Shown: one piece after another, positions 1 through 64,000 of the stretch
Position numbering within the stretch: the first letter of the stretch is position 1
How the letters are laid out: every line of letters begins with the position of its first letter
Assembly (NCBI GenBank): GCA_012295275.1
Contig: CM022665.1
Coordinates: 372,001 to 436,000 of the forward strand
DNA: 64,000 nucleotides
Source: Chrysomallon squamiferum
Taxonomy: Eukaryota > Animalia > Mollusca
Direction: 5' to 3'
Position numbers and translations under genes: made by a program
Notes under the pieces: model-generated
Database searches by the model: none
What the model was told of the DNA's origin: nothing
Seen by the model: only the letters and a program-made list of their open reading frames with translations

Positions 1-481
1 ATTTAATCTTCTGTACTTTTATGTGGTAAAGAACTCTGTTTTATTCTTTATCAACAATACCTGTGAAGCAAAGAAGTAATTCACTTATTTAGTACGCAAT
101 AAAATATTGACATATCGTAATTTCAGTGTCTCACAGGACCCTACCCTGATTTTACTACACTCATACCTTTCAATTAATATACAAACGTCAACATCTATTG
201 TTTATTTTAATTAGTGAATGTTTGTCAGTGATTTGGGATTATTGCAAGTGAGACAAATTTCCCCTTCGTTTCCCAGTTTTAAGAATTATCCCAAAAGATA
301 AGCGTGGAGTTTCATTAATGTCCTGGTTTCGTTTTCAAATAGTTTATCTGTCTGTGAGTGTGCATTTTTATAATCTGAATGACAACTACATAAATATATT
401 ACATTAATAATTACTTTCTCATAAACGTTAGCTGATGTTAATTTTACACATTTTATGTTTTCTGTATTTCTGAAATTACAG

Positions 482-547
482 GTTTAACCTATGAACTAAC
501 GGAAATCATGGCACAGAAAACTTGTCCCACATTAAGCACAATAAAAG
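482..547 (+). CDS. IAP-A upstream 66-nt phase 1-1 exon ([21 protein letters not shown])
   Basis: Acceptor tgaaattacag|, donor aag|gtatgt. Joins exon 1408 in frame. The upstream intron is homologous to the intron preceding 22465 in copy B. Confidence 0.6.
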
Positions 548-3500
548 GTATGTACAATTTAATTTATTTTGTTTTTACAATTTTGTAAATTTAGTAATTT
601 TGGAAAGATGATGAAAGAACACAGAAAGTAGTAAAAAATAAATATATTATTACATGATTAAACCTTCTTAGATTAGAGTCATGCTTTATGTAACACGTCA
701 CGCTCGTTTTATTAAAACCTAATTTGGGTATTCGTCATCATCCGTAATGACTTTTGACTTGAGGGTTTTCGTAAATTTGTTGTTGTTTTTCTAAACTTTA
801 TATATATATATATATATGTATATTTTTATATTTAATTTTTTTTTTAATTTCTGTTCGTTCAATAATTTTGTATCTACGATTAAAGATCACAGTGTTTGTA
901 TTTGAAATATTATTTTTTAATAAAATGATTATAATGAGAATAAACTTTGTTAATTTTGTTTCATGTCTTCGACAATTTATTTATTAATAAGAAGATAATT
1001 ATCTAAGTCTTACTTTGGATCTTGAACAGTTTTATTTTTTGCCTCTCGTCTATTTTCTGCTTAACTGACTATTCCTGACGTTCTCATGTACTCTGATGAA
1101 TGCTACTTCTTTAGAAGAGAAATAATTTTTCTATCTTCTTGTTGTAAAAAATCATTTAAAACATAAACGCTTAATTTTCTATCTGAAAATGATCTGCGAA
1201 TGAAAAATGTTTTCAAGATTGTAAATGAAATTTAAAATGAACATCCATCTTAAAATGAACTTCCTTACCACTGATATTCAATGATGTTTTCCAGGGAATA
1301 AATCATATAAAATGAAAACAAAACTCTCAACATGATTAACCTATAGTTTGTAAGTCTATCAGACACACAGAATATTTTAAATTTTACATAAATGTTTTAT
1401 CTTATAGACACGTCAGCAATGAGAAGTGATGAGAGAGAACAGCTGAGAAGTGATGAGAGAGAACAGTTGAGAAGTGATGAGAGAGAACAGAGTAGAAGTG
1501 ATGAGAGAGAACAGTTGAGAAGTGATGAGACAGAACAGTGGAGAAGTGATCAAAGAGAACAGCTGAGAAGTGATGAGAGAGAACAGTTGAGAAGTGATGA
1601 GACAGAACAACTGAGAAGTGATGAGATAGAACAGCTGAGAAGTGATGCGATAGAACAGTTGAGAAGTGATGAGACAGAACAGTTGAGAAGTGATGAGACA
1701 GAACAGTTGAGAAGTGATGAGACAGAACAGGTGAGAAATGATGAGACAGAACAGCTGAGAAGTGATGAGATAGAACAGCTGAGAAGTGATGAAATAGAAC
1801 AGTTGAGAAGTGATGAGACAGAACAGTTGAGAAGTGATGAGACAGAACAGTGGAGAAGTGATGAGACAGAACAGTTGAGAAGTGATGAGACAGAACAGTT
1901 GAGAAGTGATGAGACAGAACAGTGGAGAAGTGATGAGACAGAACAGTTGAGAAGTGATGAGAGAGAACAGTTGAGAAGTGATGAGACAGAACAGTGGAGA
2001 AGTGATGAGACAGAACAGTTGAGAAGTGATGAGACAGAACAGTGGAGAAGTGATGAGACAAAACAGTGGAGAAGTGATGAGACAGAACATTTGAGAAGTG
2101 ATGTGAGAGAACAGTTGAGAAGTGATGAGACAGAACAGTGGAGAAGTAATGAGACAGAACAGTTGAAAAGTGATGAGAGAGAACAGCTGAGAAGTGATGT
2201 GAGAGAACAATTGAGAAGTGATGAGAAAGAACAGCTGAGAAGTGATGAGAGAGAACAGTTGAGAAGTTATGAGACAGAACAGTTGAGAGGTGATGAGACA
2301 GAACAGTGGAGAAGTGATGAGACAGAACAGCTGAGAAGTGATGAGACAAAACAGTGGAGAGGTGATGAGACAAAACAGTGGAGAGGTGATGAGACAGAAC
2401 AGTGGAGAAGTGATGAGAGAGAACAGCTGAGAAGTGATGAGAGAGAACAGTTGAGAAGTGATGAGAGAGAACAGAGTAGAAGTGATGAGAGAGAACAGTT
2501 GAGAAGTGATGAGACAGAACAGTGGAGAAGTGATCAAAGAGAACAGCTGAGAAGTGATGAGAGAGAACAGTTGAGAAGTGATGAGACAGAACAACTGAGA
2601 AGTGATGAGATAGAACAGCTGAGAAGTGATGCGATAGAACAGTTGAGAAGTGATGAGACAGAACAGTTGAGAAGTGATGAGACAGAACAGTTGAGAAGTG
2701 ATGAGACAGAACAGGTGAGAAATGATGAGACAGAACAGCTGAGAAGTGATGAGATAGAACAGCTGAGAAGTGATGAAATAGAACAGTTGAGAAGTGATGA
2801 GACAGAACAGTTGAGAAGTGATGAGACAGAACAGTGGAGAAGTGATGAGACAGAACAGTTGAGAAGTGATGAGACAGAACAGTTGAGAAGTGATGAGACA
2901 GAACAGTGGAGAAGTGATGAGACAGAACAGTTGAGAAGTGATGAGAGAGAACAGTTGAGAAGTGATGAGACAGAACAGTGGAGAAGTGATGAGACAGAAC
3001 AGTTGAGAAGTGATGAGACAGAACAGTGGAGAAGTGATGAGACAAAACAGTGGAGAAGTGATGAGACAGAACATTTGAGAAGTGATGTGAGAGAACAGTT
3101 GAGAAGTGATGAGACAGAACAGTGGAGAAGTAATGAGACAGAACAGTTGAAAAGTGATGAGAGAGAACAGCTGAGAAGTGATGTGAGAGAACAATTGAGA
3201 AGTGATGAGAAAGAACAGCTGAGAAGTGATGAGAGAGAACAGTTGAGAAGTTATGAGACAGAACAGTTGAGAGGTGATGAGACAGAACAGTGGAGAAGTG
3301 ATGAGACAGAACAGCTGAGAAGTGATGAGACAAAACAGTGGAGAGGTGATGAGACAAAACAGTGGAGAGGTGATGAGACAGAACAGTGGAGAAGTGATGA
3401 GAGAGAACAGTTGAGAAGTGATGAGACAAAACAGTGGAGAGGTGATGAGACAAAACAGTGGAGAGGTGATGAGACAGAACAGTGGAGAAGTGATGTTGCC

Positions 3501-5471
3501 TCTAATGATTCTCATCAAAGTTCTTCACAGCTCAGTCTCAGTAATTTACCAATCCTTCAGCTGTCCGGTTTTATGTCTGGAAGCTCCTCTACATCAGCCC
3601 CGACACTGCATGCACTACGTCACAGCGACTACTTCAACGTACAACGAAGTATTTCGTCTTTTGAACACCGATGGGCACATCCTGACATCCGGTCTCTGAG
3701 AGAGCTGGCAGAAGCCGGTTTCTTCATCTCTGGTTAGTGTTACTGCTGTTTAATTAGAAATCTTCACATTTTAGTAATCATTTGCAAATCTTCTTCGACT
3801 GCTCTATATTTTTTATCATTTACATTTTAAGTCTTTTACATTTTAATGTTCATTTGCTAATAAGACTTGAAATTACTGACATTTTACCTGACGTTTTAAT
3901 ATTGATATAGTCATTTCAGAATTTTGAGACTGATTTTGAATTTGGGTATTTTGACAGTCATCTGAAATCTCTGAAAGATCGATTGCAACATCATACATTA
4001 AGTTTTATGTATATGTATGTATTTCTATATGTGTGTATTTCTATGTGAGTGTCCATCTATGTGTGTATGTGTTTGTGTGTCAGTATTAGCAGAGTTTTGG
4101 TGGATGTATGTGTCACAGGAAATGTATACAGTTATGAACAAGTACATTCATGTATAAACAGGCAATTCACGTGATAGCACGTCCTGCTTTTACTGCGGAG
4201 GAGGACTTAGAAATTGGAAGCAGGGAGATAACCCTTACGTGGAACACGCCAGATGGTTTCCACGATGTGATTTCATCAGACAGGTGAAGGGAGACAGTTT
4301 TGTTGATTTAGTTCAAGAAATGAATGAAAATGAAGAGGAGGTAACTAGTTGACATTTTTAATTTTACCATGAAATTATTAAACTTGTGTAACTACATATA
4401 TTTGTGTTTTCACAAGGATTTGAACAGTTTCTTAAATTTAATTTATATTTTGTAATCTTTATTTTCTCTTTCCTTGGATATTTTGTTTATTATTTGCTTA
4501 TTTAATTAGTTAAGTTAGTTTTAAAATTTCGGTTATCTTATGTTTTTGTGTCATTATTATTATTACAATTATTATTTATGTTCTTTTTTTAGTACTACTA
4601 CTGCTGGTACTATTGTCATTATTGTTGCTGTTGTTGTTGTTATTATATCATTAATCTATTTTAGAGCAACTGTAACACAGATATTAATCTACATGGAGAA
4701 ACGAGTGACGAATTTATCGAAACAACAAGAAACAGAGAACTTGGAGCTTCAGGTATATTGTTGTTTTATTTCATTCATTTTATTATTTTCATTTTATAAG
4801 TATTGTTGTTATTTCTTCTTTTTTTTTTTTTTTTTTGCTGTTGATATTAGTATTGTTATTAATGTTATTGTTACAATTATCATGACTACTCGTTTTGTTT
4901 TGGTTGTTGTTGTTATTATTATTATTATTATTATTACTACAATTACATTTTATTCATTTATTTTTGTATTATTATTTATTTATTTATTACTGATGTTGTT
5001 ATTATTGTTATTGTTGTTGTCATTGATGTTAGCTGTAATGAAATTATTATTATTATTATTATTATCATTATTATTATTACTGTTGTTGTTGTAACATGAT
5101 ATATTTAAGAAAGAAAGAAATACATAAACATTTTTTGTATATTCGTCTACAAATTATTTGTTTCAAAGGTTATGTGTAATAAACATTTCAAGTTATTTGA
5201 TTTATTTTAAACTGTCCTTTGTTACAAAATACACACATTATTTAACGTATAAGAATTATATTGTTCTTAATACGTTATCTGATATTTAACAGATTCCTTG
5301 CCGGGTGGTAATGAGGAACTCATCTGCAAAGTTTGTCTTGAAAAGAAGGTCAGAATAGTTTTCCTGCCCTGCGGTCATCTTTGTTGCTGTGAAGATTGTG
5401 CGCCCAGACTGCGAATATGTCCACTCTGTAGAGAGATAATCCTAGCCACTGTGCGAGCTTTCTTGTGTTAA
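482..5471 (+). CDS. IAP (BIR-RING, BIRC-family E3 ligase) paralog A, spliced, probably 5'-partial: exons 482-547, 1408-3732, 4162-4340, 4665-4752, 5293-5471; acidic repeat + one BIR + RING
   Basis: All introns are GT..AG with compatible phases (1,1,0,1). The spliced frame is open to TAA at 5469-5471 and contains a BIR (CFYC-X16-H-X6-C) and a C-terminal C3HC4 RING typical of IAPs. Confidence 0.85.
1408..3732 (+). CDS. IAP-A large exon: about 86 octapeptide repeats, short Ser-rich segment and N-terminal half of the BIR ([14 protein letters not shown]...[11 protein letters not shown])
   Basis: Within ORF 1392..3737; acceptor cttatag| at 1407, donor tctg|gttagt at 3733; LAEAGF BIR motif. Confidence 0.85.
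1422..3494 (+). repeat. Coding 24-bp minisatellite (AGAAGTGATGAGACAGAACAGTTG-like, about 86 units) with an internal 984-bp (41-unit) higher-order duplication
   Basis: Directly visible. Rare variants recur at +984: agtaga 1491/2475, gcga 1647/2631. Confidence 0.97.
4162..4340 (+). CDS. IAP-A BIR C-terminal exon ([48 protein letters not shown]...)
   Basis: acag| acceptor, gag|gtaact donor; CX2CX16HX6C zinc ligands. Confidence 0.92.
4665..4752 (+). CDS. IAP-A linker exon ([29 protein letters not shown]), phase 0-1
   Basis: ttttag| acceptor, cag|gtatat donor. Phase bridges the BIR and RING exons; 3' part resembles copy B exon 26157-26231. Confidence 0.7.
5293..5471 (+). CDS. IAP-A terminal RING exon ([52 protein letters not shown])
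   Basis: aacag| acceptor; IAP-type C3HC4 RING ending close to the C-terminus. Confidence 0.93.
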
Positions 5472-5599
5472 TCTGATTCTAACCATTTTTATTATAATTT
5501 ATTTTTATTTTTCTATTTTATAATAATTATTACTATTATTATTATTATTATTTTTTTTTTTTTTTTTTTTTTTTTAAGATGACGATATGTTGAATTTTA

Positions 5600-6960
5600 A
5601 TTCATTTTAATTTGGTGTCAGTGGACAGTTTACTCGCGAGATTGTGGAACGCAGAAAACGTTTATGGGCAAAGCTTACTGAAAACATGGACTGCGTGTGA
5701 CATTAGTGGTTGACAGACTTTTTATTGAAGGAAGTCAATGGTGCTTAGATACTCAGACACAAGACAGACATCACGAATCGAACATCCACAGATTACAAAT
5801 TGTAAATCCAAAAGCCGGAGATCGACACTGGCGACAATCAAGATGAACTGACTGAAATATCTAACAACCACTGTCACACAATTACAGTTAACACTCTGAT
5901 CTGTAAATATTGTATTTTTAAATCTCTGCGGCTTGAAAACTAAACTGTATATACCAGAATTTTAAAACGTTTTTAATCAGTATGATATTTTGTGTTTAGT
6001 AGAAACAAAACTTGATGATACTGATAAGGTAGAAATACCAGATTATACAGTAAATACAAATAATAGAATTGGAAAATCATGTGCTAAATCGGGCGGCACG
6101 TGTCTAGCTGTCAAAAGTAATATCAGTTCAAAAGTACAAGATTGTAATAACAATATCTGAATATGTATTATGGTTTAAATTTAAATCTAGAAAAACATCT
6201 ACTATATTTTCTGGTGTTGTATATATACCACCTAAAGTCTCTCGCTATTTTAACAGTGATACTTTTAACGTGTTGCAAGAGGAACTTAATAACATACCTG
6301 CTGAAAACTAGAAACATGTTATATACACAAGCACAGAAGGGATTGCATTCAATTCTACAACAAGGAAGATGTCATAATATTTCTATTCAGTGTCAACTAA
6401 AATTATTTTAACGCGTGGTTCTACCAGTTCTCCTGCATGGTAGCGAAATTTGGGAATTTGAAAATGTGTCATTACTTGAAAAATTACATTACCGGTTTAT
6501 GAAATTGTTATTACCAGTAAGGAAATCTGCTCTGTTGTACTCATTAAATGGAGAACTTGGACTTATCCAGTATATACTGCTGTAAAAGTAAAAGGTATTA
6601 TTTACTAGTATCGAATGATCACGGGAAAGCAGTCTAAGTTTATATTACTAGTGTACAGACTATTGCTGAATGTTAACAATAACACTTTCAATCACAAATG
6701 GATATTATTTAACTCTAAAAAAGCTGGTGTCTTTAGAGAACTTTCTATTTTCTGTAATCTAATCATGAATTTTTTCAAATTCTCTGGTTCATATATTGAT
6801 ATATTATAAAGCTTTTTTTAATATGTACATTACTGTAAATCCATCATCTTGTTATAATTATTATAATTATATTAAATTTTGTATGAATGTATTTTCATAA
6901 GCCGTACATTACGGTCTGAGTGTAAATACAGTTCAGTTCAGGTGGTTACGTAACCGCTGT
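5600..6960 (+). mobile_element. Degenerate, internally deleted non-LTR retrotransposon (LINE) relic downstream of IAP-A
   Basis: ORF1-like pieces (QFTREIVERRKRLW, LVVDRLFIEG), AP-endonuclease motifs (LNLCGLKTK, YDILCLVETK, SGGTCLAVK, YIPP) and a post-RT motif (VLPVLLHGSEIW). Stops and frameshifts present; no RT core seen. Confidence 0.75.
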
Positions 6961-8711
6961 AAAATAGTTTAATAAAAGAACTGAGAACGTAATGAAAAAA
7001 TCAGTTTCCACTACAAAGTAATTCCAGACGTTGTTATTTTCTAGATGTGCGTTTTATAACTAATTTTCATTTGATTTTATTATGTTGATATATGCTTTGA
7101 TATTATGTGTTTATATTAGACTGCTTACTTAATCTAATACATTACTATAAACCATAGATTATTGTAAGAAACATGACAGATGAATAACATTTATGAAATA
7201 CAAAAGATAAAGAAACTTAATTATGTAGATGATGTCACAATTTAAAACAGAGTATTTAAAATACGATTTTGTCGCATTCAGAGAAATGTGAGTTATTACT
7301 GTTACTCTGATGATGTGTTTGAGGTATTTCTTGATGATTGTTTTATAATGTACCTGAATACTGAACGTGTGTAGTACACTTATTTAGCTTATGAACCAAA
7401 TACGCGAAATATAATGTGTGAACAATGTCGAATACCAATAGGAAAAATATATAACACCTAAGGTAAATACAATGCAATATGCATTATGACCCTCACATTA
7501 TTAGAAAACTAATAACAGAACATATAAAAGATATATATATATATATATATGCCCATCCTGTGTATCATTATATAATTTTCCATACTGTAATGACTATAAA
7601 CAGTCGCTAGATAAAAAGAAATAATGTACTAGATATATTTATAAATTATAGGTTTTTCGGAGGGAATTGTATTTGCTTTATTTGTTTATAATATTATTTT
7701 ACTCGTGTTCGTTTAAAAGAAATCTTTACAAATAAAATAGTTTGGAAAAGAATAATAACAATAAAAACATGTGTCATTATTATTAATGTTTTCATGTATA
7801 CATTTGTGTGTGTATGTGTGTGTGTGTCTGTATAAACATATTTATATATTTACATGAGTATGTATCTATGTGTGTATGTATGTATGTATGAATACATGTA
7901 TATATGAATGTCGGAATGTATGTCAGATTCTAAATTATATTACCATCTAAGCAAGCGGTAAATTCAAATCGTTAAATAACTATTTTTATATTTATTTGTT
8001 TGAGTCTACTCACATACATTTTTATTTGTCTACATAATTACCTTTTTATTTGTGTCTACTTAATTTCCTTTTATTTGTATCTACTTAATTACTTTTTTTA
8101 TTAGTATTAACGTGATTACATCTCTCTCTATAACCTTATAGATAAGAACTTTGTAAGTAATTTCATTCAGCAGATTCGTTCTTTTATGCCAAAAAAAGGT
8201 AATAATTGTTAAAGTCATATTTATTTTCAGAACCACGGTTTTAAAAAAATATAATTTTTGTGTTGTTCACTGCAGAAATCTAACAAAAAATAAAATAGTT
8301 TGAAATGAGGTATTCTGTTGTCACTAAAGATATTTGCGTGTCATTATTATTATACTTATTATCATCATTGTCGTCGTGGTTGTCATAATCATCATCATCA
8401 TCATTCTTAATGTTTATATCTATACATGCATGTGAAACTCAAAATACAAAGTAACTTTCTTTGTTAGTTCGTTCGTTCATTTATTTGTTCATTAATTTAT
8501 TCATTCATTTATTAATTTATTTATTCATTCATTCATTCATTCAGTTACCTACTTTTATCATTAAGTCCCTTCTACTTACTTACTGCTGCAAAAATGTCTA
8601 CTCTTAATTAGCTTACACATTCTTCTTTTCCCTTCTGTAATTTTCTTTCGCTGGAGAAATGCTGAAATTCAAAATAATTAACCGATGTTTTTTTTTTAAT
8701 GTTAAAATTAC

Positions 8712-8755
<44 letters not shown>

Positions 8756-8899
8756 AAAAAAAAAAAGGCTTAACATGAAATATATTAATAATATCTTGAT
8801 ATATACATAGTGCAAAATAATATAAATTTTATCCTCACTGTCATCATAAGATTACTCAAGTTTTACATGAAAACCTTCTTCAGGTAAGTAGATAATTAA

Positions 8900-9530
8900 A
8901 TCTAACCATAATGCTAAACCTCACCCTAACAGTAAACCTAACACTAACACTAAACATAACCCTGATGCTAACATTAACCCTAAACCTCACCCTAACACTA
9001 ACACTAACACTAACACTAAACATAACCCTGATGCTAACATTAACCCTAAACCTCATCCTAACACTAACACTAACACTAAACATAACCCTGATGCTAACAT
9101 TAACCCTAAACCTCATCCTAACACTAACACTAACACTAAACATAACCCTGATGCTAACATTAACCCTAAACCTCACCCTAACAGTAAACCTAACACTAAC
9201 ACTAAACATAGCCCTGATGCTAACATTAACCCTAAACCTCACCCTAACACTAACGCTAACACTAAACATAACCCTGATGCTAACATTAACCCTAAACCTC
9301 AACACTAAACATAACCCTAACACTAACACTAACACTAACACTAAACATAACCCTGATGCTAACATTAACCCTAAACCTCATCCTAACACTAACACTAACA
9401 CTAAACATAACCCTGATGCTAACATTAACCCTAAACCTCATCCTAACATTAACCCTAAACCTCATCCTAACACTAACACTAACACTAAACATAACCCTGA
9501 TGCTAACATTAACCCTAAACCTTACCCTAG
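8900..9530 (+). repeat. Telomere-like minisatellite: 60-bp higher-order unit built from degenerate TAACCC/TAACAC hexamers; short pure TAACCC remnants at about 9690-9730
   Basis: The 60-nt line at 9061 is repeated almost exactly at 9121 and, with one extra hexamer, around 9001; hexamer periodicity throughout. Confidence 0.9.
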
Positions 9531-10609
9531 ATATCATATTACTTCTAGCAATATGATAAATTAACCAATGTTATACCAACAATCCTAATAAACTTTCCCA
9601 AGTTAATATTTTGAAATAAAAGTTGTTTTAATTTTTACACCAGGTTATAAAACTCCATTGCGGTAAACAGATAATTTAATTTAACCCTATTGCTAACCCT
9701 AATCCTAATAGATAATCTAACCCTAACCCTAGCTGTGTTAATCTGTTTTAAACTGTTTTAAAGATGACGATGAGATGAACTTTAATTCGCCTGTGAATCA
9801 TGTAACAAAGAGTATGAGTTGATTTGTTTGAGTTTCACACTAAGAATTTCAAGTTTCTTTCGTTTTTTATATTACATGCTCAGGTCTATCACTTTAGTTT
9901 AGTATTTCATAGAATAACTAATTTTAAAATAATAATAATAATAATAATAATAATAGAAATGTATATATAGATATACACAGTAAAAGAGTAGGTAATACAT
10001 ATTTTTGTTTAGTGTGTCCAAACCAATAATAAAGATAATTATTGTTGTTCAGTCAAGCTTTTGTCGACTGGTAAAATTAATTTTTGAACAGTTTTATGAT
10101 AAACCGTATTGTCATAGATAACAACTTTTATAAATTATTTTATTTGGCAGTTTAGTTCTTTTATATCAAAAAATAATAATAACCATCTAAATTATATTTA
10201 TTTATATTTGTTTAAAATATTGTTTTACTGTTGTTCACTGTAGACATTTCTCAAAAGAAATACATTAATAAACAAATGAAATCATATTTGTCAGTTATTA
10301 TCTATGTATGTCTGTATCTATGTAAAAATCTAAATGACATAATCATCTAAGCTTATGGGAAATTCTCAATAACTGTGTATTTAGGAATGAATTTTCTACT
10401 CAGATCAAGTCCGATTATATTAATTCCGTCTGCACGAATCTAAAGGATTTTCTCACAGAGAGAAAGAAAAATATCTGTAAAATTTTATTAACTTCGCTTT
10501 CTGCAAACCTGTTACTAAATCTATTATAAAGTAAATATCAGCATATGAAAAATTATTCAGATTAACGTAACCCAAATTGTCTTAGCCATTTGACATCTAT
10601 ATTGGCATT

Positions 10610-10611
<2 letters not shown>

Positions 10612-10694
<83 letters not shown>
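10612..10694. repeat. (TC)n microsatellite. Others: (AC)n 8713-8750, (AAT)n 11008-11057, (TAC)n 11503-11567, (GT)n(AG)n 13425-13487, (ATT)n 13761-13841
   Basis: Directly visible. Confidence 0.95.
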
Positions 10695-10697
<3 letters not shown>

Positions 10698-11007
10698 ATA
10701 AAAGATTAACTAAGGTCCTGTTACGTTTTGTGATATGCGATTCCACTTGAGCAAACCTGACCCGTGGATCGGATTTAAGGAAAGGGTTGAAGGTTAATAA
10801 TCTTATCATTAGTAGAGTATAATCTTACAACAGTATGTATCGATAATAAAGCGGTTACTTCAGAAACAAGGTTACAGGATACGCCGAGACATTTTCCCAG
10901 CATGGCTAACAGCTGTGTGAGTGGGTGGTGCTGGTTTGGTATGACTGCAGCCTTCTTGTCCGTCGTTGTCGTCTTTTCTGTCCACTTCAAAGGCAACGAA
11001 TTGAATA

Positions 11008-11060
<53 letters not shown>

Positions 11061-11502
11061 CAATAATAATAATAAGAAGAAGAAGAAGAAGAAGAAAAAC
11101 ATTTTTAAATATTTGCGACATTTATTTCTAATTTAAACTAAAGCATATTTAATGACGAGTTGAATTATAAAAAGTTGTATAAAATATACAAAATATACTT
11201 AGAAATGTTGATTTTTCAAATATCACTATAATGTAATGCCGGCTAATTTTTAAATGCTCCGTATATGCTGCATACACGATACATGTTTTCATACAGTAAA
11301 AATAAAGATCTGAACGAAATTAATATTAATTATTATTCGTGCTGAAACAACAGAACCCTAAAAATGATAAATTAATGTCCTGTTTGAGTGATGCAGGATC
11401 AATGAGAGAGAGCTCAACAGCTGGGACTGTCCTTTACAGAATATCGTGTCAACCAGACGTTGATATGCGGATATTCAGCGTTCTTTTCACTGACTACTCC
11501 TT

Positions 11503-11567
<65 letters not shown>

Positions 11568-12399
11568 GATGATGATAATAATAATAGTAATACAAAATAA
11601 TAATAAAAACAATAAGAATAATAAGAAGAAGAAGAAATAATAGTAGTAGTAATAGAGTTAGTAACAATAACAGTAATAACAATAATAATAATAATAATAA
11701 TAACAACAATTTAAAAATACAAAATACAGTCGATTCTCTCTTCATATAAAAATTACTATTTAAAAATTGGATTTGCTGAACTCTTACTTTATCTGGGTAC
11801 AGATAAAGTCACAGCTAATCATCACATCCTTCTCTTTTGTGTGGAAGTTTTCAAACTGCTATTGGCAATCTGATATATGTACACATACAAACTGTTTTTT
11901 CTAAAGCGGTTTTCTTTGCTTTTCTGTTTATTCTCAGCTCAGTCTTTCGTAAATAAAAAAGTAGGGTACAAAAGGGAAGTTCACATATACAGCTAACAAA
12001 TAGTCTGGCTTGCAATAATGCAGTTGTGACATTGTGAAATGTTACTATCATAATCGCAAAACAGCGGAGTTGTTGTCGGCACAAATACAATAGTTTAACG
12101 GAAAGGTTAGCGTTTAGTCGTCACAGTTCATAATCACATTCATTAAAACTGTTCATAGCCTTAAAACGTTTCATACCAGTAGCTACCTTCTAATTTGTTA
12201 ATAGTTAGTAAAACTGACTACAACCGCTTAATATAGTTCGTATTCTGTTTACGTCTTATTTCGACCAACTATTACAAAGCAAATGACGTGTTTTAAGTAT
12301 AAATTTTAATATTAGGAATTATGCTGCAACTATCAAAAGTTAGATCCGATCCATATACTCAGTCTGTGTAGAAGCTGAACAACAAGGACATGTTACACT

Positions 12400-12600
12400 G
12401 CGTGGCACGTAATCTCAAAGGAGAACTCGAGGTACTGCAACTCGCCATCGATCGGATACAGTCGTTTAACCTCGACTTCCGATGACGTCACTGGATGTAA
12501 CATCCCGGAGATATCTCAGCTACGTCACTGGATATGTTTATTATATCTCCATTAACAGACAGATACTTAGATGACGTCATGAGACAAACATCCAAGTTAC
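12400..12600. promoter_or_regulatory. CpG-enriched promoter-like segment with clustered CRE sites
   Basis: Palindromic TGACGTCA at 12483-12490 and 12572-12579, half-site ACGTCA at 12522, and ETS core ACTTCCG next to the first CRE, in an otherwise CpG-poor background. Confidence 0.45.
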
Positions 12601-12697
12601 AAACATCAAGCGTACAATATGCATATTGTTGTTGTTTGCTATAATATTATTATCATTGTTTTCTTTTAAGGATAACATTTATTCATTAAACTTCTAG

Positions 12698-13431
12698 ATG
12701 TACATAATTATATGGCAGTATATTTATTCGTTATCCCACGAACCCTCTTTAACAGTAAACAAAAAAATGTACGAGAAAATAATACAGATATACATGCGAG
12801 ATCCCATAGTACATAACATACATGACACATCGAAATGTATATCGATCAAATCAGAAGAAGTCTTCTTTAACATAATAGGTTATAAATATATACAGCAGTG
12901 TATTCAAAACAATAATAAAAGTAACTACTGGTGTTCAGTCAAGTGTTTGTTCACTGGTAGATTTAATTTTTGAACAGTTTTATGATAAGAATGATACATT
13001 GTATTATTTTAGTGTTGTTCATTGTAGAAAACTGTAACAAGAAATAAAATAGTTTGAAAAAATTAAAATGTCGTGTTCTTATGTTACGAATAATATATTT
13101 CTATGTTATTATTTCCATCATCATTTTCATAATTATTATTATTATTGTTAACAAAAATTAACATTATTATTGTAATTGTTGTTGCTACTGTTATTATTAT
13201 TATCGTTATTGTTATTGTTGTTGTTGTTGATGTTATTATTGTTATTGTTGTTGCTATTGTTATTATTGTTGTTGTTTTTATTATTGTTATCAAGGACGTA
13301 TCAGATAACTTTACCATAAAATCAGCTCAGAGATATCAATGGAGTTTAACAGAAAGTGATTCCTGGGCCCACCCTTCAGGCTACGCCCTGCGATACTTGA
13401 TATACCTTACATACATTACTGAACAGTGTGC

Positions 13432-13491
<60 letters not shown>

Positions 13492-13757
13492 AAATTACAT
13501 GATCACGCTAACTAACTTTATGTATTTTGTTTGTTTGTTATTTTAAGTGTTTTACAATTACAGTTAAAATGGTTTTATTTTATAAATTACAAATGATTAT
13601 GAGGACGGGAAAGCGGGCCCATTTATCAAAAAGCTAAGTTGTTTGTTGTATTTTACATTTTATTTTTACTTCCTTTCTGCCCAAAAAATGTGTCGCATTA
13701 ATCACTTTTATTTTTCTTTACTTCTCTGATTTATTGTTCTTATTACTATTGTTGTTG

Positions 13758-13813
<56 letters not shown>

Positions 13814-13967
13814 GTTATTGTTATTATTATTATTATTATTATAATTTTAATACTTTATTTTATGTTGTTCGTCTTTCTTTTTAAATTTTCTTTCGTTGGA
13901 GATGTCACAATTAAAAATAATTAACCGATATTTTTAAAACAAGTTCAAATTACATACAATTATGTAC

Positions 13968-13999
<32 letters not shown>

Positions 14000-14194
14000 T
14001 AATAAATTACATGACCAAGCTAAATAACTTTATATATTTGTTTGTTTGTTTATTTCAAAAGGTTTACTTGTTTGTTTTTTCCTATTATATTTTCTTTTTC
14101 CTTGCTTTCTACCTTAAAAATGACTCATGTTTTTTAGTTACCTTTTTACTTTCCTTTAATTCTCTTATTTATTATTATTAACATTATTATTAAC

Positions 14195-14239
<45 letters not shown>

Positions 14240-16120
14240 TTAATACTTGGTCAAGAAACGTGTTTATTTTATATTGTTCGTCTTCCTTTTAAAAATGTTT
14301 TCGTTGGGGAAAATGTCGAAATTAAGAATAATTAACCGATGTTTTTAAAACAAGTTAAAACTGCAATACATATAACAAGGAGAGAATATCTTGTGAATAT
14401 ATATGGTTCTAATTTAAACAATACAAAGTTGTTGTTGTTGTGACGATTTTAACCATCTGAAATCACAACTAAAAATTACCAAGAACTTGAAATTATATGA
14501 TTTAAAAGATCTATTTACAAAACTGTATTCTAATCTTCTAAAATAAAAAAAAATAAAAAGAAAAAAGGAAGAAGAAGAAAAGAAAAAGGAAACTCAGTAA
14601 CAATAAAAACTTTTAAAAAAGCTATACTAGACTTATTATCTAACAATCTGATGTACAAAAAGTGTAACAGAAAATAATTATCACTTGGTCGTCTCGGTTA
14701 TACTTTTAAATTTAAACTTTAGTCAATTTAAAAGAGATGAAGTAGAGTGGGAATTTAATTATTCTTTATTATTAATTATTTATTATATAAGTAAAAAGAA
14801 AACAGAAAGCAATAAGAAAAATAACGAGTCTGTACGCTGTGCCAGTCTATAACTTAGAAGACTTAGATTTGCAACCCCGAAAGATTATAACAAGTTTTCT
14901 ATCAAAAGTCAATTTAGAAATATTACTAATGTAAATAAGAGCGTAAGCTCATCTTTATCTGTATTTAAGAAAAAAAAAAAAATAATAAAATATAAATAAA
15001 TAAATAATGTTTGCGCCTACGTCAACTTTTACTAGAATAAAATATAATGTACTCAGGTAAATAAAAAAATAAAAAAAATAAGTTAAGTTAAATTAAATTA
15101 AATTAAACTAAATTAAATTAAATTATATTTGTTGCCTAGATTATGATATTTTCTTACTAGCGGTTCAAAGTCGCCAAGTTTGTTTATATCACTTTGTACA
15201 CGTAATTTCAGTCACGTGATCGTTCCGACATAGAAACGACCGACACACATAGAAACGACCCATCTAATGAATCGAGGTGTCTGAGCTGTTCTTTACGGAA
15301 ATAATTTGATTCGGAATTTAGGTAAGTTTACAAAAAATTTAATAACGGGTTTATGTATCTAGTAAGTTATGATATTATTCTCTATAGCAGTTAGATTTCT
15401 GGAATGTTAACAAGTTTATTTATATCACTTTTGTACACGTAATTTGAAAACGTGATCGTTACGAGGTCGAGAAAACCCGTATACATTGTGTTGTCATTTT
15501 TAATATATCGAAGAGTTTGAGCTGTTCTTTATAGAAACAATGTTACTAGGAATTTAAGTAAGTTTACAAAACTTTTAACAACAGTTTTCTGTAATAATTT
15601 ATGCCTGTAAATATATATTTATTTCGGTAGATAGATTTATGTTTTTTTTAAATGTATGAAACTGATTTTAACTTTACTTCCTTGTTTACTTTGTGTAAAT
15701 TTCCACAGCTAATAACGAAGCTTTTCTCGTCGATTTTATTCGATTCAGTGAGTGACGTAAAACATGTGTTTTAAAGGTAATAGGCACGTAGAACTTGGAT
15801 TTAGTTAATAGTTTAATAACATGACCTGTGCTTGAAATAATAATTAGGTTTTAACATATATTATTATATTCAGATAATTTGTTACAAACGGCACTAGAAG
15901 GTCATAACTTTTGACCCGTTTCTGTCCCTAGACTTTTGAATATCATTTTTTATTAATAGGAGTTTATAGTGTAAATGCTAAGACAAATATTTAATATTAT
16001 TAGATTAATGTTGCTAACTTTATAAAATATTTCCGTGTTATTTCTTTCGTTTCTGAAACCGAAACCGAAACCTCTGTTGCTTACAACGGACTAAAATATT
16101 TCCGGGAACGTTCGAGAACT
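12698..16120 (+). repeat. Outer inverted segmental duplication, left arm (upstream region of IAP-B); partner about 60445-63973
   Basis: Colinear reverse-complement matches, e.g. near-identical ORF translations 13084..13317(-) and 63347..63580(+); 16095-16119 matches 60447-60471. Confidence 0.9.
15180..16120 (+). promoter_or_regulatory. Putative IAP-B promoter/first-exon regulatory module
   Basis: E-box GTCACGTGAT (15211), donor tttag|GTAAGT (15322), ACTTCCTTGTTTAC FOX:ETS-like (15677), TGACGTAA (15753), GAAACCGAAACCGAAAC ISRE (16055-16071), TTCCGGGAA GAS (16100-16108), GAAcgTTCgaGAA HSE (16106-16118). Confidence 0.55.
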
Positions 16121-16401
16121 GTGTATATAATTATTTACCACAGATTTAATTCATTTGAAAGGAACCCATCTTCTCCTGCAGGAATTTTCTGAGCTTGTCA
16201 GTGACATTCTCCGACAAACAAAGTAAGACGAGTCAGATAAATATGTATTCATTTGAATATCAGATTCAAGATCTCAAACAGAAAATTTGTGAATAATATT
16301 TACAGCTATAAAATGTCAGTAGTACAATGCTAAACAGGCTAGCTGGAAATAGGCTCCATTGATGTTAATTTTATAATGTTTATTTTAATTTCATATTACA
16401 G

Positions 16402-16515
16402 AACGTAGAGATCTAAAAGATAAACAGAGGAAAATGGGAATATCAAACTGTCCGTGGACGCTGCACTACAGTACAAAGTCACTAAAAATGAAAAACACAA
16501 GAGATTCATCTAGAG
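16402..16515 (+). CDS. IAP-B candidate upstream cassette exon, type alpha, 114 nt, phase 1-1 (RRDLKDKQRKMGISNCPWTLHYSTKSLKMKNTRDSSR); candidate ATG at 16434
   Basis: catattacag| acceptor, gag|gtaaat donor; only the phase-1 frame is open. Confidence 0.5.
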
Positions 16516-17726
16516 GTAAATTTTTTAGTTTAATGTTTTCTTAACTGTGATGAAAGAACACATTGTTTTGTTTGATAAATTGTAATTTATAAACTGAATG
16601 TTATCAGATCAAACTGGTAGTCATTTCAGCAGCAATTTACTTTTGAATAAGAACATAACTGTCTAATTTTACTCTGGAAGGATGTCTTAGTTGAGGACCG
16701 TTAAGGGTTTCTTCTGTTGTCTACTTTGTTTTTAAATGTAAAACTTAGTTTTTGATGAAAATTATTTCATTTATTTGATTTTGTTTTTGTATCTTATTAA
16801 TTTGATAAGACATGTACCACACAAACATTTAATTTTGTGCGTAGAAATCCTTTCTAAATAATAAAAGGCCTCAGTTTTAATCATCAAACTTAAAATCACT
16901 GCTGGCTTCTTTTAATATGAATGTTTTTATTTTTAAATTTGCCATATTCAACATGTTTAAATTAAATATGTATCTTAATTATACATTCACATGTACTGAA
17001 CTTTACAGTATATGTTTATCTTAGAATTTTATTAATTCAGCAATGACATTTGGATGTAGGTGCTTAATGACAAATAGTTGTATCAGGATTGAATATCACC
17101 TCTAAATTGTTGATAATTTATGAAAAACTTCATTTACATGAATAATAATAAACAAACGCTCAGTCTATTTTGTTTTCAACTGAGCTCTGATACTTTAGAA
17201 GTATCTTAATTATTCATTCACGTTTCGAAATTTATAGAAAATGTTCATCTTACAGATTTATTAATTCAGCAGTGACATCTGCACGTAACTGCTTAATGGC
17301 AAATAGCTGTATCAGTTGCAGGAGTAGTTGCTAAATACGCTAGTTAGCTACTTCTAAAAAAGGTTGAGAAGTAAATCTTTGCTACAAAGTGGTTTTCTCA
17401 CTTTTTCTATGGAATATTTAGTTAGCTGTTTTTAACAACACATGACTGTTAAAGACAGCAGTTTTGGAAGTATCATATCGGGATGTATTCATTGTCTTCT
17501 CAAGAAATGTTTGTCAATTTGTCAAAGTGAAAACTTCCAGTAAAGAATGAAAATCAACCAAAACAAATACGAACATTCGTATTAGTTTTAGCGACTTATT
17601 TTAGTGAAAATTTGTAAATAATCTTTACTGCGATAAAATGTCAGTAGTACAATGCTAAACAGGCTAGCTGGAAATAGGCTCCATTGATGTTAATTTTATA
17701 ATGTTTATTTTAATTTCATATTACAG

Positions 17727-17840
17727 AACGTAGAGATCTAAAAGATAAACAGAGGAAAATGGGAATATCAAACTGTCCGTGGACGCTGCACTACAGTACA
17801 AAGTCACTAAAAATGAAAAACACAAGAGATTCATCTAGAG
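17727..17840 (+). CDS. Duplicate of cassette exon 16402-16515
   Basis: Same exon sequence and splice sites within the 1325-bp duplication. Confidence 0.45.
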
Positions 17841-19602
17841 GTAAATTTTTTAGTTTAATGTTTTCTTAACTGTGATGAAAGAACACATTGTTTTGTTTGA
17901 TAAATTGTAATTTATAAACTGAATGTTATCAGATCAAACTGGTAGTAATTTCAGCAGCAATTTACTTTTGAACAAGAACATAACTGTCTAATTCTACTCT
18001 GGAAGGATGTCTTAGTTGAGGACCGTTAAGGGTTTCTTCTGTTGTCTACTTTGTTTTTAAATGTAAAACTTAGTTTTTGATGAAAATTATTTCATTTATT
18101 TGATTTTGTTTTTGTATCTTATTAATTTGATAAGACATGTACCACACAAACATTTAATTTTGTGCGTAGAAATCCTTTCTAAATAATAAAAGGCCTCAGT
18201 TTTAATCATCAAACTTAAAATCACTGCTGGCTTCTTTTAATATGAATGTTTTTATTTTTAAATTTGCCATATTCAACATGTTTAAATTAAATATGTATCT
18301 TAATTATACATTCACATGTACTGAACTTTACAGTATATGTTTATCTTAGAATTTTATTAATTCAGCAATGACATTTGGATGTAGGTGCTTAATGACAAAT
18401 AGTTGTATCAGGATTGAATATCACCTCTAAATTGTTGATAATTTATGAAAAACTTCATTTACATGAATAATAATAAACAAACGCTCAGTCTATTTTGTTT
18501 TCAACTGAGCTCTGATACTTTAGAAGTATCTTAATTATTCATTCACGTTTCGAAATTTATAGAAAATGTTCATCTTACAGATTTATTAATTCAGCAGTGA
18601 CATCTGCACGTAACTGCTTAATGGCAAATAGCTGTATCAGTTGCAGGAATGGTTGCTAAATACGCTAGTTAGCTACTTCTAAAAAAGGTTGAGAAGTAAA
18701 TCTTTGCTACAAAGTGGTTTTCTCACTTTTTCTATGGAATATTTAGTTAGCTGTTTTTAACAACACATGACTGTTAAAGACAGCAGTTTTGGAAGTATCA
18801 TATCGGGATGTATTTATTGTCTTCTCAAGAAATGTTTGTCAATTTGTCAAAGTGAAAACTTCTAGTAAAGAAAGAAAACCAAGCAATACAAATAGAGCAT
18901 TCGTATTAGTTTTAGCGACATATTTTAGTGAAAATTTGTAAATAATCTTTACTGCGATAAAAAACCAATAATGATACTCGACAATGCAAAAAATGTTTAT
19001 CTTTATTTATGTTACTGAAATTACAGATGTAACAGAGGAATCAGTAAAGCGACAGTTGATCTGAACTATTGTAAAAAGTTAGAAAGTGTGAAAGACTGGT
19101 GTAAATAACATATATATATAATTATTTGTTAACTTTCTTTTCTAACTGCGGTAAAACAACGTACTTGCTGGTGAATGGGTGTTACTTTAATATTTTAAGC
19201 AAAACTCTAATGATTTTCAATAATAATGTCTAAAACAAGTCACGAACAAGTTTATGTTTATTAATAAAATGACAGAAGAATGCAAATCAGGTTTAATCAA
19301 TTTCAAAGGAATCCAATGTCTCCTGAAGGAATTAAGTAAACTTGTCAGAGAAATTATCCAATAAAAAAAGAAAATCGAGTAATATAAATTTGATTCATAA
19401 AATATGGATAGGTATTAATTTCAATATCTTGTATAGTTTATCAGATCCAAGATATCAAACAGAAAATTTGTTAATACTATTTGGTGTTATAAAATGTCAG
19501 TAGTATTTTTCTTTACAATGCTAAACAGGCTTCCTGGAAATAGGGTCACCCACAATTGAGTGATTTGAATTTTTAAATGTTTATTTTAATTTCATATTAC
19601 AG

Positions 19603-19710
19603 AACGTAGAAATGAAAAATATTACCTGAGGAAGAAGGAAATATCACAATTCACATGGGAAATGTCGAATAGTACATATTCAATAAAGCTGACAAAGACA
19701 AGTAATTCAG
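19603..19710 (+). CDS. Diverged type-alpha cassette exon, 108 nt, phase 1-1 (RRNEKYYLRKKEISQFTWEMSNSTYSIKLTKTSNS)
   Basis: Same acceptor context (catattacag|aacgtaga), donor cag|gtaaat; frame open despite many substitutions. Confidence 0.5.
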
Positions 19711-20762
19711 GTAAATTTCTGAGTTTAATGATTTCTCAATTGTGGTGAAAAACACAAAATGTTGATAAGTTGTAATTTACAAACTGAACGAAATCAGATC
19801 AAACTTTTAGTTCAGTAAATTTAGCAGCAGTTAACTTTTTAAGAAGAACACAACTATCTAATTCGTGGTTTGGAACGTGGTTTGGAGGAGTTTTAAAGAT
19901 TTCCTTTTCATTGTCTATTTTGTTTTCAAGTGAACTCTGATACCGTAAATGTATGTTAATTATACATTCACATGTTTCGAAATTTATAGTAAATGTATAT
20001 CTTACAGTTTTATTAATACAGCAGTAACATATGGAGGTAGCTGCTCAATGTCAGCACTGAATATCGCCTTTGAATAGTTTATATTTATGACAAGCTTCAT
20101 TTACATCAATAATAATATACAAACTTTCAGTACAGCTTTGTAGTTTACAATTCAGCAGAACACACAGACTACGCTAGAATTAACTTTGATTTACATTACA
20201 ACATTGCAAACGCAGACGTCATAGTGACAAACACTGAGCAGGTTGATAATTTATATCTACAGGATTTTGACACCAGTATATTTCACCAAGTATGTAATGA
20301 TTAACATGCAGATTCTTGTTACTTTATTTTCATGTCTAACAATATAAATTTTTATTTGTGTGTTTAGCTTTTACGTATTAAAATTCGAGTATGTATGAGT
20401 AGTTACCAAATACTTTAGATATATACTTCTACTAAACTTATCTAAGTATATTTTTGTTACAAAGTGGTTTTCTCATGTTTTCAGTGAAACATTGTGAAAC
20501 ACAAAGAGTTTTAAAGACAGCAGTTTTGAAAGTGTCCTATCGGGTTGTATTCATTGTCTTCTTAAGAAATGTGTATCAGGTTGATAAAGTGAAAACTTCC
20601 AGTAAAGAAAGAAAATCAACCAAAACAAATACGAGCATTTGTATTAGTTTTAGCGACTTATTTTAGTGAAAATTTGTAAATAATCTTTACTGCGATAAAA
20701 AGCCAGGGATATTACTCGACAATGCCAGAAATGTTTATCTTTATTTATGACTGAAATTACAG

Positions 20763-20846
20763 ATGTAACAGAGGAATCACAGAAAAGTCAGTTGACGGAG
20801 AAGTTTTGTAACAAATCAGAAACAGTGAAAGACAAGTGTAATTCAG
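20763..20846 (+). CDS. Type-beta cassette exon, 84 nt, phase 1-1 (VTEESQKSQLTEKFCNKSETVKDKCNS)
   Basis: ctgaaattacag| acceptor, cag|gtacat donor; open frame. Related degenerate copies start at 19027, 21025 and 21777. Confidence 0.5.
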
Positions 20847-22464
20847 GTACATAATTATTTGTTAACTTTCTTTTCTAGGTGTTATAAAACAACGTACTTT
20901 CTGATGAATGGGTGTTACTTTTTTAGCGAAAATTTGTAAATAATTTTTAGTGCCTTAAAACCCCAGTGATATAACTCGACAGCAGCAGAAATGTTTATAT
21001 TTATTTATATTGGTGAAATTATAGAACAAAGAGAGGAATCGATGAAGAGTCAGTGAAGATTGTTGTAAATTGTTATCACCATCACCATCATCATCATCAT
21101 CATTATTATTATCATTATTATTATTTTTTATTTATTTATTTATTTATTTGTTTGTTGTTTTACCAACAGCAAATGTGTCTACATTTCCATCTTAATGTTG
21201 CATTTGATCATAAGTGCCAAACTCTCCTAAAAGTAGTTCGGCAATAAAATACTGACATTTTGTAATCTGAGTAGCTTATAGGACCCTATCACGTGTATCT
21301 TTTAATATATTTTATATTTTATCAGATTCAAGATATGAAACAGAAAATCGAGTGATATAAATTTGATTAATAAAATATGTATACGTATTAATTTTAATAT
21401 CTTGTATAGTTTATCAGATTCAAGATATCAAACGGAAAATTTGTGAATAAATATTTGCTGTTATAAAATGTCAGTAGTATTTTTTACAATGCTAAACAGC
21501 TTCCTGGAAAGAGGGTCACCCACACTCCACTGATGTTAATTTTAAAATATTTATTTTAAATTTCATATTTACTGAAATGAAGTAAGAAAAATTGAAAGAT
21601 TAAAGTTCGCAAGGCAAGACAAGAAAATCAACCAATGCAATTATCTGCTGTCATATTAATTTTAGTGACTTTTTTAATGAAAATTTATAAATAATTTTTA
21701 GTGCCGTAAAACGCCAGTAATATTACTCGACAGCAGCAGAAATGTTTATCTTTATTTATGTTACTGAAAATTGCAGATCTAACAGATAAGTTAGTGAAGA
21801 ATCGGTTCATGCTGAACCGTTGTATAGAATCAGAAAGATGTAATTATTTGTAAACTTTCTTTTCTAACTGTGATTAAACAATGTGATTTTACTAAAGGTA
21901 ATAAATAGATTGTTACGATTTATTATCATTATTATTATTATTATTTATTTATTTATTTTTGGTTTGTTGTTTTACCAGCAGCAAGTGCGTTTTAAAGAAT
22001 GCATAAATACAGGGTCTCAATTTCCATCTTAATGTTGCATTTAACTATAACAGCCAATCTTGCTTCTAAAAGGAGTTCGGCCATAAAATATTCATATTTT
22101 GTAATCTGATTAGCTCAAAGGACCCCACCACGTGTATCTTTCAATAAATATACAAACATCAACATCTATAACGTATTTAACTAGTGCACATGTATCAACG
22201 ACTTTAGCAACACTGGAATGCTGTAAGGGTATTATACTGACCTGTATCAAAATTCGTCAAAAACAGTAATCTCAGAACTTCATTAATGTCCTGGTTTCGT
22301 TGTCAGAACGTTTATCTGTCTATGACTGTGCATTCTACTAATCTGAATAACGACCACATGAGAAAATAAGATGAAAACATAATAATTTTCTTATAATCGA
22401 AAACTGATGTTAATTCTTAAATTTTAAATAATTTTTTTTTCTTTTTTTTTTTCTGAAATAACAG

Positions 22465-23690
22465 AACAGCTGAGTGAAGAGACAGAACAGTTGAGTGAAG
22501 AGACAGAACAGTTGAGTGAAGCGATAGAACACCTGAGTGAAGAGACAGAACAGTTGAGTGAACAGACACAACAGCTGAGAAGTTATGAGACAGAACAGTT
22601 GAGTGAAGAGAGAGAACAGTTGAGGAGTGAAGAGACAGAACAACTGAGAAGCGATGAGACAGAACAGCTGAGAAATGATGAGAGAGAACAGCTGAGAAGT
22701 GATGAGAGAGAACAGCTGAGAAGTTACGAGACAGAACAGCTGAGAAGTGATGAGACAGAACAGTTGAGTGAAGAGACAGAACAGCTGAGAAGTGAAGAGA
22801 CAAAACAGTTGAGAAGTGATGAGACAGAACAGTTGAGTGAAGAGACAGAACAGTTGAGTGAAGAGACAGAACAGCTGAGAAGTAACGAGACAGAACAGTT
22901 GAGTGAAGAGACAGAACAGCTGAGTGAAGAGACAGAACAGCTTAGAATTGATGAGAGAGAAGAGTTGAGAAGTGATGAGACAGAACAGTTGAGTGAAGAG
23001 ACAGAACAGGTGAGAAGTGAAGAGACAGAACAGCTGAGAAGTGATGAGACAGAAGAGTTGAGTGAAGAGACAGAACAACTGAGAAGTGATGAGACAGAAC
23101 AGTTGAGTGAAGAGACAGAACAGGTGACAAGTGATGAGAGAGAACAGCTGAGAAGTGACGAGACAGAACAGTTGATTGAAGAGACAGAACAGCTTAGAAC
23201 TGATGAGAGAGAAGAGTTGAGTGAAGAGACAGAACAGCTGAGAAGTGATGAGACAGAACAGCTGAGTGAAGAGACAGAACAGCTGAGTGAAGAGACAGAA
23301 CAGCTTAGAACTGATGAGAGAGAAGAGTTGAGAAGTGATGAGACAGAACAGTTGAGCGAAGAGACAGAACAGTTGAGCGAAGAGACAGAACAGCTGAGAA
23401 GTGATGAGAGAGAACAGTTGAGTGAAGAGACAGAACAGCTGAAAAGTGATGAGACAGAACAGCTGAGAAGTGAAGAGATCGAACAGCTGAGAAGTGATGA
23501 GACAGAACAGCTGAGAAGTGAAGAGAGAGAACAGCTGAGAAGTGAAGAGACAGAACAGCTGAGAAGTGAAGAGAGAGAACAGCTGAGAAGTGAAGAGACA
23601 GAACAGCTGAGAAGTGATGAGAGAGAACAGCTGAGAAGTGAAGAGACAGAACAGCTGAGAAATGATGAGACAGAACAGTTGAGAAATGAT
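22465..23690 (+). repeat. Coding minisatellite of interspersed 21-bp (LSEETEQ) and 24-bp (LRSDETEQ) units
   Basis: Directly visible in DNA and translation. Confidence 0.96.
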
Positions 23691-24621
23691 GAATTATGGA
23701 CAGAACATTCAGACATTGTCAGATACAGGAAGGAGTGGGACCGATATGCGTCTTACTTACGATTTTCTCTAACCTCAGCCTGGCCAAGTGGTCTTGCAGC
23801 TGCTGGATTCTACTACACTGGGACTGGTGATCGCGTTGTCTGCTTCAGCTGTGGTCAGAGCTATGATCACTGGAGAGCCGGAGAAATCCCAATAGAAATT
23901 CACGGACAAATCTCTCCAAGCTGCAGATTTGTCCTGGGAGAGGAAGAAAATGAACCGATTCGGGTAAGTGAGAATGCTGAGCAGATTGTACAAGAATTCC
24001 TGGGCAGATTAACTGTCAGTTCAGTGTTACCAGCTGTTCAAAGTGAAACACTTCGTAATCGGAGCGAATCTGAAAGTTCAGTTATTGACAATGAACTGTT
24101 TGGAGTCTCTGAAACACCAAGAAATAACGTCGACGACATCGTTACCTCTGTTGGTCATGAAAATATTGACATATCTGCTGTTAGTTTGACTGGAACTCTA
24201 GCATCAGCTACTAATACCAGCTGTATGCCTACATTTACTGTTTATATTTGTAGTATACCCTCAAGCACTGTTTCATCTACATCTACTGTTAATATCAGTG
24301 ATATGGCTACAAATACTGTTTCACTTCCTGATAATGCTGCAGTTCTTTCTTTTACCGGTCAGAGTTCTGTCAGTGGTGGTGCTGTTGCCTCTAATGATTC
24401 TCATCAAAGTTCTTCGCAGCTCAGTCTCAGTAATTTACCAATCCTTCAGCTGTCCGGTTTTCTGTCTGGAAGCTCCTCTACATCAGCCCTGGGATTGCAT
24501 GCAGCACATCACATGGACTATGTCAACGTACAACGACGTATTTCGTCTTTTGAACATCGATGGCCACATCCTGACAACCATTCTTCGAGAGAACTGGCAG
24601 AAGCCGGTTTCTTCTTCTCTG
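22465..24621 (+). CDS. IAP-B large exon: mixed hepta/octapeptide acidic repeats, BIR1 (about 23724-23933), Ser/Thr-rich linker, first half of BIR2
   Basis: ORF 22491..24626; acceptor ctgaaataacag| after a long T tract; donor tctg|gttagt. Confidence 0.9.
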
Positions 24622-25820
24622 GTTAGTGTTACTGCTGCTTAATTAGAAATCTTCACATATTAATAATAATGTTAATTTCAATGGTAACTTAAAACCTTGA
24701 CATTTTAATAGGCACTGGAATTTTGGGACATTTTAATAGTCATTTGAAATCTTTGGTATTTTAATAATTATTTCTAAACCTTTGACATTTTTATAGTCAC
24801 TTGATGTCTTCGACGTTTCAGTAGATATTTAAAATGTTTGATATTTTAATAATCATATAGAATCTTTGATATTTAAATAGTGAAATTAAATTGTCAGAAT
24901 TCAACCTTTATTGCGAATTTGGACGTTTTGGTAGACATTTGAATACTTCAGTATTTTAATAATCATTTGACGTTTTTGACAGTTAAATAATCATGTGAAG
25001 ATCTTGAATGTTTAACAGTTTTTTGAAATTATTTGTTATTTTTAATTCTTACAGCATGAAATACATTTGAGAAGCAAGCGAAATATCATACAAAAAACAA
25101 AAACATAAAAGAAACCAAATAATGTAATGAAATGAAATAAAATAAAATAAATAAATAAATAAATTTAGGTACACATGAATATTTGTCTGTCTTTCAGACA
25201 GAAGAAAAACGAAAAACAAAATTATTAAGAACTAAAGACAAAACACAAAATAAAGTCACACAAACATAATTTCTTTGGTGTACAATTTTATTTTGTTGTT
25301 ATTTTATATAACATTTTCAAATTTTACTCAAGCTAATTTTCATATTTTATTAATGAAAATACCGTGTGTGGCTGTGTGTGTGTGTCAAATGAAATGTATA
25401 CAGTTATGAACAAGCACATTTATGTATACACAGGTAATTCACGTGATAGCACGTCCTGCTTTTACTGTGGAGGAGGACTTAGAAATTGGATGCAGGGAGA
25501 TAACCCTTACGTGGAACACGCCAGATGGTTTCCACGATGTGATTTCATCAAATATGTGAAGGGAGACAATTTTGTTGATTTGGTTCAAGAAATGAATGAA
25601 AATGAAGTGGAGGTAACTGGCTGAAATTTTTAGCTTTATCATGAAATTATTAAACTTTTGTATAAATATGTGTAGTTGTGTTTACACTAGGAATTCACCA
25701 ATTTCTTAAATTTAATTTAATTTTTCTAATCTTTTCTCTTTATGTTTATTACTGTTTTTATTGTTTGTTTTTATTTATTTATTTAAATTAGTTTGAAATT
25801 TTTATTATATTAATTTTTTT

Positions 25821-25859
<39 letters not shown>

Positions 25860-26890
25860 AAAATATGTCATTAATGTTTTTAAATTTATTTTAGATTAAC
25901 TATGACCAAGTGATGGATATTTTAAATGACTGTCGACCTACATTTGAACGTCTTGGAATTAAAACACATCAAGGTAAGTTTTAAAGTTAACAAAATTCTA
26001 GATTTATCAACAAGATTCTATAGATTGCACAGTTTCACAAATTAATGTCAAGATAAAAGTATTTAATAGTTTACATCCCATAAAAGTATCATTTTAAATG
26101 AGATCACGTCGGTAGTACTAATATTATAAATATCGTTTTTCATTTTGTTCGCATAGTTGATAAATTCCTTATATCTGAAGAAAAAAGTGGCGAATGTAAT
26201 GAAACAAGAAACACAGAACTTGCAACTGCAGGTATAGTGCAGTTTTATTTCACTACATTTTATTTGTTTATTTGTTTGTTTGTTTGCTTGCTTGTTATTA
26301 TTGTTTATATTATTGTTATTGTTAGTTATTATTAATATTGTTGTGTTATCATTACTGCTGTATTTTGTCTTGTTATCGTTTTTATTGTTACTATTATTAT
26401 TAATATTACTAGTATTATATTTTACTTGTTTATTATTTATTTATTATGAATGTTATTGTAGTCATTGATTATTATTATTATTATTATTATTAATAATATT
26501 ATTATTATTATTATTATTGATACCCGATATATTTAGGAAAGAAATACAGAAAACCTTTCTGTATATTCGTAAAACCTTGTGAAGATCAAATCTACAAACT
26601 ATTTGCTTAGAAAGGTTATGTGTAAGAAAGTATACAAGTTACTAAGTCTAAATGTTACTTAACGTATAAAAACTATATTATCTTTATTACGTCCTCTTTG
26701 ATATTTAATAGATTCCTTGCTGGATGATAATGAAGAACTCATCTGCAAAGTTTGTCTTGAAAACAAGATCAGAATAGTGTTCCTACCCTGCGGTCATCTT
26801 TGTTGCTGTGAAGATTGTGCGCCCAGACTGCGAACATGTCCACTTTGTAAAGAGATAATCCTAGCCACTGTGCGAGCTTTCTTGTGTTAA
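22465..26890 (+). CDS. IAP (BIR-BIR-RING) paralog B, core exons 22465-24621, 25434-25612, 25895-25973, 26157-26231, 26712-26890
   Basis: GT..AG introns with phases 1,0,1,1; open to TAA at 26888-26890. BIR1 ([22 protein letters not shown]16-H-X6-C), Ser/Thr-rich linker, BIR2 (CFYC-X16-H-X6-C), RING (CKVC...[12 protein letters not shown]...CPLC). Confidence 0.9.
24690..25030 (+). repeat. Degenerate intronic minisatellite of about 30 bp (gacattttaatagtcatttgaaatcttt-like); shorter version in copy A at about 3760-3970
   Basis: Recurring (g)acattttaata/atattttaataat...tttgaa motifs. Confidence 0.55.
25434..25612 (+). CDS. IAP-B BIR2 C-terminal exon
   Basis: Part of ORF 25364..25624; 179 nt as in copy A; [11 protein letters not shown]...EHARWFPRC. 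Confidence 0.92.
25895..25973 (+). CDS. IAP-B linker exon 1 ([26 protein letters not shown]), phase 0-1
   Basis: ttttag| acceptor and aag|gtaagt donor; open frame. Confidence 0.7.
26157..26231 (+). CDS. IAP-B linker exon 2 ([24 protein letters not shown]), phase 1-1
   Basis: gttcgcatag| acceptor and cag|gtatag donor; homologous to the 3' part of copy A exon 4665-4752. Confidence 0.65.
26712..26890 (+). CDS. IAP-B terminal RING exon
   Basis: aatag| acceptor; [49 protein letters not shown]. Confidence 0.93.
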
Positions 26891-26974
26891 TCTGTTTCTA
26901 ACCATTTTTATTATAATTTTTATTTTATTTTATTTTGTTTAATTATTATTATTATTAAGATGACGATGTGTTGA

Positions 26975-28380
26975 ATTTTAATTCATTTTAATTTGGTGTC
27001 AGTGGACAGCTTCATCGCGAGATTGTGGAACGCAGAAAACGGTTATGGTCAAAGTTTACTGAAAACATGGACTGCGTGTGACATTAGTAGTTGACAGACT
27101 TTTTATTGAAGGAAGTCGATGGTACTTAGATACTCAGACACAAGGTACACATCACGAATCGAACATTCACAGATCACAAATTGTAAATCCAGACAAGCGT
27201 GCCCGCAGTTTCTCCTCAGAGACGGAAGAGATTGCCTAGGACAGCCGGAGATCAACACTGGCGACAATCAAGATGAACTGACTCAAGTATCTACCAACCA
27301 CTGTCATACAAACACAGTTAACACTTCTGTCTCTGTATTTTTAAAACTGTGGCTTGAAACCTAAACTGCATATACCAGAATTTTAAAACTTTTTTAATCA
27401 GTATGATATTTTGTGTTTAGTAGAAACAAAACTTGATGATATTGATAAGGAGGAAATACCATATTATCCAGTATATAGAAATAACAGAATTGGAAAATCA
27501 TGTGCTAAATCGGGCGGCACGTGTCTAGCTGTCAAAAGTAACATCACTTCAAAAGTACAAGTTTGTAATAACAACATCTGAATATGTATTACAGTTTAAA
27601 TTTAAATCTAGAAAAAACATCTAATATATTTTCTGGTGTTGTATATATACCGCCTAAAGTCTCTCGCTATTTTAACAGTGATACTTTTAACGTGTTGCAA
27701 GAGGAACTTAATAACATACCTGCTGAAAACTAGAAACATATTATATACACAAGCACAGAAGGGATTGCATTCAATTCTACAACAAGGAAAATGTCATAAT
27801 ATTTCCATTCAGTGTCAACTAAAATTATTTTAACGCATGGTTCTACCAGTTCTGCAGCATGGTAGCTAAATTTTGGAATTTGAAAATGTGTCATTACTTG
27901 AAAAATTATGAAATTGTTATTACCTGTAAGGAAATCTGCTCTATTGTACTTATTAAATGGAGAACTTTGACATTATCCAGTATATACTACTGTAAAAGTA
28001 AAAGTTATTATTTACTAGTATCGAATGATCACCGTAAAGCAGTCTAAGTTTATATGACTAGTGTACAGACTTTTGCTGAATGTTAACAATAACACTTTCA
28101 ATCACAAATGGATATTATTTAACTCTAAAAAAGCTGCTGTCCTTAGAGAACTTTCTATTTTCTGTAATCTAATCATGAATGTTTTCAAATCCAGTGGCTC
28201 ATATATTGATATACTGTAAATATTTTATCATTATGTACATTACTGTAAATCCATCATCTTGTTATAATTATTATAATTATATTAAATTTTGTATGAATGC
28301 ATTTTCATATGCCGTACATTACGGTCTGAGTGTAAATACAGTTCAGTTCAGGTGGTTACGTAACCAGTGTAAAATAGTTT
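26975..28380 (+). mobile_element. Paralogous degenerate LINE relic downstream of IAP-B
   Basis: Colinear with 5600-6960 (ORF 27636..27833 matches 6163..6411). A/B homology ends at about 7107/28519; AATAAA at 6971 and 28381. Confidence 0.75.
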
Positions 28381-29871
28381 AATAAAAGAACTGAGAACGT
28401 AAATGAAAAAATCAGTTTCCACTGAAAAGTAATTCCAGACGTTGTTATATTCTAGATGTGCGTTTTATAACTAATTTTCATTTGATTTTATTATGTTGAT
28501 ATATGCTTTGATATTATGTTATTAAAAAATCAATTTAAAAATAAAATAGCAAAGGACATGACAGTGTTTAGAAAATAAAAATGAAAGGATAAATTCAGTA
28601 TGTAGTTGTGTATGCTGCACAACAACGATGCTTACAGCAGTTGTAAAGATGTAAGTTGAGAAGACCTGGTAGAAGGTTGGAAAACTTGTTATCATAGAGA
28701 ACTCTAAAAATAAACACAGGTAGATCAGTAAATACATGTTAGATAAGTAATAAATAATCAAAGACATTAAGTGATAAACAAAATAATAAATAATTAAAGG
28801 CATGAAAAGATAATGTAAATAACAGAATAGATATTTTAGATAACTAAATGCATTTTACCTTAATAATAATAATTAAAAGCTTTAATAAAATAAGTATTTC
28901 AGGGCCAATCATTTTATTTAATACATTTTTAGAATTCTGTAGACAAACATTTAAATATCTGTATTTTATTTACATTATTTGAAAATTCTGTAGAGAAATA
29001 TTTTAATATCTGGATTTTATTTATTAAACTTTCAGAATTTTGCAAACATATATTTTTCTATGTGTATTTTATTATTAAACTTTGAGAATTTTGCAAACAT
29101 ACATTTTTAAATGTGTATTTTATTATTAAACTTTGGAAAGTCTGTAAACAAACATTTTAGTATCTGTATTTAATCAGGTTTTCAAGTAACTGACACTCTT
29201 AAATGTATCCAAACATTTCCTGTAACACTTGCTGCCAAAGGTATTTTACTAAATAAGAAGGAAAGTATAAATAAATAAACAGGTTATCACTTACAAAGTC
29301 CTCAATGAATGCAGACCTGAGAAGGCATCCGATGGAATAATCAGTATCTGATTGTTACTCAAGTCTATGTGAAATGCACAAAAATAAATAAATAAAATAC
29401 AAAATTACAGTAAGAGAAATCTAAACACCCTGCCTTTATAATCAAACAACAAAATGCTTTTCATTTATCAAAATTAAATCAGTGCAGAAGGTACTCATTC
29501 AAAAGAGAGGTGCAATCAGTTACTGTAAAATGATAACGAAACTTGAGAAAATACATTAAAGGTCGTATTTAGTAGATATAAATGTTAAAAGCAAATTGTT
29601 ATTTGAATGATTGCATTGATACCTACATTATAATGCTTGATACCACTTTTAGAACAGAAAACAAAACAAAATTATTTAAAAATTAATGTTTCGCTCTTTT
29701 TCCTTAAAAAAAAAAAAAAAAAAATGAAAAAAGCATTCACTTTCTAAAACCTGTACTGTTATGCATGCAAACAATGATTTTCCTATTTTGATTTTAAAAA
29801 ATTCATTGGTCCATACTACTTTTAACAACCATTCTTGAACAGGAACGACTGGAATCTGATACGCTGAATGT

Positions 29872-29923
<52 letters not shown>

Positions 29924-31019
29924 TTAAATTTTCAGAATAGAATAAACAGATATTATAAATTTGATTTTCCTGAAAGGCATCTACTGAGCTACCGAACAAT
30001 ATGTCCGATGCGGAATAATATATAACAAACATCATATTTATTAAATAAATTGCATTATATATCTGAAATTTTATTTTTGCTATAGTTCTGAAACCCATAT
30101 ACTTTATTTTATAATAAAAATGAATATATTTTATACCATAGAAGTATAAACAATTATTGAAATTGCGAACTATTTGTTTGAAAGAACTGACGTGCGATAA
30201 ACTGTTCGATGGAGTTTTTGTTCGCGGATTTCACAGCGGCTGGAATTGTTCGCTGCCTTTATTTCAGATGTTGGCAAATTAAGGTAAGCAAACTTATCGA
30301 GCTATAAGCAAACCTTTTATATGAAATAAATATTTGCGATAAAATTATTAATAGTGGCTACTGTGTTATAACTTGTAGAAAAAGAGGTCACCCAAATAAT
30401 ATTTTTGGGGCGATTAACCCATAATTATTTTTAACATCCCAGTCGCCTTAAACGGAAATTTGGAAACCTGGCGACGGGCTATTTCAAATCCTGCATATTA
30501 TCTGTTAAGAAATCTGTTTTGTAATATAAATTGTTATTTTATAACTGTTTAAATATTTCAGTCAGAACATGTAACTAATTACATCTTTTGATAACTTTTA
30601 ATATTTTATGACATTAGCTGTTACATATTTCTTCATAATGCTGAGATGATACAATTTTAAATTTGTAATTTTCTTATTTCATTTTAACTGTAGCAAGTTT
30701 TTAAATGTAACTCTATGTTACACGGTATACTGGTATTCATCTAAGTTTCCATGCTTTATTTTTCAGGCTTAATCATTAATATTTCACACAGCTGTTAAAT
30801 GTTTCCTTGTAATGTTCATCTACATTATGTTTCATATTTTATACTATGTGTTTGTGTTTTTTGTTTATATATATATATATATATCTCAGTTTGAACGTCT
30901 CAGTTTTTTCTGTGTTCAGTATTTCAGAAACTGACTGTTGTTGCTGAAAGTGGAAATCTTTCTTTTATTTTTATTTGCTGCTTGTGATATGATGTCACCT
31001 GTATTTAAACTGAACAATC

Positions 31020-34000
31020 ATTCATGGCCATCCTGCTGCTGATGGTTTTCCAAGAACTCCTGGTGTTCCAGGTAGAAAATCATTTCCAGGTGAAAAATAT
31101 AACCATGTTTCCCTGGACAGTGAGGTAAGTGTGTCATATATATAAATAAACAAAAAATCAGAACTGACAGAAATTGTATACCATAATCAGTTTTCTAATG
31201 ATACTACTAATACTATTAGTTTCCAGCATTTACCAAACTGTAACATGTTTTATATACAAAAATAGCAATATCCTTTAAAATATTAAACAAAATTTCTATT
31301 TATTTTTTCACTTTTAAACAAAATGTTATTTTATTGTTTCAGTTTTAAACAGGAGAACCAGATATGTATTAAACAGTTATGGCTTTTGATGTTTTATTAT
31401 TTTAATTTTTTAATGGTAATCTTGAAATAAACCCTACAAAAATTTTATTTAAAAAGAATAAGGAATGTTACATTGAAAGGGATAAAAATAAAAGTTTTTG
31501 ATTATTTAAATATGTGTTTCGAACATTTCAATGGCCCAAGAAGTGACACTGGAACTTTCAGGTTATAAATTATATTTCATGGTCTGTGTTTTCAGAATAA
31601 ATCTAAACAACATATTTGTTTTTAAAATGTTTGTAATAATTACAATCGCCTAGGTTTATTTATACTTTTTGCCATGAAGCATTGTTTTGAAAGTAAACCA
31701 AAATGTAGGAAAGAAGTATATGTATGAATTGAATGTTTATATTTGAATCAGTTGTTGAGTTATATACCATCTGCAGTTGTGTGTCAAGGTTTGAAAACTG
31801 ACATTAATTTTTTTTTAAATTTAAACTGTAAAAAAACCTAACAGTTACTGAATACAAGTCTGGTTTAAGAGACAACTTTAACATCTTTTAATCTAGACAA
31901 GCAGCATGTCTTGTACAAGTAATTAATATTATAAAAATACCCAGTTAATTAATACCTGAATAATAAAATTCTATTTCTGTCTGTTACAGATTATGACAGT
32001 TTTTCAGGTAAAAAAGGTGTAGCTGGTTACCCCGGAGAACTTGGTATCCATGAACAGGATGTTTGTGTGATGGGCAGGATTTGGGTAATTGAGCTATCTT
32101 AATTTATTAAACATGACTTAGTTTCATGTTTTAATGTTATCAAAACTGAAGGTTGAAATAGAAGCATTGGTTTTTTTTGTTTTTTTTGTATCTGATATAA
32201 AAAAATTAAATAAAATAAAAAAATGTTTTCTTTAAACTCATTTAAAGCACAAGATTATAAGTATGTTACCAAAAAAAATTGGTTCCAATGTACCAGAAGA
32301 TGTTCTGTTTCATTGGATAGAGCCTTAAGAATCTAAAAACATGAGACCCAAAATTGACAATTTTTTAAAATATCTTGGAAAATTGAAGGAGTTATGGCAA
32401 TTTCAGACGCTGAAAAATGTACCAATTTGCATATATTTTTATTAAAAAAATCATTCACATGCTAAGCCTACTTGGATGACTTTGTAAGGCAAATTTTAAA
32501 CTTTTTTCACAAGAATATTGGAGATGCTTATGGTTAATTACTTAATAGAAATTAAATTTTCGAAAGCAAGGATACATAGAAATGTTTACAGAACATCATC
32601 AAAAAAGATTTATGCTCAGAAATCTATTTATAGGCTGTCAGCAGGCCATTTTCTGATGGTCCTCTCCCCATCTGCTGCTACTAGAGAACAGTATTATCAG
32701 TGATATTGGAAAAGCTGAGATAGCAGAAAGTGTGTAATTGTAACATTGCATCAGTATATTTTAAAAATTTTAGCTTTACTCAGGATACACATTTATTGAA
32801 TGAGAAAATGGTTTAGGTATTACAAACAAACAGAAAGACTATCCTAACTAACAGTAAAAAAATAAACATTACACTGCAGTTAGTGCTGTGAGCTGTTTGA
32901 GAAGATTTACAACCATGTTTTTATGTTCTGCAACATCAACAATGTGTGCAGCACAGCATCACAGAATGGTTACAGTTACTGGCTGTTAACACTGGAGCCA
33001 GTGTTGATGTTGATGATGTTGATGATGAATCCAGTGAAAGGTGAACAGACAGGCAGACATTAGCAGTTTGTGAATCTCCAGACCCTGTAAGTCCTCCCTT
33101 GTACCCATTTTAATAACTCATTAATATTTAATCATGAATATTCATATTTGTATTTGATTTCCATTGTTTTAGATAGGCAACTGTGACTACGATATGATAT
33201 TTTTAACATTTAGAAGTATTCAGTATATAATCATTATTTATTTGTGAATACATTTTCAGTGTAAGATTTTTTATTACAATCATAAATTTGAATTTTTGTA
33301 ATGTTTATTAATTTAATACTTACTGATAGGAATTAATTTTTAATTTTGAATTAACATTCAGTATTTATTGATATGATTTAAATATTTATATTTGCATATT
33401 ATGCAATATGTTATTAAATATGGTATTTAAAATTAAAATATGGAGTTTGTTTTTTAACAAATATTAGTATTGTAAAGTTGTAATTATTACTTCCCTTACT
33501 TTGAGATTTTTTTTCTCACAGGTTTTAGCTGTACACAGTCAGACAAGGCTGAATCCAGAGTGTTCACTGGTCTGGTGTGGATTATGGACTGGCAACAGTT
33601 TTGCCATGGTAAGTTTGAAATAAGTTGGTTTACTGCTAAAAAGTTTTAATTTTGTAACTTCAACTTTGAAATTCATTCCAGTTTTGATTTTATTGATAAT
33701 ATGTTTGTTACAGTTTGTATTTATTTAATATAACCGATGGTTTATTCAGGGTCATTAGTGTTGTTGCCATAAACCTAGGTCAGTTTGTTCTCTTTGGAAA
33801 TGCCAATCTTACAATACTTTTTATATTTAATCTTTCTGTGTAAATGGCTGTCTTTTTTTAAGTTCTTTGATTTCTTGGATTAAAGTATTTATAAAACTGG
33901 AGAGGTTTTTAGGTTGTGTTGTCTTTTGTTTGTTTTTTCCCTTTGTAACTTTATATATCTGCAATTTACTATTCAAATTTAATTTCAAGTCAGGCTATTA

Positions 34001-35260
34001 ATTATCACTCAGTATTAAAAAAAAATTAAAATTAAAATAATGCAGCTTTCATTATAAAACAAGAACTCACACGCATACTAAAACACACACTCACTCAAAG
34101 CCAATTATTTAACTTTCAGTTATCTTTTAAATGTAAGAAAAAGTAGGTGTAAATTAATATATTCAAATAATAAACAAAAAACAAACTAATAAATAAATAC
34201 ATCAATAAATAACGTTTAAAAATAATAATATTTTAACAGACTGCAAAATTTAATAATCTGATAATTATTTTAAAATTTGTTTTTAATATTTATAGAAGCT
34301 GAATTAATATATTTCAATAATACTATATATTGGGGGATAGGGAGGGTAGAGAATGGTTAGGAATAAAATAATAATCATGACTGAGGAACAAGCAAACAAG
34401 ACAGGGTTTCAAATGGTTTAAATTAATTTCATGTTGGAGAAACAAATCCGTTTTCCCATCAAAATATTTCCATGTTATTACTGAATTTGTTATTATTCTT
34501 AATATTTTAATTGTTTTTTCCATCTGTAGGAACTTAGAAGTTAGGCAAATGAATTTCTTCATTTTTTAAAAAAATTTTGGATGTCCCTGGAAACCCTCTT
34601 TAGTCTTTTCAAAGATGTAACAGAAATGATCTCTGGCTTCATTAATAGAAATGTTGGTGCATTTCATTGAAATGTTGTCATGGTGTTTGTAATTCTGCAG
34701 CAAAATTAATTATAGTTCCCTGCATTACCTCTCTTTGAGGGAATGATATATCATTTAATCAGGAATTAAAGTTTTAATGTTCTAATTAAAAATAATTTAA
34801 AAAACTTTATTTTACTCTAATTTTGAACAATGTAAATAAAATGATATAAAAGCTTATGACTTAAAATCATGACTAAAAATTACCTTGTAAAATTACTGAA
34901 TACTTTCATTATGTTGTTTTAATAACCATACAAATGCAAACTTGACTTCAGTGAATGAACTGTTTTATATTGATGCAGTATTTCGCTCTAGAAGCAAAAT
35001 CAAAGAAACTATCATGTATTAATATTGTTATCAATATAATATTTTTTCTTTTTTCTTTTCTTTATTCTATAATTTTATTTTATTTTTTTTTATTTTTTTT
35101 TTATGAATTGATAAATTGTAAATTATTTCAAGATTATGAATATCTTGTGCAGGTAGTTGTTCCATATCTGACAGGTACAATCTCCATGGTGACCAGACAG
35201 GTGAACTAAGAAAAAAGGGAGGTAATTCATCAGGTCACACTGTGGCATGTGTGAAGAGTC
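31020..35260 (+). pseudogene. Decayed collagen-like (Gly-X-Y) exons
   Basis: 31026-31124 GHP-AAD-GFP-RTP-GVP-GRK-SFP-GEK with donor gag|gtaagt; 31990-32084 GKK-GVA-GYP-GEL-GIH bounded by ttacag| and |gtaatt; more degenerate exon-like pieces at about 33522-33608 and 35130-35260. Confidence 0.5.
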
Positions 35261-35599
35261 TGTGAAATGAAACACTGGTTTTACACTCTTCATGCAGAAG
35301 TCCATGGCATCATGTACACTTGTTTACATGCTGCTTCCAAACAACACTCTAGGTACGTATGTCTCAGTCTTTCAACTGTTGAAGATTGAAGCAGAAAGAA
35401 ACTTCAACCTGAAACCACAGATTATCCACACTTAACACATTTTTTATTTTTGTTTTTGTTAATTTCTTTTTTAATTTAATAATATAAATATTTACACAAA
35501 ATATATAATAAATAAACAGGGCATTATTTATGTATTTTTTTAATTATTATTTAAATTTTTGGCTACATTTTAATAAACATCCTTTTTTGGTTTAAGTTG

Positions 35600-36640
35600 T
35601 AGAGTTCATAACAGAGATGCTGCTGTGCACAGTCATTGTACCAAATGTGGCGGAAACTGAAGTGAAGCAGTGTCTATCTACAATTCAGCAGAGATCTGCA
35701 ACTTCTCAAGATACACCGTGACTTTTGATTCAGCAACAGCAAGCTGTTGCTCAACTTCCAAAATATACATCCACTGAAAGAATGATTGAGAGGAAAAGGA
35801 AGTTGGATGGTGAACCTGTGCCGATTCCAAGAACTGTCAGTGAAATTAACATTCCAGAAATGCTGAAAAAAAAAAAAAAACTATGAGAGGAGACAAATTT
35901 CTGCTACATGACTCTGGTGCACATGACCCTGAAAGATTCTTCATCTTTGGAACACAACAAAAATCTAGACTACTTGGCTACTAATGGTGACTGGTTTGCT
36001 GATGGAACTTTCAAAATTGCACCTTGTTGCTTCTGTCAGTTAACAACAATTTGTACAAAGAAAAGTGGGACTGTGTTACCAATGCTGTACATCTTCCTCC
36101 AAGGAAAACCACAGGCCGTGTATAGAAGAGCTTCTGAAATTATTTATGCAATGAAAGAAAATATGCAACCAACTTCTGTCATGTGTGATTTTGAGAAGGC
36201 TTTTCACAACGCAGTGCAAGAGGTGTTTTGTCTACAAGTTCATCTTGCTGGGTTCTTATTTCTTTTGCGCCAGTGTATTTGGAGAAAAATTCAGAGAGAG
36301 AACCTGCTTGAAGCCGATTGTGATAATGAGCAGGTACGTCTTAAGTGTAAGAAGCTGAGGCCTTAGCCTTTGTACCTGCTGAAAACATTATTCAAGTCTT
36401 TGAAACCATTCAGGATGACATTCCGGATAACATGACCGGTCTGTTCAACTATTTTGAAGACACTTTGATTTCTCAACCAGGCAGACGAGGACAGAGAAGT
36501 GATCTGATGTTTGTTTTCACTCTTTGGTTCATCCATGACAGAGTTGTACAAGGACTACCTAGTACAAACTACTTGATGGAGGGCTGGCATAGAGCACTTC
36601 AGGATACTGTTGGTATATACATCCCGCTGTCTGTTCAGGA
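35600..36640 (+). mobile_element. Mutator-like (MULE) DDE transposase pseudogene
   Basis: WFADGTFKIAP (first D), VMCDFEKAFHNA (second D), degenerate CxFH region (GFLFLLRQCIWRKIQ), STNYLMEGWHR (E), spread over frameshifted ORFs 35908..36366 and 36432..36713. No TIRs identified. Confidence 0.85.
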
Positions 36641-37959
36641 TATTATACAGAATCAGTTGCTGTTATTATGCTACCATTTAGATAAGTTTTATTCCTGTCA
36701 GAGTTGGTTTTAAGGACAATGTACAGGAAAGTCCAAAGATTACAAATTAACCGCTGTTTAATAGCAAGAGTATTCGAAGAAAATACCTGTAACAAAAATA
36801 AAGTTCAATTTAATTTTACTGTAATAAAAATAATACTGTTTAACATTATATTTTATACGTGGCATATTAGTCTATTGAATATAACATAGTTGAATCTATT
36901 ACAAATATTAATATTTGTGTATCAGAAAATCTCAGTAGATTTATGAAGAGTGAGTTAAAGTAATAAAACTGTTTATTCAAATCTGAGTTGGTCTCAGTAA
37001 GTCACAAGACGTAGGAAGTTACTATACGAGAAAGTATTGTGTAAACAATGTACCTAGTTGTAATATGATTAATATTTAGATAACTTTTACTAGAATAAAA
37101 TATAGTGTGTTCAAGAAAATTAATTATAATTAAAACAGCAGAAACAACAACGCAACAAAGAAACACTCAAGCAAACAAACAAACTAATAAATAAATAAAA
37201 TAAAAAATGGTTATAGCCTATGAGATTATTATGAATAGCAGTTTACTTTCTTGAAGCTTACAAGTTTATAGAACTTTGTAAACGCAGTTTGAGTCACGTG
37301 ATCGTTACGACACAGAGACAACTCGTACATTTTGTTGTCTATTTCTAATGTAACAAAGGATCAGAGCTGTTCATTACAGAAATAATGTTACTAGGAATTT
37401 AGTTAAGTTCATAAAAAATTTAATGTTTAAACAATGTACCTAGTTGCAAAGTTAATAATATTTAGTTAACATTACTAGAATAAAATATAATCTATTAAAC
37501 AAATTATAAATAAATAAATAAATAACCCGATTTGTGTCAACACCCTTCCTCAGTACTGTTTTTAATGATAGAAATGTATCGAGTAAGTTTTAAGACAAAT
37601 ATCAAATATTTTTAGATCTATGCCGCTAATATAGAATATTTGTGTGTGGTTTCTTTCTTTTGCAAACGAAACTTCTATTTTTAAAACGGACTAAAATGTT
37701 ACCTGTAATGTTTGAGAAAAGAGTACATAATGTTATGAGAAAATCAAACGAAATATCGATGTGTTTGAACTGTTCTTTACAGAAATAATGTGATTAGGAA
37801 TTTAGATAATATTACAGACATTTTAGTAACAGTCTTGTTCATCTAGTAATCATATATTTTTGTCACGGAATATTCTGATATTTATCAAACATATTAAACC
37901 GATTTTAACTTTACTTACTTGTTTAAATTTGTGTAAGTTTCATAGCAACTAGCAAAGCT

Positions 37960-40813
37960 TTTCTGTTATTTTTCTAAGTGCAGGTAACACAACGTAAACA
38001 GTTCAGAGTCTAATCAAGTGGACGCTGTGTATTGAGAATATTATGCAGAATCAGTTATTGTGCTACCATTTAGATCAGTTTTATTCGTGTCAGAGTTGGT
38101 TTTATGGACAATGTTCAAGAAAATCCAAAAATTCCATGTTGACCGCCGTTTAAAACGAAGAGTATTCAAAGAAAATGAAATAGAAAGCTGTAATAGAAAT
38201 AAAGTTCAATGTAATCTTACTCTGATGAAAATATATGTTATATTTTTACATCGCTATTTTTTATACGTGGCAAATTAATCCATTGAGTATAATGTACATG
38301 AAAATATTAAAAATATTTATGTTTCTCTATCAGAAAATCTTTCTAGATTTATCAAGAGTGAGTTAAAGTAATAAAAATGGAATTATATTATAATAACAAC
38401 ATTTAGAAACTCAGCAAAATATAAATAAATAAATAAATAAGATAATATTTGCTCCCTAGATTATGAGGTTTTTCCTTAGCAAAGGTTCAATGGAAAGTCG
38501 CCATGTTTATGTTTCTTTGTACGCGTAAGTTGAGTCACGTGATCGTTACGAGCTAATGACGACCCGGATACGTTTTGTTGTCTGTTGTTAATATATCTAT
38601 GAGTTCGAGCTGTTCTTTACAGAAATAATGTAATTAAGAATTTAGGTAAGTTGATAAACATTTTAATAACAGTTTTCTATATCTAGTAATTTATGTCCGT
38701 AAATAAATATTTATGTCTGTAGTTATATCTGTACTTTTTAAATGTATGAAACTGATTTTCACATTACTTACTTGTTTACATTGTGTAAGTGTTCACAGCT
38801 AATAGCTTTTCTCGTCGACTTTATTCGTCTCAAACACTGACGTAACAAACACGTAGACTTTGAATTTAGCTAAAGAGTTTAATAACATGATCAGTCTTTG
38901 AAATAATAATTACGTTTTAACACATTTTATTATATTCAGATAGTAGAGAAAACTATCTTGTATTCTCTTTGTTACAAACGACAACCAGACGGTCGCAAAC
39001 AAAGAACCATTTCTGTCCCTAGACTATTTGAATATTGTTTTTGATAATAGTTAGGAGTTTATAGACTAAGTGCTAAAATTAATATTTAAAATTATTAGAT
39101 TTATGTTGCTAACATTATAAAATATTTCCGTGTTATTTCTTTCTTTTCTGAAACCGAAACTTGTAAATTTTCACAGCTAATAAGGAAGCTTTTCTAGGCG
39201 AGACAGTCGTTATCGATTACTGAAAGACACTTCGGAAACGTAAGTTTTGTTGTCTTTTTTTTTTTTAAATATGTCAATGTGTCTGAGTTGTTCTTTATAG
39301 AAATAATGTTATTAGGAATTTAGATAAGTTTAGAGACGTTTAAATAACAGTTTTCTCTATCCAGTAGTCAGATATTCATGACTTTATATATAATATTTTT
39401 AAAACATATGAAACCGATTTTAACTTTACTTCCTTGTTTTACGTTGTGTAAATTTTCACAGCTGGTAATGAAGCTTTTCTAGGCGATTTTATTCGATTCA
39501 GTGAGTGACGTAAAACATTCGTTGATCTTGGATTTAGTTAAAAACTAATAATAATATAAAAAAGTTTAAAACAAGACCAGTATTTTAACACATTAAATTT
39601 TAACTATCTTCAGATAATACAGAAAACGACATTCATTTGTATTTGTTAGGAGCGAGAACGAAAAGGTCATAATTATTGACCTGTTTGTGTCGTCCACTTC
39701 TTGAGTATCGTTTTTAATAATAGTTAGGAGTGTATAGAGTAAGTGTTAAGACAAATATTTAAAACTATTACCTTTTTGTTACTAATATTATAAAATATTT
39801 TTTTTTTTTTTTATCTACAGAAACCTCTAATATGCCTGACAAGATTTAAGTTAAAAATGTAGAAAACGTTTGGTAATTTTTACTTTTATCTTACTTTTTA
39901 TTTTATTTTCTATTAAATATATATATATATATATAATACATGTCTTATTTGATTTTTTAATTAAATTGTATTTAATTAGTTATTTTATTTAGTTTTGTTT
40001 ATTTATATGATTTATATTTCTTATACTAAAACATGCATTTTTCTAAATTTAAATAACAACTAAGTGCTTCATGTACATGACAAACGTTCTTGTATATTAT
40101 TTTCCTATATGCGTGAATAAAATGTACTCAGATTTGAATAAACATTTCGAAGTCTTTTTAGTATGATATTATTTCTACTGGGCGGTATCAAAAGTTGCTG
40201 TCAGACACAGTATGAACACTTAACAGTTCTGCAGTTGGACTCTCTATATTCAGAATATTATGTAGAATCTGTCGTTATTCTAGTGCTAACATTTAGATAA
40301 TGATGCATTCGAGAAAATCGTCAAATTCTTCTGGTATCTTACAATTTAAATATGTCTTTTCTTTTATTTATTTATCAGAGGGTATCGTTGAAACTTTACA
40401 CCAGTTTTCATAGTGCGGTAACAAAAGGTGCTGTCAGACACAATATAAACAGTTTACTGTTTTGGAAGTCGGCTCTGTGTATTAGAATATTATAGAGTCA
40501 GTTATTGTCAATATGCTACCAGTTAGGTCAGTTCTACTCATGTGAGAGTTGGTTTTGTGGACAATGTACAGGAAGATCCAAACATTCCAAATTGATCGCT
40601 GTTTTATAGCAAGAGTATTCAAAGAAAATAAACTGAGTTGGTCTTAATAAGACATAAGACAAAGGAAGTTACTATAAGAGAAAGTTTGCAGTGTAAACAA
40701 TATACCTAGTTGTAATATGAATAATATTTAGTTAACTTTTACTAGAATAAAATATAATGTCTTCAACAGATTATAAATAAATCAATAAACATGGAAACAA
40801 ATTAATTAAAAAC

Positions 40814-40844
<31 letters not shown>

Positions 40845-43540
40845 GTGAAGATAAGTTAAGTTAAGTTAAATTAAATTAAATTAAATTAAATTAAATTAAA
40901 TTAAATTAAATTAAATTAAACTAAATTAAATTATGTTTGTTGCCTAGATTATGATATTTTTCTTATTAGCGATTCAAAGTCGCCAAGTTTATTTAAATGT
41001 CTTTGTACACGTAATTTCAGTCACGTGATCGTTACGACATAGAAACGACCCACACACATAGAAACGACCCATCTAATGAATCGAGGTGTCTGAGCTGTTC
41101 TTTACGGAAATAATTTGATTCGGAATTTAGGTACGTTTATCACAAATTTAATAACGGTTTAAGTACCTAGTAAGTTATGAGATTATTCTCAATAGCAGTT
41201 AGATTTCTGGAATGTTAACAAGTTTATTTATATCACTTTTGTACACGTAATTTGAGAACATGATCGTTACGAGGTCGAGAAAACCCGTATACATTGTGTT
41301 GTGTATGTTTTAATATATCGAAGAGTTTGAGCTGTTCTTTACAGAAACAATGTTACTAGGAATTTAAGCAAGTTTATAAGTATTTTAACAACAGTTTTCT
41401 GTATCTAGTAATTTATGCCTGTAAATATATATTTATTTCGGTAGATAGATTTATGTTTTTTTGAAATGTATGAAACTGATTTTTTACGTTGTGTAAATGT
41501 TCACAGCTAATAACGAACATTTTCTCGTCGATATTATACGATTCAATGAGTGACGTAAAACATTCGATTGCATAGGTAATAGGCACGTAGAACTTGGATT
41601 TAGTTAAGAGTTTAATAACATGACCTGTGCTTGAAATAATAATTAGGTTTTAACATATATTATTATATTCAGATAATTTGTTACAATCGGCACCAGAAGG
41701 TCATAAATGGTGACCCGTTTCTGTCCCTAGACTTTTGAATATCATTTTATAGGAGTTTATAGCGTAAATGCTAAAACAAATATTTAATATTATTAGATTT
41801 ATGTTGCTAACTTTATAAAATATTTCCGTGCTATTTCTTTCGTTTCTGAAACCGAAACTTATATTTATGACGAAAATATTTCCTGTAACGTTCGAGAACA
41901 TAGTACATACTTATACGAGAAATTTAAATTATTAGAATTATATATATAATGGTTTATTATAATTTATAGACATGTACATTTTATGTGTATTTTTTTATGG
42001 GACACAATACAAACAGTTTAATGCTTTGCAACCGGGCTCTATATATTCAGACTATCATACTCTTGTTATTGTTCTACCATTTAGATCAGTTTTATTCCTG
42101 TCGCGGTTGGTATTATGTATAATATATAAGAAAATCCGAAGATTTAATTGCTGTTGAATAGCAAGTGTATTTAAAGAAAAGAAACTGCAATTCTGTAATA
42201 TGAATAAAGATAAGTGTATTTACTATAATGAAAGTAACATATTATTATATTTTATACATGTCAAATTAGTCCACTGAGTATGAAATACATGAAAATATCA
42301 CAAATATTTATATTTGTCTGTCAGAAAACCTTTCTACATTTATGAAGAGAAAGTTAAAGTAATAAAAATATAAGTAATATTATAATAACAACTTTTATTA
42401 GGGCAAAACAAAGTTCACCATTTAAACAATAAAGCTGGTTGTATTTAGTTTAATATTTAGTTAAGTAGAATAAATAAATAAATAAATAAATAAGTAAGTA
42501 AGTTAATAAATAAAATACTTAAATAAATAAATGAAATGAAATATATAAACAAACAAATAAAATAAAATAAATGTTTGTTGTCTAGACTCTAGAGTATCAA
42601 ATTTTTCTGATGAATAATATTTAGTTAACTTTTACTCGAACAAAATAGAATGTATTCAACAAAATATAAATAAATAACTAAATAAATAAGTAATAAAATG
42701 AAAAATGGTTGTAGCCTAAGTTATGAGATTATTCTCAACAGCAGTTAGATTTCTCGAATGTTACCAAGTTTATTTATATCACGTTTGTACACGTAAATTG
42801 AGACACGTAATCATTACGAGACAACCCGTATACGTTTTATTTTCTGTTTTTAATGTATCGAAGGGTTTGAGCTGTTCTTTATAGAAATAATGTTACTAGG
42901 TATTTAAGTAAGTTTACAAAAAAAATATTAACAGTTTTCTCTATCTAGTAATTTATGTCTATAAATATACATTTATCTCTGCAGAGATATTTAAACTTTT
43001 TAAATGTATGACACTAATTTAACATTACTTCCTTGTTTACGTTGTATAAAATTTCACAGCTATTAACGAAATTTTTCTCGTCCATTTTGTTGGATTCAGT
43101 GAGTCATGTAAAACATACTTAGACATTGGATTTAGTTACAGAGTTTAATAACATGACCAGTATTTTAAATAATAATTACGTTTTAACATATTAAATTTTT
43201 CTAAATATATCAGTAATTTATTTCAGAACTGCTATGACAGAGATATTGATCTTAATGAAAATAGAAGATGTCACGGTATGTTATTAGAAAAGTGTAGGTT
43301 TACCAAAAAACATTAGACACATCGCATAGCCCAAAATCGGAATATCACAAAATAAACGAAGATAGAAATATTGAAGAATTTTACGTCCCAGAAAATGATA
43401 TTTTAAATGAGTTCGTGTCAACAGAATTAAAATTTACAAAAATCTTATTTCATTTTATTCACAAATCTGAAGGACTGAGTTGCGTTCTAAGTGAAACAAC
43501 AAGAAACACAGAACGTGCAACTGTAGGTATATTGTAGATT
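37960..43540 (+). repeat. Inner inverted repeat, left arm (about 5.6 kb)
   Basis: Reverse-complement colinear with 46815-52510, e.g. ORF 41701..41901(-) vs 48385..48585(+); 37997-38050 vs 52420-52474. Confidence 0.92.
43227..43526 (+). pseudogene. Orphan IAP linker exon of a third paralog (one frameshift in an A homopolymer)
   Basis: tttcag| acceptor, gtag|gtatat donor. Starts NCYDRDIDLNE and ends SETTRNTERATV, compared with [10 protein letters not shown]...[11 protein letters not shown] in copy A. Confidence 0.6.
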
Positions 43541-43672
43541 TATTTCATTGTACTTGATTTATTTATCTCGTTAGTTAGTTTTCTTTTCTTCGTTTTCTTC
43601 TTTTTTTATGCTATATTTTTCTTTACTATTGTTTTCGTTATTATTATTATTATTATTGTGTTGTTGTTACTG

Positions 43673-43872
43673 NNNNNNNNNNNNNNNNNNNNNNNNNNNN
43701 NNNNNNNNNNNNNNNNNNNNNNNNNNNNNNNNNNNNNNNNNNNNNNNNNNNNNNNNNNNNNNNNNNNNNNNNNNNNNNNNNNNNNNNNNNNNNNNNNNNN
43801 NNNNNNNNNNNNNNNNNNNNNNNNNNNNNNNNNNNNNNNNNNNNNNNNNNNNNNNNNNNNNNNNNNNNNNNN
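43673..43872. other. Assembly gap (200 N)
   Basis: N run. Confidence 1.
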
Positions 43873-46348
43873 TTATATATGTTTGTATTGAATGAAATCG
43901 ACTAGAAAAGCTTCGATATGTGCTATGAAACTTGGAAGAAAAATTAAAATTAGTTTCATTAATATCTCTTTACTGGATGAAGAAAACATTAAAATGTTTA
44001 TTAACTTACCTAAATTCCTAATCAGTTGATTTATGTAAATGACAGCTCAAACATACTGATAAACACATCGATTTTTTCCCTTTGATTTTTCTCGAACGTT
44101 ACCGGAAATATTTTAGTCGTAAAAATAGAGGTTTCGGTTTCGGAAAAAAAAGAAACAACACGGAAATATTTCCTAATGTTATCAAAATAAAGCTGACAAT
44201 TTTAAATGTTTGTCTGAACACTCACTCTATACACGATACTGAAGAAGGGTGATAATGAGATACTTCAGTATTTGCAAAAAATACAAAAAACGGTTGTTTT
44301 CTGTTATCTGAATATAATAAAATATGTTAATAAATATTTCAAACACTGGTCATGTTATTAAACTCTTTTCACTAAATTAAATCGAAGGTCTAAATTAAAT
44401 TAGCTGTTAAAATTTACACAGTGTAAACAAGGAAGTAATGTTAAAATCAGTTTCATACATTTAAAAAATACAAATATATCTACAGACATAAATGTATATT
44501 TACACACATAAATTACTAGATATAGAAAAATGTTATTAAAATGTTTATAAACTTCTAAAAATTCCAGATTAAATTATCTCTGTAAAGAACGGCTCAAGTT
44601 CATCGGTGAATTAAAAACTGACAACAAAATATTTATGGATGGTCACTACGTCGTAACGATAGAAATAAGCTTAGCAAACCATTGAACTGCTCATAATCTT
44701 AGCCACAAGTCTTTTCATTTTTTATTTGTTTCTTTGTTTGCTTGTTTATATATTTCATTTCATTTATTTATTGATGTGTTTTATTTTATTTTATTTTATT
44801 TATTTATTTATTTACAATTTTTTGAATACATTGCATTTTTTTCTTATAGTAAAAGTAAACAAAATATTACTAAGTACATTGTTTACACGACAAACTTTCC
44901 CATATAACTACTTCCTATGCCTTATGCCTTAATAAGACCAACTAAGATTTGAATAAACAATTTCTAAATATTGTTATTTTTATATTAGTTCCATTTTTAT
45001 TACTTTAACTTACTCTTCATAAATCTAGAAATATTTTCTGATAGACAGATACAAACATTTATAATATTTTCATGTACTCAGTAGACTAAAATAATAATAT
45101 TAAAATATATTTCTTTAATTACAGTACAAATACACGAATATTTATTAATATTAGAGTATTCTATATATTTTTTTTTTTTTTTGAATACTCTGGTCATTAA
45201 ACAGCGGTCAATTTGGAATCTTTGGATTTTCCTATATATTATACATAAAACCAACTCTGACAGGAATAAAACTGATCTAAATGGTGGCACATAACAAAAA
45301 CTGATTCTGTATAATATTCTGAGTCGACTTGCAAAACTGTAAACTTTTCATTTTGTGTCTAACAGTAACTTTTGTTATCGCCCTGTGAAAACTGGTGCAA
45401 AGTTTTACTGATACGCTCTCATAAATAAATAAATAAAAATTATTTCTAAATCATAAGATACCAGTAGAATTTCGACATATTCGTAGGTATATTTTCTTGT
45501 CTTTTCTTTTTGTTTGTTTGTTTGTTTATTAGTTTGTTTTTACATTTTATTCTTAGCTAACTGATTTGTCTTGTATATTTTACTGTAAAATTCCGAAACA
45601 AGGAGTTTTCTGAGATCCCTATCATTTTCAGAGAATTTATGAAATAATTTTTCTTTCACTTGGATATTTGGTAACTTCATTAAGATCAGTATAGTCCATG
45701 ACCTAGGTATCTAAGTTTTGAGTTTGTGTAACAAACTGATGAAGATATCCTGTTTTTATAAATAATAATAATAATAATAAACAAATAAATAAATAAATAA
45801 GTAAATTCATTAATTATTTTTTTTACAAAACAAATAATAATAGTAGTAGTAAAAATAAATTTAAAAATGTCCATTGACATTTTTAACTCAAATGTTGTCA
45901 GGAATAGTAGGTCTTCAATTCTAAAAACAGAGCTTTCAGTTTCACGAAGGAGAGAAAGAAAAAAGAAATACTTTATAATGTTAGCAACATAAATCTAATA
46001 ATTTTAAATATTTGTCTTAACACTTACTTACTCTGTACACGTCTAACAGTTTTTGAGAACCATATTAAAGAAGTGGGAGACACAAATCTTTGTGACCTTC
46101 TCGTTGTCTCTCGTAACAAATACAAAAGAAATTAATTTTTCTCCATTACATGAATATAGTAAAACAGGATACAACGTAATCATTATTTAAAATACTAGTT
46201 TTATTATTAAACCTTTCTTAAAACTAAATCCAAGGACTATGCATGTTTCACATGAGTCAATGAATGTAATAAAATCGACGAGAAAAGCTTCATTATTAGC
46301 TGTGAAAATGTTAACAATGTTAAACAAAAAAGTAAAGTTATAAACTGC

Positions 46349-46390
<42 letters not shown>

Positions 46391-46814
46391 TGCAAAAAAG
46401 GCTGTGCAGTCATATCGGAATTCTTATGAAGGCGTGCTTTTATTTTAAACTTCATGATCACAAATAACAGTTTTGACAGTGGTTCACAATAGTGTCAAAA
46501 CCTATCACAGATTCCTTTTGTGCCAGGATTAAAGTTTGATCAAAGTTTTGACCTGTACGTACTAACGGCGCACTGACACAGCTATTATGTTGGCCCGCTT
46601 TTATCGGCGTGTTTTTGTAGGTGTGCCTTTTACTGCATTTTTAACCTTGTCACAAATAACAGAGGTTTCAGTTTCACAAAAGAAAAGAACTACAAGGAAA
46701 TATTTTATAATGTTAACAACGTAAAATTAATAATTTTAGACATGTATTCGTGTGTGTTTGTGATTTTGTGTGTGTGTGTGTGTTTTATAATAATATGCAT
46801 ACTTTGCTTCAACT

Positions 46815-49800
46815 AACTGCACGTTCTGTGTTTCTTGTTGTTTCACTTAGAACGCAACTCCGTCCTTCAGATTTGTGAATAAATAAGATTTTTGTAAATT
46901 TTAATTCTGTTGACACGTACTCATTTAAAATACCATTTTCTGGGACATAAAATTCTTCAAAATTTCTATCTTCAAATTCTTTTTGTGATATTCCGATATT
47001 GGGCTATGCGATGTGTCTAATGTTTTTTTGGTAAACCTATACTTTTCTAATAACATACCGTGACATCTTCTATTTTCATTAAGATCAGTATCTCTTTCAT
47101 AGAAGTTTAATATGTTAAAACGTAATTATTATTTCAAATACTGGTCATGTTATTAAACTCTGTAACTAAATCCAATGTCTAAGTATGTTTTACATGAATC
47201 ACTGAATCCAACAAAATGGACGAGAAAAATGTCGTTAATAGCTGAGAAATTTTATACAACGTAAACAAGGAAGTAATGTTAAATTAGTGTCATACATTTA
47301 AAAAATATAAATATCTCTGCAGAGATAAATGTATATTTATAGACATAAATAACTAGATAGAGAAAACTGTTAATATTTTTTTGTAAACTTACTTAAATTC
47401 CTAGTAACATTATTTCTATAAAGAACAGCTCAAACTCTTCGATACATTAAAAACAGAAAATAAAACGTATACGGGTTGTCTCGACCTCGTAATGATTACG
47501 TGTCTCAATTTACGTGTACAAAATCAACTTGGTAACATTCCAGAAATCTAACTGCTGTTTAGAATAATCTTATAACTTAGGCTACAACCATTTTTCATTT
47601 TATGACTTTTTTATTTATTTATTTATATTTTGTTGAATACATTCTATTTTGTTCTAGTAAAAGTTAACTAAATATTATCCATCAGAAAAATTTGATACTC
47701 TAGACAACAAACATTTATTTTATTTTATTTTTTTGTTTATATATTTCATTTCATTATTTATTTAAGTATTTTATTTATTAACTTATTTATTTATTTATTT
47801 ATTTATTCTACTTAACTAAATATTAATCGTACTACGACCAGCTTTATTGTTTAAATGGTGAACTTTTTTTTGCCTTAATAAAAGTTGTTATTATAATATT
47901 ACTTATATTTGTATTACTTTAACTTTCTCTTCATAAATGTAGAAAGGTTTTCTGACAGACAAATATAAATATTTGTGATATTTTCATGTATTTCATACTC
48001 AGTGGACTAATTTGACACGTATAAAATATAATAATATGTTACTTTCATTACAGTAAATACACTTATGTTTATTTATATTACAGAATTGCAGATTCTGTTC
48101 TTTAAATACACTTGCTATTCAACAGCGATTAAATCTTCGGATTTTCTTATATATTATACATAATACCAACCGCGACAGGAATAAAACTGATCTAAATGGT
48201 AGAACAATAACAAGAACAGATTATGTATGATAGTCTGAATATATAGAGCCCAGTTGCAAAGCATTAAACTGTTTGTATTGTGTCCCATAAATAAAATATA
48301 CATAAAATGTACATGTCTATAAATTATAATAAACCATTACATATATAATTCTAATAATTTAAATTTCTCGTATAAGTATGTACTATGTTCTCGAACGTTA
48401 CAGGAAATATTTTCGTCATAAATATAAGTTTCGGTTTCAGAAACGAAAGAAATAACACGGAAATATTTTATAAAGTTAGCAACATAAATCTAATAATATT
48501 AAATATTTGTTTTAGCATTTACGCTATAAACTCCTATAAAATGATATTCAAAAGTCTAGGGACAGAAACGAGTCAACATTTATGACCTTCTGGTACCGTT
48601 TGTAAAACCTAATTATTATTTCAAACAGAGGTCATGTTATTAAACTCTTAACTAAATCCAAGTTCTACGTGCCTATTACCTATACAATCGAATGTTTTAC
48701 GTCACTCACTAAAATCGACGAGAAAAGCTTCGTTAGTAGCTCTGAACATTTACACAAAGTAAACAAGGAAGTAATGTTAAAATCAGTTTCATACATTTCA
48801 AAAAAACATAAATCTATCTACCGAAATAAATATATATTTACAGGCATAAATTACTAGACACAGAAAACAGTTGTTAAAATATGTATAAACTTACTTAAAT
48901 TCCTAGTAACATTATTTCTGTAAAGAACAGCTCAAATTCTTCGATATATTAAAACATACACATCACAATGTATACGGGTTGTCTCGACCTCGTAACGATC
49001 ACGTTTTCAAATTACGAGTACAAAAGTGATATAAATAAACTTGTTAACATTCCAGAAATCTAACACTTATTGAGAATCATCTCATAACTTACTAGATACA
49101 TAAAACCGTTATTAAATTTTTTGTAAACTTACCTAAATTCCGAATCAAATTATTTCCGTAAAGAACAGCTCAGACACCTCGATTCATTAGATGGGCCGTT
49201 TCTATGTGTGTGGGACGTTTCTATGTCGTAACGATCACGTGACTGAAAGTACGTGTACAAAGTGATATAAATAAACTTGGCGACTTTGAATCGCTAATAA
49301 GAAAAATATCATAATCTAGTTAACAAACATTATTTAATTTAATTTAACTTAACTTAACTTCACTTATTTATATATTTATTTATTTAGTTATTTAGTTGTT
49401 GATTTTTTTGTTTCCATGTTTATTGATTTATTTATAATCTGTTGAAGACATTGTATTTTATTCTAGTAAAAGTTAACTAAATATTATTCATATTACAACT
49501 AGGTATATTGTTTACACTGCAAACTTTCTCTTATAGTAACTTCCTTTGTCTTGTGCCTTATTAAGACCAACTAGTTTATTTTCTTTGAATACTCTTGCTA
49601 TTAAACAGCGGTCAGTTTGATGTTTGGATCTTCCTGTACATTGTCCACAAAACCAACTCTGACATAAATAGAACTGATCTAACTGGTAGCACACTGACAA
49701 TAGCTGACTCTGTGTAATATTCTAATACTCAGAGCCGACTTCCAAAACAGTAAACTCTTTATATTGTGTGTAACAGCACCTTTTGTTACCGCACTATGAA

Positions 49801-50271
49801 AACTGGTGTAAAGTTTCAACGATACCCTCTGATAAATAAATAAAAGAAAAGACATGTTTAAATTGTAAAATACCAGAAGACTTTGACGATTTTCTCGAAT
49901 GCTTCATGATCTAAATGTTATCACAACAACAACGACAGATTCTGCATAATATTCTGAATATAGAGAGTCCAACTGCAAAACTGTTCAGTGTTCATACTGT
50001 GTCTAACAGCAACTTTTGATACCGCCCAGTAGAAAAAATATCATAATAAAAAGACTTAGAAATGTGTATTCAAATCTGGGTACATTTTATTTACGCATAT
50101 AGGAAAATAATATACAAAAACGTTTGTCATATACATGAAGTACTTACTTGTTATTTAAATTTTAAAAAATGCATGTTTTAGTATAAGAAATATAATTCAT
50201 ATAAATAAACAAAACTAAATAAAATAACTAATTAAATAAAATTTAATTAAAAAATCAAATAAGACGTATTT

Positions 50272-50323
<52 letters not shown>

Positions 50324-52510
50324 AAAAAATAATAAATAAAATAAAATAAAAGTAAAAATTACCAAATGTTTCCTACATTTTTAATTTAAATCTTGTCAGG
50401 CATATTGGAGGTTTCTGTATTACAAAAAAAAAAAAAAAATATTTTATAATATTAGTGACAAAAAGGTAATAATTTTAAATATTTGTCTTAATACTTACTC
50501 TGTACACTCCTAACTATTATTAAGAACGATACTCAAGAAGTGGACGACACAAACGGGTCAATATTTATGACCTTTTCGTTGTCGCTCCTAAGAAATACAA
50601 AAGAATTTCGTTTTCTGTATTATCTGAAGATAGTTAAAATTTAATGTGTTAAAATACTGGTCTTGTTTTAAACTTTTTGTTATTATTATTAGTTTTTAAC
50701 TAAATCCAAGATCAACGAATGTTTTAGGTCAGTCATTGAATCGAATAAAATGCCTAGAAAAGCTTCATCAGTAGCTGTAAAAATTTACACAACGAAAAAC
50801 AAGGAAGTAAAGTTAAAATCGGTTTCATATGTTTTAAAAATATTATATATACAGGCATTAATATCTGTTTACTGGATAGAGAAAACTGTTATTTAAACGT
50901 CTCTAAACTTATCTAAATTCCTAATAACATAATTTCTATAAAGAACAACTCAAACACATTGATATATTAAAAAAAGACAACAAAACTTACGTTTCCGAAG
51001 TGTCTTTCAGTATTCGATAACGAATGTCTTGAGGTCTGTTTATTAATACCACTTACGTGACTACGGCTTCACTCTATTAACTACAAGTCCAAACCAATGT
51101 TGACACGCACTGCGCATGCCCTTGTCTAACAGGAATGTGTTAGTTTATCAATACAGTTTTGATTAGTAATGTCTGAGATCATTCGTCTTTTGTGAAAAAT
51201 ACAAGTTTCGGTTTCAGAAAAGAAAGAAATGACACGGAAATATTTTATAATGTTAGCAACATAAATCTAATAATTTTAAATATTAATTTTAGCACTTAGT
51301 CCTTAGTAAACTCCGAACTATTATCAAAAACGATATTCAAATAGTCTAGGGACAGAAATGGGTCAACGTTTCCGAACGTCTGGTTGTTGTTTGTAACAAA
51401 TACAAAACAAGGTAGTTTTCACTACTATCTGAATATAATAAAATGTGTTAAAACGTAATTATTATTTCAAACACTGATCATGTTAGTAAACTCTTTAGCT
51501 AAATTCAAGGTCTACGTGTTTTTTACGTGAATGTTTGAATCGAATAAAATCGACGAGAAAAGCTATTAGCTGTGAAAACATACACAATGTAAACAAGTAA
51601 TGTGAAAATCAGTTTCATACATTTAAAAAGTATAAATATATCTATAGACATACATGTATATTTACAGACATAAACTGCTAGATACAGAAAACTGTTATTA
51701 AAATGTTTATCAACTTACCTAAATTCTTAATCACATTATTTCTGTAAAGAACAGCTCGAACTCATAGATATATTAACAACAGACAACAAAACGTATCTGG
51801 GTCGTCATTAGGTCGTAACGATCACGTGACTCAAGTTACGCGTACAAAGAAACATAAACATGGCGACTTTCCATTGAACCGCTGATAAGGAAAAATCTCA
51901 TAATCTAGGGAGCAAATATGATCTTATTTATTTATTTATTTATATTTTGCTGAATATATCAAAGTTAACTAAATATTAATAGTATCACAAATAGGTATAC
52001 TGTTTACATCAGAAACTTTCTTGTGCCTTAATAAGATGAACCCAGATTTAAAAAAAAAAAAAAAAAAAAAAAGATTTTCTAAATGTTGTTATTATAATAT
52101 AATTCCATTTTTATTACTTTAACTCACTCTTGATAAATTTAGAAAGATTTTCTGAGACACAAATATAGATATTCGTAATATTTTCATGTACATTATACTC
52201 AATGGATTAAAAAATAACGATGTTAAAAAATACCATATATTTTCATTAGAGTAAGATTACATTGAACTTTATTTCTATTACAGCTTTCTATTTCATGTTC
52301 TTTGAATACTCTTCATTTTAAAACGCGGTCAACATGGAATTTTTCGAATTTTCTTGAACACTGTTTTATACCAGCTCTGACACGAATAAAACTGATCTCA
52401 ATGGTAGCACAATAACTGATTCTGCATAATATTCTCAATACACAGCGTCCACTTGATTAGACTCTGAACTGTTTGTGTTGTGTTCCCTGCACTTAGAAAA
52501 ATAACACAGG
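46815..52510 (-). repeat. Inner inverted repeat, right arm, including an inverted copy of the orphan IAP exon (about 46818-47107)
   Basis: Reverse complement of 37960-43540 with scattered substitutions and indels. Confidence 0.92.
51030..51200 (-). promoter_or_regulatory. Compact core-promoter-like patch present only in the right arm
   Basis: TGCGCATGC (NRF1-like, 51111), CCAAT (51094), ACTACAAGTCC (ZNF143/THAP11-like, 51080), minus-strand donor GTAAGT at 51056-51051. Confidence 0.35.
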
Positions 52511-52549
52511 TTTCTTATAAAAAGAAAGAAAAAAATATGAGAAAAGTTT

Positions 52550-53419
52550 CATGACTTAGGCGCAAACATTATTTATTTATTTATTTATATTTTCTTTTTT
52601 TCTTTTTCTTAAATACAGAAAAAGATGAACTTATTCTCTTATTTACATTAGTAACATTTCTAAACTGACTTTTGATTGAAAACTTCATTTCATTTAAATT
52701 TTCTAAGTTAGAGATTGGTACCGCGTAGACTCATTATTTTTTTTATTGTTTTCTTTTTTGCTTTTACTTATTTAACAAAGAATTAATAATAATAAGTTAT
52801 TAAATTTCCACTCTCCTTAACCTTTTTTAAATTGACTAAAGTTTAAATTTAAAAGTATAACCGAGAGGATCAAGTGATAACTATTTTCTGTTACACTTTT
52901 TGTACATCAGATTGCTAGATAATAAGTCTAGTATAGCTTTTTTAAAAGTTTTTTTTTTCTTGTTACTGAGGTTCCTTTTTCTTTTCTTCTTCTTCCTTTT
53001 TTATTTTTCCTTTTTTTTTATTTTAGAAGATTAGAATACAGTTTTGTAAATAGATATTTTAAATCATATACCTTAAAGTTCTTGGTAATTTTTTTTGGTG
53101 ATTTCAGATCGTTTATAGGTATGTAAATTTGTATAGTTAGTACCAAATTAAAATCGTTATATATCATATATTATTTTATTGAATTGTTCAGTACAGTCTA
53201 AAATATGTTTAAAAAACAACAACAACAACTTTGTATTGTTTTAATTAGAACCATATATATTCACAAGATATTCTTTCCTTATTATATGTATTGCAGTTTT
53301 AACTTGTTTTAAAAACATCGGTTAATTATTCTTAATTTCGACATTTTCCCCAACGAAAGAAATTTTAAAAGGAAGACGAACAACATAAAATAAACACGTT
53401 TCTTGACCAAATATTAAAA

Positions 53420-53450
<31 letters not shown>

Positions 53451-56400
53451 AATACTGTTAATAATAATGCTAATAATGCTAAGTCTAGTATAGCTTTTTT
53501 TTTAAAGTTTTTATTGTTACTGAGTTTCCTTTTCCTTTTCTTCTTCTTCCTTTTTTATTTTTTTATTTTTTTATTTTTTATTTTGTTTTCATTTTAGATG
53601 ATTAGAATTCACTTTTCTAAATAGATTCTAACTTAATAAACAATGTGAATTTATGATTACACATTGTTTACCCCTGGCTGTGGACCAAGCTACAAACAAC
53701 CTAAAGTGAAACTGTGCAAAAATCATACTGGAAATCATAACTCACCAACAAAGAACACGCAATTTGACTTTATTTAGCTCGGTGATATATATTTTAATAT
53801 TATCAGCTATTTTGATGTTAATAACTTATCTGATGTACCATGATATAAATAAATAAATAAATAAATACATTTCCAGTAGTATTTTCGTCCGTACAAGTTT
53901 CAGTTTCACAAAAGATCGAAACAACACGGAATATTTTATAACTTTAGCAACAGAAAGCTAGTAACTTTAAATATTTGTTTTACCACTTATTTTATACACT
54001 CATAACTATTATTAAAAACGATACTGAAGAAGTGTGGAGACACAAAATTGTCGACATTTGTTACTTTTACGTTGTCGCTCGTAATAAATGTAAAAGAAGG
54101 TTGTTTTATGTATTATCTGAAGATAGAAGAACTATTTAAAAGCTAATTACTATTTCAAAAATAGCCGAGAGAAATTTCGTTATTATCTTCGATAATTTGC
54201 ACAACGTAAACAAGGAAGTAATATTCAAATCCCTTTCATACATTTTTTTTTTTATTAACTTAACTAATCGAATTATTTCTGTAAAGAACGACTCAAACAC
54301 ATCGATATATTAAAATAGACAAGAAAACGTTTCCGGCTCGTCACTATATTGTAACGATCACGTGACTCAAGTAACGTTGAAAAAAAAGGGTTAGAAATAA
54401 ACTGGGCGACTTTCCGCTGAACCGCTAATCAGACAAATATCATAATACAGGCAACATACATTATGTTATTTATTTATTTATTTATTAAACTATTGATTTA
54501 TCTATAGTTTGCTGAATAGACAAATATAAATATTTTATTATTTTCATTTACAGTATACTCATTTGCCGTGTATAAAATAAAATAATATTAAAATATATTA
54601 CTTTAATTATAAAAAAACATACACTAATCTTTATTTTTATTACAGCTATTGCAGTTTGTTTTGTTTGAATATTCAGTTTCGAATCTTTGGAATTTCCTGT
54701 ACATTGTCCATAAAACCAATTCTGACAGGAATACAACTGATCACAATAACAAGAAGAGATTATGTATGCTATTCTGAATATACAGAGCCTACCTGCAAAA
54801 TTGTAAACTGTTTATATTGTGTCTAACAGCAGCTTTTCTCACCGCCCAATAAGAAAATGTCATAATAAAAAAGACTTAAAAATGTTTATTGAAATCTGAA
54901 TACGTTTTATTCGAGCATATAGGAAAATTAAATACAAGAACTTTTGTCATGTAAATGATGTACTTAGTCGTAATTTAAATAAAATATGTGCATTTTTTGT
55001 AGAATAAAATATAATTTATTTAGAAAGATACATATAAACAAAACTAGATAAAATAATTAATTAAATAAAATTTAATTTAAAAAAAATTATCAAATGCTTT
55101 CTACACTGTTAACTTAAATCTTGTTAGGCATAATACAGGTTTCAGTTTCACAAAAGAAAAGAATAACACGGAAATATTTTATAATGTTAGTAACAAAAAG
55201 CTAAATATTTTAAATATTTGTCTTAGTACTTACTCTATACACTCCTAAGTTACCGAGAAAAATATTCAAGAAGTGGGCGACACAAACGGGTCAATATTTG
55301 TGACCTTTTCGTTGTCGCTCCTAACAAATACAAAAGAATGTCGATTTGAAGATAGTCAAATGTGTAATTTTTATTTCATATATTGGTCCTGTTATTCATC
55401 TCCTTCAACTAAATCGAATGTGCTTTTACATAAGTCTTTGTATTGAATGAAATCGCCTAGAAAAGCTTCGATATGTGCTATGAAACTTGGAAGAAAAATT
55501 AAAATTAGTCTCATTAATATCTCTTTACTGGATGATGAAAACATTAAAATGTTTATTAACTTACCTATATTCCTAATCAGATGACTTATGTAAATGACAG
55601 CTCAAACACACTAACAAACACATCGATTTTTCCCTTTGATTTTTCTCGAACGTTACCGGAAATATTTTAGTCATAAAAATAGAGGTTTCGGTTTCAGAAA
55701 AGAAAGAATGAACACGGAAATATTTCCTAATGTTATCAAAATAAAGCTGACAATTTTAAATGTTTGTCTGAACACTCACTCTATACACGATACTGAAGAA
55801 GGGTGATAATGAGATACTTCAGTATTTGCGACCTTTTGGTTTGTATTGTGTCCCATAAAAAAAAAATATACATAAAATGTACATGTCTATAAATTATAAT
55901 AAACCATTACATATATAATTCTAATAATTTAAATTTCTCGTATAAGTATGTACTATGTTCTCGAACGTTACAGGAAATATTTTCGTCATAAATATAAGTT
56001 TCGGTTTCAGAAACGAAAGAAATAACACGGAAATATTTTAAAAAGTTAGCAACATAAATCTAATAATATTAAATATTTGTTTTAGCATTTACGCTATAAA
56101 CAAATGATATTCAAAAAGTCTAGGGACAGAAACGGGTCAACATTTATGACCTTCTGGTGCCGTTTGTAACAAATTATCTGAATATAATAATATATGTTAA
56201 AACCTAATTATTATTTCAAACAGAGGTCATGTTATTAAACTATTAACTAAATCCAAGGTCTACGTGCCTATTACCTTTAAAACACATGTTTTACGTCACT
56301 CGTTGAATCGAATAAAATCGACGAGAAAATGTTCGTTATTAGCTGTGAAAATTTACACAAAGTAAACAAGGAAGTAAAGTTAAAATCAGTTTCAAACATT

Positions 56401-57907
56401 TCAAAAAAACATAAATCTATCTACCGAAATAAATATATATTTACAGGTATAGATTACTAGATACAGAAAACTGTTGTTAAAATTTTTATAAACTTGCTTA
56501 AATTCCTAGTAACATTGTTTCTGTAAAGAACAGCTCAAACTCTTCGATATATTAAAACATACACAACACAATGTATACGGGTTTTCTCGACCTCGTAACG
56601 ATCACGTTCTCGAATTACGTGTACAAAAGTGATATAAATAAACTTGTTAACATTCCAGAAATCTACCTGCTATTGAGAATAATCACTTAACTTACTAGGT
56701 ACTTAAACCGTTATTAAATTTGTGATAAACTTACCTAAATTCCGAATCAAATGATTTCCGTAAAGAACAGCTCAGACACCTCGATTCATTAGATGGGCCG
56801 TTTCTATGTCGTAACGATCACGTGACTGAAATTACGTGTACAAAGTGATATAAATAAACTTGGCGACTTTGAACCGCTAATAAGAAAAATATCATAATCT
56901 AGGCAACAAACATAATTTAATTTAATTTAGTTTAATTTAATTTAATTTAACTTAACTTATTTATTTATTTATTTATTTACCTGAGTACATTATATTTTAT
57001 TCTAGTAAAAGTTGACGTAGGCGCAAACATTATTTATTTATTTATTTATATTTACTTCTTTTTTCTTTTTCTTAAATACAGAGAAAGATGAACTTACGCT
57101 CTTATTTACATTAGCAACATTTCTGAACCGATTTTTGATAGAAAACTTGATTTCATCTTTCGGGGTTGCAAATCTAAGTCTTCTAAGTTGTAGACTGGCA
57201 CCGCGTACAAACTCGTTATTTTTATTTTATTGTTGTTGTTTTTTTTCCTTTTACTTATTTAACAAAGAATTAATAATAATAAGGTATTAAATTTCCACTC
57301 TACTTTATCTTTTTTAAATTGACTAAAGTTTAAATTTAAAAGTATAACCGAGAGGATCAAGTGATAACTATTTTCTGTTACACTTTTTGTACATCAGATT
57401 GCTAGATAATAAGTCTAGTATAGCTTTTTTAAAAGTTTTTTTTTTCTTGTTACTGAGGTTCCTTTTTCTTTTCTTCTTCTTCCTTTTTTATTTTTCCTTT
57501 TTTTTTATTTTAGAAGATTAGAATACAGTTTTGTAAATAGATATTTTAAATCATATACCTTAAAGTTCTTGGTAATTTTTTTTGGTGATTTCAGATCGTT
57601 TATAGGTATGTAAATTTGTATAGTTAGTACCAAATTAAAATCGTTATATATCATATATTATTTTATTGAATTGTTCAGTACAGTCTAAAATATGTTTAAA
57701 AAAACAACAACAACAACTTTGTATTGTTTTAATTAGAACCATATATATTCACAAGATATTCTTTCCTTATTATATGTATTGCAGTTTTAACTTGTTTTAA
57801 AAACATCGGTTAATTATTCTTAATTTCGACATTTTCCCCAACGAAAGAAATTTTAAAAGGAAGACGAACAACATAAAATAAACACGTTTCTTGACCAAAT
57901 ATTAAAA

Positions 57908-57938
<31 letters not shown>

Positions 57939-60900
57939 AATACTGTTAATAATAATGCTAATAATGCTAAGTCTAGTATAGCTTTTTTTTTAAAGTTTTT
58001 ATTGTTACTGAGTTTCCTTTTCCTTTTCTTCTTCTTCCTTTTTTATTTTTTTATTTTTTTATTTTTTATTTTGTTTTCATTTTAGATGATTAGAATTCAC
58101 TTTTCTAAATAGATTCTAACTTAATAAACAATGTGAATTTATGATTACACATTGTTTACCCCTGGGCTGTGGACCAAGCTACAAACAACCTAAAGTGAAA
58201 CTGTGCAAAAATCATACTGGAAATCATAACTCACCAACAAAGAACACGCAATTTGACTTTATTTAGCTCGGTGATATATATTTTAATATTATCAGCTATT
58301 TTGATGTTAATAACTTATCTGATGTACCATGATATAAATAAATAAATAAATAAATACATTTCCAGTAGTATTTTCGTCCGTACAAGTTTCAGTTTCACAA
58401 AAGATCGAAACAACACGGAATATTTTATAACTTTAGCAACAGAAAGCTAGTAACTTTAAATATTTGTTTTACCACTTATTTTATACACTCATAACTATTA
58501 TTAAAAACGATACTGAAGAAGTGTGGAGACACAAAATTGTCGACATTTGTTACTTTTACGTTGTCGCTCGTAATAAATGTAAAAGAAGGTTGTTTTATGT
58601 ATTATCTGAAGATAGAAGAACTATTTAAAAGCTAATTACTATTTCAAAAATAGCCGAGAGAAATTTCGTTATTATCTTCGATAATTTGCACAACGTAAAC
58701 AAGGAAGTAATATTCAAATCCCTTTCATACATTTTTTTTTTTATTAACTTAACTAATCGAATTATTTCTGTAAAGAACGACTCAAACACATCGATATATT
58801 AAAAATAGACAAGAAAACGTTTCCGGCTCGTCACTATATTGTAACGATCACGTGACTCAAGTAACGTTGAAAAAAAAGGGTTAGAAATAAACTGGGCGAC
58901 TTTCCGCTGAACCGCTAATCAGACAAATATCATAATACAGGCAACATACATTATGTTATTTATTTATTTATTTATTAAACTATTGATTTATCTATAGTTT
59001 GCTGAATAGACAAATATAAATATTTTATTATTTTCATTTACAGTATACTCATTTGCCGTGTATAAAATAAAATAATATTAAAATATATTACTTTAATTAT
59101 AAGAAACATACACTAATCTTTATTTTTATTACAGCTATTGCAGTTTGTTTTGTTTGAATATTCAGTTTCGAATCTTTGGAATTTCCTGTACATTGTCCAT
59201 AAAACCAATTCTGACAGGAATACAACTGATCACAATAACAAGAAGAGATTATGTATGCTATTCTGAATATACAGAGCCTACCTGCAAAATTGTAAACTGT
59301 TTATATTGTGTCTAACAGCAGCTTTTCTCACCGCCCAATAAGAAAATGTCATAATAAAAAGACTTAAAAAATGTTTATTGAAATCTGAATACGTTTTATT
59401 CGAGCATATAGGAAAATTAAATACAAGAACTTTTGTCATGTAAATGATGTACTTAGTCGTAATTTAAATAAAATATGTGCATTTTTTTGTAGAATAAAAT
59501 ATAATTTATTTAGAAAGATACATATAAACAAAACTAGATAAAATAATTAATTAAATAAAATTTAATTTAAAAAAATTATCAAATGCTTTCTACACTGTTA
59601 ACTTAAATCTTGTTAGGCATAATACAGGTTTCAGTTTCACAAAAGAAAAGAATAACACGGAAATATTTTATAATGTTAGTAACAAAAAGCTAAATATTTT
59701 AAATATTTGTCTTAGTACTTACTCTATACACTCCTAAGTTACCGAGAAAAATATTCAAGAAGTGGGCGACACAAACGGGTCAATATTTGTGACCTTTTCG
59801 TTGTCGCTCCTAACAAATACAAAAGAATGTCGATTTGAAGATAGTCAAATGTGTAATTTTTATTCCATATATTGGTCCTGTTATTCATCTCCTTCAACTA
59901 AATCGAATGTGCTTTTTACATAAGTCTTTGTATTGAATGAAATCGCCTAGAAAAGCTTCGATATGTGCTATGAAACTTGGAAGAAAAATTAAAATTAGTC
60001 TCATTAATATCTCTTTACTGGATGATGAAAACATTAAAATGTTTATTAACTTACCTATATTCCTAATCAGATGACTTATGTAAATGACAGCTCAAACACA
60101 CTAACAAACACATCGATTTTTCCCTTTGATTTTTCTCGAACGTTACCGGAAATATTTTAGTCATAAAAATAGAGGTTTCGGTTTCAGAAAAGAAAGAATG
60201 AACACGGAAATATTTCCTAATGTTATCAAAATAAAGCTGACAATTTTAAATGTTTGTCTGAACACTCACTCTATACACGATACTGAAGAAGGGTGATAAT
60301 GAGATACTTCAGTATTTGCGACCTTTTGGTTTGTATTGTGTCCCATAAAAAAAAAATATACATAAAATGTACATGTCTATAAATTATAATAAACCATTAC
60401 ATATATAATTCTAATAATTTAAATTTCTCGTATAAGTATGTACTATGTTCTCGAACGTTACAGGAAATATTTTCGTCATAAATATAAGTTTCGGTTTCAG
60501 AAACGAAAGAAATAACACGGAAATATTTTAAAAAGTTAGCAACATAAATCTAATAATATTAAATATTTGTTTTAGCATTTACGCTATAAACAAATGATAT
60601 TCAAAAGTCTAGGGACAGAAACGGGTCAACATTTATGACCTTCTGGTGCCGTTTGTAACAAATTATCTGAATATAATAATATATGTTAAAACCTAATTAT
60701 TATTTCAAACAGAGGTCATGTTATTAAACTATTAACTAAATCCAAGGTCTACGTGCCTATTACCTTTAAAACACATGTTTTACGTCACTCGTTGAATCGA
60801 ATAAAATCGACGAGAAAATGTTCGTTATTAGCTGTGAAAATTTACACAAAGTAAACAAGGAAGTAAAGTTAAAATCAGTTTCAAACATTTCAAAAAAACA

Positions 60901-62400
60901 TAAATCTATCTACCGAAATAAATATATATTTACAGGTATAGATTACTAGATACAGAAAACTGTTGTTAAAATTTTTATAAACTTGCTTAAATTCCTAGTA
61001 ACATTGTTTCTGTAAAGAACAGCTCAAACTCTTCGATATATTAAAACATACACAACACAATGTATACGGGTTTTCTCGACCTCGTAACGATCACGTTCTC
61101 GAATTACGTGTACAAAAGTGATATAAATAAACTTGTTAACATTCCAGAAATCTACCTGCTATTGAGAATAATCACTTAACTTACTAGGTACTTAAACCGT
61201 TATTAAATTTGTGATAAACTTACCTAAATTCCGAATCAAATGATTTCCGTAAAGAACAGCTCAGACACCTCGATTCATTAGATGGGCCGTTTCTATGTCG
61301 TTTCGATCACGTGACTCACGTGACTTAATTACGTGTACAAAGTGATATAAATAAACTTGGCGACTTTGAACCGCTAATAAGAAAAATATCATAATCTAGG
61401 CAACAAACATAATTTAATTTAATTTAGTTTAATTTAATTTAATTTAACTTAACTTATTTTATTTATTTATTTATTTACCTGAGTACATTATATTTTATTC
61501 TAGTAAAAGTTGACGTAGGCGCAAACATTATTTATTTATTTATTTATATTTACTTCTTTTTTCTTTTTCTTAAATACAGAGAAAGATGAACTTACGCTCT
61601 TATTTACATTAGCAACATTTCTGAACCGATTTTTGATAGAAAACTTGATTTCATCTTTCGGGGTTATCTAAGTCTTCTAAGTTGTAGACTGGCACCGCGT
61701 AAAACTCGTTATTTTTATTTTATTGTTGTTGTTTTTTTTCCTTTTACTTATTTAACAAAGAATTAATAATAATAAGGTATTAAATTTCCACTCTACTTTA
61801 TCTTTTTTAAATTGACTAAAGTTTAAATTTAAAAGTATAACCGAGAGGATCAAGTGATAACTATTTTCTGTTACACTTTTTGTACATCAGATTGCTAGAT
61901 AATAAGTCTAGTATAGCTTTTTTAAAAGTTTTTTTTTTCTTGTTACTGAGGTTCCTTTTTCTTTTCTTCTTCTTCCTTTTTTATTTTTCCTTTTTTTTTA
62001 TTTTAGAAGATTAGAATACAGTTTTGTAAATAGATATTTTAAATCATATACCTTAAAGTTCTTGGTAATTTTTTTTGGTGATTTCAGATCGTTTATAGGT
62101 ATGTAAATTTGTATAGTTAGTACCAAATTAAAATCGTTATATATCATATATTATTTTATTGAATTGTTCAGTACAGTCTAAAATATGTTTAAAAAAACAA
62201 CAACAACAACTTTGTATTGTTTTAATTAGAACCATATATATTCACAAGATATTCTTTCCTTATTATATGTATTGCAGTTTTAACTTGTTTTAAAAACATC
62301 GGTTAATTATTCTTAATTTCGACATTTTCCCCAACGAAAGAAATTTTAAAAGGAAGACGAACAACATAAAATAAACACGTTTCTTGACCAAGTATTAAAA
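52550..62400. repeat. Tandem duplication with period about 4.49 kb (two full copies plus a partial third)
   Basis: ccgagaggatcaagtg at 52861, 57348 and 61841; intervening sequence nearly identical apart from homopolymer lengths. Confidence 0.93.
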
Positions 62401-62476
<76 letters not shown>

Positions 62477-62714
62477 GTTAATAATAATGCTAATAATAAT
62501 AAATAAGAGAATTAAAGGAAAGTAAGAAGGTAACTAAAAAAACATTTTTAAGGTAGAAAGCAAGGAAAAAGAAAATATAATAAGAAAAACAAACAAGTAA
62601 ACATTTTGAAATAAACAAACAAACAAATACATAAAGTTATTTAGCTTGGTCGTGTAATTTATTATCTTGTCTCTCTCCCCCCCCCACACACACACACACA
62701 TACACACACACACA

Positions 62715-62746
<32 letters not shown>

Positions 62747-62884
62747 GATACATACACACACAAGTACATAATTGTATGTAATTTGAACTTGTTTTAAAAA
62801 TATCGGTTAATTATTTTTAATTGTGACATCTTCAACGAAAGAAAATTTAAAAAGAAAGACGAACAACATAAAATAAAGTATTAA

Positions 62885-62919
<35 letters not shown>

Positions 62920-63191
62920 CAACAACAACAATAGTAATAAGAACAATAAATCAGAGAAGTAAAGAAAAATAAAAGTGATTAATGCGACACATTTTTAGTG
63001 CAGAAAGGGAGTAAAAAGAAAATAAGAAAAACAACAAACAACTTAGCTTTTTGATAAAAGGGCCCGGTTTCCCATCCTCATAATCATTTGTAATTTATAA
63101 AATAAAACCATTTTAACTGTAATTGTAAGACACTTAAAATAACAAACAAACAAATACATAAAGTTAGTTAGCGTGATCATGTAATTTATTA

Positions 63192-63237
<46 letters not shown>

Positions 63238-63973
63238 TGTTCAGTAATGTATGTAAGGTATATCAAGTATCGCAGGGCGTAGCCTGAAGGGCGGGGCCCA
63301 GGAATCACTTTCTATTAAACTCCATTGATATCTCTCAGCTGATTTTATGGTAAAGTTATCTGATACGTCCTTGATAACAATAATAAAAACAACAACAATA
63401 ATAACAATAGCAACAACAATAACAATAATAACATCAACAACAACAACAATAACAATGACGATAATAATAATAACAGTAGCAACAACAATTACAATAATAA
63501 TGTTAATTTTTGTTAACAATAATAATAATAATTATGAAAATGATGATGGAAATAATAACATAGAAATATATCATTCGTAACATTAGAACACGACATTTTA
63601 ATTTTTTCAAACTATTTTATTTCTTGTTACAGTTTTCTACAATGAACAACACTAAAATAATACTTTTTGCAATGTATCATTCTTATCATAAAACCATTCA
63701 AAAATTAAATCTACCAGTGAACAAACACTTGACTGAACACCAGTAGTTATTTTTATTATTGCTTTGAATACACTGCTGTATATATTTATAACCTATTATG
63801 TTAAAGAAGACTTCTTCTGATTTGATCGATATACATTTCGATGTGTCATGTATGTTATGTACTGTGGGATCTCGCATGTATATCTGTATTAATTTCTCCT
63901 ACATTTTTTTGTTTACTGTTAAAGAGGGTACGTGGGTTAACGAATAAATACACTGCCATATAATTATGTACAT
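60445..63973 (-). repeat. Outer inverted segmental duplication, right arm (copy of the IAP-B upstream region, with no IAP coding exons directly following)
   Basis: Reverse complement of 12698-16120. Confidence 0.9.
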
Positions 63974-64000
63974 AGTAAATTTACAAGAGATTATCTTATT

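What the first reader, a model, noticed from the sequence alone, without database searches (positions are those of the whole stretch)
1422..3494. IAP with a giant in-frame acidic octapeptide array, a possible caspase-decoy or spacer domain
Seen: about 86 copies of [L/W]RSDETEQ fused in frame ahead of a BIR-RING, with about 410 aa of related repeats in paralog B. All unit lengths are multiples of 3 and no stop occurs, although TTG, TGG, CAG and GAG codons are each one change from a stop. Established: canonical IAPs combine BIR, UBA, CARD and RING domains; caspases cut after Asp, with (W/L)EHD preferred by inflammatory caspases, and some cut after Glu. Inference: repeated (W/L)RSD and DETE/EETE tetrapeptides, with a disfavoured acidic P1' after RSD, could act as a multivalent caspase pseudo-substrate, or the array may simply be a length-tunable charged spacer. 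I do not know of this architecture being described.
Basis: partly seen in the sequence, partly recalled or inferred. Interest (0 to 1): 0.8.

Follow-up and report, generated by a model that had tools for sequence, protein, structure and literature searches.

The report
Snail IAPs with swappable repeat leader
Two neighbouring cell-death-inhibitor (IAP) genes of a likely vent snail carry a 400-700-residue acidic peptide repeat in frame ahead of their BIR domain, and their closest relatives in another snail carry a different repeat at the same spot, so it is likely a length-tolerant spacer rather than a caspase decoy.

Summary
Gene A has 86.5 copies of a 24-nt unit (692 aa) in frame ahead of a BIR-RING; paralog B has 53 units (409 aa) ahead of BIR-BIR-RING. 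Two corrections: half of A's array is one perfect 984-bp duplication (very recent, or an assembly artefact), and A lost BIR1 by an in-frame 690-nt deletion. The lack of stops alone is not significant (P 0.10-0.14), and substitutions in the array look neutral (7 synonymous of 31). The caspase-decoy idea is not supported: Arg sits at P3, there is no DxxD or W/L-E-x-D, and B keeps [LW]RSD in only 13 of 53 units. The closest relatives, three Gigantopelta aegis IAPs in one clade with A and B (100/99), carry a different repeat (5-aa, Ser/Asp-rich; 34, 189 and 304 aa) directly before BIR1. Position is kept; sequence and length are not. Best reading: a coding minisatellite acting as a sequence-independent spacer. 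A role in slowing IAP turnover is the bolder untested option. No transcript joining A's array to its BIR was seen. I found no description in print and no earlier scan note on this locus.

The parts
482..547 (+). Gene A upstream exon, 66 nt, phase 1-1, open in frame with the array exon; holds an in-frame ATG; splicing predicted
1408..3732 (+). Gene A large exon: acceptor, ATG at 1419, array, Ser-rich segment, first half of BIR
   Evidence: 3' splice matched by RNA contig joints (contigs may be from paralogs)
1419..3494 (+). Array A: 86.5 x 24 nt, consensus LRSDETEQ, 692 aa, net charge -0.17 per residue, 12 Lys, 0 Pro
2405..3410 (+). Exact copy of 1421-2426 (period 984 = 41 units, 0 differences in 1006 bp): very recent duplication or assembly artefact
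3495..3611 (+). Ser-rich segment before the BIR; starts at the deletion junction, homologous to B from 24384
3612..3732 (+). First half of A's only BIR (homologous to BIR2 of B)
4162..4340 (+). Second half of A's BIR, all four zinc ligands; closely matches cIAP1 BIR chains
4665..4752 (+). A-specific linker exon, phase 0 to 1
   Evidence: RNA contig X9 record 31 matches 4664-4752 with 0 differences and stops fitting at both exon ends
5293..5471 (+). RING exon of A with stop codon
16402..16515 (+). Gene B candidate upstream phase 1-1 exon (duplicate at 17727-17840; diverged homolog at 19603-19710)
20763..20846 (+). Gene B candidate upstream phase 1-1 exon; related copies near 19028, 21027 and 21778 look decayed
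22465..24621 (+). Gene B large exon: array, BIR1, Ser/Thr linker, first half of BIR2
22467..23693 (+). Array B: 32 x 24 nt plus 21 x 21 nt units, 409 aa, net charge -0.28, 2 Lys, 0 Pro
23694..24383 (+). BIR1 and most of the linker of B: the 690 nt missing from A
25434..25612 (+). Second half of BIR2 of B
25895..25973 (+). B linker exon, shared with G. aegis IAPs (58-61% identity); its start is seen as an RNA loose end after exon 4162-4340
26157..26231 (+). B linker exon before RING
26712..26890 (+). RING exon of B with stop codon

Best explanation
A coding minisatellite sits in frame in the large BIR exon of a snail IAP subfamily and likely acts as a sequence-independent, length-tolerant spacer ahead of the BIR-RING ubiquitin-ligase part. 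It likely grows and shrinks by slippage and unequal crossing-over. Selection appears to keep the frame open, and perhaps a hydrophilic, acidic, proline-free character, but not any motif. Shown: the in-frame array, its neutral-looking substitutions, shared variants between A and B, and a different repeat at the same place in G. aegis. Inferred: translation of the whole array, the spacer role, and its shape (long solvated helix or coil). Gene A then likely arose from a B-like gene by an in-frame deletion of BIR1, starting at the array edge, which left array-BIR-RING.
For: A, B and three G. aegis IAPs form one clade (100/99; 47 of 48 rows used, one too short). All three G. aegis proteins have a repeat ending just before BIR1, but with a 5-aa Ser/Asp unit and lengths of 34, 189 and 304 aa. 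BLASTP found no match between the window arrays and the two G. aegis proteins tested, while BIRs and RING matched at 54-78%. Array variants: 7 synonymous of 31, against 18-28% expected if neutral; the six invariant positions are all A, which suggests mutation bias. 13 variants are shared between A and B (p 7e-4), so the arrays share ancestry or exchange. No frameshift or stop in either array (rough joint P 0.004). No acceptor-like site inside either array (at most 7 of 18 pyrimidines, against 8-12 at the true acceptors), so the array is hard to splice out. RNA contigs splice the BIR intron at the predicted GT-AG in both RNA runs and lie on the last array units.
Against: Keeping a repeat at one position in two lineages may reflect a function that depends on composition, not mere tolerance. 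The A-versus-B dN/dS on BIR-RING is 0.70 and not significantly below 1 (p 0.33), so A may be under relaxed selection. RNA contigs on the array end cannot be assigned to a locus: a microsatellite in the intron also drew high depth. Only one other species was available, and its proteins are database gene models. Strong donor-like sites inside the arrays could shorten the array in mRNA.
Confidence: 0.55

Rival explanations
1. The array is a cis-acting turnover control. A long acidic, lysine-poor, low-complexity leader would slow proteasomal degradation or translation of this self-ubiquitinating IAP, so array length would set the protein level of each paralog, as the central repeats of gammaherpesvirus LANA and EBNA1 do.
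For: Both lineages' repeats are net negative, proline-free and lysine-poor (Lys 12/692, 2/409; G. aegis 0/34, 0/189, 1/304). Insect IAP leaders control turnover (PMC4966970, passages). Herpesvirus central repeats are divergent in sequence, variable in size, often acidic, and the LANA-1 CR2-CR3 junction slows translation and degradation (PMC6333680, passages).
Against: Analogy only; nothing was measured. Lysine poverty traces to just two seed units and could be chance. The TPxxS degron of insect leaders is absent (0). Lys variants have spread in A (12 residues).
Confidence: 0.17
2. The array has no role. It is a neutral expansion in a redundant, possibly decaying paralog family, or is largely cut from the mRNA, and the 86-copy size is partly an assembly artefact.
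For: Neutral substitution pattern and non-significant stop deficit. dN/dS 0.70, n.s.. A lost BIR1 and a linker exon and has Ile at the G-x-x-Y position. Perfect 984-bp duplicate. Donor-like CAG|GTGAGA at 1731, 2715 and 23010.
Against: Both genes are fully open with all zinc ligands. No indels in the three shared coding exons, against 20 in 1923 non-coding bases. An RNA contig matches A's own exon with 0 differences and stops fitting at both exon ends. A repeat is kept at the same place in 3 of 3 G. aegis relatives found.
Confidence: 0.15
3. The array is a multivalent caspase decoy or cleavable leader, binding or being cut by caspases at its Asp or Glu residues.
For: An Asp recurs in most units in both lineages (S[SI]D 4, 30 and 54 times in G. 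aegis, mostly followed by Ala or Val). DxxE occurs 74 times in A. Caspases can cut after Glu at reduced efficiency.
Against: P3 is Arg rather than the preferred Glu. 0 [LW]ExD, 0 DxxD, 0 DETD in 139 units; B keeps [LW]RSD in 13 of 53 units; no purifying signal on the motif. Motif not shared with G. aegis.
Confidence: 0.05
4. The array folds into an oligomeric rod, either a phage gp5-type triple beta-helix or a coiled coil, that clusters BIR-RING heads.
For: Pfam Gp5_trimer_C scores 95 bits (cut-off 30.9) on A's exon and 56 bits on the first 328 aa. AlphaFold2 gives a long continuous helix at pLDDT about 85-97 over much of the array pieces.
Against: Array B gets no Pfam hit, and its mixed 7/8 units break an 8-residue register. 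No gp5 or VgrG chain among solved structures matched. The models are helical, not beta. One hydrophobic residue per 7-8 is too few for a coiled coil (established knowledge). The G. aegis units are Ser/Asp/Asn-rich and drew no such family.
Confidence: 0.05

Closest known systems
Gigantopelta aegis IAPs XP_041354958.1, XP_041350670.1, XP_041379548.1 (P0154, P0067, P0021)
   Same: Same clade. Same layout: leader, tandem repeat directly before BIR1, BIR1, linker, BIR2, and RING in two of the three. The second BIR half is 76-81% identical. Repeat length differs between paralogs.
   Different: 5-aa Ser/Asp/Asn unit, 34-304 aa, near neutral to weakly acidic, no Glu. The window's units are 7-8 aa, Glu-rich, 409-692 aa. 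Gene A lacks BIR1.
Lophotrochozoan DIAP1-like BIR-BIR-RING IAPs and mollusc IAP expansions (PMC13159474: abstract, section 8, passages; PMC7831173: passages)
   Same: Tandem paralogs, N-terminal BIR in one exon, C-terminal BIR split over two exons, C-terminal RING. BIR loss by internal deletion is described (Bombus terrestris, about 300 bp).
   Different: The parts I read classify by domains only and mention no peptide-repeat leader. Supplements were not read.
Insect cellular IAP N-terminal leaders (PMC4966970, passages citing Vandergaast 2015)
   Same: A leader before BIR1 of a BIR-BIR-RING IAP.
   Different: Those carry a TPxxS degron and a caspase site. Here TPxxS and DxxD are absent, and the leader is a long tandem array.
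Gammaherpesvirus LANA/EBNA1 central repeats (PMC6333680, passages)
   Same: Position kept, sequence divergent, size variable, often acidic; LANA CR3 is E/Q/L-rich.
   Different: Viral nuclear proteins with no homology. The effect on turnover is shown there and untested here.

Membership tests
IAP (BIR-containing protein) | At least one BIR with C-x2-C-x6-W-x9-H-x6-C zinc ligands | tested here: met
   Pfam BIR above cut-off for A and B exons; spacing read; pattern from PMC13159474
IAP (BIR-containing protein) | G-x2-Y aromatic position of the BIR pattern | tested here: not met
   A has Ile there; B BIR2 and G. aegis have Phe; B BIR1 has Tyr. A minor departure.
RING-type IAP | C-terminal C3HC4 RING | tested here: met
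   PF13920 E 4e-14 (A) and 2e-14 (B)
RING-type IAP | E3 ligase activity and caspase or IBM binding | not testable with these tools
   By sequence the retained BIR aligns without gaps to a cIAP1 BIR chain (1qbh, E 3e-18); no assay
Lophotrochozoan DIAP1-like IAP | Two BIRs plus RING; first BIR in one exon, second split over two | tested here: met
   Met by B. A lacks the first BIR, so A is a one-BIR derivative.
Lophotrochozoan DIAP1-like IAP | First BIR of subgroup E2 (groove-blocking residues) | tested here: inconclusive
   Best single-domain PDB hits of B BIR1 (3m0a, 3m1d, 2pop) are BIR1-type chains by my recall; not placed in the paper's tree
Caspase pseudo-substrate inhibitor | Near-optimal, conserved P4-P1 tetrapeptide | tested here: not met
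   0 [LW]ExD, DxxD or DETD; Arg at P3; motif not kept in B or G. aegis
Phage gp5/VgrG triple beta-helix | Profile match | tested here: inconclusive
   Above Pfam cut-off for A, none for B; no solved-structure match
Phage gp5/VgrG triple beta-helix | VxG octapeptide with a turn glycine (motif recalled) | tested here: not met
   Gly in 8 of 86 A units and 0 of 53 B units
Single alpha-helix (SAH) spacer | Long solvated helix held by i+3/i+4 E-R/K pairs | tested here: inconclusive
   AF2 helix at high pLDDT; attractive versus repulsive pairs 164/132 in A but 63/101 in B; 28-33% Ser/Asp/Thr/Gly/Asn
PEST or TPxxS degron leader | Proline-containing acidic stretch, or TPxxS (PEST definition recalled) | tested here: not met
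   0 Pro and 0 TPxxS in both arrays

The most novel reading that the evidence does not exclude
Vent-snail IAPs of this clade have a repeat 'slot' before BIR1 that has been refilled with unrelated acidic, lysine-poor minisatellites. It works as a length-tunable cis brake on the IAP's own degradation or synthesis: a cellular counterpart of herpesvirus LANA/EBNA1 repeats that sets each paralog's anti-apoptotic dose by copy number.
Probability: 0.15. Interest if true: 0.72.

Novelty: new variant of a known kind. Interest (0 to 1): 0.4.

Why it matters
Surveys of IAP diversity count BIR and RING domains and would not see this. Here a subfamily keeps a repeat at one position while its sequence and length turn over completely between two snails, which gives a natural series (34 to about 690 aa) for asking what an IAP leader does. 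If it is only a spacer, it is a clean case of a tolerated coding minisatellite that also seeded a domain deletion. If length tunes half-life, it is a new way to dose IAPs, and directly testable.

Tried and rejected
No whole genome was held, so paralogs outside the window were not counted. Search for array homologs: 1 of 7992 scored candidates passed, a weak unrelated fish protein. The ESM Atlas gave no hit at 0.9 or above and low recognition. An exact two-unit DNA pattern found 0 matches in metagenome contigs. A BIR1 word search found 1 of 96 candidates, uninformative. P0024 (8-aa repeat x68, no BIR) matched by composition only. Three copies of an array piece in complex prediction gave 'no answer', score 0.00, which is no evidence either way. 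AF2 single-sequence models did not fold the BIR parts (pLDDT under 50), so they were not used for fold searches. The charge-hydropathy plot puts both arrays on the disordered side (scale and boundary recalled), but PMC10602382 (passages) shows it has no power for highly charged regions, so I set it aside. In the read laying, no listed contig bridged A's array-to-linker junction, and the joint 4340-4665 was not listed; 924 pieces were not shown, so this is no evidence. The leaders of G. aegis showed no significant match to the window's upstream exons (best E 0.45). Literature searches that gave no description of the architecture: (0 papers). One search gave nothing that I used.

Full report
1. 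Observation. TRF finds 86.5 copies of a 24-nt unit at 1420-3495 with 91% matches and no indels, and a related array at 22461-23689. The first is open from an ATG at 1419 through to half a BIR. With exon boundaries set by splice signals and phase, gene A (482-547, 1408-3732, 4162-4340, 4665-4752, 5293-5470) reads 944 aa without an internal stop, and gene B reads 888 aa from its array exon to the stop (a first attempt with off-by-one boundaries was corrected). Pfam gives BIR and RING on the expected exons.

2. Corrections to the picture. A has 26 distinct units among 86. Units 2-42 recur exactly as 43-83, with 0 differences in 1006 bp. Two other near-duplicates in the window differ (17 substitutions in 1324 bp; 32 plus 17 indels in 4447 bp). 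The copy is therefore very young or an assembly artefact; I cannot tell which, and put it near even. Without it A has about 45 units, close to B's 53. B is BIR1-linker-BIR2-RING. In A the array runs directly into sequence matching B from 24384, so 690 nt holding BIR1 are missing, in frame. B's array begins at an acceptor homologous to the one of A's exon 482, which suggests a second rearrangement at the other edge (inference).

3. Is the frame under selection? Taking distinct site variants as events, A and B together have 31: 7 synonymous, 24 replacement, 0 stop. Neutral expectation is 18-28% synonymous, and P(0 stops) is 0.10-0.14. Variants are spread 10/11/10 over codon positions, and the six invariant positions are all A. 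So the stop argument is weak alone, and there is no sign of selection on the peptide. Non-coding A-versus-B flanks show about 0.11 frameshifting indels per substitution (1923 aligned bases). That predicts about 3.3 in the arrays; none is seen (P 0.037; joint with stops about 0.004). This is rough, because AT-rich flanks may overstate the indel rate. A and B share 13 variants (p 7e-4), so the arrays have a common origin or exchange. On BIR-RING, dS is 0.10 and dN/dS 0.70, not significantly below 1.

4. Expression. Nine runs from 3 studies hold parts of 1380-5480, none half or more. I laid four of the nine (2 RNA, 2 DNA; 2 studies) on 3430-4930 at 85% likeness. Both RNA runs show the GT-AG joint at the BIR intron. 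Most listed RNA contigs differ from A and carry B-type loose ends, so several paralogs are transcribed. One RNA contig matches A's own exon 4664-4752 with 0 differences and stops fitting at both exon ends, as a spliced A transcript would. DNA contigs of both studies match A closely (1 difference in 231 bp; 0 in 120 bp). RNA contigs lie on the last array units (summed depth 697 and 8.8, against 0-5 in the unique intron), but an intronic microsatellite also drew 417 and 94, so their source is unknown. That A's whole array is in mRNA joined to its BIR remains unshown. Indirect support: no acceptor-like site lies inside either array, and database models of relatives hold an in-frame repeat at the same place.

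5. Relatives. The second BIR half hits 46 proteins. The highest identities over the whole query are three Gigantopelta aegis IAPs at 76-81% (accessions). In a tree of the last BIR (47 of 48 rows, one too short; bootstrap not fully settled) they group with A and B at 100/99. The window is thus likely from a related vent snail (inference). All three carry a tandem repeat ending just before BIR1, but of a 5-aa Ser/Asp unit, 34, 189 and 304 aa long, with no Glu, no Pro and 0-1 Lys. BLASTP of the window arrays against two of the three gave no match. Among 191 BIR proteins fetched, 11 have a detectable tandem repeat and 5 have one before the first BIR. The longest detected outside the window is 236 aa, in G. 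aegis (the detector missed the short repeat of P0021). Short repeats in IAP linkers are thus occasional, and arrays of this size were seen only in this clade. Whether the slot is ancestral and refilled, or expanded twice, cannot be told from two species.

6. Shape. AF2 without an alignment predicts one long helix for 98 residues of B (pLDDT 85-97) and for about 145 residues of A, with lower confidence beyond. It failed on the BIRs, so it is a lead only. About 40% of highly charged regions are helical, and charge-hydropathy plots do not predict them (PMC10602382, passages). Salt-bridge balance favours helix mildly in A and not in B. The Pfam gp5 hit on A is best read as 8-residue periodicity: B has none, glycine is rare and no solved gp5 chain matches. 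The Ser-rich G. aegis units are unlikely to be helical (established knowledge), so no one fold is kept.

7. Caspase decoy. Caspases prefer Glu at P3, and P1 Glu is cut poorly (PMC12550167, passages). The array has Arg at P3 and no [LW]ExD, DxxD or DETD in 139 units, though DETD is one base from DETE. [LW]RSD is in 68 of 86 A units and 13 of 53 B units. In its favour, an Asp recurs in most units of both lineages and DxxE occurs 74 times in A. I give it 0.05.

8. Mechanism. Best reading (0.55): a coding minisatellite that changes length by slippage and unequal crossing-over, is kept in frame, and serves as a sequence-independent spacer. Its edges also seed deletions such as the loss of BIR1 in A. 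Next (0.17): a cis brake on turnover, by analogy with insect IAP leaders (PMC4966970, passages) and herpesvirus central repeats (PMC6333680, passages). Then neutral or decaying (0.15), decoy (0.05) and oligomeric rod (0.05).

9. Known versus new. Mollusc IAP expansion, tandem duplication and BIR loss by deletion are described (PMC7831173, passages; PMC13159474, abstract, section 8 and passages). IAPs are listed among expanded G. aegis families (PMC7895826, passages). None of the text I read mentions a repeat leader, and searches gave none. I did not read the supplements of PMC13159474, which list architectures and may bear on this; most subscription papers are outside the library. Earlier scan notes had nothing near this locus or like its sequence but report repeat-built arms on other genes of this genome (unchecked), which would make such expansions a habit of this genome. 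Verdict: real, a new variant of a known family, interest 0.4.

Noticed in passing
window 1731, 2715, 23010: Strong donor-like CAG|GTGAGA sites inside the arrays, in phase 0. They would join in frame to the phase-0 acceptors at 4665 (A) or 25895 (B), giving array-RING isoforms with no BIR.
   Followed up: no
window 36600-62500: Many tandem and inverted copies of pieces of a block (14451-16159) that lies upstream of B and looks like promoter or 5' UTR micro-exons, with an N gap at 43673-43872. No BIR or RING there; 43493-43665 resembles the region of the pre-RING exon.
   Followed up: partly
window 12698-16159 and 60409-63973: Long inverted homology (87-89%), suggesting a further copy of B's upstream region on the minus strand.
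   Followed up: no
window 16281-18962; 52552-62458: Near-identical tandem duplications (98.7% and 98.4%); the first duplicates a candidate coding exon of B.
   Followed up: partly
window 16402-16515 versus 19603-19710: Homologous phase 1-1 exons whose peptides have diverged strongly while both stay open; several sister copies look decayed.
   Followed up: partly
window 3506-4386 (laid contigs): A DNA contig and an RNA contig go from the second BIR half back to a first half, pointing to paralogs elsewhere with tandem BIR exon pairs.
   Followed up: no
window 8897-9529: Degenerate telomere-like repeat with a 60-nt higher-order unit.
   Followed up: no
proteins P0002, P0062, P0169: Xenopus multi-BIR proteins (XP_031747014.1, OCT58935.1) have acidic 8-aa repeats after their BIRs, and Biomphalaria pfeifferi KAK0063304.1 has a 9-aa repeat in its leader.
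   Followed up: partly
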